From contig JAUCBJ010005129.1 in NCBI GenBank assembly GCA_032718475.1, positions 1 to 52,410 on the forward strand: DNA of 52,410 nt. Reading direction: 5' to 3'. How positions within the stretch are numbered: position 1 is the first letter of the stretch; every line of letters begins with the position of its first letter. The notes beneath the pieces are model-generated. The model was not told the origin of the DNA. It did no database searches and saw nothing but the letters and a program-made list of their open reading frames with translations. Positions 1 through 52,410 of the stretch are shown one piece after another. Origin of the DNA: Nemertoderma westbladi (lineage: Eukaryota > Animalia > Xenacoelomorpha). A program made the position numbers and the translations under genes.

Positions 1-234
1 TTCTTAAAGTACAATAAAGCCACTACTATATTCAAGTATTATTGGTAAGCATAGTATTAGGAATGCAAAGTTCAGATCCTTGTGTCTCGGCTAAACCAAG
101 CTCTGGGTAGACCTTGGAAACGACTTGCCTCTTCACACTGACATTGCTTCGTGCGATATTGCTCTTCTACCTTATATTAAATAATACATATAGTATCGTG
201 ATGTCCATATAACAGTAGCGTAAAACGCAAATAA

Positions 235-540
235 ATCTGTTAAACCTTTTGACCATCTGTAATTCTAGTCGATTAAGATATCGCGGCACCCACCGATATA
301 CTTGAAAGACAAATTCTAGAATCAGTGGTTGACGTCCCCAGACAAGCTCTGGGATAAATCGGTGCCCATCTTAAATATTAATTTAATATTTAGTAAAATC
401 TGTAAAATTCAGATCCTTTAAATTTCTAGTCAATTAAGATATCGCAGCACTTACCGATACTCTTAAAGGACAATTGTCATAGAATTAAGGATCCTAGGCC
501 CCCAGACCTGCTCTGGAATCAAATTGTGTCAATTTTAACA
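235..540 (+). repeat. Degenerate ~165-bp tandem duplication in the pol-to-accessory spacer
   Basis: ttctagtcgattaagatatcgcggcacccaccgata...ccccagacaagctctgg recurs as ttctagtcaattaagatatcgcagcacttaccgata...ccccagacctgctctgg. The same duplication is present in C (~30380-30700). Confidence 0.7.
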
Positions 541-1338
541 TCAAATAATAAAATTCACGGGAATAAATTTAAATTCATATTTTAAATGAATTTCATAAAT
601 TGTCATTTTGTGCAATTTATAACATTCCCAAAATTCCATTAATTAATAGATCATGGGAGCGGAGATTCATCCTATTGAGTGTATTAGAGTGCGAGAATCT
701 CCAACATATAGTCAATAGCCGATAAAATTAATAAAATCATACATAAAGAGGATATTGACAATTAAAGAATTATTATTAAATAGCATTCCAGATCTGGATG
801 CATGAGAATTACCCTAATTCTACCGCTAGCATTCCATAATGTCACCATAGCAACACCCACGCTAGAATTAGAAGCAAGTTAAAAGAACAATAGAAAGCTT
901 GTCCCATTGCATAGCATAGAGAATATATAGCACACTGTTAGTATCCAAGGATACACAGTAATAACGTGACATTCTGGAAGGCACTGACTAACGGACAAAT
1001 AGCCTGTATGTGTGCAGTTGGTGACAGTTGTGTGGAATTTGTGCGTTTATAGGTGAATGTTACTGCTAAAGTATGTTTACAGTAGCTAGTCGCAATTGTA
1101 AAAGTAGCCCAACTCTCCTATAGAAAGAACCTAAGTGGATCCAAGCCTTTGGGACGGACAGTGGAGTGACTTGTGCCGGTTATCGTTGTCGTGCTGTTGC
1201 TACATGTTGGCGTAAACACCGCGACGATGGTACATCGGCGCTGAGAATCCCACTGTCCGGGGGCAAAGAGAAGTAGGCAGCAACGCCCGCTCGCCTAAAT
1301 ATAAACTTATTTGATATTAATAAACTCAGATAGCAGAT

Positions 1339-2400
1339 ATGACGGAGTTGATAGAAGATGATCTTGGTATTAGGGAGCGATATACTCTACCTTTACAAGC
1401 ATTTGTGGATAGCTTAATACGCGGTGAAGCCGATCCAACCATTACGGAGGACGATGGTCGTTATATCGAACCGCCGATGTCCCAAGAGCAACTTGCGTGT
1501 GAATTGGACTATCGAAAATTCACCACTCGCTATACGAATCGTAATGGTACGTATATGGACTTCTTAACTACCGGCCATCCTATTGATTTACATGATACGG
1601 ACGATGTAGATACAGAGAGGGAAATGGTTCTCTTTAAATATCATACCCAGCGGAGTCGTAACGATAAACCGAGAATAGATCACGAAAATTCTATTCGTAA
1701 TAGACTGGAAAGAGAAAACGTTGAAGAACCGGATAAACGCATCGACTTCAACGAATACCTAGAATTTTTGAGAGAAACCTATCTCAACATCGCTAGTCAG
1801 CAGAACTTAGAGACTCGATATCCTCAAGGTATACATCACGACCCTGTGGTAGAACTCAAACGGCTCTATTTCACTATGATGTATCTTACCGCCGATCGTC
1901 CACTACCTGTTATCCCGGATAGTTTTGAACAAATGGAAGAATATTGCAAAACTGGAGAACGTTCACCCGCGTTTCCTCTACAGGACGTACGTCTTTGGTA
2001 TTATTGTGACGAATGCCCTAGACCTAACCAACAAACTGAAAGACACAAACATCCGCGGAGACGTTGCGCTAAACACAGTTTTATGCGTTACACTTACGAG
2101 AGTTTCGAGCGAAACCTGTTCGACGTACCACCTACGATCGCTCATCTTAAACGATCACTGAATAAACCCATGATCAGAGTTCCGGAATACTCGGTCAGGC
2201 CTCCTCATTCCCTAGTGAGACCTCAAACTCTTGATCCTAACAGTATCACTGATCCTCCCGAACTATATTCCCTGTTCAAAGACTTAGTGTTACCCGAACA
2301 ATTAATCGGTGGTGCCCCGGTAGTGGGTTCGTTAGACATTCGCCCATCCTACTTAGCCGGATTGGGACGCGGGCAGCTAATATCGCCCTTTGATCCTTAA
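1339..2400 (+). CDS. Accessory ORF of element A, N-terminal part (353 aa, unknown domain with a CxxC..H..C..H cluster)
   Basis: ATG-initiated open frame containing WYYCDECPRPNQQTERHKHPRRRCAKH. A degraded homolog lies in C (~28700-29569, -). Confidence 0.75.
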   Translation: MTELIEDDLGIRERYTLPLQAFVDSLIRGEADPTITEDDGRYIEPPMSQEQLACELDYRKFTTRYTNRNGTYMDFLTTGHPIDLHDTDDVDTEREMVLFKYHTQRSRNDKPRIDHENSIRNRLERENVEEPDKRIDFNEYLEFLRETYLNIASQQNLETRYPQGIHHDPVVELKRLYFTMMYLTADRPLPVIPDSFEQMEEYCKTGERSPAFPLQDVRLWYYCDECPRPNQQTERHKHPRRRCAKHSFMRYTYESFERNLFDVPPTIAHLKRSLNKPMIRVPEYSVRPPHSLVRPQTLDPNSITDPPELYSLFKDLVLPEQLIGGAPVVGSLDIRPSYLAGLGRGQLISPFDP

Positions 2401-5400
2401 TCGTCCAGGATTAAACCCGATGCAACCCGCCACGGAAGTCGAAGAGAGCGTTATAAGAAATGCTTTAGACGCCATTCGACAGAAAATCGGAAAGGGAACA
2501 CAAGATTGTTTAGAGAAACGTAAATTACAACAACAAGTCCAATCGGTGAAGGAGTTAGCCTTGCCACAGTTCGATAGAGAAATCCAAAACCTCGAGGAAG
2601 ACATCGAGCTTGGACGCACGTATTCTCTACAAGAATTTTTAGATGAACGCTTACAGAGACAAGCGGAAGAAAATCTACTCGAGGAGAAACACACGAAACT
2701 GGAAGAGAGAGAAGAAGCCGCATTAGCCCAACCTGAAGCTCAAATGCTCATGACGGACCTCTACTCTAACACCGTTCGTCATCCCTCGATGATTCCACAT
2801 TTCGGAGACAAGCTCTTCGCGACGATACAACCTCAACCGGTTGATATCAGTACAGGATCGCAAAATCTTATCGCTGACGCCCCTATGTTACAGCGTCCGC
2901 CGATCGAGGCCGCTCGTGTTGACGGTATACTCGTTGAACCTCCGGACAATCGAGCGGATCTTGTCCGTCGTATGGTACACGATGTCAACATACGCGCTAG
3001 ACCTTTACAGAACTCGTTTTATGGCATTAAAGACCACCCTTATTACGTTAATCTGACTCAATATTATATGGTAAAACCAGAAGACCCGACACATAATTTA
3101 AAGTTTCTACCACTAATAAATCCTCTAGACATTGTCGAACTCGAACAATTGCAGAAACATCTGGATCAGTTAGTAAAGGTAAACTCATTTAGAAAACCAT
3201 ATAACATTTCTCGAATCGAGAAAGATATAGAACCTCCTTATAATCTCGATGGATTTATTAAAACTCGATTAGTCCATTGGAATCTAGATGTATTATTTGA
3301 AGAAGAGAAAATACAAAGATATGGAAATGTGGAGACGTATACCACTCGGCACATGAAGTATAGTGATCTCCCTGACGCTAACCAATGCGCCACCTTGTGG
3401 CATCCAGTAGGGATGACCCTAGAGAACGCCACCAAGGAGTGGAATGAAACTCTTAATGTTATTGAGATGTATGGAGTTGTCACCTACGATAATGAAGGTA
3501 GCGTTCTGGTCGGAGAACTAGGAACTACGCGCATGATCCACATACGCGGACTAGCTGGTTCTACCCACGTGTTTACTCGAGCGTGTTCCGACGTGATTGA
3601 TTATTCTTTTGAAACTCTCACCGAAACACAAAAGAATCTCCGACATGGACAATTCGAACTCGCACAGCGTTACGTCATTGACACCGAACGCAAACCGGCC
3701 ATGGGCATCGATGGATCGATGTTACCCCAGCCCGTACTCGAGATGTTGTTCAACGAAATAATCCTTAAAATCGGCTCAGCTGTTTATGGAGATCTCCAAA
3801 ACGACTTTCGGAATATGGAGAACATTCCATACCCTTTCGTTGATACTCAGCTGATTGCTCCCTGGGCAGAAGGTCGAGGTTTCTTCCGCACCATGTATGC
3901 TAATACGTCTAGCAACATTACAAAGGTGCAACGAACTTCCATCGGACATCTTGCCTTTCAGGAATACGGATGGAATTTCAAAGTCGGAAATCCCATTAAC
4001 TATCAACAAGTATACGGAGACCATTATTCTCGATTATACTTTGATGGACCATTGACCGCACCTGGCGCCGTGTATAGCTTCATGAGTGTTCCACTCCGTC
4101 CCTCCTTAGCTATATACACGATCTTTGAAAACACCGCACTTGCCGGTTGGCTAGCCGATGTGTGCAGTCGTACCATACGCGCCCATCCATTAATATTTGG
4201 GACCAAACTCGCTAAGCTAGATGAACATAATAAATTCATCCGTTTCGAATGTTTCCGGCGATTTTTAACCCCGTTCCGCAATGTGGATAGCCAATTTAAA
4301 GACCGCGCTTTGACCAAGCTCAGCCTAAGAAACTCAGCTGCAGAGAAGTTGGATAGCGCTGGATTCGCCGTTTTCCAAGAGATTTGTATATCGAACTTGC
4401 ACTCCTCTGTTATACAAAGACCTCGAATCCCCACAGGTTATTCTGTCGTGGAAATTCAGACAATCGGTCCACCTGAAGAGACAGACACGCCCACTTCAGC
4501 TATGCACTTGGAAGACGAACCAATATGTCTAGAATCTGAGGAGATTCAGCCTATCGCGCCCCGGAACAGCGACAACGATTACATCATAGAATGGTATCAA
4601 GGTCCACAGTGTCTCACTGCGTACGATTATCGACATGCCAACTATGTTTCTAGGCAACGTTGTCGGTTATGCGCATCGAGAGACCATGATACGCCCATGG
4701 ACACCAACGTCCGCTGTTCCTATTTCCAAGAACAACCGACTATGGAAATTTATTGCGCATATTGCAGACTCAATAACTTGCATATCTTTGCGGTTTGCCC
4801 TCAATTTATGACTCAATGTCACCATTGTCAACTAAAGGGACATGCCAGTTTCGATTGCCCTTTTAATCACGATTTGGAAAGCGTAGATGAAATGATCACA
4901 CTACGTTACATCAGAGCTTGGGAAGCGAACACTGATTTACATTGTGATTCGCGCCATCGCTATTATCCCGGACGCGCTTACGAAGGAGTTTATGCGTTCC
5001 ATCCTTATCTATTCGCTTCGGTCGAACAGAAATCACGCATATCGAGTTACGAGCTACTGAAGCGCGTCGGAGAATGTATTTCAACCAAATTCGTACGCAA
5101 ATTTCTCAGGAGTGTTAATCCTAGCGACCTTCATTCCTATAACTTAATCAATTATATCCGTCAGGATCCGGACTATGGAGACTTGTTTGTTAACTCACAC
5201 CCCAAGTTACAGGAAGTATATCGACGGCCTTACGAATACCGAGCCCGCGAACGCGAGTTGGAAAGAACCATTAAACCCCGGAGGTTTCTAACTGCCTATG
5301 GTCCACCCACGGCCCTCGTTCAGACCACTCGTAAAGGACCCGTAAGAGCGGCTGTCTTAAAACGAGCTCTCAAAGCCGTTAGACCCCTCTCCCCCGACGT

Positions 5401-5590
5401 TGATGTCAATCAACCCGGTACTTCGACTGGCGGATACACCGACCATAATCCTACACCCTCTGATGCAATCATATTGCACCCTTCACCCAGAAGTTATAGC
5501 CCTCCTTGTAAAGTGGCTCGCCCCAAAGAGAAAAGGACTCTGGCTAGCTTTAAAAAACTGCGTAAACGCCATCCGCGCAAGAAAGACTAA
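2390..5590 (+). CDS. Accessory protein of element A: coiled coil, DEDDy 3'-5' exonuclease-like domain, Zn-finger array, basic NLS-like tail
   Basis: 1066-aa open frame. ExoI-like VVTYDNEG, LPQPVLEMLFNEIILKIGSAVYGDL, FVDTQ, YTIFE. Zn units CRLCASRDH..C, CAYCRLNNLHIFAVCP, CHHCQLKGHASFDC. C-terminus KKLRKRHPRKKD. Confidence 0.8.
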   Translation: MILNRPGLNPMQPATEVEESVIRNALDAIRQKIGKGTQDCLEKRKLQQQVQSVKELALPQFDREIQNLEEDIELGRTYSLQEFLDERLQRQAEENLLEEKHTKLEEREEAALAQPEAQMLMTDLYSNTVRHPSMIPHFGDKLFATIQPQPVDISTGSQNLIADAPMLQRPPIEAARVDGILVEPPDNRADLVRRMVHDVNIRARPLQNSFYGIKDHPYYVNLTQYYMVKPEDPTHNLKFLPLINPLDIVELEQLQKHLDQLVKVNSFRKPYNISRIEKDIEPPYNLDGFIKTRLVHWNLDVLFEEEKIQRYGNVETYTTRHMKYSDLPDANQCATLWHPVGMTLENATKEWNETLNVIEMYGVVTYDNEGSVLVGELGTTRMIHIRGLAGSTHVFTRACSDVIDYSFETLTETQKNLRHGQFELAQRYVIDTERKPAMGIDGSMLPQPVLEMLFNEIILKIGSAVYGDLQNDFRNMENIPYPFVDTQLIAPWAEGRGFFRTMYANTSSNITKVQRTSIGHLAFQEYGWNFKVGNPINYQQVYGDHYSRLYFDGPLTAPGAVYSFMSVPLRPSLAIYTIFENTALAGWLADVCSRTIRAHPLIFGTKLAKLDEHNKFIRFECFRRFLTPFRNVDSQFKDRALTKLSLRNSAAEKLDSAGFAVFQEICISNLHSSVIQRPRIPTGYSVVEIQTIGPPEETDTPTSAMHLEDEPICLESEEIQPIAPRNSDNDYIIEWYQGPQCLTAYDYRHANYVSRQRCRLCASRDHDTPMDTNVRCSYFQEQPTMEIYCAYCRLNNLHIFAVCPQFMTQCHHCQLKGHASFDCPFNHDLESVDEMITLRYIRAWEANTDLHCDSRHRYYPGRAYEGVYAFHPYLFASVEQKSRISSYELLKRVGECISTKFVRKFLRSVNPSDLHSYNLINYIRQDPDYGDLFVNSHPKLQEVYRRPYEYRARERELERTIKPRRFLTAYGPPTALVQTTRKGPVRAAVLKRALKAVRPLSPDVDVNQPGTSTGGYTDHNPTPSDAIILHPSPRSYSPPCKVARPKEKRTLASFKKLRKRHPRKKD

Positions 5591-5660
5591 CTGTTTAGAG
5601 TATTTACATATATTAGAAACTGTGATTTTTGTATATTTATAAACTTGAATCCCATTTTCT

Positions 5661-5668
5661 GGGAGCGG
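5661..5668 (+). promoter_or_regulatory. Polypurine tract of element A
   Basis: gggagcgg lies immediately before the TG LTR start and is identical to the PPT of C (28163-28170, -). Confidence 0.75.
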
Positions 5669-6480
5669 TGTAAAAGCTTTTGCGGATATACTCAGTCCCC
5701 CTCGCCCGCAAGGTACCGTTATAGGTGTTTTAACGGACATAAAAGTCATTCTTCTATATACGTGCTTTGGAGGACATGGTAAGGCAAAAAACCCGCAATG
5801 CACCAAATACCCTTGCACAGCTTAGCCTTGATAATTCAGATTACGACATCTAACAGCTGGTTGCTGACATGGAAACGGCCATTGGACACATGGTTCTTTG
5901 TTTGCTTAACAGCCAATCAGAGCGATTTTTTCTGTGGATGTGGAGCTTTTGGCAGATCATGCTAGGAGTGTTCAGTCTTACTGTTTTTTCTTGATACTGT
6001 TGTGTTGTTTCGATCTAGGCCAGGAACACCGGCTCTAGAGTCAATTCGTTTTTATACTTTAGAAGAAACATTAGTAGGCTTAAATTATAGAGCGTATAAC
6101 TGTTAACTTATCTTATCTCAATTCGGTCTTACATTATCGGTTCAACATACGTTATTATACTGCTGTTTACTGTTGTGTTTTGGTTGAATATTATTTGGAG
6201 AACATCTATAAAGAACCCAAATTTCCCAATTTTCTTGATACACTACAGGTTAGAGAGACGGGTTATATATAGCGATTGCGACTTATATTATTGTGGTTTG
6301 TAGTGAATTTAATGCTATTTGATAAGCACTACATGAGTCCGTTGCTGTTCTCTTTATATATGATAAAATTCATTGACGGTCGGCAAATTAGTGAGCAGTA
6401 TTGTGTGTTACCGGTAGTGTGCCTGATTGTGACTGATAACTAAGCATTTCCTAAAGAATGCGCCTCATACGTGAATCATA
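5669..6480 (+). repeat. 3' LTR of element A, 3'-truncated
   Basis: Starts TGTAAAAGCTTTTG and shares patches with the C LTR (e.g. aagcatttcctaaagaatgcgcc). Stops abruptly at the junction with the B LTR. Confidence 0.75.
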
Positions 6481-7091
6481 AGGGATCCCGACTGGATTTG
6501 TAGACTACGCGTCACCGTGTTTACCTTAGGGATTGTGTTGATGTCTAGGCCGAGGCCGTTGTAGCGAAAATAATAAGAGTTGATGTTGTCTCTTGATATT
6601 TAGATAACAGTATTAGTAACACAGTAAGGATTGCAGATAAGCATTGATACTATGAGATGGATACCGGTAGGTGTGTGTGTTGGTGATGGTGATGGTGTGA
6701 AACATCACCGGTCTGCACTAAACCTGATAACTGGGTAACTGTACCGGTAACTAATATGCATTGATAATATATGTGATCACTCCTACACTGCTGTGGCCTT
6801 TCACCTAGTGGATGCTCTCCCTCGCCCCTATTGGCTGATAATCTACTTCACGCCCCTCGCCCTCCCCTCTCTGGGAGTGCTTCCCCCCCTGTTGGCCCCT
6901 GCTGGTTGTTTCCCCTCCCGAGGTGTTTTGACCTCTAACCTCCCTTTGTGTGGCTTTGGGGTTGTGTTGTCCCCGGTGTTGGTTGTGATACGAGATTGGT
7001 TATTGCCAATCTCGTATCTCCAACACATTGCTGAAAAAGGTGCCACTTCCCATTTTATGAGGGTAATGCAGCGGAACTGAATCTGCTTACA
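6479..7091 (-). repeat. 3' LTR of element B (about 11 terminal bp missing)
   Basis: Direct repeat of 20181-20789 with a few percent differences by eye. Ends ...gcttaca next to the PPT ctccccccc. Confidence 0.9.
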
Positions 7092-7100
7092 CTCCCCCCC
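7092..7100 (-). promoter_or_regulatory. Polypurine tract of element B
   Basis: The minus strand reads a G-run then AG immediately before the TGTAAG LTR start. The same tract is in D (48209-48217). Confidence 0.8.
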
Positions 7101-7854
7101 ATGCTATCTTCCCGGTGAGAAGATAGCATCACCCATAAGTGCGCTTCAATTCCGCTGGAACCCTATCTACTATCGGGTGTGGGGTGGAGTTCTTTTCTTG
7201 GAGTCGGCTTTCCAGGCCGCTCCCTCTGGGTATGATATTACTACCCCTTCTTGGTGCAACCGCAACCTATGTTGCACCAAGACATCTGGCGTCTCGGTTC
7301 GAGACAATTGTGGACTCTTCTCACACAATTTTTTATATCTCCACTCTACTCTAGACTGACTCTAACTTCTCTAGCTCCACTCTAACTCCACTCTAACTCC
7401 ACTCTACTTTCGAACCTCTTTGTCCCACACTCTGCCTCTTACTCCTCGCTCCCCACATTTGAATTACACCTGTAATCTTTCCACACGTGTCAACACTACA
7501 TCTCATTATCTCCCCTGCGCTCTTGTACTCAACCCTTACTTACATTGCCCCATTCACTCCTGATGAGCCTCACCCTCCCCTTCCGTGCCGTCGCACTTAA
7601 GAAGTGTGAAGTGTGTAGTGCCACGTCTAGTCTCCCGTCCTCCTGTCATAGTCGATTGGTCCCCAGTCCCACTAGCTAGTTGGAAAAGGTTACATGACTA
7701 TAGTACTTACTTTGATTATATTGATTTGAATTATACTCTATTGATTATTACATACGTACATACTAATTGCACTTTTATTAAATTTGCACTTAGGAGTTCG
7801 TATTACTTCGCGTGTGGTGCCTTCCAGGCATCCCCACATCTCCCCCTCCAAGTC

Positions 7855-10291
7855 CTAGTTCGCTCCTCCCGTCTTTGGGAACCATCTCAGTTCCTTCCCT
7901 CTGTTGTTGTCCTGTCTCGGTCGCTTCCTGGTTGTCACCGCTTCCTTGCTCTTGTCCTCCTTAAGGCTCCTCATCCTTGCCGTTACCTCCTTACTGATTC
8001 CCGTGGTCGATTCCTTGGGCGCTGGTGTTATTAGCTCCCGGTATCGCTTCGCAGGTGGCCCCTCCGAATGCCCCTGCTGCTTTCCCCTAGTAGCGTCCCA
8101 CAAGATCACCTTCATGGCCCGCGGCACATGCTCCGCCAGGAAATCTCTGAACTCTCCCCGGTTCTCTGGCGCCCATCTATCTAAATACCTCTGTGTATTG
8201 ATCACTCCACCATACGATGCCGCCGTCGATGCTGCGTCATGACGCCGACGTCGGCCCACTCCTCGAAGATCTTAAACTTCTCCTCGTCGTGCATCCAGTC
8301 GCACTGGCGTCCATAGTGTCTCCGAAAGTTACACTTAGAGCACCGGTTGTGCATCGTGGACACGCCCCCATCCACGGCAGTAGAGGCAACACGTCCCCTT
8401 CTGGAATCAAGCAGCTCTTTTCCTGGTGAGTAAGCCTCCCGCAGTAATTGCAGCCATGTATCAACGCATCCCGCCCCAAGTCGTCCTTTGCCCCAAGCGA
8501 TCTCCTCGGTCTATGGAGCCGTTGGTAAGCAAACTTCTGGACGTTAACGTCTCTGTCCATGTCTATGTCCTCATCTTGCCTCGGCATCGTCTCTCCGAAC
8601 ACTACCTGTGGTGCCATTCCCGGTTGCTCGCCCAACCTGATGGTGCTCCCCGCGAAATCCATCGCCGGCTCCTCATGCACCCAGGCCCGCTTACCGGGTT
8701 TATCCCAGAAGGCCCTCACTCCGCTGGCCGTCACCACTCTCCCGCCAACCCAGTCCGTGTCTGAGTGGCCGATCCTTCGATGGGCGGCATCTCCCCTAAC
8801 TCGTCGTCATCCTCATCCCCCGCTGGGAGTGGATCCAAACCCGGTATCTCGGCAGACCCACTGTGTCCCTTCCCGCCTTGGCTCTCGCCCGTAACTTTCC
8901 ATCCTTCCAGTTCCCTTGGTCTTTTCTTCGCGAAATCTCCCTCGGCGCCTGCTGGCATGGGCATCGCCTGCAATCCCGATGTCGCCTGTTTCGGCGATCC
9001 TTCCGTCCATCCCAACTCCCGCCCCAGAGACTCGCCCGAGCTCCCTGATCCCCACTGTAACTCGTCCAAGGCCTGGGTCTCGAACCCGTAGCCTCTCCTC
9101 TAGCTTCTGCCTCTCTTTAGTCTGCCTCCCTCCTTTCTTGTCTGACGAATTCTTCCAATCGCTTCTCATCTAGTCTATCCGCCTCCAGCTTCTCCCACCT
9201 CTGATATGGTGTATCCACCCCCCTGTCTACTAGATATCGGCAGTTATAGTATACCGACTCGCCCTTCCGCCCCGGGTGGTCTGCCAGACCCTCGAAGGCC
9301 ACTTTTAAGGCTCTTCTGCAGTTCAGGGGTGATCCCGACAGCAGAAACGCCATTGGCTCTCTTCCGATAACCACAGCCATGAATAGGTTTAGTAAACCTA
9401 TCATTATCCAATCCTCCTGCAGGATATATCGCTTCTGATATATCTTTATCACTCCTCTCCGGAATTGATACACCTCCTGTTTCCCTGGCCTCGCTCCCCA
9501 CTTCAGCGAGTTTGCCAAATCCGCTCCATACTCCTCCCTGAATTTACCCCAGTCCATCAGCTTGTGGCAGACGAGCCCCATCAGCTGGCCCATCGCCACT
9601 GCTCCGCAATGTCCTGTGTTCTCTACTAGTTCAAACCCGGCTGGCCCTGTCATAGCCATGTAGACCGTTTGCATGTCCAGAAGGTTGGGGGTCTCCGGTC
9701 CGACGATCCTCTCCGCATCGTCGCGGATCGCCGATCCCACCTTTATTGTCGACTTCTCCCTTACTAGGTTCTGCACCGCCCTTGGCAACCGGTTCAACTT
9801 CGGCCCGCTCTTCTTCCCATACGTTCCCAGATCGAACAGGAATATGTCCCCATTTTGCGCAGCCAAATGTAGAAGTATGGTTCTGGCCGACCCCGCCGAC
9901 CCTCTTCTCGAACCCTCGTCGTCTTCCACGGTCCCTTCGTCGTCTAGGACCATGTATCCTCCCCTGCTGACGGACTCTACGAACCTCTTCCAGTCCTTTC
10001 TCGGTGGTTCCCTCGGATACTTCGGTATCCTGAACTTCGCCTCATCTCCCTTCACTACGTAGTGGAAATGCTCGAGGATCGCGTTGTCTAGCTATGGTGT
10101 CCCGTAGGTCCCGACCAGCCTCCTCTCGTGCACCTCCCTGAAATGGTCCTGCAGCGCTCGCGCCTTGTGACCTTTCTCTAACCGCTCGTAGTATCCCCTC
10201 GTCTTCTCCTCCGGATGCCTCTGGGTGAAATCTACTAGTATCTCCTTTCCACCTATTCCGCCTTTCTCATTCTGACCAGTCTCTCCGCCAT
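7855..10291 (-). pseudogene. Accessory gene of element B: DEDDy exonuclease, acidic linker, Zn-finger array, basic tail; frameshifted
   Basis: ORF 9117-10055 has YMVLDDEG, ILLHLAAQNGDIFLFDL, LPRAVQNLVREKSTIKVGSAIRDDAERI, LLDMQ and YILQED. Downstream fragments give CNYCGRLTHQEKSC and CSKCNFRRHYGRQC. Colinear with the more intact D copy; the start (ATG at 10291) is tentative. Confidence 0.82.
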
Positions 10292-10789
10292 TTCGAACGC
10301 TCCCGATCGCTCACCTACAAGGTGGTGCCTTACCAAGGCTCAATATAGATGAGTGATGTAGTTAGGATGGTCTGTGCGGTCCGATATTGGCCTATCTCTC
10401 TCAGAACACTAGGTTTTTTACACTATTTTGCCTATGTACCCCCTAAAATGCTAAATTTCCCTAAATTCCCTAAATCTGTCAGATACTTTTATTATTGTTC
10501 TAGAATTTTCTGTCTACTGTTGCTATAATTTGTTGAATTTTATTTTTAATACTAATTTTTAATTCTGCTACTGTGCTATTAATATTTATAATGGATTATT
10601 TTGTCTAAATAACCCCTATACTTTGCATACAGGGTAGACTAGCTATTCCTTAATGTGCTAGTCTGCACCAGGTAACCTCCTGGCCCTGTATCTAACATTC
10701 TGACCTACTCTATGGGCTGTGCAGTACAGTAGTATGTCTCGTGCGGCCTACACGGTCTGTCTTGCTGTACCCACGTGCCCCCCTCTCAC

Positions 10790-11490
10790 TTCTTACTACT
10801 AACCCTACTAACTCTCTAACTCTACTAACTCTCTAACTCTTACTAACTCTCTAACTCTGACTAACTCTTACTAACTCTCTAACTCTACTAACTCTCCAAC
10901 TCTTACTAACTCTCTAACTCTTACTAACTCTTACTAACACTCTAACTCTTACTAACTCTTACTCTACTAACGGTACTACGTACCCACTTACAACTCTAGC
11001 TGACTCCACTAACAGTACTACATACCCTCTTACACTCTAACTAACTCCACTAATGGTACTACGTACCCTCTTACTCTCTAACTAACTCCACTAACGGTAC
11101 TGCGTACCCTCTTACTCTCTAACTAACTCCACTAATGGTACTACATACCCTCTTACTCTATAACTAACTCCACTAACGGTGCTACGTACCCTCTTACACT
11201 CTAACTAACTCCGCTAATGGTACTACGTACCCTCTTACTCTCTAACTAACTCCACTAACGGTACTACGTACCCTCTTACTCTCTAACTAACTCTGCTAAC
11301 AGTACTACGTACCCTCTTACTCTCTAACTAACTCCACTAACGGTACTATGTACCCTCTTACTCTACTAACTCTTACTAACTTCTACTAGCGGTACTGCGT
11401 ACCCTCTTACTCTACTAACTCTTACTAACTTCTACTAGCGGTACTGCGCACACCCTCTTACTCTACTAACTCTTACTAACTTCTATCTGC
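10790..11490. repeat. Compound tandem repeat in the B spacer: ctaactct-type short repeats plus ~10 copies of a ~40-bp unit
   Basis: The unit actctctaactaactccactaacggtactacgtaccctctt is repeated over ~10960-11470. Confidence 0.9.
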
Positions 11491-11739
11491 CTACTTACTT
11501 ACTACTATGTACTATCTACTATTACTTTCTCTTTCTAACTTTCTAACTTTCTTTCTTATTATTTTATTTTTATTTATTATTTTTTTTATATATTTGTGTG
11601 GGAAGGGCGTCTTGCACTCAATCCCACCCCACTCAGTCCAACACTTGGACGACTAAACTCTATGGTGTCTCTTCTAGTAAGCAGCACTTCCCTACAGCCC
11701 TCCTGTAGGTCTTCCTGTCCTTTGCTCCTATCTTACCCC

Positions 11740-13230
11740 CTATCCGCTCTTCCACCGATCGGACTCTTCCGTCCTCATCGGGTAACTGTCTACTATTCTT
11801 GCTAGCCTCCACTGATTGTTGATGATTGTGTCGTCAGTGACGATCACTAAATCACCTTTCTTTAACTCTCTAGTGGTGTTTCTCCACTTGCTCCTCCTGT
11901 GTAATGTGGGTAGGTATTCCTCGACCCACCTCCTCCAGTACTCTGCGCTTATCGCCTTGGCGACTTTCCAACTCTGATGGGAGTGTATGTCATCTGGGTC
12001 TACACCCCGCATGTCGATGGTCGCCGGGCTTTCCATCAGAAAGTGGCTTGGTGTTAGCACGTCTAGTGATTCTGGGTCGTCATTTTCTGGATATAGCGGT
12101 CTGCTATTGATGATGCCCTCGCACTTAGTTAGCACAGTCCTTAGTATGTCCTCCGTTACCATGTGGGTGTTCATCAACTTCGTCATCAGACGCTTGGAAC
12201 TACCCACAAGTCTTTCGACGCATCCTAAAGTATGTGGCGCGTATGGCGTCCTCCTTTCCCACTTCACCTGTCGTCTCCTCATGGCTGCCCTGACTTCTTC
12301 TCCTTCCAGGATCTCCAAGGCCTCCGCTAACTCGTTCTCCGCCCCCACAAAGTTGGTTCTATTGTCGGAATAGATCACTGCGATCATTCCACCTTTGTGG
12401 TCTCTGAATCTCTCTACGGCATTGATGAATGCCGATGCAGTTGCATCTTGGGCGAGTTCTATTCCTACCGCCCTCGTGTTGTTACATACTAAGATGATGC
12501 TGTAGCATTTCTCCGTGTGTCGCATCACCTTGATCTTGATCGGTGACCTATCTTTCAGGAAGTGTGGCCCGTGCTGCCACAACACTTCCTTCTTTAAGAA
12601 ATTGTGGCGTGCCACGCCCCTCAATAACAAGTCTGCTGGGTTCTCGTCCATTGCGCAGTAGTGCCACCTTTCCAACCCTGTGGTCGCCCTTATTTCGTCC
12701 ACCCTATTGGCGACGAATATAGGGTATCTCGTCTTCTCATTGTGCAGCCATCCAAGCACTACCATGGAGTCCGTCCAGTAGTGTATTTCCACTATATTGG
12801 GAATAGTGTCCATCAAGTAGGCCGTGGCCCTTACTCCTAATCTCTCAGCTGTCAACTCGAGTTTCGGGACTGATGCTGAATCTGGCGGCGTTGACTTTGC
12901 TTTACTGTATGCGAGTCTGGGCTCATGAGCCCCCTTTCGCTGTACTAGGTAGAGTGCCGCTCTGTATGCTTCTAATGATGCATCGGAGAACATGTGTAGG
13001 TCCAGATCCGTCATGTCCCCATCCGGGAAATACACGCGTGGCATGCTGTACGTCCCCATCTGTTCTAAATTCCCCGTCCACTTACTCCACTGCTTGCTGA
13101 TTTCTTCCGGGACCTCTGTATTCCACTCGTCCTTTAATTTATATACTTTCTTAAGTATCTGTTTCCCCGTGACTAACAGTGGGGATGCTAGGCCTAAGGG
13201 ATCGTATATCCTTGCTATTTTACGATACAT
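11740..13230 (-). pseudogene. pol: BEL/Pao pol of B: RNase H and internally deleted integrase
   Basis: IYDPLG, LHMFSDAS, PKLEL, YWTDS, NPAD, then a direct jump to CYSIILVC..IYSDNRTNF..ERLV..LTPSHFL. The HHCC region and first catalytic Asp region are missing. Confidence 0.88.
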
Positions 13231-15169
13231 AGCCCCTCTTTGTGTGGGTGTCCGGGCCCTCCTGGCTCAGGTGGTACTTTAACTCATCTGTCTCCCGGTT
13301 CCACACGATCCCCAGTGCCTTCTGCTGAGACTCCACTCTTTTGTCCGCCAGGTCCTGTCCCTTGGCTGCTGTGGGGTTGTCCATGGTCGACTCTGGCCGC
13401 CTGTCCTCTATGGCTTCCATAAACTCATCTGAGCTGGATTGAAACTTGGTCAGGTTAAATCCGGATCCTTTCAGGATGTCGCGAACCTCGCGCCCTGTGT
13501 CCAGTAATTCTTTAACCGTGTTTCCAGACTCCATCCCGTCGTCTACATTGAAGCCGCGTCGAATCATATCGACCGCTTTAGCGCTGTACTTCCCCTCTTT
13601 CCCTTCTACCGTATCTCTTACAGCCATAGTCGTTGTAAATGAGGACGACTTGGCCCCCATGTTCTGCACCACCATCTTGTACATCGGTATTGTCGACGGT
13701 TCCTCGTCGCCGTTGTACCATAGGAAGCGCTGGCTGTCGCTATCCTCCCCTGTCACACGAACTTGGTTGAACATGCCTTCGATGTCGCAGGTGAAGGCGT
13801 GTCTCCCATTTCTAAATCTCTGTAATACCTCAATCCCCGAGTTGTAGATATTGGGGCCCTCCAGCAGATAGTCGTTTAGGCACTTGCCGTTGGTTTTAGC
13901 TGATGCGTCAATTACCATCCGCAATTTACCTTTCTTTGGATCTAAAGCCACGTGAAGTGGCAGGTAGTAGGTCCTGTCCGTGTTCAGTTCGTCGACCGGC
14001 AGCTTCACGGCCCATCCTTTCTCGACGTACTTCCTTATCATCTTATGGATGTACTCATCCTTCTTGGGGCTCCGTTTCAGCGTTTGCTTCAGTTTACGAA
14101 GCCTCGTGAGTACCATCCCCTTGTTCTCTGGTAGCGGTAGTTTTGGTTGTTTCCACACCATGCCTATGGTGTACCGCCCCTCGTCGCATCTCATCGACTC
14201 CTTCACACTTTGTACCGCTTGTTTATCCTCTACCGAGGTTCCGACCCCGGTCTCCTTTAATCCCTCAAAGTCCTGTCTTAACAATCTCTTTAGCTGCTCC
14301 TCCGCTCCTTCATCTTCCATCTCCCTCATAGTTCCCGCGAACATGCACCCCGATGTCTCCGACATCCTAAACGGAATCTTGGTTTTAAATGGGCCGCTTA
14401 GTGTCCACCCGAATGGTGTTAGAATTGCCATCGGATCACGCTGTCTGTCTTCCCCGTAGACCGTTTGCATTCTCTCGTGAGCCGTCGGGCAATCCATTCC
14501 CACTATGATGGATACCTTCCTGACGTCCACCTCTGGTATCGAGAAATCGATGTTGTCCAGGAATCTGTATTGTTCGACCTCAATGTTGGTTGGTCGCCTG
14601 GCATTTATGTTGATCGATTCTATTACCTGGATGGGGTCGATGGTCGCCCCATATTCACATCCCGGTGCTATCGCTGATATCTCGCACCGTCCCATCCTCA
14701 TCTCCAGGACCTCATCTTTGCTGGAGATGGTTGTTACCGCCATCCTACTTGGCCTCGTCTTTAGTCCTATCTCTTTGGCCACCCAATTCTCCACCAATGT
14801 TAAGGCTGCTCCGCTGTCGACCAGCATCAATGTGGTTACTGATCGACCTCCTTCTCCTATCACCCTGACTGGCACTACCCCGAGTAATACCGTTCCCCTT
14901 TTCTTCGCCCCTACGGTGCTTGTCGCCATTGTCTGCCCTTTACCTTGACCGAACTTAATGGGTGTTTCTTTGCATTGATCAGCTTTGTGTCCGCCCGCCA
15001 CACATCGATGACAGATTCCACTCTTCCTTGTGTATTCTACGTGATCTTGTTTGGGCAACGCTTGCCAATACCTGCAGTTCATGGTCTGATGAAGTGCGTT
15101 CGAATGCAATTGGCATTTGTTGTTTGGGTTATAGCCGTCCCTATACAGTGCGCTGTGTATCGCACTCAC
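13220..15169 (-). pseudogene. pol: BEL/Pao gag knuckles, aspartic protease and RT of B
   Basis: CHRCVAGGHKADQC, MLVDSGAA, YYLPLH, RMVIDAS, DIEGMFNQV, MGAKSS, FNVDDG. Frameshift to the RNase H ORF. Confidence 0.9.
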
Positions 15170-15177
15170 GTTCGTAC

Positions 15178-18100
15178 CTATGTCCCTACTGTTCTTATTG
15201 TTTGGGTTTGGCCTACTGGGTGTGTTGGGGTTATATTTGTTTGTGTTGTTATTTTGCCCCTGTCCACTCCATGGTGTGGCCCACCCCCGGCTATATGTGG
15301 ACTAGCAGTCCCCTGCGTCTCCGCGTATGTCAGCGATTGTCTAAGCTTTGGTAATGCATTTGCCGTGTTGTGTTCTGGTTTCGGCCTGTTATATTCGGTC
15401 TTTGGCGCCCTCCCCAGACTATCCTCGCTATAGACTGGTTCCGTGATCAACTCTGCTTCGTAGTTGGGGAAGTTCGACATTTCTTCTAGGCCCGGTTCCG
15501 CACCTTTCTTCTCCCAGGTGGAGAAGGCGATCTTTCTCCATATATTACGCAGCCAGATCGGCAGTGCCTGTGCTATCGTGGTGATATTATTAGATGCGTT
15601 GAGTTCGTATGGCGCGTCTAGTGTTTTCAGCACGATTAACGCCTTCTCGACCTTGTTCACAAACGTCTTTATGCTAACAGGGTTATCCTGTAGGCCACCC
15701 GATGTTATACCCCTCAGGGTTTGCCGGATGATCTTGGCTGGGTGTCCGTATTCCCTGTCTAGGGCCTGCCATGCAGTCGTGAAGCCACCCTTGATGACCT
15801 GATACTGCCTCACGATGTCGTACGCTGGGCCTCCTGTGTATACCTGTAAATATTTTAGGCACTCCGCCTGCGTCAGGTTCTTAGTTAATATCTCGTTGCT
15901 GTACATGCGCCGGAATTGCAGGTATTCTTCTGGCCTACTTCCGTTGAATTTAAATGACTCTACAGGTGGTAGCTCGATTCTGGTCTTGAGTGCATCGATA
16001 AGTGTTGCCATTCCCATTGCCTGTGCTTCCAATGGGTTTGAAGGATGCTGTACAGATTCTCCCGTTGGGTGCGGTCCGCCCATCCGGCCTGTTGAATTTC
16101 TTTGCGTCGGATATACCATCGGGGGTAACGGTCCCCTCCATATTTCCATGTCGCAAGATCTGTTCTCGTCCAGGGGGTTCGATGTTCATATTCCTGTTTG
16201 AGTGTATTGTAGATATTGTAATGGGGGAATGTCACCCCCCACCGGTGGTATGCTTGGTACTGGGGTTGATGTTAATATATTGGGGCCCATACACCTATCC
16301 GCAATAACTCTCCCCTCGCCTGGATATATGTTATGTCCCTGTATATTATAGTCATACTGCTGTGCTGGTACCGGTATAGGCCTATCCACTTCTAGCCTAC
16401 CTACCGGTATATACTCCGCGACTTCCGGATCTAATCCCATTGTTCGCGCTACCCTATCGCCTACACTATCTCTCCCAGCATGGCCTATAGTATGTGCAGT
16501 AAGGCCTACAGTATGTCCTGCAGTCTGTATGTGTCCTTCCAGACCGAAGTTTAACCTCCACGAATAGTCCAAGAAGTCCTCCCCGCAATAACCGTACTCT
16601 CGATCGGCAGCTATATCCCGTCGGGAAGTATCCCTTTGATCCCCTCTCCTGTTCCCGTCCTCGAACCAGTACGTCCTGTACCCCTCTCCCGGCGTATAAT
16701 ACATCTCGCCAGATAATAGATCTCTCGTCGACCTCCCGTTTTAACTCCACTGTTCTTCTTCCCTCTTCTGACTGGGCTCGACGTCTCGCCCGCTCACGAC
16801 GCCAACCTCCCTCTCTCTAGCCGGTCAGACGCCACTGGGGATATTCGTAATCCCCCTACTATTCTCCGTCGCCGGGTGCTGTGGTTCACCTAACTCGCCC
16901 CGCGCATTATCCGCCGACGCCTGTGGGACATCCTCTGCCCCCCCCCCCCCCCCTCTCGCCACTAATCTCTCATCGTGGGGCACCTGTAGCTCCCCCCCCC
17001 CCCCCCCCCGCTCGCCACCTATTACTTGACTATCTCTTACTTCGCTTCTACGCCCCCTCTCTAGTTGATGCACTATCTCTATTGCGGCTGGGTCTATTCA
17101 CCCCCGCCTCTCCCTCTGCCACTGTGTGGCCTTGCAGGTTCCCATCGGGTTCACTCACCCCCGCTACTCCCTGCGTATTAACTATGTGGCCTTCCAGGCC
17201 CTCGCTGGTCGGACCACCTACGTCTGCTGCGTTTATATTAATAGCACCATTATCAACATTATTATCAAAATTATTTGAATTATTTGAATTATTCTGTACC
17301 GAATTCGGATTATTATTTAAATTATTTTGTATATTTAGGTTAGAATCGGGATTATTTTGCTCGTTTGAATTTAAATTATTTGAATTACTTTGTATGTTTG
17401 GATTTAAATTATTATTTGAATAATTTTGTGCATTTAAATTAGGGATATTCGGATTTAAATTATTATGGTCAGGCAAAATATTATTTCCTGGAATGAAAGT
17501 TTGATTAGGGTTGTCTACTACGGTACTATTAAGGGGGGTGGGGGGGTAGCGCATTTTCTGACCAAAAAGACGAATTTTTGAAACATATCCTATCTGATGC
17601 AGAATTTCATGCTGAATCCAAATATGGAAACCGTTTTCCCACATTTTGCTTAGTTTTCGAGATATCTGGGATAGAATATACTGGCTCCGATATATCGCGA
17701 TATCGGTAAAGGCGATGAAGTTTGGGGTTTGCATTCAATTTCTGCAAATTTCTGTGCTCAGTGGTGCCAATTGGATGTCTCCACGAGAAAGAGCACAAAA
17801 TTTTAATTGAGAAGGTATTTTTTTATGATTATTGGACCTACTTGTCAGTTTATAAGATAACTTCAAGTCTCCGGAATGAAGACGGGACTCGAATAAGTGA
17901 CTCTGCGGTCTTTGTGGGATTACACAGAATAGACTTATTGGTCATCGGAGATCTTCAAAATGTATAATCTCCAGTTCTAGTGGTCGTACGAAGTTCGTTT
18001 TAGGCTCATTCGAAAGCTCTTTTCTTAGAGAACAAAGTTACCATTTGATTTAAGACAAAATGGTTGGGAAGCAACATAACATGAATTTGGGTAAAATATG

Positions 18101-19932
18101 CCTTGCAAATTTTGTTCAAGTTGTGATTGCTCAGGCAGCTTTCAAGAGTTTGCCAAACCAAAAGGTAACTTTGGTCTCTGAGAAAAGAGCTTTCGAATGA
18201 GCCCAAGAGGAACTCCGTACGACCACTAGAACTGGAGATTATACATTTTGAAGATCTCCGATGACTGATAAGTCTATTCCGTGTAATCCCGCAAAGACCG
18301 CAGCGTTGCTTATTCGAGTCCCGTCTTCATTCCGGAGACTTGAAGTTATCTTATAAACTGACAAGTTGGTCCAATAATCATAAAAAAATACCTTCTTAAT
18401 TAAAATGTTGTACTCTTTCTCGTGGAGACATCCAATTAGCACCACTGAGCACAGAAAATGGCAGAAATTGAATGCAAACCCCAAACTTCATCTGTTTACC
18501 GATATCGCGATATATTGGAGCCAGTATCTTCTATCCCAGATATCTCGGAAACTAAGCAAGATATAGGAAAACGGTTTCCATATTTGGATTCAGCATGAAA
18601 TTCTGCATCAGATAGGATATGTTTAAAAAATTCGACTTTTTGGTCAGAAAATGCGCTACCCCCCCTTAATATTAATGCCCTCTAACGTATTATTATTACC
18701 CCCCGCCTGTACGGTTTCACCAGTCTTGGGTCTGTCGTCCGGTCCCTGTAAGTGGGGTATTAACAAACGTTTCCATAACCTCTGGCTCCTCGTAAATACT
18801 ACCCGAGCCAGCCTCACTCTCAGATAATCCCAACTGCGCCAGTTCTAGTCAGCGCTTCGGTTTGGCCTGATATTGCATAAGCCCCCTTAACCGGGCATGC
18901 ATATCGTCCCGCATGCACTTTCCCGCTCTCTCTCTCTCTCTATCCTCTCGTAAACTCTGGTTCACCGACTCTGTTTCTCTCGCCACCCGCTCTCTACGCT
19001 CGCTCTCTATTCTCGCCTCACGCTCTTTATGTTCGTTCATTTCTCTCTCTATCCTCGTTGCCTCTCTCACTTCTCGCTCTTTGCGCTCGTTCTCTACTCT
19101 CGTCTCTCGCTCTTTACGCTCGTTCTCTACTCTCGTTTCTTGCTCTTTAACGCTTGTTCTCTACTCTCGTTTCTCGCTCCTTACATTCCTCTGCCTCTTT
19201 CTCTTTTTGCTCTCTAGAGTTCTTCGCCATCCTTTCGGCCCTCTCCCTACATTCCCTCGCCAACTCTCTCTCTTTCTCTAACAACGCAGTTCCCTCATCC
19301 AACTGCCTCTCTAATTCTTTCTGGTCTAGCGCCACCATGTCTAATTGACACGCCAGATCTATCTCCAACACCCTTCTTGCTTTCGCGGAGGATGTAGCGG
19401 ACTTATCGGTTGCGACGGACTCCCGTCGCCTCTCTGTCCTTCTAACTTTCCCCCGCTTTCTGGGGTTCTCGCTAACTGACGAGACCGAATCCTCGGGGTT
19501 AACCTCGGGTTCGCCCTCATGCGGATCTGCCCAACCCACTAGCTTAATTCCCCTGGCATCCACTAAATACGGCCCTATGTACACTATTTCAGGCTCCATA
19601 ACCCCGGATTGCCACAGTTCGAATAGTTCGGTGGCGACCCACCTCGCTCTCTCACTCGCCAGTTCTTCCTGCCCGAAACGAACTAGATACCGGAAGTGTT
19701 TATTTGACTCACTTAGCCGCTGGCTCAACTTTCCCTGATTTACCTTCTCTCCCTCTTTGGCCTCCTTCAACAGTTTCTTAGTGGCTTTGTAGGCCTGTCG
19801 AAGCCGATCGCTGGTCCCGACGTCCTCTTCGCCGACATCTCCTCCTCCAGCGGCCCCACCGTCGCCGTTCCGGTGGGCCGTCCATCGCCCTCGGCCTGTG
19901 GCTGGCCGGCGACTTCGGTACTCCGACGCCAT
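15178..19932 (-). pseudogene. gag: BEL/Pao gag of B, fragmented and interrupted by a MITE
   Basis: Pao gag core KFNGSRPEEYLQF..CLKYL..AWQALDREYG (15178-16149), preceded by Glu/Arg coiled-coil and Asn-rich segments. ATG at 19932. Confidence 0.8.
17533..18665. mobile_element. Palindromic non-autonomous DNA transposon, Kolobok-like (TTAA TSD, GG..CC termini)
   Basis: TTAA at 17529-17532 and 18666-18669, with ~520-bp inverted arms around a ~95-bp spacer. Removing it restores the gag frame GININSTVVDNP. Confidence 0.85.
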
Positions 19933-20168
19933 CGTGCGTCGACTCGTCCCTTCCTCGTGGTAGTCAGCCGCCCTCCGCTTGGGCTACCGGATTGTCCCTT
20001 GGTGAATCCGGCGTCGCAGGTCGATACCGTCGCGTCGCGGCCTCACAGATCGTTTAGTTGGTATCGTGCGGGGTCCGCGGCGGTGTCCTCTCTCCCTCTG
20101 ATAATCGGGGTCCTTTATCGCTCATCTTTATTCCTACAGTCACAGCTTAGTAGTTGGTAGTTTCACAC

Positions 20169-20789
20169 TGTGACGGGATCAAGGGATCCCGACCGGATTT
20201 CTAGACTACGCGTCACCGTGTTTACCTTAGGGATTGTGTTGATGTCTAGGCCGAGGCCGTTGTAGTGAAATTAATAAGAGTTGATGTTGTCTCTTGATAT
20301 TTAGATAACAGTATTAGTAATAACACAGTAAGGATTGCAGATAAGCATTGATAATATAAGATGGATACCGGTAGGTGTGTGTGTTGGTGACGGTGACGGT
20401 GTGAAACATCACCGGTCTGCACTAAAGCTGATAACTGGGTAACTGAACCGGTAACTAATATGCATTGATAATATATGTGATCACTCCTACACTGCTGTGG
20501 CCTTTCACCTAGTGGTTGCTCTCCCTGGCCCCTATTGGCTGATAATCTACTTCACGCCTCTCCCCTCTCTGGGAGTGCTTCCCCCCCTGTTGGCCCCTGC
20601 TGGTTGTTTCCCCTCCCGAGGTGATTTGACCTCTAACCTCCCTTTGTGTGGCTTTGGGGTTGTGTTGTCCCCAGTGTTGGTTGTGATACGAGATTGGTTA
20701 TTGCCAATCTCGTATCTCCAACATATTGCTGAAAAAGGTGCCACTTCCCATTTTATGAGGGTAATGCAGCGGAACTGAATCCGCTTACA
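20169..20789 (-). repeat. 5' LTR of element B (621 bp)
   Basis: TG...CA termini (minus strand TGTAAG...GTCACA). On the minus strand it carries CCAAT, an AT-rich TATA-like stretch and a TCAGTT Inr-like motif. Confidence 0.92.
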
Positions 20790-20879
20790 ATATCTACTAC
20801 TTATGTTTTCTTGAAGTACGAATCCAACATCTTCTCACTTTGTGGACAACCTCATTGAGTAATACAATACAATTATTAA

Positions 20880-22210
20880 CCCTATTAGTACCGGGCTATA
20901 AAATGTTGTACAAATATTGGGGGCGTGGGGGGGGGGGGTGGTGGGGGGGTGGGGTCATACTCCTCTAAAATCTAAAAATTGTAACGAAAACGTCTGATTT
21001 TTTGTTTGTACGTAGATTTCAATACTCAGAATCCGAACGAAAGAATATTTCGAAAAAATGTACTGGGGTGGTTATTTTGCAGCACCAAAATTACAAGTCG
21101 TGAACAATTTTCATAAAATTTGAAAGTTACAATTTTTGGCTAATTGTTTTTCAATACAGGTTTTCTGGGGCGCGAAATCCATTTGAAAATATTTAAAAAT
21201 GATCTGATTACTAAAAATTGCTGTTTTATTCCTCTACGTAGGCAAAAAAAATGAAAAATACAAGTAATCAACACATTTCAGTTTGAACACAAAATTTTAA
21301 ATTCACTTATATGATGCCATAAATTCAGATATTCAGGTTTTCTGGTGCGCTGATTCTAATGGAATACATTTCAAATTTGCCAGATCAATGCTACTCGTAT
21401 TTTTCGGCGGATTATGGCAAATTATGGTGCTAGCACCAAATTTCCTACCCATCACCAAAAAGTACAAGTTTGAAATCTCCAGTGCTGTTTTTATTAATTC
21501 CATCGGATTCAGGACCCTCATAAACCCGTATCACGAAAGAAACAATATTACAGAGAAGAGCACCAAATTTTGCACCCACTTCCGAAAAATACAAGTTTGA
21601 GATATCTAGTTAGATAATTATTTATTCTATTGAATTCAGAACCGCCATAAACTTCTAAAACGCAAGAAATAAGTTGCCACAAGCTATTGAACTATTGAAT
21701 AGATTTTCAAAATTTCGTGCTGGTACCAAATTTTGCACACACTCACCGAAAAATACGCCTGGTGCAACTTGTATATATTCCATTGAAACCAGAACCACAA
21801 AAAAACCCCTATAGCGTAAAAAAAAACAGGTTCAAACAATTAATTTACTAAATTGACATATTTCAAAATTTGGTTCTGGTACCAAAATTTGGCACCCGCC
21901 GAAAAAAAAAACAAGTTTGAAATTTCTAAATTAATTTAGATGAAATCCATCTAATTGCAAACACCAAAAAACGGTGTAAATCAAAAGTAGAGATGTTTCA
22001 AATAATATTTCATGAAATGTAATTTTCAAAAACGTCTCAAAAAAGTGCCAAATGTAGGGTTAAAAGATGGTGTTATAATTCGAAAACTTCCAAATATTTT
22101 TGAAAACCGTTTTCACTAATACGAAGACAATAGATTTTTAGGAAAACTCGTAAAATGTCAGATTCGCTACTGCGTTTGTTTCAGAGTTATAACAAAGAAA
22201 CCACGGGGTG
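20880..22210 (-). mobile_element. piggyBac-like MITE, truncated copy
   Basis: Starts TTAA|CCCTATTAG and is an inverted, diverged homolog of 49077-50658. The second terminus is not found. Confidence 0.75.
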
Positions 22211-22363
22211 GTGGTGATTTTTCATATCATATATGCAATCCTTTTTATTCTCGTGCCCCATGTGGCACTTTCAAATTTACCAGAAATTTTCTCTAATGTT
22301 ATATATGAATAACCAAACATAATTTATTGCGATAAAGTTATTCATTCACCATTGTTATTACAG

Positions 22364-22876
22364 GGAGTGCACAACTGTTCAGAAATACAAAAAAATAAAA
22401 AAATAAGTAATGAATTACGGTGTACGGGGTTTCCAGATACGTGGGTGATTATATTTGAAAGAAGGAAATATAGTTCCATCAAGTTCAATCGCCCCATGGG
22501 AGATTATATTGATGGATTTGACGTAAGCGGAAAAGAATACTGGTTGGGGTTAGAAGCGACCCACAAACTTACTAAAGATGGAGTACAATTAAATGTCTAT
22601 AGTGAAGATAAAGAAGAATGCGATGAATATTTATCGTTCAAAGTCGGATCTAAATCTACCCATTATAGACTAGAGATTTCAGGACAGATTTTGCCAGGTG
22701 AATTAGGAGATATTAATAATCAACCTTTTACTACGTTCGACTTCGATAATGATGCAAATGATAGTATAAACTGTGCCAAATACCGCGGTAGTGGTGGCTG
22801 GTACAATAAATGTCACAAACAAATATCACCCACATACCATTATGCAACAAAAATGAAGATACAGCTAAACAAACAT
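22364..22876 (+). CDS. Host exon encoding a fibrinogen C-terminal (FReD) domain
   Basis: WVIIFERR, FNRPMGDYIDGF, EYWLGLEATH, FTTFDFDND, NCAKYRGSGGWYNKC. Flanked by ttattacag| and |gtaagt. Confidence 0.8.
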
Positions 22877-23102
22877 GTAAGTGATTTATTTCCACTCAAC
22901 TCTCACGTTAACAGCAATATTAAATATTTCATATGTATACATTATATAAACGTTGAAATATAAATATTCATACATTATGTTGGGTACTGATACCTTCCAC
23001 CCGAAACCAATTTAAAGATGTACCTGTTCACTAAATACAATGGTGTGATACCTTTTTATATATTATTAGATAATATATAATAGATCTTAAATTGTTTTTC
23101 AG

Positions 23103-23130
23103 GACGCTGGGAAACAAAAACGCATCCCAC
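23103..23130 (+). CDS. Probable 28-nt micro-exon of the FReD gene
   Basis: ttgtttttcag|GACGCT...CCCAC|gtaagt; in frame with the phase-0 end of the previous exon. Confidence 0.45.
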
Positions 23131-24056
23131 GTAAGTTCATCTCTAAGCAAGTATTACATATCTATTAGCAATTACACCTAAAATTTACAACTTACTGAAA
23201 CAGTAAGTAAGGTAGGCTGTACACCGACAACCATTATTAAAGCTAATTAATTTTAATTGTAAATTGAGGGAAAGGAACAGGTTACAGTGGAAGGTTATTC
23301 TAATAACAATTAATTAACAATAAACGAGAGTGACGAACTCAGGTCACATTTTCATTTTTACAGTTGTCGGCAGTGGTTGTCGGCTGTCGGTTGTCGGCGT
23401 AGCGTTTAACTAGATTTGTGCAATTATAATATTTTTGAAATTTACCATTTTACGATCTTTTTAATTTTTATTTACCACATGTTCCTCTATAAGTATGTAA
23501 TGGCCACCATATTGTATACAGCCATTTTTAACTGGAATTGTGCAACTATAATATTCTAGAACAACAATATTTATCCCTACCATTTTTACCAATAATAGCC
23601 ACCGCGGCTTAATTAATAATTAATCCGGGATGAATGAATGAATGATGATAACATTTGATCGATGTATCATTAGCTCCAATTGATGTTCCTGTGTCGAAGA
23701 CTATAGCTTGGAAAGACAGACAGACAGATAGACAAACTCACCGACAAAATTCAACAGTTGGTACTTCCACCGGAGAAAAGGTGGTAATATATTTATAACA
23801 ACATCAATACAACGAGGGGCAAGATTTTAAGTTCTAATGAGAATACAGTTTGATTTAATAATAATTTTATAAATATGCAGGTGATAGATAGTCTCATTAC
23901 GAACAGAAACTATCGGTGCAATGGTACCAGTAGGAATCGTAGGAACCAGTAGGAATTTTATAGGCACCGGCAGGGGATGATAATGTTATTCCGAATTCAG
24001 AAATATGGAATGCAAGTTCTTTTAATATGCCGGTGATGTGTTGATTTTGTGTTGAA

Positions 24057-25094
24057 ATGTTGATTTTAATAATCAGATCAGTATACGATGGTTCGACAAC
24101 ATTTGTATCTACTGTTGACTGTGACACAGAACCATTTGAAGTGTTATGGGGCGTCCTCCAGGGAGACACACTTGCACCATTCTTGTTCATTATTGTGGTT
24201 GACTATGTTCTACGCATGTCCTTAGATCATCATAATGATGATGGGGTGATGATAACTCCAACTACTGGCTCCAGAAGTCGAGGAAATCCTGCCAAGTACC
24301 TAACTGATCTAGACTTTGCTGATGACTTAGGAGTACTCTCAGAATCATTAGAGGGAGCCCAACGGCTCCTCAGCTCATTAGAACATGCTGCTTCTAGTGT
24401 TGGTCTTTTTATTAACTCCAGAAAGACCAAAATTCTGACAGTTAACTTTGAAAGTCCTCAGCAAGTCTCTGATCGGATGAGCATAAGCTCAAAGGATGGT
24501 ATGCTTGAGCATGTGGACGACTTCTGTTACCTGGGATCATGGATCCGGAAGTCAGGTGAGGACCTTCGAATACGTAAGGGAAAGGCATGGGCAGCCTTGA
24601 ATAGGCTTTCCAGGATTTGGAAGTCACCGAGAATTAATCGGAAACTTAAGGTCCGATTATTTAGAGCAGCAGTAGTTCCAGTACTCCTCTATGGGAGTCC
24701 ATGCTGGGCTCTAACTGCTGAGGACACCAAATCTCTGGATGGCACATTCACAAGAATGCTACGCCGGGTTCATTGTGTCAAGTACAATGCACACATCTCC
24801 AACCAGACACTATATAACATTGGAGGTGTCTCATTGGTTCCCCCAAGCTTGACACTAGAACAAAATCGCCTCCGCTTTGCAGGACATTGCTTTCGCCGTG
24901 AGGACCAGCCAGTGCATAATCTTGTACTTTGGCAGCCTCATGGAGTGAATAAGCATGGTGGACAGCCCATGACTTTCTTGAGACGCATCTTAAAGGACAC
25001 TGGCCTAAAAGATGCGGATGATCTAGCAAATGTCATGGGTGATAGGGAGTTGTGGCGGTGCAATTTTGTTGATAAGCCGGCACAGCATTCTTAA
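24057..25094 (+). mobile_element. 5'-truncated non-LTR retrotransposon (RTE-like), RT C-terminal part
   Basis: GVLQGDTLAPFLFIIVVDYVLR, LTDLDFADDL, FCYLGS, KVRLFRAAVVPVLLYGS, RLRFAGHCFR. Confidence 0.88.
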
Positions 25095-25479
25095 AAATGC
25101 AGCTGCAATGCAGCATGCCGATCCTAGTAGTCTTTTAATATTACTCTACACACAATTAGTGAGAGTTTGCTACAACTTTGTAAACGTGGTCCTTCCCCTT
25201 TGTTACTTCTCCTGCTGCAGTAGATTGGTATGATTAGCAGCGAGCTTGGATGCACTTCAAACATTCTGTTTGAAGGACGGCATTTTTCCATCGGCAAGTG
25301 AGTATACACAACTATCTGTTGTGTTTAATTGGTTATCACTAACTTACACCCTGAGAACTAACGTCCTACCACGTCCACATCTACCTACCGGCGATTGACG
25401 TATTCCAGAAAGCTGTGGAAAAGGATTTATTTGCAAACACATCCTTGAAACGAGTGGCAAATTATTAGACTACAGCTGA

Positions 25480-25725
25480 TTAAGGTGGCATATAAACATA
25501 TAGCCAAAAACTAAAAGAACTTCTAGCACCTTCAAATTCATGTAAAAATCAACGGCCTACAGGGCATTCTTCAAGTGCCTTTTAGGTGCTTTAAATGTAG
25601 TTTAAATGATTGTGATTATTGAAGTAAAGTATATCATAACTAGGCAAGTTTTTATGTATGTTGCAACTGGTCGAAATTATGTTATTAAACATAGAATGGA
25701 TTGTAAATCTCAAAACGTAATAGTA
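25480..25725 (+). mobile_element. Penelope-like (Neptune-type) linker/GIY-YIG remnant
   Basis: Broken frames give VAYK..KNLKELLAPS..CFKC..ATGRNYVIKHRMDCKSQNVI, typical of the region preceding the PLE endonuclease. Confidence 0.55.
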
Positions 25726-25941
25726 TTTGACTTAGAGGTCATCCTAAAATTTACAAGGGGCGGGTTATTCTGTTAAATTTTAAGGCACATGTACTAACGG
25801 AAGTCATTTTAGTTCGAACTTAGTTGACTTGGATAAACATGAAAATTTTTGAATTGGTACACTTCATATTATTATTCTCATGATATTGTTCTAAACAGTT
25901 GTACTCAATTATAAAATAATTAAGGAAAAATTTAACTATTT

Positions 25942-26520
25942 ACATACTTGTGTGTAAAGTAGCACTTTACAGTGTGATGATCCGAGTGCTTTATTACACG
26001 AACGAACGTTAGTGAGTGAGTGAAAATAAAGCCACGAGGATCAGAACACTGTAAAGTACTTTTCAACAAGTATGTATGTTGTTTTATTCCAAAATTGTAA
26101 CATTATGAAATGATCGTATATATTATAAGTGATAGAAACTGCACAAATTAAATTAGTTTCTGTATAAAATGAATGAAAAATGACATAAATTATGTTATAA
26201 ATAAGTTAGCTTATATTTATGGTGGCGTTTGGAGCCATGTTAATAGTTTATAGCTACTGGTTATTAATAGCTATACCACGCCTACCGGTAGGTAACTATC
26301 TGACTGACAGGCAAATACCAGCTATTGTTTACGTGGTAACCAATGTCGGCGTGTTGTTATGTCCGCTAAAGGGACATTACTTAACTGAATAAAACCAATA
26401 CAATACCAAATGTACAAGCCAATACAATGCTGTAATGTCCTCAAAAGTTGACAAGTGGTAAATAACAACTCGCTATAAATACTAACGGCGTTGAGTAATG
26501 TTACAATTTTGGAATAATAA
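25942..26520. repeat. Unclassified foldback element with two inverted-repeat pairs
   Basis: A long imperfect hairpin tacatacttg...caagtatgta (~25942-26076), plus ttattccaaaattgtaacatta / taatgttacaattttggaataa (~26085 and ~26500). Confidence 0.6.
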
Positions 26521-26962
26521 CATTTAACGTAATATTTAGTTACATTTTTGCATATGTGCTTCGCCGGTATTTGGTACGTCAGCTAAACTTTTCCGTTAAT
26601 CTTTCCAGTAAAACAAACATACAAAAAAATAGCATTGCATTTCGCAATGTTATTGTACATGTATAACGTGTATCAAATATAATTTCTTTACGGCCGATTT
26701 ACACGTGGCAACTTTTAGAGCAAATTTGTCAGGCAAAAAACTCAGGTTGCCGATCTAATTGCTTCGTATAAACAAGTAAGTTGCTGTAAAAAAAAGTTGC
26801 CATAAAAATTTTACGGAAACTTGACGGAATTTGTGAGGGTGGGTTAAAGCGGGATTATCAAATTAAATTATATTTGATAATAATATATATTTTAGTGAAG
26901 ATTTCAATGGTTGTTTATCCCCATTTGAATTTTATTCTACTATGCTATGTCTTCACTCAGAT

Positions 26963-28162
26963 TGTTCGCGCTTTCAGACCTTTGGCAGTTTAACCCGCCA
27001 GATTAAGATGTCTTCTAGATATTAAATCGCCTTTTAGCCTATGACAAGTATTTGATTCACTACACTAGTCGAAACCAATCTGTGCGCGACCATTCACCCG
27101 CTGGATATTCCCGGGAGATTGGGTTCGACGGTTTAATTTTATTGCTATGTAAGCCTAATGTATTATTCGACTGACAGTATTATATAATCTCTGACAATAT
27201 TATTCACCTTCGGGAATATTAACAGTTCCTTTAGGACGTGGCGCTTTATTTATATAAACAGATCACTCACAACGATATGGCTTAATTATAATTCACATAT
27301 ATGGCGCATTCTTTAGGAAATGCTTCTTTAACAGACTCACTCATATACAATGCTGCACAATACTGCACACTAATCTGCCAATCTTCACTGATTTTAGTCA
27401 CATATAAAAGGAACACAGACTGACTCATGTAGGGTCTATCAAATAACATTAGATTCACTTCAAACCACTTTAACATAAGTCACAATCGTTATTGGTAACC
27501 TTTCTCTCTTACCTTCGGTATATCAAGAATATTGGGTGTCGGGGTTATTTCTCGTTATTCCAATATAATAATTCATCAACAAATATAATGAATAACCGAC
27601 AACAAATAGCAGTATACAGTATTGATTGAGCAGGTAATTTTTAGCAGTTTCAGCAGTTATTAAAAGCCGTGTGTCAGCAGTGATTACGAAATTGCAGTGA
27701 TTCCATGAGTTAAAGGATATATGTCCTTATAATTAAACCTACTAGTGTTGAGCTAAAAAGCAGAAAGCACAAAACACTACAAAGCCGTTCTTTCGTGGCT
27801 TTGAAAAACTCGTGACTACTGCTCTATACGAGGATACCAACTACCCTTATTCCACGAAGCTCCCGTTCAACACAGAGAAAGAGCAGTGAGATAGGAAAAT
27901 TTCAGTTCAGTAGCTCTGTGATAGGTCAAAATCAAGGCTAACTCAAATTCTATTGGGAGATACAAAAACAAGGCTATGACGCAACCTTTCTAGGCTGGTT
28001 GGCCGATTAAACAGAGCCCAGATACCTGCGTACAGCAAATCAGCCAATAAGCTGGTAGCTTGCACTATTTTAACTATAGATCCCCTTTAGAGTATTCTAG
28101 CGACCGGGGGGGGAACTGGCCAACAAGGCAAACGAATCAGTTATCCCACAAAAGCTTTTACA
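26963..28162 (-). repeat. 3' LTR of element C (1200 bp)
   Basis: Direct repeat of 41607-42819 with TG..CA termini. The PPT complement ccgctccc follows it. Confidence 0.95.
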
Positions 28163-28240
28163 CCGCTCCCAGAAAATGGGATTTAAGTCTATCAAATATA
28201 CAAAATCACAGTTTCTAAAATATAAAAATACTCTAAACAG

Positions 28241-29569
28241 TTAGTCTTTCTTGCGCGGACGGCGTTTACGCAGTTTTTTAAAGCTAGCAAGAGTCATTTT
28301 CTCTTTGGGGGAAGCCACTTTACTAGGAGGGCCATAACTCCTGGGTGAAGGGTGCAATATGATTGCATTAGAAGGTTTGGGTTTACGGTCAGTGTCTCGT
28401 CCATTTCGATATGCTTCTCCTCGAGCTGATTTTCCTCCGCTTGTCATGGGATACGTTCGTCCAAAACTCTCGCAGAGAATAGGGTTTTCTAAGCTTGATA
28501 TCTTCTTTGAGATTCGAGGTTTCCCAATCGAACTGAGATAAGGCCAATTTGTTTATCGATTGGACTTACTGTTATAACTTACGTTTATCTGAACAAACGC
28601 AGGTTTCCTTTTTGATCTTTATAGAATAGCGTTTAACTCGTTTCGTACAACGCTCTCCTTCACTTTGATGAAGGGTTGTATCGCGTTAAACGGGACGACC
28701 ATACGGTTGGATAGTGATATTAGGTGTCTGCGTCATAATCCGGCTAGGTAAGATGGGCGGCTAGCTAGAAATCACTGTCGGAGTGTTACCGATTAATTGT
28801 TAGGGTAGCACTAGATCTTGAACAGTGAATACTGTCCGCGAGGATCCGCGACACCACCAGGATCGCAGGTCTGAGGTCCAACTAAGGAATGAGGAGGTTT
28901 GACCGAGTATTCCGGGACTCTGATCGTAGGTTTACTCTAGGATCGTTAGAGCCGAGTGAGCATAGGTGATACGTCAAACAAGTTTCGCTCGAAACTCCAG
29001 TAAATATAACGAACACAACTGTGTTTAACACAACGTTTCCGTGGATGTTTATGTCTTTCCGTTTATTGGCTGGGTCTAGGGCATTTACCGTAATAATACC
29101 AAAGACGCACGTCTGGTAGGGGAAACGCGGATGATATTTATTTGTTGTTACAATGCTTCTATCAAGAATTCCAAATATATGTTGGAGTTACCGCGTTTAT
29201 TTGTTTCTTTAATGTCTTTTCTTTCGAGCCGATTTCGAATAGAATTTTCGCATTCGAATTTCAGTTTATGGTTCCGACTCCGCTGGGCAGGATATATAGT
29301 TGACATAGTCCGTATTGTGTAAATCGATAGGATGATCAGTAGTTAAGAAGCCCATATACGTACCATTAAGCTGCGTATATCGAGCAGCGAATTTTCTATA
29401 GTCCAACTCGCGCGAGCTGCACTTGGGACATTGTCGGTTCGATATAACGACCATCGTCCTCCGCAGCAGTTGGACTAACGTCGCCGCGTATTAAGCTATC
29501 AACAAACGCTTGTAAAAGTAGAGTATATCGCTCCCCGATACCAAGACCATCTTCTATCAACTCCGTCAT
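28241..29569 (-). pseudogene. Internally deleted, degraded accessory gene of element C
   Basis: Homologous to A 1339-~2708 joined to A ~5437-5590, so the exonuclease and Zn array are absent. Retains MTELIE.. and ..LASFKKLRKRRPRKKD. Confidence 0.85.
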
Positions 29570-31221
29570 ATCTGCTATATATGAGTTTATCCATATTATA
29601 AGGAGTTTATATTTAGGCTAGCGAGCGTCGCTGCCTACTCCAATTAACCCCCGGACAGTACGAGATCCTCAGCGCCGATGTGTCGTCGCCTCTGTACTTT
29701 CGCCAACGACGTAGCCGCACAACGACAACGACAACCGGCACAAGTCACTCGACTGTCCGTCCCAAAGGCTTAGATGTACTTCAGGTTTTCCTTGGAGAGT
29801 TAGGTTACTTTTACGATTGCGACTAGCTACTGTAAACACACCTTAGCAGTAACATTCACCTATAAACTCACAAATACCACACACACAACTTGTCACAAAT
29901 TACACACATTCGGGCCATTTGTCCGTTAGTCAATGCCTTCCAGAATGTCACTGTATTATTATGTATCCTTGGATACTAGTAGTGCGCTATTTATTCCCTA
30001 TGCTATTCAATGGGACAAGCTTTCTATTGTTCTTTTAACTCAATTCTAATTCTAGCGTGGTTGTTGCTATGGTGACATTATGCAAAGCTAGCGGTAGAAT
30101 TAGGGTAATTCCAATGCATACAGATCTGGGATGTTATTTAATAGTATTCTTTAATAGTCAATGTTCTGTTTTATACATGACTTTATGAATTTTATCGGCT
30201 ATTGACTATGTTTGGGAGACTTTCACACACTCATACGCATGATAAGATAAATCTCCGCTCCCTTGATCTATTAATTAATGGAATTTTGGGAATGTTATAA
30301 ATCGCGTAAAATGGCAATTTATTAAATTCATTAAAAGACATGAATTTAAATTTATTCCCTGAAATTTTATTATTTGATAATTAAATGGGCATATTTTGAT
30401 TCTAGAACATGTCTAGGGACACAAGATCCTTAATTCTAAGAAAATTGTCTCTTTAAGAATATCGGTAAATGCTACGATATCTTAATTGACTAGAATTGTT
30501 GAAGGATCTGAATTTTACAGATTTTGACTTATTTGATTTGTAAATATTAACTAATTAATATTTGAGATGGGCACCGATTTATTCCAGAACTTGTCTGGGG
30601 ACGTTAACCACTGATTCTATAATTTGTCTTTCAAGTATATCGGTGGGTGCCACGATATCTTAATCGACTAGAATTACAGATGGTCAAAGGGTTTAACAGA
30701 TTTATTTTGCGTTATACGCTACTGTTAAAGGGACATCACGCTACTATATGTATTATTTAATATACGGTATGAGAGCAATATCGCACGAAGCAATGTCAGT
30801 GTGAAGAGGCAAGTCGTTTCCAAGGTCTACCCAGAGCTTGGTTTAGCCGAGACACGAGGATCTGAACTTTGCATTCCTAATACTCTGCCTACCAATAATA
30901 CTTAAATATAGTAGTGGCTTTATTGTACTTTAATAAGTACGGACATTTCATCTTACTGTAGTTATGTATTTATAATATAATACGGACAGTAAGGAAAGAG
31001 AAAAAATAATTATTTCTTCGCCGTCTCACTAAATATAATATAAGTAATTACGTACGTAATAAACACGAATATATTGCACTATTCTACAAAATAATCGCTA
31101 AATAATATTCTACTAAATTAAATAAAACGATTATAATAAAATTACATAGTAATACATACATAAATATAAAAATAATAATATAATATAAAATAATCGAGTC
31201 ACACGCCCACTCCGAACGATA

Positions 31222-34200
31222 TTAAGTTGGGGAGTCCCTAGATGTCGGTTGGATTAGGGAAGTGGTCGTGGGAAGAGTTTCTTGCCTTCCATAGTTTCCG
31301 GAGAGCTCTCTGTCTCTTTCCAGTAAACATAAACGTCCCACTGGGCGATTGAGCTGTTGAGTCTCAAAGACTATCCCTGGTTTCTTAAAGTTCCGCCGCA
31401 TGACGACGAGCTCTACTGATCGCACCAAACCATCGCTCGAGATATAAGTCTCGATGATACGTCCTGTTTGCCATCGCTTACATGGGAGATCGGGGTCCAC
31501 AATAAGCACCATGTCTCCAGCGCTGACGTTTTCTTGCTGCGCAAACCACTTAGTTCGAAGTTGTAGAGTGGGCAGGTAATGTTTCTCGAAATGGTCAGCG
31601 AAACGACGGGATAGCAACTGCATAAGTTGCCAGGTTCGACGGCAGTACTCGTCTCCGTCTGTGATCTCCGATCGTGGGAGCATGGCTACGGGTTTCTTCA
31701 GTAGAAAGTGCGCGGGTGTTAGCGCTTCCAGGGAATCAGGATTTGAAGAGACTGGCATAAGCGTTCTTTCGTTGAGATAGGCGGCGATTTCCTCCATTAA
31801 CGTCCGCAATAGTTCGTCGGTGAGATAAGCGCGACAAGGCACAATAAAGTGGAACGCAGTCTTCACGCTCCTAATCAATCTCTCCCAACTTCCTCCCCAC
31901 CAAGGGGCGTCGGCGGCGTTGAAGGTCCAGCTAGACGCTGTTATCCTTAGCTGGTCGTCCACCTGTCTTTTATTCCAGTCCTTTACGTAAGCTTGAATTT
32001 CGTTGTTGGCGCCAATGAAGTTTGTTCCCTTATCCGATCTCATCGTGTTACTGGTTCCGAAGCGAGCGATCTGTCGTCGTAAACTCAACACGAAGCTGTT
32101 GGTGGATAGATCGTTTACCATATCGAGATGAATGGCTCTACAAGTCATACAAACGAAGATGACACACCATCTCTTGACTATAGTCCGGGCACGATATACT
32201 TCGATAGGGCCAAATAAATCCACACCGGTATTAGTAAAGGGTGGTTCATAGAAGCTTACTCTTTCCCTAGGTAATTCTGCCTCTCGCTGGGTTAAAGGCC
32301 TACTGAATGCTTTCCTACAGGGTATGCAGTTCCTAAGAACTTGGTTCAGAGCCCTACGGGGTTTATAAAAATAGTAGCGAGTTCGAATTTCGCTCAGAAC
32401 TCGCTCTCTACCAGCATGATACAGTTTGCTATGAACATCTACAATCATCTTGATTTGTATGTCAAGATTTCTAATGAGGATGGGAAACTTAGTGTCAAAG
32501 GATAACGGGGCGTTGGTGAGCCGACCTCCAACACGTATTAACCCATCTATCATGGTACTAGAGAAGCGATCCCTTAAGCGCATCTGCGGATTTCTTAACA
32601 ACAGGAAATACTTATCGGGATCCTCATAGCATTGTAGGAGTCTCAGCATCTGTTTGTTGGTTTCATCATGCTCCTGGTAACTGATCTTCTCCTTTAGAAA
32701 CCTGTTGGATACCTTGTATTGGGGAAGATCTTTAACAACATGGACTCGTGCAGATGTTGATGGAGCATCATCACTATTGGTCTTCGTTCCGGAGTAACGA
32801 TGATGAAAACATCGTTTCAAATAGGTAACAGCTTTACAGAGCCGATTCCAGGAACTGTAGTGACGTATCGCTCTCGGCAAGAGAGGTGAGAGTCCTTGCG
32901 AGATATCTGGTATTCCAGATTTCCAATCCTTGTCACGGATTTCTAAGACTTCTTTCGTCATGGCGGTGGGTTTCTGATCCAAAGCATCATCTCCGGAAGT
33001 AAATAATACAGATAGATCAACCGCAGGTTTAAACAACTTCGATTTACTCGCTCGAGTTTTGGGTTTAACTTTCTCCGCTCCCTTGGCCTGTCTGATCTCT
33101 GCTGTTGTGAGATGGGGAGGCCATTCTTCTTCTTCCCTGTAGAGAAAGTCGGGTCCTCCTAACCATTCGGGAGTATTTACCAATTCCTTTGGAGTCGCTC
33201 CTCGGGACGCGATGTCTGCTGGATTAATCGTTCCGGGGCAATGTCTCCATTGGTCCATCGTCGTGCGACTAAGTATGATGGCTACCCTGTTGGTAACGAA
33301 GACGCTGAACTGACAGACTTCATTGGTTATATACTCTAACACGAGTAAAGCGTCGGTCCAATAGACAGTCTTCTCTAATGGATAGTCAATCTGTTCGGTT
33401 ACATTCCGGCCGATGGCTGTAGCGTATAGAGCCGCCTTTAACTCCGCTCGAGGAACTTTCAACTTGTTGTTGATTAATGCCTTAGAAGTAACCAAGGCGA
33501 CTTTGATTCCATCCGGAGTTTCCACTCTTAGGTAGGCTACTATACCGATTCCCATATCGCTGGCGTCTCCAAACACATGGAGTTGATAGGAATACGTAGG
33601 GAGAACATGACCAAAATATGAACGGGAAATTATAAAATCCTCGATGGCTGGCAGAGAATCTTCCCATTTCATCCACTTCTTCAATAATTCTCCCTTAAGT
33701 GGATCGTCCCATGAGTGGTTTTCAAGCCACATTTGTTGTACCAAACTACGAGCAATCAATATAACTGGGCTAATAAATCCCAATGGATCTAAATAAGTGC
33801 TCAGTATACTTAAGCAAATCCGTTTGGTTCGAACTGGATTATCTCGCTGTTTTAGCTGGAAAAACAGGATATCTCGCTCTGTGTCCCATTTCAAGCAGAG
33901 TGTCTTGGTCTCTGGCAGATCATCTTTGATCAAATCGAGATCTTTCGCTCCTCGATCTTCCGCAGGGATCGACTCCAGAAACTCACGGGAGTTGCTGGTG
34001 AATTTGGTTAATCGAAATCCACCTCCTTTTAAGCACTCTACCGTTCCCTTAGCGACCTCAATGGCTTCCTCAACTGATGGGAGGGACTTCAGATTGTCAT
34101 CCATGTATATGTCTCTCTTGATGTTGTCGATCACTTCCTTAGAGAATGCCTCTCGGTTGTCCTCTGCAGTAGTACGCACTACCGAACAGGCGTTGGAAGG

Positions 34201-37200
34201 GCTTGAGATTATCCCAAAGGCCTGGATGGTCATCCAGTACTCCACCGGTTTCTGGTTGAGATCTCCTTCGGGCCACCACAGAAATCGTAGACTATCTCGA
34301 TCCCTATCTAACACCTTGACTTGTAAGAACATGCCTTCTATATCGGAGGCGAAAGCAATCGAATATTGTCACAATCTTAAAAGAATTCCCAACAAAGATT
34401 GAAGCAAGTTGGGTCCGGGTAGCAATTCAGAGTTAAGGGATTGACCCATGTAAAGAGCGGAGCCATCAAACACTACTCTCACTTCATGTGGCTTACCGGG
34501 TTTAGGAACGTAATGGTGGATTAAGTAATACGTTCTTTCAGTCACAGGTGTTTCTTCCGGTACTCTCTCCGCGTATCCCTTACTAATAAATTTTTCCAGC
34601 TGTGTTTGATACATTGCTTTAGCTGAAGAATTAGCTGTAAGGCGTCGATGGAGTTGCGCGATTCTTTTTTCCGCCAGGGGTCTGTTATTGATGAACTTCG
34701 GTTCTCTCTTGCGAAAAGGTAAACCGACTTCGTACCTTCCTTGATCTTTGAGGAAACGTGTAGTTGTCTCTTGGATCTGCTTGGCCCTTTCCTCTTCCAC
34801 CGACAAGGCTTTATCGTAGGAATTGGGCTCTACCGCCTCTTGCGTAAAGAATCGTACAGCATGTTCATCTCGAGTCTTGGCATTGCAACGCTCAATGACG
34901 TCATTTAACTCGTCGTTATAAGCTTCTCGTTCAGGTGGATAGAGAAGTTGACATAAGTTCACTTGGTTTTGCCAAGCCTCGTTTTCCTTAAGGAGATCGA
35001 TGGTATTCTCCTCATCAAAAAGCTGGTGAACGTCGTCATTATCTGAGGAGTATGGAATTCCCTCAGTTGAGTTGTCTCCCTCACCGGTATCATCTTCCCA
35101 TTCACTCACCTGGCATACGCTCTCTGGCGGTAGTCTTTCTCTGAGTGTTCTACGGGAAGGGCCAGTAAAGTACCAACCTACTCTAGTTCTTACCGCATAG
35201 GTCTGTAGGGGCTGCGGTTGAGCAGGCCGTTTCTCTAACGTCTCCAGCGCCTCATGCGCGTTTTGGCCGATGAGTATTTGCACTCCAGGATAATCAGTCT
35301 GGAATCGAGGTATGTTAAGATGTTGGATGCTCTCATCCTCGTCCCAATTATAAAGGTCTGCTTGAGTAGTAGCGAAGTTCTTTATAGCCACCATTTTCAC
35401 TGACCTTATGCTGTGTTCTCCTAGTTCGTCCTGGGGGGTGGACAACGCTCCTACATAATAATCAGCTGTTATTGTAGATTTCCAAACTTGCATAATGCCT
35501 GACATGTTGAGCTTAGTTTGGAACTTGGGTTGTCCAGCAAATATATCTTCGGCTAGCTCTTTGTCGATGAATGTTCCTGTACTACCGGAGTCAAGGAGGG
35601 CGTTCACTACATAACTCCTCTCAGGTCCGTGAACCCTTACTTGCACCACAGGAAACTCTCGGATCCCTACATTGGAAGATGGCTCTTTCCAAGGTGGTTG
35701 TCGCTCAGAAGTAGTTAAAGTAAAGTCGTTGTCTGTATCTTTTTCATATGTGAGTGCTCGATACACTGCGGTATTTATCATGTAACAGGATTCGTTTTCA
35801 TCGGAGAACTCGTCTGTATAGAATCCTTCCATCTCAGATTGATCAGTGTCGTTCACATCACTGAATTGGACATGTAGCTCGGAATCACTTACCTGATTCG
35901 GACTATTTCGATCGAATTCAGCGTGCAACAAGATATGATGTTTCGCACCACACTTTGCACACCTTATGTCAGAGAAACAGGTTCGCCGTTGGTGTCCTTG
36001 TCTGAGGCAATTATAACATAACCGCTTATCCCACATGACTTCGCGTCTCTCCGTTAATGATTTCTTTAGAAATTCATCACACCTATTCAAATGGTGGGTC
36101 CCGTCACACAGCGCACATTTCGGTTTGATGTTACTTACCTTATTCTGAGTCACATTGTGTACACTTGCTCTTTCTTCGGGCTTTCTCACCTGAATTCTCT
36201 TGGGAGACGTGGGAGGAGTTTTTCTTATCGGTTCTCTCCTGTCATTTGCTCGAGACTTGAATTTACTTACCTGATCTTTAGGCATTTTATTGACATAATA
36301 AGATCTCTCAGTGTCTTTCCCGCTATCTTCTCCTTGAGAAGTCTGGCTTTCGCCGTCGTCTGTATAACACACTGGTGTTACCTTTCTCCTAGAGACGGGT
36401 TTTTCACTTACCTTGTTTTCCGGTGTCTTCTCTCGGGACTGCTTGAGGAGTTGCAATTTCACTTCTCCATCCAAGAATGACATGAGATCAGCCATGGTAG
36501 GGTCTCGTCGTTGTTGTTCCATCATATATAGTACTTTCTTATCCCAGCGTGTGCCTACCCCACCTTTCGGTAAAGTAGAAGCCACAGCTCCAATGACCAT
36601 AGAACTTTGGTATTCATGAGACTTACCTAACCAATCTAATTGTCTACAGATCTCTTGAATCTCATCGGAAAACTCTATTATCCCACTGCTGATGAACTTT
36701 CTGGGCGCTACTAATTTTGCATATAAATACTTAGCGATATTATTCCTATTACCATACCTGATGTTTAGTGTGTCCCAAACTTGTCTTAATCCGTCTGGAT
36801 GTCCAATAAACTTTAACGCCATTAACTTGGGAGATCCTTCCAAGCAGTCGATGAGGTATCTAAGTTTTTCTCCATTAGATAGTACAGAGTTCTGTATGTT
36901 ATCTTTGTAATATTCATTAAAAGGTAACCATTTCATCTCATCTCCATTGAACTTGACGATCTCTCCCACCTTCACCGCTTGCCGGGCTTCGGTTCTAGCC
37001 ATTTGACGCGTAAAACTTTCTTGGGCCATCGTGTTATTTAATATCGAGTTATCGGTATATAAATTTCTCGGATTATGATCAGTTCTATATGGAATATCAT
37101 TATCAACAGGTCTATAATTACCCTTAATAGGGTTCACTATAGGAGTTTCTACTTCGCTAGCAGTATATATGCGTGTAGGCTCCACACCTTGCGCATGAGA

Positions 37201-39354
37201 TACTTCAGACCTAACAGGTTGACACATTGTTACAGAGGGTGGCGGTATACCCTTTTGAGTATTTACTAATTTATCGCGTTCTAGCGCGATACTTTGCTGC
37301 ACTTCTTGCAACTCTAGCCTACTTTCCCTTACTGTGCCCTTGAATTGCTGGACAGTCTCCTGCATCTGCCCGAGCAGGATATCCATCCCCCGCCGTCTCT
37401 CGTCCACCCATTCGACCGCCGAAGCGGGAGTTGCCAACGTTGTAGCGGGCGGACGAGGGACAACAGGCGACAAATTATGAATATTTCGCTCGGAGTCCAG
37501 GACCTGAACTGTCCCCTGGGCAGTTCTATGGGGCACAGGTAGCTTAGTGCTATGCAGAGGGAATTTAGAGGTAGTTTCAGGGAGCACAGGTGTGTCTATC
37601 ACCGAAGGGGTGATTTCAAGAACAGGCCTAATTATTTCAGGCTCATCTACTATAGTAGGGAGTCTTTCTATTTTAATTATTTGGTCTGTGGGCTCTGTAC
37701 TACCTAAGTTGGTGTTATTTAGTTGCCTTCTAACAGCTGGAGGCAAATCAGGCAATTTCTGACGGTGGAATGTTCTTTTACGTCTACTTAGACGAGATCT
37801 ATTTCCCTTGCCTTCAGTATCGGTGGTATCGCCTTCCTCAGATGATGTATAACCCTGTCTTTTGGGAGTAGATCGATTCATCATCTGCATATTACTAGCT
37901 GTTAACTGTTTATTTATGCAGTCTTGATTCTCCTGAATGTTTTCCAATTCTAATTGGGTGGTTTCTTCAGTCGCTCTCCGTTAGGCTTCTGCCACTGCCT
38001 CTGCTGTTGCCAGTGCCGCTTTTCTTTCTGCTTCGGCCTCTGCCTTTGCTGCAGCTACTGCCGCTTTTGCCTCTGCCGCTGCCACTGCCGCTGCCGCTTT
38101 TGTTTCTGCCGCTGCCACTGCCGCTGCCGCTTTTGTTTCTGCTTCTGCAGCTGCCACTGCTGCTGCTACTGCCGCTGCCTTTCTGTCTTCTATACGTTTT
38201 TTCTCTACTTGTTCTTCCTGGACTCGTGTGATGCGGAGTTGTTCATCAAATTTAGCCTGATTCGCAGCCATCATTTCCACATCGATGGCATCCAACACAA
38301 GCTTGGTTCCTTCACTATTAGGGCTAAGTCCCTCTAACCTTCTCCTCAACTCGTCATCACCTAAAAAACGTTGATAGTCTGACAGATAAATGTCAATGGC
38401 ATCCCTCTTATGCGGTTTCTCTGCCGTCGCTTCACTTTCCACTTGGGAAAAAGTAGCGTCTGTTGATTCTCCATGGGTTGATCGCTCCTCCAGCTGAGCT
38501 TTCCACTGAGCTGTTCCTTGAACCTGGAGACTCACCCGTTGAAACCAAGTCTTTACGGCAACTTGCAACGACGTGTCTTGTCTTTGTTTAGAAGCCTCCT
38601 CAAAGGCTGATAAGATTAGCCTGATTCGTAGAATTCTTTCTCTAACTTGATAAAGCAGCAATCCCTGCTCTTGAGGTCCTTGAGGTTGTTGAAACAGTTG
38701 TTCTTTTAATCGCTCTATAGAGCTGAAGAATCCCTGTGCGTATCCGGCTGCGGACCTCTTCCACACAGCTGGATCAATGGTTTCCTTGGCTACTACCATC
38801 TGGTGTATGTCTTCCCAGGCAGCTTCTGATAAATCAAACGGGAGTCCGGGTCCGGGGAAGTTCCATTGCGACTCGACAATAGACTTCAGTTCTTCACTCG
38901 TGTATCCCGCATAACTATCTCTAGTTGACCGTTGACTTCTCGCCCAATCGATCTGGTGTTCTTCCACCGCGATCAATAACCTAGTGAGTACGGCTGCAGG
39001 AAGGATGAGAAGGGGATCCGTATAAACCGCATCCGTCATCTCTGCTCCGCGCTCGGGTGTCAGCTCTACAGTATCCTCACTACTGGAGCTGCTGGGCCGC
39101 TGAGGAATAAGTTCTTGACTAGCGGGTTGTTGCTGTTCCGCTGCTACTTGGTCCCGCTTGACCTGAGCTCGGGTGCCTATGATAGACCTACGATGTTGGA
39201 CTAGCCTAGGTTCTGTTATTACTACTGGAGGGATGACCTTCCTCACAGTGGGAGGTGAACTGAACTTACGACCAGACGGTTGTACGTCTCTATCTGAGTC
39301 GCAGATAGTTACATCTAATAAACTGTCTGACAGGTTCTGCTTAGTATCAGACAT
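31222..39354 (-). CDS. gag-pol: BEL/Pao gag-pol polyprotein of C (~2710 codons, two in-frame stops)
   Basis: Three ORFs share one frame and are separated only by TAA (37981-37983) and TGA (34369-34371). Gag knuckles CALC..HC, CYNC..GH..C, CAKC..HH; protease LLDSGS; RT IYMDD; RNase H HVFGDAS/YWTD/NPAD; integrase H..H..CIPC, GVDLFGP, SDKGTNF, WERL. Confidence 0.95.
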
Positions 39355-40661
39355 ATTTGTGAGTACAGTTGAATGCCTACTGCTATATTACAGTCTAAGC
39401 AAGTCTAGTAATTCAGTATTAACTGCTAGCCTAGTAATTAATTACCGATACTGCTACTCAGTGTAGCGTGATATATATAATATATTAAATACCGGTATGC
39501 TTATAGTATATATAAGTATTATTACAGACTAGGTTTATCACAGAATACCGGTATAATTTTAGCACAAATATATATAAATATATAATAGGCCTATCGGGAA
39601 TACCGGTATACAGCTTACAGTTTGTAGTATATATAATTCTGGACTAGAATTAATTACAAGCACCGGTATAATTTCAGCCTAAATTTATAGAAATAAAGAT
39701 AATAGACCTATCGTAAATACCGGTATATCAATTATTTTAAATAATTGAATTTCTGTATTTTAGGGTTACTTGATTACTTTACTTACTTTATTACCGTTAT
39801 TTGAGCAGTAGTCCAACTGATATGGAGACCTAATGGTTGTCTGGTAGGCCTACTATTTATAAATCGTTAGATTTGATTTATAATATATATATACCCGTTT
39901 TAATGGGTTTTGTCAAATGTTTGAAATAAATGTTATTATTTCTGGGGTAATCACTACACAAAGCGGTGCGCTTTCAGTGAAGTGTTACTTATAGGACACT
40001 AAAACAAATAATTCTAATTTACCTAAGTTACTTAATACTACAAATTACGTACAATTCGGGTTGAGATTACAATCTCTAAATAAACACAAAAATTTACAAA
40101 AAACACAAAATACGAATTTTTAGGGTAATTTTACAAGAAGTCTACAAACCAGCCTAACAAAGGGTTAGAAATCTGGTTATTACAACGGACAGGGTACTAC
40201 GGTATTTGAAAATAATAAGTAGTAGTAAATACACTGCGTTGTCCAGATAGGAAAATACCACCGCCTGACGACCTATAGCCGTATCGCTATAGGTTCTACG
40301 TTATGTATCACGGAGTGTTCCTACCTAGAAGTTAATAGAGCTAATCGAACGTGCCTATTAACCACTTTACAACACAAATATAATGCCTACACTAATTACT
40401 CTCGGAAAGCACTGTACACTAAACCCTAAATTAGGTACGAGTACTTGTACAACAGATAATCAGTAGTTAAATATACTTGAACAGCTAAAAGAACCACGGC
40501 ATCTGCTGGAGTGACCGATGCACAAAATCACCAGTCTTTACCTACGCCAAGCAGCTCGTGTAGTACCGAGGTTAATTTAACTATAGCGGTATGTATAACA
40601 AACACAATTACTGTAGGAACAAACTTGGGGAATGAATGTTGCGAATAATCACATAAACTCT

Positions 40662-41240
40662 GAATAATAAATATTACGCTACGCGTACAAACTACTCAAA
40701 CAAAATGCAGACCGAACACTGACAGACTACTATCAAGCCTAAGCAAACTACGGTATATGCAGACTCCGAAATAATTAGGTAGTATGCGTTCTAACCCAGT
40801 AGTACGACTTATTCTTTAATTGGGGGTTTACCTTACAGCGTTCGCTGCCCCTACTTCCTAACCGTTCTTTATCGGACAAGTGATCTACACACGCTGCAAT
40901 CCGTTCAGACCTAATAACAGCCAGACAACTATCCAGCCTACAAATTATCTAAATAAAATTATACGCTACCCGTACAGACTTACACAAACAAAGTACAGAC
41001 TAAACGATGGCAGACTACTCTCAAGCCTAAATAAACTACAGGACATGCAGACTCCAAAATGATTAGGGAGTATGCGTTCTAACCCAGTAGTACGACTTAT
41101 TCTTTAGTTGGGGGTTTACCTTACAGCATTCGCTGCCCCTACTTCCTAACCGTACTTAATCGGACAGGTGATCTACACACACTGCAATCCGTTCAGACTT
41201 AACAGCAATCAGACAACAGCTCAGCCTACAAATTGTCTGT
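40662..41240. repeat. ~290-bp tandem duplication in the 5' leader of C
   Basis: The core agtatgcgttctaacccagtagtacgacttattcttta..gggggtttaccttacagc..cgctgcccctacttcctaaccgt occurs at ~40780 and ~41070. Confidence 0.88.
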
Positions 41241-41606
41241 ACAATCTGATCAGGCTTACACGCCTTCTGTTCAATACTGGCCTACAAACAAATAAAACTT
41301 GACAGAAATAAGTAAAAATCTCAATAAAAAACCAGGGCTGCAGTCCCTGATTAATTATTAAGGCCTACCGGTATATAACAATCAAATCGAATAATACTAA
41401 TGTACTTATACGGGAAGTACCGGTTAGGACAGTTAGGCCTACGGACCTACAGAAGTACCGGTTCTAGCAGTTGGACCTACGGACCTACGGCAGTACCGGT
41501 TCTGGCAGTTGGGCCTACTGACCTACAGATGGACCGTTCAGGTTTACCGGTTGACCGGTACTTTCAACTTTATTGCTTACTGCAATAAAGAAGCAATATC
41601 CGTTAT

Positions 41607-42819
41607 TGTTCGCGCTTTCAGACCTTTGGCAGTTTAACCCGCCAGATTAAGATGTCTTCTAGATATTAAATCGCCTTTTAGCCTATGACAAGTATTTGAT
41701 TCACTACACTAGTCGAAACCAATCTGTGCGCGACCATTCACCCGCTGGATATTCCCGGGAGATTGGGTTCGACGGTTTAATTTTATTGCTATGTAAGCCT
41801 AATGTATTATTCGACTGACAGTATTATATAATCTCTGACAATATTATTCACCTTCGGGAATATTAACAGTTCCTTTAGGACGTGGCGCTTTATTTATATA
41901 AACAGAGTTATGACTTAAACTACTCACAACGATATGGCTTAATTATAATTCACATATATGGCGCATTCTTTAGGAAATGCTTCTTTAACAGACTCACTCA
42001 TATACAATGCTGCACAATACTGCACACTAATCTGCCAATCTTCACTGATTTTAGTCACATATAAAAGGAACACAGACTGACTCATGTAGGGTCTATCAAA
42101 TAACATTAGATTCACTTCAAACCACTTTAACATAAGTCACAATCGTTATTGGTAACCTTTCTCTCTTACCTTCGGTATATCAAGAATATTGGGTGTCGGG
42201 GTTATTTCTCGTTATTCCAATATAATAATTCATCAACAAATATAATGAATAACCGACAACAAATAGCAGTATACAGTATTGATTGAGCAGGTAATTTTTA
42301 GCAGTTTCAGCAGTTATTAAAAGCCGTGTGTCAGCAGTGATTACGAAATTGCAGTGATTCCATGAGTTAAAGGATATATGTCCTTATAATTAAACCTACT
42401 AGTGTTGAGCTAAAAAGCAGAAAGCACAAAACACTACAAAGCCGTTCTTTCGTGGCTTTGAAAAACTCGTGACTACTGCTCTATACGAGGATACCAACTA
42501 CCCTTATTCCACGAAGCTCCCGTTCAACACAGAGAAAGAGCAGTGAGATAGGAAAATTTCAGTTCAGTAGCTCTGTGATAGGTCAAAATCAAGGCTAACT
42601 CAAATTCTATTGGGAGATACAAAAACAAGGCTATGACGCAACCTTTCTAGGCTGGTTGGCCGATTAAACAGAGCCCAGATACCTGCGTACAGCAAATCAG
42701 CCAATAAGCTGGTAGCTTGCACTATTTTAACTATAGATCCCCTTTAGAGTATTCTAGCGACCGGGGGGGGAACTGGCCAACAAGGCAAACGAATCAGTTA
42801 TCCCACAAAAGCTTTTACA
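41607..42819 (-). repeat. 5' LTR of element C (1213 bp)
   Basis: Matches the 3' LTR by eye except for a net 13-bp indel near 41907-41921. Confidence 0.95.
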
Positions 42820-44690
42820 CAGGTGCCGATACGGTTGATTTATATTATTAAGGAATGCAGTACTACTGGTTTACTGCATACTGTATGCATGCACACTGCA
42901 TTATTGGTACACCCCCCTTAAAATTGTTGAACTAGCTAGGTGTACTGTTTGCTATTTTTGTAGTGTTTGCCATTTCATTTTTTCCATTGAGCACAGCAGA
43001 CACTGAAACATGGAAGATAAATTATGTATGAAAGTTGTTCTTGGACAGTGAATAGTGTCATTAATTGGCCGGTATTACAGTGTTCTTTGAATTAAATAAT
43101 GGCTGATTGCTTCAATGAGATACTCAAATGTTTCGCAATCCTTCCGCAGATATCGCCGATATTGTCGGCGACTTTAACAGCCGTTTTCATTTTGACATTT
43201 CGATTGAAAATTGTACAGTAGTGGCAATGCTAAATGTTACACAATAAATTATTGGGAGCATTAATAAAATAATCACCCAGATTTTAAAGAGACTAATATT
43301 TTACATCAAACCAACCAAGTTTCTCTATAAGTTGCTGGAAAAGTTGCTGACAAAGTTGCTGGTATAGTTGCTACTTGTAAACCAGCCTTAGAAACACGAA
43401 ATAGGAGACCCACATATGTGTATATAGATACATATATATTACAAATATGAATATTTATTGGCACAGAAGTAGAAACCGGTATATGTGTATTACTCCTTGA
43501 TCTGGGTTTAACCCTCACAACCTGGGTCACATCTGGGTTTAATTATGGGTTTAACTATTATCATTATTACTTTATATTATAATTATTACATTATCACTTA
43601 ATTTCTCGAAATTATTTTATTTATTTCTAGGAGAAAGTGGAGTAATAACAGGTCAGTAACAATGACAGGTCAGCATGTGAATTTATCCAAAATAATTTTA
43701 TTATAATTTTTTTAATATATTATATTATCTTTAATTCCAGGCCACGGCCCATAGTAAAAACATTTATTATTGAATACGAATAATAAAAGCGCAATTAACT
43801 AGAAATATAGTACGTACAGTATATTTGTATGTATATGTGTATAAGGTTCAATTAATACTGATATGTAAGGGCGCACAAACATTTAACGTATTACTCTGTT
43901 ACAGTAGTATTTGCAAATTTGTAAATGATATTATTTCGCATAAATTGTATGCAAACACGGGAACACAGCGGTCCACATAGCAAACGGGGCGAATAGCACC
44001 AAGAAAAACGTTAATTATTGAATTATTAATTATGTTAATAAACTCGACACACGATACCCAAATATAATATACCATAATAACCAAACAATAGATTTATACA
44101 ACCTGGGGGTGATTACTGATTGTGCACCACGCTGGAATTATTCAATCGTGACCAAAGCGCATTGCAATAGATGTGAGTGAAGAACCCTCTAAACAAAATA
44201 ATTTTAACAGTAGTAGAACAATAATTCGTGCCCAATGAAAGTAATAATGATAATATTAAACAACTCATTCCCCCAAAACACCAATGATAAATTATTGTAT
44301 TATAACAGTCATAATTTTTCCCTCAATTGTTTTTGGCATACAAATTAATCGTACTGTATAATAATGTAAACCTCTCTCAGTATATAAAACAATGCATTTG
44401 AGTCATAAGACTGAATATTTCGACATGAAAAATGTATATTTCAGGTACGCCACCCAGGGAATTCAACGTAACCTGCCAATCAGTAAACAACTACTTATAC
44501 ACAACATGCAGCTGGCCGGCAGAGGATGGAGCTACTTACGGATGTCAATCAGGTGCCGGGTGAGTGGATCTAAGGAAAATAGTGCGGCAGTGCGGCATAT
44601 AATGCATCTTTATTTTTCTTTATTTGTTTCAACCAATAGCAGCCTTTAAAAATGTCCTTAGTATATCCTTAGTTTAGTCTATATACTAGA

Positions 44691-44949
44691 AAGGGTCTGG
44701 GAAAATCTTGTTGCCACGGTAACGGAATTAAAGTATATGTAGTATTTACAATATAAGTATCTTTACAAATAAAATTTAATATCTTTATAATATAAGTCAT
44801 TATAATTATATATAAATCAATTTCTAGAAAAACCACAATAGGAACAAACTTCCTTATCTAAACTCAATAAATTTTCAATAGTCAAGTGCACGTAGATAGG
44901 GAAATCATAAAAAAACAGTTACCTTGGCAACCAGCCTAAACAGACCCTT
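44691..44949. mobile_element. Small MITE-like element
   Basis: Inverted termini aagggtctg..gttgccacggtaac / gttaccttggcaac..cagaccctt around an AT-rich core. Confidence 0.5.
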
Positions 44950-45305
44950 ATAAATATAAATTTATAATTTGAAGAAAAAAGTTAAGGTATTATGAATTGG
45001 AACAATTCATGCGCGTACTCGTACTATTAATGAGTGCTGGTTTGTCACCCAGATTTTGCCCACAAGTAAAAAATAACCGCAAATGAACATAACACTCCAA
45101 GATATGTATGTATGTACTCTAACATTATGTAGGCAGTTTGTTTGAAGACCTCCCTTCCTTAGTTACAGTTAACAGCCAAGAGAGAGGAGCGTTCAGGTTG
45201 ATTCCCATGCTTCGTGTTTCAAGTACATTTTACTCAGGCCACGCAGGTACAAGCACAACAGACAGTCTAAAAATCACTGGAGTGGAATGATTAATTAGGA
45301 TACTG

Positions 45306-46638
45306 TGAAGGGAGATGTTTGTAATGAAGGGAGATGTTTGTAATGAAGGGAGATGTTTGTAATGAAGGGAGATGTTTGTAATGAAGGGAGATGTTTGTAA
45401 TGAAGGGAGATGTTTGTAATGAAGGGAGATGTTTGTAATGAAGGGAGATGTTTGTAATGAAGGGAGATGTTTGTAATGAAGGGAGATGTTTGTAATGAAG
45501 GGAGATGTTTGTAATGAAGGGAGATGTTTGTAATGAAGGGAGATGTTTGTAATGAAGGGAGATGTTTGTAATGAAGGGAGATGTTTGTAATGAAGGGAGA
45601 TGTTTGTAATGAAGGGAGATGTTTGTAATGAAGGGAGATGTTTGTAATGAAGGGAGATGTTTGTAATGAAGGGAGATGTTTGTAATGAAGGGAGATGTTT
45701 GTAATGAAGGGAGATGTTTGTAATGAAGGGAGATGTTTGTAATGAAGGGAGATGTTTGTAATGAAGGGAGATGTTTGTAATGAAGGGAGATGTTTGTAAT
45801 GAAGGGAGATGTTTGTAATGAAGGGAGATGTTTGTAATGAAGGGAGATGTTTGTAATGAAGGGAGATGTTTGTAATGAAGGGAGATGTTTGTAATGAAGG
45901 GAGATGTTTGTAATGAAGGGAGATGTTTGTAATGAAGGGAGATGTTTGTAATGAAGGGAGATGTTTGTAATGAAGGGAGATGTTTGTAATGAAGGGAGAT
46001 GTTTGTAATGAAGGGAGATGTTTGTAATGAAGGGAGATGTTTGTAATGAAGGGAGATGTTTGTAATGAAGGGAGATGTTTGTAATGAAGGGAGATGTTTG
46101 TAATGAAGGGAGATGTTTGTAATGAAGGGAGATGTTTGTAATGAAGGGAGATGTTTGTAATGAAGGGAGATGTTTGTAATGAAGGGAGATGTTTGTAATG
46201 AAGGGAGATGTTTGTAATGAAGGGAGATGTTTGTAATGAAGGGAGATGTTTGTAATGAAGGGAGATGTTTGTAATGAAGGGAGATGTTTGTAATGAAGGG
46301 AGATGTTTGTAATGAAGGGAGATGTTTGTAATGAAGGGAGATGTTTGTAATGAAGGGAGATGTTTGTAATGAAGGGAGATGTTTGTAATGAAGGGAGATG
46401 TTTGTAATGAAGGGAGATGTTTGTAATGAAGGGAGATGTTTGTAATGAAGGGAGATGTTTGTAATGAAGGGAGATGTTTGTAATGAAGGGAGATGTTTGT
46501 AATGAAGGGAGATGTTTGTAATGAAGGGAGATGTTTGTAATGAAGGGAGATGTTTGTAATGAAGGGAGATGTTTGTAATGAAGGGAGATGTTTGTAATGA
46601 AGGGAGATGTTTGTAATGAAGGGAGATGTTTGTAATGA
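45306..46638. repeat. Perfect minisatellite, 19-bp unit TGAAGGGAGATGTTTGTAA x ~70
   Basis: An uninterrupted array of 1333 bp with no variant units seen. Confidence 0.97.
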
Positions 46639-46989
46639 GTGTTGCTTTGCGTAGCGAGTACTACTTTATAATCAAAATATGGGACCTCTGTTGCTGAGAG
46701 CAATGGCAGGAAATTCGGGGACCAATCAACACAGCAAACTCTGCCGGGTGCATGGAGGAACATTCAAACCCTTACGAGAGGGCAGCGGAACTGTGTCATT
46801 ATTAGTATGTCGTCGATACAGCTATTATGGATTTGACGATTATTATTATTCGCTTATACAAAACATATGCAATGGCCCAACATGCAATGGTCTTACATGC
46901 CGCTAAGGATACAGGCTGTGGCATTGGAGCGGAGGGAGGAAGCCAGCAGATGCAAAAACTGTCCCAGTAGACCATTTTTTCACTGATAT

Positions 46990-47240
46990 TTCCAGGGAAA
47001 TCATTAGCAAATTCGAAAACCGAAACCAGACCATACCAAGGTCTTGTACACAGCCAGTTTAATTTATTTTCACAACATACAAACCAGTCGCTCCTATCTT
47101 TTAAAGACCTCATCCCAGTCATATTTGCTTCAAAAGTTATTTACTCTTTCTCTTGTCCCATTTGTAAGGAGGGATATGTTGGGGACACTATCAAACTCTT
47201 GTCCAACGAGTTAAACAGCACCTATGTCGGGTCGCCAATC
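46990..47240 (+). mobile_element. Penelope-like GIY-YIG endonuclease remnant
   Basis: 47100-47225 translates as FKDLIPVIFASKVIYSFSCPICKEGYVGDT, then after a frameshift LVQRVKQH. Confidence 0.7.
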
Positions 47241-47294
47241 ATTATTTTACTAAAAGGCATGCATTATAATAAATTGTTTTTTCATCCAATTTAG

Positions 47295-47584
47295 TACTAT
47301 GTACAATACCTTGCTTTGTCCTCGACCCAATGTAACCGAAAATGGAACTTCATACTACGTACATACATTTATTAACAACTTGACTGAGGCGAAGTGGCGA
47401 TGTCAATATGGGGCTAATAGTGACAATCTCATATTCGACTGTGATAAAACTAACCAGATCGATGTGTTTGCCATGAATAATTATACAGCTGCTCGTCGAC
47501 AACAAGATATCAACAATAATTTGAATCCACGTGTCTGGGCATACGCAACTATCACAATGACTTATTTTCACCCAAAAAAAATGT
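47295..47584 (+). CDS. Possible host exon, weakly C-type-lectin-like
   Basis: Open frame CP..NGTSYYVH...EAKWRC...VW, bounded by tttag| and |gtaagt. Confidence 0.35.
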
Positions 47585-47645
47585 GTAAGTTTTTTTTATT
47601 TATATCATTATTATACAATAATTATACAATAGGATAGTGTAATGT

Positions 47646-48208
47646 TGTGACGGGATCTAAGATCCCGACCGGGTTAATGTTTCACGCGTCACCGTTCTAC
47701 CTCAGGGATTGTGTTAGTAGCTTGGCCGAGGCCGTTATAGGAAAAGAATGAGAGTCCGGTGTTGTCACTTTGATATCGTAAATAATAGCACAATAATGTT
47801 GTGGCAGAAACACAGATATAATGGGTACCGGTATGTATCTGATTGATGACGGTAAACAACTGATACCGGTCTGCACTAACTGAGTAACTAACTAACTGAA
47901 TCACAAACCGGTAACGGGAGGTAATATATGATTGATATACCAATATTGCTTCACCTCCTACGCTACCTTGGCCTGTTACCTAATGGATGCTCTCATTTGC
48001 CCTTATTGGCTAATACCCTACTTTTCACCCTTGCACTCTCTGGGAGTGTTTCCCCTCTGTTGCTAGCCTCTACTAGCTGTGTCCCCTCCGAGGTGGTTTG
48101 ACCTCTAACCCTCCTTTGTGTGTGGCTTGGGGGCTTGTGTTCACCCCCCCCCCCCCCAAATGTTGGTTGTGATACGAGATTAATATTGCTAATCTCGTAT
48201 CTCCAACA
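47646..48208 (-). repeat. 3' LTR of element D
   Basis: tgtgacgggatc...ctcgtatctccaaca followed by the PPT complement ctccccccc. Confidence 0.85.
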
Positions 48209-48978
48209 CTCCCCCCCATGCTATCTTCCCGGTGAGAAGATAGCATCAACTACAAGTGCGCTTCAATTCCGCTGGAGCCCGATCTACTATCGGGTGAGGA
48301 GTGGAGTTCTTTTCTCGGAGTCGGCTTTCCAGGCCGCTCCCTCTGGGTATGATATTACTACCCCTTCTTGGTGCAATCGCAACCTATGTTGCACCAAGAC
48401 ATCTGACGTCTCTGTTCGAGACAATTGTGGACTCACTCCTCTCACACAATTTTATATCACCTCTCTCTAAACTCACTCTATCTTCGCTCTGAACTCACTC
48501 TAACTCCACTCTGAACTCACTCCAACTCCACTCTTCTCCATGTTGTATGGGCCCTATTGTCCCTTACTCTCCCTCTTACTGCTCGCTTCCCACATTTGAA
48601 TTGCACCCGCCTACTTTCCACACGCGTCAACACCTCCTCCCAATATCTTCCCCGTGCTCCTGTACTCAACCCGTACTTGTTTCACTTCACTCACTCCAGA
48701 GGAGCCTCACCATCCCCTTTTGTGCCGTCGCACTCAGGAAGTGTGATTCGTCCAGTGTCCCGTCCTCCTGTCATAGTCAATTGGTCCCCAGTCCCAGTAG
48801 CTAGTTGGAAAAGGTCATATGACTATAGTAGTTACTTTGATTATATTGATTTTAATTATATTCTATTGATTATTACATACGTACATACTAATTGCACTTT
48901 ATTAAATTTGCACTTAGGAGTTCGTATTACTTCGCATGTGGTGCCTTCCAGGCATCCCCACATCTCCCCCTCCGAGTT

Positions 48979-51900
48979 CTAGTTCGCTCCTCCCGTCTTC
49001 GGGAACCATCTCAGTTCCTTCCCTCTATCGTCGTCCTGTCTCGGTCGCTTCCTTCCCTCTGCCTTATCCTCCTTAACCCTATTAAACCCGGGGGGGGGGT
49101 CAATATGACCCCCCCCCCCCCGTGGTTTTTTTATTATAATTCTGAAACAAACGCAGTTGGGAATCTGAAATTTTATGACTTTTCCTAAAAATCTAATGTC
49201 TTCCTAGTAATGAAAACCGTTTTCAGAAATATTGGGTAGTTTTCGAGTTATAGCACCATTTTTTAATCCTACTTTTGGCACTTTTTTTGAGACGTTTTTT
49301 GAAAATTACATTTCATTAAATATGAATTGTAACATCTCTATTTTTGATTTACTCCGGTTTTTTGGTGTTAGCAATTGGATGGAATTCATATAAATTGATT
49401 TAGAAATTTCAAACTTGTTTTATTCGGTGGGTGCCAATTTTTGGTGCCAGCACCAAATTTTGAAATATGTCAATTTTGTAAATTGATTGTTTGAAACTTG
49501 TTTTTTACGCAATTGGGGTTTTTTGGGGTTCTGGATTCGATGAAATATATACGAGTTGCACCAAGCGTATCAAACTTGTATTTTTCGGTGCTGCGTGCAA
49601 ATTTTGGTGCTAGCACGAAATTTTGAAAATCCATTCAATAGATAAAAATTTTTTACAAACAATTTTTTTCTTGCGTTTTAGAAATTTATCGCTGTTCTGA
49701 ATTCAATGGAATATATAATTATCAAACTAGACATCTCAAACTTGTTTTTTTCGGATGTGGGTGCAAAATGTGGTGCTAGCACCAAATTTTGAAAACCATC
49801 AAATATATCAATTGATTGTGTCACCTTGTTTCTTGCGTTATACGGGTTTGTGATGGTTCTGAATTCAATGGAATCAGTAAAAATTTCATAAGAGTTATCA
49901 AACTTGTATTTTTTGCCGGTGGGTGAAAATTATTGTGCCAGCACCAAATTTTGGAAAATATGCAAATTGATCAGTTAGATAGTACCACCTTGTTTCTTGC
50001 GTTATACGGGTTTATGAGGGTCCTCCTGAATCCGATGGAATCAATAAAAACAGCACTGGACATCGCAAACTTGTACTTTTTGGTGATGGGTACGAAATTT
50101 GGTGCTAGCACCAAAATTTGCCAAATTACGCCGAAAAATACAAGTAGTAATAATCTGGCATATTAGAAATGTATTCCATTACAATCAGCGCCCAAGAAAA
50201 CATATAAATGTGAATTTATAGCATCGTATAAGTGAATTAAAAATTTTGTGTTCAAACTGAAAAGTGCTGGTTACTTGTTTTTTTCATTTTTTTCCTACGC
50301 AGAGAGGACTAAACAGCCATTTATAGTAATCACATCATTTTTAAATATTTTCCAATATATTTTGCACCCCAGAAAACCTGTATTGAAAAATAATTAGCCG
50401 AAAATGTAACTTTCAAATTTTGTGATAATTGTGCACTACTTGTAATTTAGTACATTTTTCCAGCCCCAGTACATTTTTTCGATTTTTTTCGGTCGGATCC
50501 AGACAAGTGATACCTACGTACAAACAAAAAATCAGACGTTTTCATAAATATTTGTAGATTTTAGAGGGGGGGGGGGGGGGGGGGGAGGGGGGGGAGGGGG
50601 GTCAATATGACCCCTCCCTGGTATTTGTACAACATTTTATTGCCTGGTACTAATAGGGTTAAGGCTCCTCATTCTCGCCGTTACCGCCTTACTGATCCCT
50701 GTGGTCGATTCCTTGGGCGCTGGTGTTATTAGCTCCTGGTAACGCTTCGCAGGTGGCCCTTCCAAATGCCCTTCCTGCTTCCCCCTAGTAGCGTCCCACA
50801 AGATCATCTTCATGGTTCGCGGCACATGCTCTGCCAGGAAATCTCTGAACTCTCCTCTGTTCTCTGGCACCAATCTATCCAAATACCTCTGCATATTGAT
50901 GACCCCACCATACTACGCCGCCGTCCTACTTCTTGGTATGTAAATGGAAGTCTCCCCTTAATAATTTCCAGATGGGCCTCCTGATTGATGTTGAAGAAAC
51001 CCCACCGGAACTCCTGGGCCTTCATTCTCTGTCGCGTCATGACGCCGACATCGGCCCACTCCTCGAAGATCTTAAACTTCTCCTCGTCGTCCATCCAGTC
51101 GCACTGGCGCCCATAGTGCCCTCGGAAGTTACACTTAGAACACCGGTTGTGCAACCTCGGTCACGCCCCCATCCTTTGACTAGACTCGCGGCAGTAGAGG
51201 CAACTCGTCCCCTTCTGGAATCGATACAAGCAGCTCTTTTCCTGGTGAGTAAGCCTCCCGCAGTAATCGCAGCCATGTGTCAACACATCCCGCCCCAAGT
51301 CGTCTTTTGCCCCAAGCGGTCTCCTAGGTCTATGGAGCCATTGGTAAGCAAACTTCTGGATGTTAACGTCTCTGTCCATGTCTACGTCCTCGTCACGCCT
51401 CGACATCGTCTCTCCAAACACTACTCGTGGTGCCATTCCCGGTTGCTCGCCCAACCTGATGGTGCTCCTTGCGAAATCCATCGCCGGCTCCTCGTGCACA
51501 CAGGTCCGCTTGACGGGTTTATCCCAGAAGGCCCTCGCCCCGCTGGCCATCACCACTCTCCCACCAACCCAGTCCGTATCTGAGTGGCCGATCCTCTCGA
51601 TGGGCGGCATCTCCCCGAACTCGTCGTCATCCTCATCCCCCGCTGGGAGTGGATCCAGACCCGGTATCCCGGCAGACCCATTGTGTCCCTTCTCACCTTG
51701 GCTCTTGCCCGTAACTTTCCATCCTTCCAGTTCCCTCGGTCTCTTCCTCGTGAAATCGCCCTCAGAGCCTGCTGGCATGGGCATCGATTGCAATCCTGAT
51801 GTCGACTGTTTCGGCGATTCTTCCGTCCATCCTAGCTCATCCCCCAGAAACTCGCCCGAGCTCCCTGATCCCCACCTTAGCTTGTCCAAGTCCTGGGCCT

Positions 51901-52410
51901 CGAACCCATAGTCCTCTCCTCTAGCTTCCGCCTCTCTTTCACCTGCCTCCCTCCTTTCTCTTCTGGCGATTTCTTCCAATTGCTTCTCCTCTAGTCTATC
52001 CGCTTCCAGCTTCTCCCACCTCTGATATGGTGTATCCACCTCCCTGTCTACTAGATGCCGGCAGTTGTAGTATACCGACTCGCCCTTCAGCCCCGGGTGG
52101 TCTGCCAGACCTTCGAAGGCCATCTTGAAGGCTCTTCTGTAGTTCAGGGGTGATCCTGACAGCAGAAACGCCGTTGGCTCTCTTCCGATAACCACGGACA
52201 TGAATAGGTTTAGCAAACCTATCATTATCCAATCCTCCTGTAGGATATATCGCTTCTGATATATCTTTATCACTCCTTTCCGGAACTGATACACCTCCTG
52301 TTTCCCTGGCCTCGCTCCCCACTTCAGCGAGTTTGCCAGCTCCGCTCCGTACTCCTCCCTGAATTTACCCCAGTCCATCGGCTTGTGGCAGACGAGCCCC
52401 ATGAGCTGGC
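48979..52410 (-). pseudogene. Accessory gene of D (exonuclease C-terminal part, Zn array, basic tail), interrupted by a MITE
   Basis: 413-aa ORF with YILQED..CDYCGRLTHQEKSC..CLYC. TGA replaces a Cys codon, then LHNRCSKCNFRGHYGRQC..FEEWADVGVMTRQR..WGFF follows in frame. Confidence 0.85.
49077..50658 (+). mobile_element. piggyBac-like MITE (TTAA TSD, CCCTATTA...TAATAGGG termini)
   Basis: TTAA at 49073-49076 and 50659-50662. The empty site gtcctccTTAAggctcctc is seen in paralog B at ~7955-7972. Confidence 0.9.

Follow-up and report, generated by a model that had tools for sequence, protein, structure and literature searches.

A predicted DEDDy-fold exonuclease with a zinc-knuckle array, encoded after pol in BEL/Pao retrotransposons of Nemertoderma westbladi

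Introduction

Exonuclease genes carried by retroelements have been described in bdelloid rotifers, where two of the host elements, Juno and Vesta, are presumably of gypsy type (Ty3/gypsy). The rotifer genes resemble the one reported here in being RNase D-like DEDDy third genes that lie after pol, lack a transmembrane segment and have an altered catalytic tetrad. They differ in their hosts, which are Juno, Vesta and Penelope-like elements there and BEL/Pao elements here, and in the tetrad itself, DEED there and DEDE here, as compared by description. The excerpted text of Rodriguez et al. (2017; PMC5408684) describes DEDDy ORF3s in Juno and Vesta LTR retrotransposons and in Terminons, with exchange of these ORFs between element classes; an earlier note on the DNA analysed here had named this precedent, correctly. 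The same text mentions only a Cys-His-Cys motif, whereas the protein here has an array of three knuckles. Rotifer DEDDy third genes are covered further in PMC6431247, PMC5718144 and PMC6338049. Rodriguez et al. assigned them no function, and little is settled about the means by which animal retrotransposons resist silencing by small RNAs.

Other systems share single aspects. Dada DNA transposons contain a DEDDy domain, which according to the excerpt of PMC3706591 lies inside the DDE transposase and has a canonical DEDD tetrad, unlike the separate gene here. Env-bearing BEL/Pao elements (roo, and mosquito elements with a chuvirus-like glycoprotein; PMC13524379, in part) likewise have a third gene, sited after pol and ahead of the 3' LTR; the genes here differ in having an enzyme fold and no transmembrane-like segment. 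Trypanosoma brucei TbRND (PDB 7c42) also joins a DEDD exonuclease through a linker to a C-terminal CCHC array, and that CCHC domain is required for RNA binding and efficient 3' trimming, as excerpted from PMC7797062. TbRND trims guide RNAs in the cell and has four fingers; in the element protein there are three, together with a long linker and an extra C-terminal domain. The two fusions are parallel layouts. The Egalitarian/EXD1/EXD2/Nibbler/WRN group shares fold and motif order with the element protein but is only 10–19% identical to it, no member being clearly closest, and the element protein differs in its Glu at ExoIII and its knuckle array.

A literature search whose scope left Repbase, Dfam, subscription journals and supplements outside found no report of exonuclease cargo in BEL/Pao. 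The term "exonuclease" does not occur in the BEL/Pao survey PMC3118150 or in PMC13524379, and the consulted part of PMC11599104 held nothing relevant on such cargo. Within that scope the exonuclease-ORF3 theme appears new to BEL/Pao, joined here to a knuckle array and a changed active site.

Results

Four element pieces and their family

The window, the whole 52,410-nt stretch of contig JAUCBJ010005129.1 (assembly GCA_032718475.1) that was analysed, holds four LTR-element pieces, A to D (Table 1). B and C each have Pao-type gag-pol domains in the order protease, reverse transcriptase, RNase H and integrase; the domains matched in both are DUF1759, aspartyl protease, Peptidase_A17 (E 1e-37 and 2e-34, respectively) and DUF5641. 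Their LTR pairs, of ~620 and ~1200 nt, fall in the 0.2–1.2 kb range of BEL/Pao, and purine runs precede the 3' LTRs. In the RNase H and integrase regions the pols of B and C are 28% identical. The earlier note had assigned the genes to two BEL families; for B this holds directly through the gag-pol domains, and for A, whose pol is not within the window, it is indirect, through C. The A and C post-pol regions are 84% identical over window 1–1776, with more matches at 1963–2708 and 5433–5685. C has an internal deletion near 28395 corresponding to A 2709–5432, which removed the exonuclease and zinc units.

Table 1. Positions of elements, genes and catalytic residues in the window
Feature	Position	Strand	Remarks
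Element A	1-6481	+	3' part of C-related element
A/C-family second post-pol ORF	1339..2400 (open from 1324)	+	353 aa from ATG
A accessory gene, intact	2420..5590 (open frame 2381-5590)	+	1056 aa from first ATG
A exonuclease domain	3428..4210	+	insertion of ~35 aa after third strand
A ExoI	D 3488-3490, E 3494-3496	+	D370-x-E372
A ExoII	D 3791-3793	+	D471
A ExoIII	Y 4115-4117, E 4127-4129	+	Y579-x3-E583, Glu replacing Asp
A zinc units	4661..4858	+	Cx2Cx4Hx9C, Cx2Cx5Hx4C, Cx2Cx4Hx4C
A polypurine tract and 3' LTR	5661..6481	+	LTR from 5669, truncated where B's LTR joins
Element B	6480-20789	-	LTR pair and BEL/Pao gag-pol domains, broken
B 3' LTR	6480..7091	-	~11 terminal bases missing; 95.8% identity with 5' LTR
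B accessory gene	7855..10291	-	broken by stops and frameshifts
B zinc units	8301..8455	-	in different frames
B exonuclease domain	9330..10010	-	inside open frame 10091-9117; breaks both upstream and downstream
B ExoIII	Y 9426-9428, E 9414-9416	-	pattern as A
B ExoII	D 9717-9719	-	pattern as A
B ExoI	D 9942-9944, E 9936-9938	-	pattern as A
B gag-pol	11740..19983	-	DUF1759, aspartyl protease, Peptidase_A17, DUF5641; broken
B 5' LTR	20169..20789	-	pairs with B 3' LTR
Element C	26961..42820	-	related to A within BEL/Pao; 98.8% identity between its LTRs
C gag-pol	39387-31222	-	two in-frame stops
Element D	from 47646; accessory part 50810..52410	-	B-family fragment, ~91% identical to B; cut by window end

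An accessory gene in the env position

The gene is intact in A and present as broken copies in B and D, after pol, where env would sit. Since the ICTV profile gives the family gene plan as gag, pol and env only, and since C lacks the gene, we treat it as accessory. The A protein consists of an unassigned N-terminal stretch of 340 aa, the DEDDy-fold domain, a linker, three zinc units, a C-terminal segment and a basic tail. Exonuclease, linker, three zinc units and C-terminal segment make up the layout common to the family; D retains the C-terminal half of the exonuclease and everything that follows it through the C-terminal domain. Likeness in the C-terminal segment is clear between D and the bridge protein P0001 (see below) and weak in A. 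The three zinc units that the earlier note saw are there in A and in B and D, spread over different frames in the latter two. Its placement of the gene just before the polypurine tract is right for A, where the LTR begins 79 nt after the stop, and not for B, where ~760 nt separate gene and LTR. Neither the A nor the B open frame has a transmembrane anchor (best 19-residue hydropathy 1.18 and 1.65).

Relationship between the A and B/D genes

The motifs quoted in the earlier note for A and B/D are all present in unchanged order, and, as it stated, A and B show no evident DNA similarity (self-blastn, E of at most 1e-8 over at least 80 nt). Its colinear protein alignment lacks pairwise significance: BLASTP gave E=0.05, the A–B score was reached by 73 and 25 of 1000 shuffles, and single-sequence hhalign gave E=0.084. 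The colinearity itself stands. MAFFT lines up the motifs in order at 23% identity, and a chain of six colinear blocks built from B, picked with the note's motifs known, scored 105 on A, where the best of 1000 shuffles scored 83.

A profile of A and B searched against 1.84 billion representatives returned a single protein, the unnamed singleton P0001 (E=8e-7). P0001 matches the A exonuclease at E=2e-14 and the B domain at E=2e-4, values that are partly circular because that profile found it. The same circularity applies to the profile alignment on which the earlier note had staked its claim, which became significant once P0001 was added (A against B plus P0001: 87.5% probability, E=3.6e-6, 217 columns; B against A plus P0001: 49.5%, E=1.7e-4). 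Two further matches lie outside the finding query: P0001 is 43% identical to the third knuckle and C-terminal segment of D (E=8e-13), and its match to the A zinc region beats all 1000 shuffles; the score of A against the D piece was reached by 3 of 1000. Homology of the A and B/D genes, bridged by P0001, is thus supported at the level of sequence comparison. The presence of the gene with two pol lineages may reflect vertical descent or module exchange.

Word-based protein searches yielded no further relatives with A residues 300–900 (0 of 2827 candidates) or B (0 of 1255), and with P0001 495–625 only P0001 itself among 10. DNA scans of viral contigs and plasmids gave no true relative, nor did a metagenome scan (0 of 182). 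In a second metagenome scan 2 of 137 passed; both were rejected as single-knuckle matches in an unrelated ORF.

Purifying selection

The earlier note had offered dN/dS near 1 as grounds for dropping its claim. Instead, B against D gave 0.16 over 86 codons of the exonuclease C-terminal half (Fisher p=0.002) and 0.36 over 404 codons; for A against C the ratio was 0.24 across 96 codons of the N-terminal part and, without reaching significance, 0.62 across 51 of the C-terminal part. The non-coding control stood at 0.60–1.06. Among the best-supported 40 of 167 variants of the A domain in public contigs, 33 are silent (expected 30%, p=7e-12), 32 fall in third positions and none in catalytic codons; the variants listed include no indels. 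As the listed variants favour common ones, this pattern reflects selection between sub-lineages. The accessory protein is under purifying selection in both families.

The direct A–B alignment, falling short of significance, leaves some room for a chance likeness or for a neutral captured host sequence. Both are very improbable: the P0001 matches outside its finding query and the selection seen in both families speak against them. Shared DEDDy-fold cargo in these BEL/Pao families is almost certainly real.

Predicted DEDDy fold

A reference HMM of 40 bacterial PF01612 domains, run on nine test proteins, gave E values of 6e-6 for P0001, 7e-5 for B and 0.035 for A; an RNase D-subset HMM matched A at 4e-5. 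No significant match of the reference HMMs was seen among gag, pol and other decoys. By hhalign the family aligned to the 40 domains with 87.8% probability (E=3.3e-6, 130 columns) and a score of 44.2, while none of 60 column shuffles scored above 24.5; the probability was 0.12% for the reversed control and at most 6.5% in the shuffles. The probability was 86–88% with the RNase D and pooled reference sets; with three smaller ones (short RNase D-like, WRN-like, Pol I) it was only 0.3–5%. ESM Atlas, searched with P0001 and A, returned PF01612 in 25 of 30 matches for each (0.94 for P0001; 0.91 for A, with only 150 features shared). In NCBIfam the A domain matched nothing but a pair of models for RNase D, at E=0.014 and E=0.053.

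Standard searches saw little of this. Pfam gave no exonuclease match for A or B and only E=0.2 for P0001; phmmer against PDB with B found none, and the A+B profile found EXD2 at E=1.4, ranked under an unrelated match at E=0.083. The top PDB sequence match of the family alignment was TbRND (E=0.0014, driven by the knuckles). P0001 also matched retroviral nucleocapsid knuckles at E ~1e-4.

A partial AlphaFold model of P0001, from a family-only alignment, had a mean pLDDT of 38.5, with a block at ~58–79 over residues 41–140, the ExoIII helix at most 50 and the C-terminal domain after the knuckles below 45. A single-sequence prediction for A (pLDDT 30) gave no fold, so the model support comes from P0001, which is not a window protein. 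Foldseek with this model gave 32 matches at E of at most 0.001, the rows listed including Egalitarian, EXD2, RICE1, EXD1, TbRND, RRP6, Nibbler and WRN; VIA-align gave 15 of 48,161 chains at Z of at least 8 (best Z 10.2, rmsd 4.3, 162 aligned; TbRND at Z 8.2). The matches listed by both are DEDD-fold nucleases and proofreading domains. The earlier note's WRN/RNase D-type assignment agrees with profiles, ESM Atlas and the partial model: a DnaQ-like alpha/beta fold of the DEDDy (RNase D/WRN/EXD) group is the supported prediction, and profile comparison supports the same fold for A and B.

An altered active site

D-x-E, D and Y-x3-E are conserved in all three complete domains at 20–28% identity, the ExoI D-x-E and ExoII Asp falling where the reference profile has DTE and Asp. 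Block scans fix the register in A (z 4.1 and 4.3). MAFFT alignments A3–A6 offered a second placement of A ExoI; we rejected it, since the B/P0001 blocks both have their highest score at DNE. The ExoIII region has a PL-x3-QL-x-Y-like pattern. There the earlier note was mistaken in reading YxxxD: A, B, D and P0001 all have the Tyr, with Glu as the acid. Among the 40 bacterial references ExoIII has Asp in 35 (32 by pattern, 3 by eye); the other five were mis-parsed there, and Glu was seen in none. The aligned tetrad, DEDE, thus differs at ExoIII from the canonical one and also from the DEED of rotifers, and the domain reads as a DEDDy-fold variant with an incomplete canonical tetrad. Our search found no paper on an Asp-to-Glu change at ExoIII. 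Either the site works with an unusual residue, or the shared Glu marks a binding-only role.

The binding-only role would make the protein a weakly active or non-catalytic RNA binder in the manner of Egalitarian or EXD1, one that shields, localises or chaperones element RNA, or sequesters small RNAs uncut. The change in every member suits such a binder, as do Egalitarian and EXD1 among the top Foldseek rows. Egalitarian, moreover, keeps all five catalytic residues, yet in the excerpted text of bioRxiv 10.1101/2025.08.03.668247 these are dispensable for RNA binding and for in vivo function; a conserved DEDDy site therefore need not matter for function. Egalitarian also carries the RNA of the I-factor retrotransposon. 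The Foldseek ranks are, however, near-ties among DEDD families, and VIA-align puts RICE1, diDNase and Nibbler higher. Five catalytic positions that stay acid or Tyr across such low identity would also be rare for a dead site. We regard the binder as unlikely and think the protein probably is catalytically active on RNA.

Discussion

Our preferred reading, to which we give a probability of about 45%, is that a selected exonuclease-knuckle protein trims RNA 3' ends, most likely blunting host silencing of the element. By analogy with TbRND, the knuckles would grip single-stranded RNA and pass it on to the catalytic centre, where the DEDDy domain would trim the 3' end with Glu at ExoIII. The protein would be expressed from a subgenomic RNA and act in trans, and its targets would be small RNAs or their precursors; trimming with Glu, subgenomic expression, trans action and choice of target are among the weakest steps of the scheme. 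The deletion in C may postdate the insertion of C, so that action in trans is something we infer. A role in host conflict is favoured because the gene lies outside the described family plan and has apparently been retained across deep divergence; counter-silencing as the main role is nonetheless tentative, at somewhat less than even odds. For rotifer DEDDy ORF3s, Rodriguez et al. report no clear link with copy number, in the part of PMC5408684 consulted.

An active enzyme could instead be used within the particle for replication of the element: the knuckles would load it on genomic RNA, and the exonuclease would trim a primer, mismatched ends of the cDNA or the 3' end of the RNA. The knuckles do resemble those of nucleocapsid, and a role of this kind was proposed for rotifer ORF3s (PMC5408684, in part). 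The ICTV profile gives BEL/Pao (Belpaoviridae) an 18-nt tRNA primer-binding site; judged from the element sequences, no TGG-type site follows the 5' LTR of B or C. In B, nine bases after the 5' LTR could pair with the LTR of the same element, a match equalled in 2 of 100 shuffles, but C has no comparable pairing (6 of 100 shuffles reach its level). Described BEL/Pao elements, moreover, replicate without such a gene (ICTV profile), and a separate post-pol ORF would have no evident route into the particle. Use in replication seems to us rather unlikely.

The boldest form of the counter-silencing reading, itself improbable, is that an old BEL/Pao lineage encodes a Nibbler-like trimmer, with DEDE site and knuckles, that destroys or mis-trims host piRNAs and siRNAs. 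If true, this would be an enzymatic silencing suppressor of an animal retrotransposon, kept across families as far apart as the pols of B and C. Whatever the role, exonuclease cargo now extends to BEL/Pao, with purifying selection on it. Pfam and BLAST do not pick up this cargo, and many cases may have been overlooked. A offers an intact natural ORF laid out like a biochemically solved RNA trimmer, which makes activity and substrate directly testable.

The A/C family has a second ORF of its own (1324–2400 in A), between pol and the exonuclease gene. It has no match to any family, and its dN/dS between A and C is 0.31.

A second accessory gene in family A/C

Elements A and C, two related BEL/Pao copies, share another post-pol ORF. 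Together with the gene for the predicted DEDDy exonuclease in A, it brings the accessory genes of that element to two. This second ORF had no match in Pfam, NCBIfam or PDB. It holds a CxxC...H...C cluster close to residue 228, and its dN/dS was 0.31 across 273 codons.

In contigs from three of four runs we observed a joint of 1707 to 4510 that skips 2802 bases, among them the exonuclease domain. This is a further deletion derivative of family A, in addition to C.

Priming and boundaries of the elements

Directly after the 5' LTR of B, the neighboring minus-strand BEL/Pao element, no TGG-type tRNA primer site was found (20149–20168, minus strand). Nine bases of this same stretch pair exactly with position 383 of B's own LTR, a degree of pairing to that LTR that was equaled by 2 of 100 shuffles; B may be self-priming. 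The same comparison for C found no exact match of at least 8 bases to its own LTR.

The junction between A and B (6470–6490) does not represent a clean insertion: the LTR of A ends near 6481, that of B is without about 11 terminal bases, and a search past B for the remainder of A's LTR did not find it.

Inserts and other features

The gag region of B contains a long inverted repeat (17540–18665; arms of 338 and 171 nt, 93–95%), probably a nested non-autonomous DNA element. One copy of an element with internal repeats splits D, the second B-family copy, between its accessory gene and LTR. Positions 45154–46760 consist of nearly perfect tandem repeats of 19 bp, and this array is strongly G-skewed.

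Coordinates of additional features in the window
Feature	Position	Strand	Remark
Second post-pol ORF, A copy	1339–2400	+	
Second post-pol ORF, C copy	about 28700–29580	-	
Element with ~165-bp internal repeats	20962–22214 and 49112–50567		two copies, mutually inverted, 76–80%
ORF with fibrinogen C-terminal domain	22313–22963	+	
Non-LTR reverse transcriptase fragment	24045–25094	+

Follow-up and report, generated by a model that had tools for sequence, protein, structure and literature searches.

A conserved three-finger Cys/His domain in the exonuclease-type third ORF of BEL/Pao retrotransposons

Introduction

A 52,410-nt stretch of Nemertoderma westbladi DNA (contig JAUCBJ010005129.1, hereafter the window) carries near its start an ORF with three closely spaced Cys/His motifs, and a similar module near its far end. 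Is this module a conserved domain, to what kind of protein and element does it belong, and what would it do there? An earlier note had described it as an unrecognised triple zinc-finger module with a downstream signature, and had proposed an RNA-binding or targeting role for a nuclease, loosely like the knuckle arrays of Air1/2.

Exonuclease genes in LTR retrotransposons have been described before. According to excerpts of a report on bdelloid rotifers, the LTR retrotransposons Juno and Vesta and the Terminons carry a DEDDy-exonuclease ORF3 whose function is a prediction; in those excerpts, neither activity nor selection could be shown for it (PMC5408684). Two reviews repeat the rotifer observation in the portions available (PMC5718144; PMC6338049).

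Results

Four BEL/Pao elements in the window

The window contains four BEL/Pao LTR retrotransposon copies (A, B, C and D) in repeat-rich DNA (Table 1). The gag-pol of B and C includes the Pao peptidase (PF05380), DUF1759 and DUF5641, the domains that place both elements in BEL/Pao. The pol of A lies outside the window, and A was assigned to BEL/Pao because its DNA is 75–90% identical to that of C. The DNA of D is 90.7% identical to that of B. Element C is flanked by 5-bp direct repeats that match at four of five positions. In A, the 3' LTR starts 79 bases after the stop codon of the third ORF and is immediately preceded by a purine tract (5660–5668). A clean insertion of B into the LTR of A was considered and dropped, as no continuation of that LTR is found beyond B. 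A fibrinogen-domain fragment is also present in the window and, together with the element types, points to eukaryotic and probably animal DNA.

Table 1. Features of the four elements and their third ORFs (positions in the window)
Feature	Position	Strand	Remarks
Element A	3' part only	+	Sister of C; third ORF 2381..5590
Third ORF of A	2381..5590	+	1069 aa stop to stop; first ATG is residue 14
Exonuclease domain of A, DEDDy 3'-5' type	3398..4360 (approximate limits)	+	From alignment with B and relatives
Finger 1 of A	4661..4717	+	C-x2-C-x4-H-x9-C; H-to-C loop varies across the family
Finger 2 of A	4754..4798	+	C-x-Y-C-x5-H-x4-C
Finger 3 of A	4817..4858	+	C-x2-C-x3-G-H-x4-C; most knuckle-like finger
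Predicted helical half of the A domain	4859..5116	+	Family signature, degenerate in A
3' LTR of A	5669..6481	+	Truncated at 6481, abutting the 3' LTR of B
Element B	about 6480–20790	-	LTRs 95.8% identical; sister of D
Zinc module of B (putative)	8220..8452	-	Third copy, more broken than D; small deletions
Exonuclease domain of B	9117..10091	-	DEDE form; downstream of B gag-pol
gag-pol of B	11740–16185		BEL/Pao
Element C	26963..42819	-	Complete; sister of A; LTRs 98.8% identical
Element D	3' part only, at the end of the window	-	Sister of B
Zinc module of D (putative)	50927..51271	-	Stop in finger 2; frameshift near 50925
Third ORF of D, portion within the window	51161..52408	-	Exonuclease end, linker, fingers 1–2

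The module in A and its copies in D, B and C

The third ORF of A consists of about 330 N-terminal residues with no assignment, an exonuclease domain, a linker, the putative zinc module and a basic tail, in this order. In a Pfam search the ORF matched no family at E up to 1. The catalytic columns of its exonuclease domain are D370, E372, D471, Y579 and E583 (the DEDE form). This domain is divergent: a profile of 35 hits (see below) matches it at E 4.7e-19, but a profile that used independently fetched loci alone (the loci-only profile) gives it no more than 5.5 bits. The linker between the last catalytic motif and finger 1 measures 181 aa in A and 79–473 aa in 48 proteins.

The A peptides quoted in the earlier note were found where it had placed them in this plus-strand ORF. 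The twelve Cys/His ligands fall within 4661–4858 and make up three fingers (C761, C764, H769, C779; C792, C795, H801, C806; C813, C816, H821, C826). The module had been given as 4655..5010; its place was right, but the domain continues past 5010 to about 5116. Finger 2 of most relatives has the form C-x-Y-x2-C (81 of 86 parsed). The exact spacing CPx5CxxCx3GHx4C, which had been put forward as the shared pattern of A and D, is found in only 16 of 89 non-redundant modules, whereas the general form C-x6-C-x2-C-x3-G-H is present in 88 of the 89. A is an outlying member of its family (36.6 bits, residues 751–912, loci-only profile). The downstream signature, (F/W)-E-x2-A-x2-G-x2-T-x2-R...W-G-F...Y, is real in the family and in D (31.9 bits; 0 of 1000 shuffles) but eroded in A, whose signature alone scores -1.0 bits on the family signature profile, a value reached by 545 of 1000 shuffles. 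The downstream parts of A and D compared alone are likewise not significant (4175 of 5000 shuffles reach the score).

The peptides quoted for D were located at 51271–50993 on the minus strand, except that a Cys supplied there in brackets is not encoded: its codon is a stop. Finger 2 of D also lacks its His, and with this loss, the stop in finger 2 and the nearby frameshift, D is a broken copy. The alignment of the A and D modules scores 65. None of 5000 shuffles reached this score, and with Cys/His fixed 19 of 5000 did; the likeness exceeds chance. In B, the third-ORF stretch sits between pol and the 3' LTR. Element C has lost both the exonuclease and the zinc module: an internal deletion, at about 28395, removed the stretch that corresponds to A residues about 109 to 1020. 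Since C has nearly identical LTRs and yet no module, the module is not needed in cis.

A family of C-terminal domains in BEL/Pao third ORFs

The profile search proposed for the module was run with A, D and B against 1.84 billion representative proteins (E up to 0.001) and matched 35 distant proteins, of which the ten looked up are unnamed. Scored with the loci-only profile, every one of the 35 has a module of at least 25 bits. The exonuclease is found at 15 bits or more in 31 of them (one, P0022, is probably spurious), and the four without it at 15 bits are 124–446 aa long. A degenerate DNA pattern for fingers 2–3 matched at least 120 stretches in metagenome contigs; the module profile scores on 118 of the 120 matches listed, giving at least 118 loci. 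A few related assemblies may account for many of these loci, so that they are not independent samples. Viral contigs gave no pattern match and no relative, and word-based protein searches found nothing. Prokaryote genomes gave 12 pattern matches: six have no module score and are chance matches, and the other six are genuine modules, found on short contigs that belong to two MAG records and in one case accompanied by a BEL pol (L128). The latter six look like eukaryotic contamination.

Of 128 modules, 89 passed a filter that dropped those shorter than 110 aa and those sharing 70% identity or more with a module already retained. The conservation claimed from two copies is borne out in these 89 members, which are less than 70% identical and have near-invariant ligands. 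The domain reads P-x(n)-C-x2-C-G-x(2-3)-H-x(3-13)-C for finger 1, followed by a variable spacer, C-x-Y-x(0/2)-C-x(4-6)-H-x4-C-P-x-L-H-x2-C-x2-C-x2-R-G-H-x(3-6)-C for fingers 2–3, and then (F/W)-E-x2-A-x2-G-x2-T-x2-R...W-G-F...Y-x2-L. In 54 locus rows, nine columns of fingers 2–3 were fixed by the DNA search pattern and the other columns provide an independent check. The finger 1 ligands are kept in 51 (C), 49 (C), 46 (H) and 53 (C) of these rows; the signature is kept in 54 (aromatic), 44 (E), 47 (A), 54 (G), 53 (T) and 45 (R), and at its end in 36 (W), 49 (G) and 47 (Y). An Arg is near-invariant both in R-G-H and in the signature. Some variants have His in place of the last ligand of finger 3 or of a Cys in finger 2. 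One protein (P0006) has the whole fingers-plus-signature module twice, which indicates that fingers and signature form one domain. The module is a C-terminal domain of about 150 aa in the third ORF of BEL/Pao retrotransposons.

The structure prediction proposed in the earlier note was also carried out. An AlphaFold2 model of the module from 36 rows has pLDDT 76 and pTM 0.70, with well-predicted fingers and helices (fingers and signature mostly 78–94). In the model, the three Cys/His fingers are predicted to pack with the helical region into a compact domain. We infer that the fingers bind zinc. Between A-family copies from public runs, the 39 in-frame differences with the best support (among 40 of 597 rows) comprise 27 synonymous and 12 non-synonymous ones; within the module, the same rows give six synonymous and three non-synonymous differences.

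Genomic context and co-descent with pol

Eighty loci were obtained with flanking DNA, 78 of them with the module and 32 with at least 5 kb upstream. In 30 of these 32, a same-strand BEL pol is found upstream (the others are L012 and L022), and in none is one found on the opposite strand; the exonuclease is likewise present in 30 of 32. All six pol ORFs scanned have the Pao peptidase (PF05380) and DUF5641 (PF18701), and three of the six have DUF1759. Seventeen other ORFs scanned, mostly third ORFs, had no Pfam match at E 0.001. The first ATG of the third ORF is a median of 487 bases downstream of pol (23 loci), and in one locus (L023) paired direct repeats of 0.8 kb flank pol and module. The third ORF sits inside the LTRs, after pol and before the 3' LTR and purine tract. 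Only 3 of 80 third ORFs reach a 19-residue hydropathy mean of 2.0 (the peak in A is 1.18), so the third ORF is not envelope-like.

For the tree comparison, 34 of 38 integrase-bearing rows with a module of at least 100 aa were used, A being given the integrase of C and D that of B. Module and integrase distances of the 34 pairs correlate with a Mantel value of 0.82, and the maximum of 2000 permutations was 0.42. The integrase tree contains 11 of 11 supported module splits, with no supported conflict, and median integrase identity among the compared rows is 38%. The third gene and its module co-descend with the integrase and have been long inherited with pol.

The exonuclease domain

Used against solved structures, the full-length family profile matched EXD2 (E 2.7e-13), Egalitarian (1.5e-7) and WRN (8.9e-5) through its N-terminal domain; a second profile search matched EXD2 at E 4.5e-16. 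By sequence, this domain is a DEDDy exonuclease type like EXD2 and Egalitarian, with putative 3'-5' nuclease activity. These PF01612 domains are its closest solved relatives, and none of them has this zinc module. A single-sequence PDB search with the B exonuclease gave no match, and its single-sequence fold (pLDDT 38) was too poor for use. The ORF3s scanned showed neither a LOTUS-like nor a helicase domain. The earlier placement of the module on a nuclease-type protein was correct, the exonuclease domain lying N-terminal to it.

Fifty aligned exonuclease domains comprise 29 DEDD, 3 DEDE (A, B and P0003), 14 degenerate and 4 incomplete forms. In one clade, the D-x-E motif is lost in 14 of 14 members, while the neighbouring clade keeps DEDD in 13 of 14. 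The module is intact in both, and it is no less conserved in the dead-nuclease clade: relative to integrase identity, the values are 0.51 vs 0.58 in the dead clade and 0.33 vs 0.47 in the active-looking clade. Two loci (L047 and L059) have no detectable exonuclease. The description of the module as a targeting module for the nuclease therefore holds in part. It is fused to a nuclease-type domain, but targeting is not the whole story because the dead-nuclease clade and the two loci without a detectable nuclease keep it.

Comparison with known families and folds

The module was said to be unrecognised, and a full-length Pfam match would have spoken against this; none was found. The best Pfam score, for finger 3 of A, was 15.9 bits (E 0.015) against a cut-off of 20.8 (PF00098 and its clan). 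At E up to 0.1, each Pfam family was matched by two of 46 members at most, with a best E of 0.0036. None of the knuckle families compared (PF00098, PF14392 and PF13917) passes the Pfam cut-off. The module-only profile had no match at E up to 5 among 177,635 PDB sequences, and Foldseek with the module model returned no row at E up to 0.001. The best structural alignment of the model has Z 3.0 and rmsd 5.3 over 100 aligned residues. The lack of a fold match does not prove a new fold. Among Atlas look-alikes of the module alone, the best (0.86) gave no usable lead. The Nanos CCHC family (PF05741) matched 1 of 46 members (E 0.0039) and appeared in one weak Foldseek row (E 1.1), and 24 parsed finger 1 rows of 89 have the Nanos-like H-x10-C spacing; homology of the module to Nanos is unsupported.

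Air1/Air2, Lin28 and the retroviral and BEL Gag knuckles share the CCHC ligand pattern, and finger 3 resembles a knuckle. Unlike those knuckles, fingers 1 and 2 of the module have non-standard spacing, and a conserved helical extension follows. The likeness to Air1/2 turned out to be weak: Air2 was matched at E 0.11–0.12, and the module-only profile, searched at E up to 5, did not match it. Air1/2 have five knuckles and a conserved linker motif that binds Trf4; only three fingers are present here.

Discussion

What would the domain do? Two precedents bear on this. In TbRND, the RNase D of Trypanosoma brucei (PDB 7C45), according to the parts of the report available, deletion of the CCHC fingers nearly abolishes RNA binding and cleavage (PMC7797062). 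The exonuclease domain of Egalitarian, in excerpts of another report, binds RNA with its catalytic residues dispensable (PMC13186709). Taken together, they would suit a protein whose action on RNA differs between lineages, trimming it in some and only holding it in others. The reading that we prefer, and consider evenly poised between right and wrong on the sequences at hand, is that the module is an RNA-binding domain that would hold the attached exonuclease on that RNA. Where a lineage has kept D-E-D-D/E, the protein would act as a trimmer of RNA 3' ends, and its fingers would contribute affinity as they do in TbRND. In the dead-nuclease lineage it would serve as an RNA-binding adaptor, as the exonuclease domain of Egalitarian does. 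The fingers of the family are mildly basic (median net charge +4); counted against RNA binding are the net charge of -1 in A and the neutral helical half. With the full-length profile, RNA-binding knuckles were matched weakly (TbRND E 1.6e-3, Lin28 2.9e-3, Air2 0.11).

Like the module-bearing proteins, TbRND has a DEDD-type exonuclease followed by C-terminal CCHC fingers (PMC7797062, available parts). The same parts describe four similar fingers in an extended array after a 28-aa linker, in a cellular mitochondrial enzyme (PMC7797062). In contrast, three unequal fingers and a helical signature region follow a long linker (79–473 aa) here, and the protein belongs to a mobile element. This difference in linker, and that between a compact predicted domain and extended fingers, count against the RNA reading. 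Among Atlas look-alikes of a full-length relative, a euglenozoan cluster that combines an exonuclease with CCHC scores best (0.89), which is a lead only. As a functional analogue, the trypanosome RNase D is better than Air1/2.

Candidate target RNAs would be host small RNAs or the transcript of the element itself. The purpose that we tentatively prefer, though it is doubtful, is protection against small-RNA silencing by the host: the protein would trim RNA or sequester it, and so shield the element. Not far behind comes a part in handling the transcript of the element itself, or in localising it. Stated in full, that preferred purpose would make this a counter-silencing protein of an old BEL/Pao branch, in which a new three-zinc RNA-recognition fold steers a captured exonuclease onto host small RNAs and one lineage has switched the nuclease off. 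This fuller version is unlikely.

The main rival to RNA binding is protein docking: the module would recruit a host silencing or transport factor or the element's Gag, and any RNA contact would be made by the nuclease fold. On the neutral helical half, aromatic and small residues (C-x-Y, W-G-F, Y) show strong conservation, the predicted fold is compact, and the module is kept, and no less conserved against integrase, where the nuclease is dead. On the other hand, CCHC fingers on a DEDDy domain bind RNA in one solved case (PMC7797062, available parts), the near-invariant Arg residues of R-G-H and the signature speak against docking, and no partner is identified. We regard docking as unlikely, if the best of the rivals.

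It is improbable that the module arose from an ancient duplicate of the triple knuckle of BEL Gag nucleocapsid and still works like a nucleocapsid, either as an RNA chaperone or in packaging the nuclease into particles. Like the module, BEL Gag has three fingers, of which the second and third lie close together, the two profiles align collinearly, and finger 3 ends in His in some members, as in Gag. An hhalign comparison with 13 BEL Gag knuckle regions gave a probability of 20% and E 0.0011, but its score of 24.9 was reached by 4 of 60 permutations that kept the Cys/His columns. At E below 1e-3, the module profile matched none of the 13 Gag regions and the Gag profile matched 1 of 89 modules, and the helical half has no counterpart in gag-pol. 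The permutation and cross-profile results indicate that the module is not a recognisable Gag duplicate. Its claimed difference from the elements' own Gag knuckles stands, since the likeness does not go beyond the Cys/His pattern.

A protein that acts on DNA is quite improbable. Here the module would bind cDNA ends or chromatin, and the exonuclease would trim the ends of the reverse transcript or help integration. The nearest solved nuclease domains are those of EXD2 and WRN, and the co-descent with integrase is tight. EXD2 also acts on DNA, which counts against the RNA reading. So do WRN-type nucleases, according to excerpts of the rotifer report (PMC5408684). Against a role on DNA, no chromatin-reader or DNA-binding fold was matched in the fold searches, and the dead-nuclease clade persists. 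Other BEL elements transpose with gag-pol alone. Finally, the modest likeness of A and D alone and the non-significant downstream part of A might suggest a coincidence of Cys/His spacing, or a piece of host sequence that is carried along passively. This is very improbable in view of 89 divergent modules with near-invariant ligands, congruent trees and the synonymous excess.

The third ORFs described here resemble the rotifer ORF3s, as excerpted, in being a non-envelope third ORF after pol of the DEDDy 3'-5' exonuclease type (PMC5408684). The rotifer elements belong to the Juno, Vesta, TelKA and Mag lineages and are Gypsy-type, whereas the elements here are BEL/Pao (PMC5408684, in part). The excerpts describe a recent, patchy acquisition and a DEED motif (PMC5408684); in BEL/Pao, the gene tracks integrases about 38% identical and occurs in DEDD, DEDE and dead forms. 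Where the rotifer proteins have, in the portion available, only a Cys-His-Cys motif in two ORFs (PMC5408684), a separate three-finger domain is found here, a comparison made by description only. In the literature searched, which lay outside Repbase, subscription journals and supplements, no description of a BEL/Pao exonuclease ORF3 or of the zinc domain was found, and PMC6431247 has no whole-word match for the subject terms. This is the exonuclease-ORF3 theme in a different retrotransposon superfamily with a zinc domain of its own; it is real and conserved, and apparently has not been described before.

Since the rotifer report (PMC5408684, in part), it has been an open question why exonuclease genes occur in some LTR retrotransposons. 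The BEL/Pao family offers a cleaner test of it, with many intact ORFs and a resolved tree on which active-looking and dead-looking versions occur naturally. The analysis defines a putative zinc-binding domain that is absent from Pfam and unmatched among solved structures, small, well predicted and expressible alone. In these BEL/Pao elements, the space after pol is taken by a gene that is not an envelope and has long been inherited. If the counter-silencing reading is true, the transposon would encode, in that gene, a suppressor of the small-RNA defence of animals.

Variant third genes at related loci

The conserved C-terminal module of the third ORF (three Cys/His fingers and a predicted helical half carrying a signature) is found in several other arrangements among the fetched contig loci. 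At L022, LTR-like repeats spaced 5 kb apart flank the module and the exonuclease, and pol is absent; this locus is possibly a non-autonomous element that has retained the third gene. The BEL third ORFs of L047 and L059 carry the module, in which a long insert separates finger 1 from finger 2, and no exonuclease was detectable in either ORF. A divergent module subfamily (L008, L010, L016, L044, L077, and L079) has one finger 2 Cys replaced by His and the last finger 3 ligand changed to His. The downstream signature also differs in this subfamily, and L008 terminates directly after finger 3. The third ORFs at L005, L015, L037, L043, and L051 are 1277 to 1592 aa in length, with long stretches lacking any Pfam match.

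Real modules were also found on short contigs from two bacterial MAG records (L123, L124, L127, L128, L130, and L132), one of the six being accompanied by BEL pol. These modules likely reflect eukaryotic contamination of both bins.

Element A and other features of the window

Upstream of the third ORF of element A, a 3' part of a BEL/Pao copy, is a 358-aa ORF with a Cys/His cluster near residue 230. It had no match in Pfam, and none of the fetched loci contained a relative; a broken homolog is present in element C. The N-terminal ~330 residues of A's third ORF are also unmatched. The 3' LTRs of A and B are both clipped and meet tail-to-tail at window 6480-6481. No continuation of A's LTR was found past B, and the meeting point resembles a junction left by deletion or recombination. 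The long ORFs read in the 19-bp tandem array are spurious and result from the repeat itself.

Coordinates of repeats, ORFs, and fragments (window positions unless a locus is named)
Feature	Position	Strand	Remark
358-aa ORF upstream of A's third ORF	1324-2400	+	
Tandem repeats, 41-bp and shorter units	10791-11473		fill B spacer, pol to exonuclease ORF
Inverted repeat, 1.1 kb	17540-18665		near-perfect; within B's gag region
Inverted recurrence of D's AT-rich repeat	20962-22214		adjoins B
Fibrinogen C-terminal domain fragment	22313-22963	+	
LINE-type reverse transcriptase fragment	24045-25094	+	
Broken homolog of the 358-aa ORF	about 28715-29578	-	in element C
Tandem array, 19-bp unit	45154-46760		about 80 near-identical copies
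AT-rich repeat	49112-50567		interrupts element D; internal units ~165 bp
L022 LTR-like repeats	about 5187-5895 and 10483-10931		module-oriented coordinates
BEL third ORF with module	L047:3341-6529	+	
BEL third ORF with module	L059:6880-9648	+
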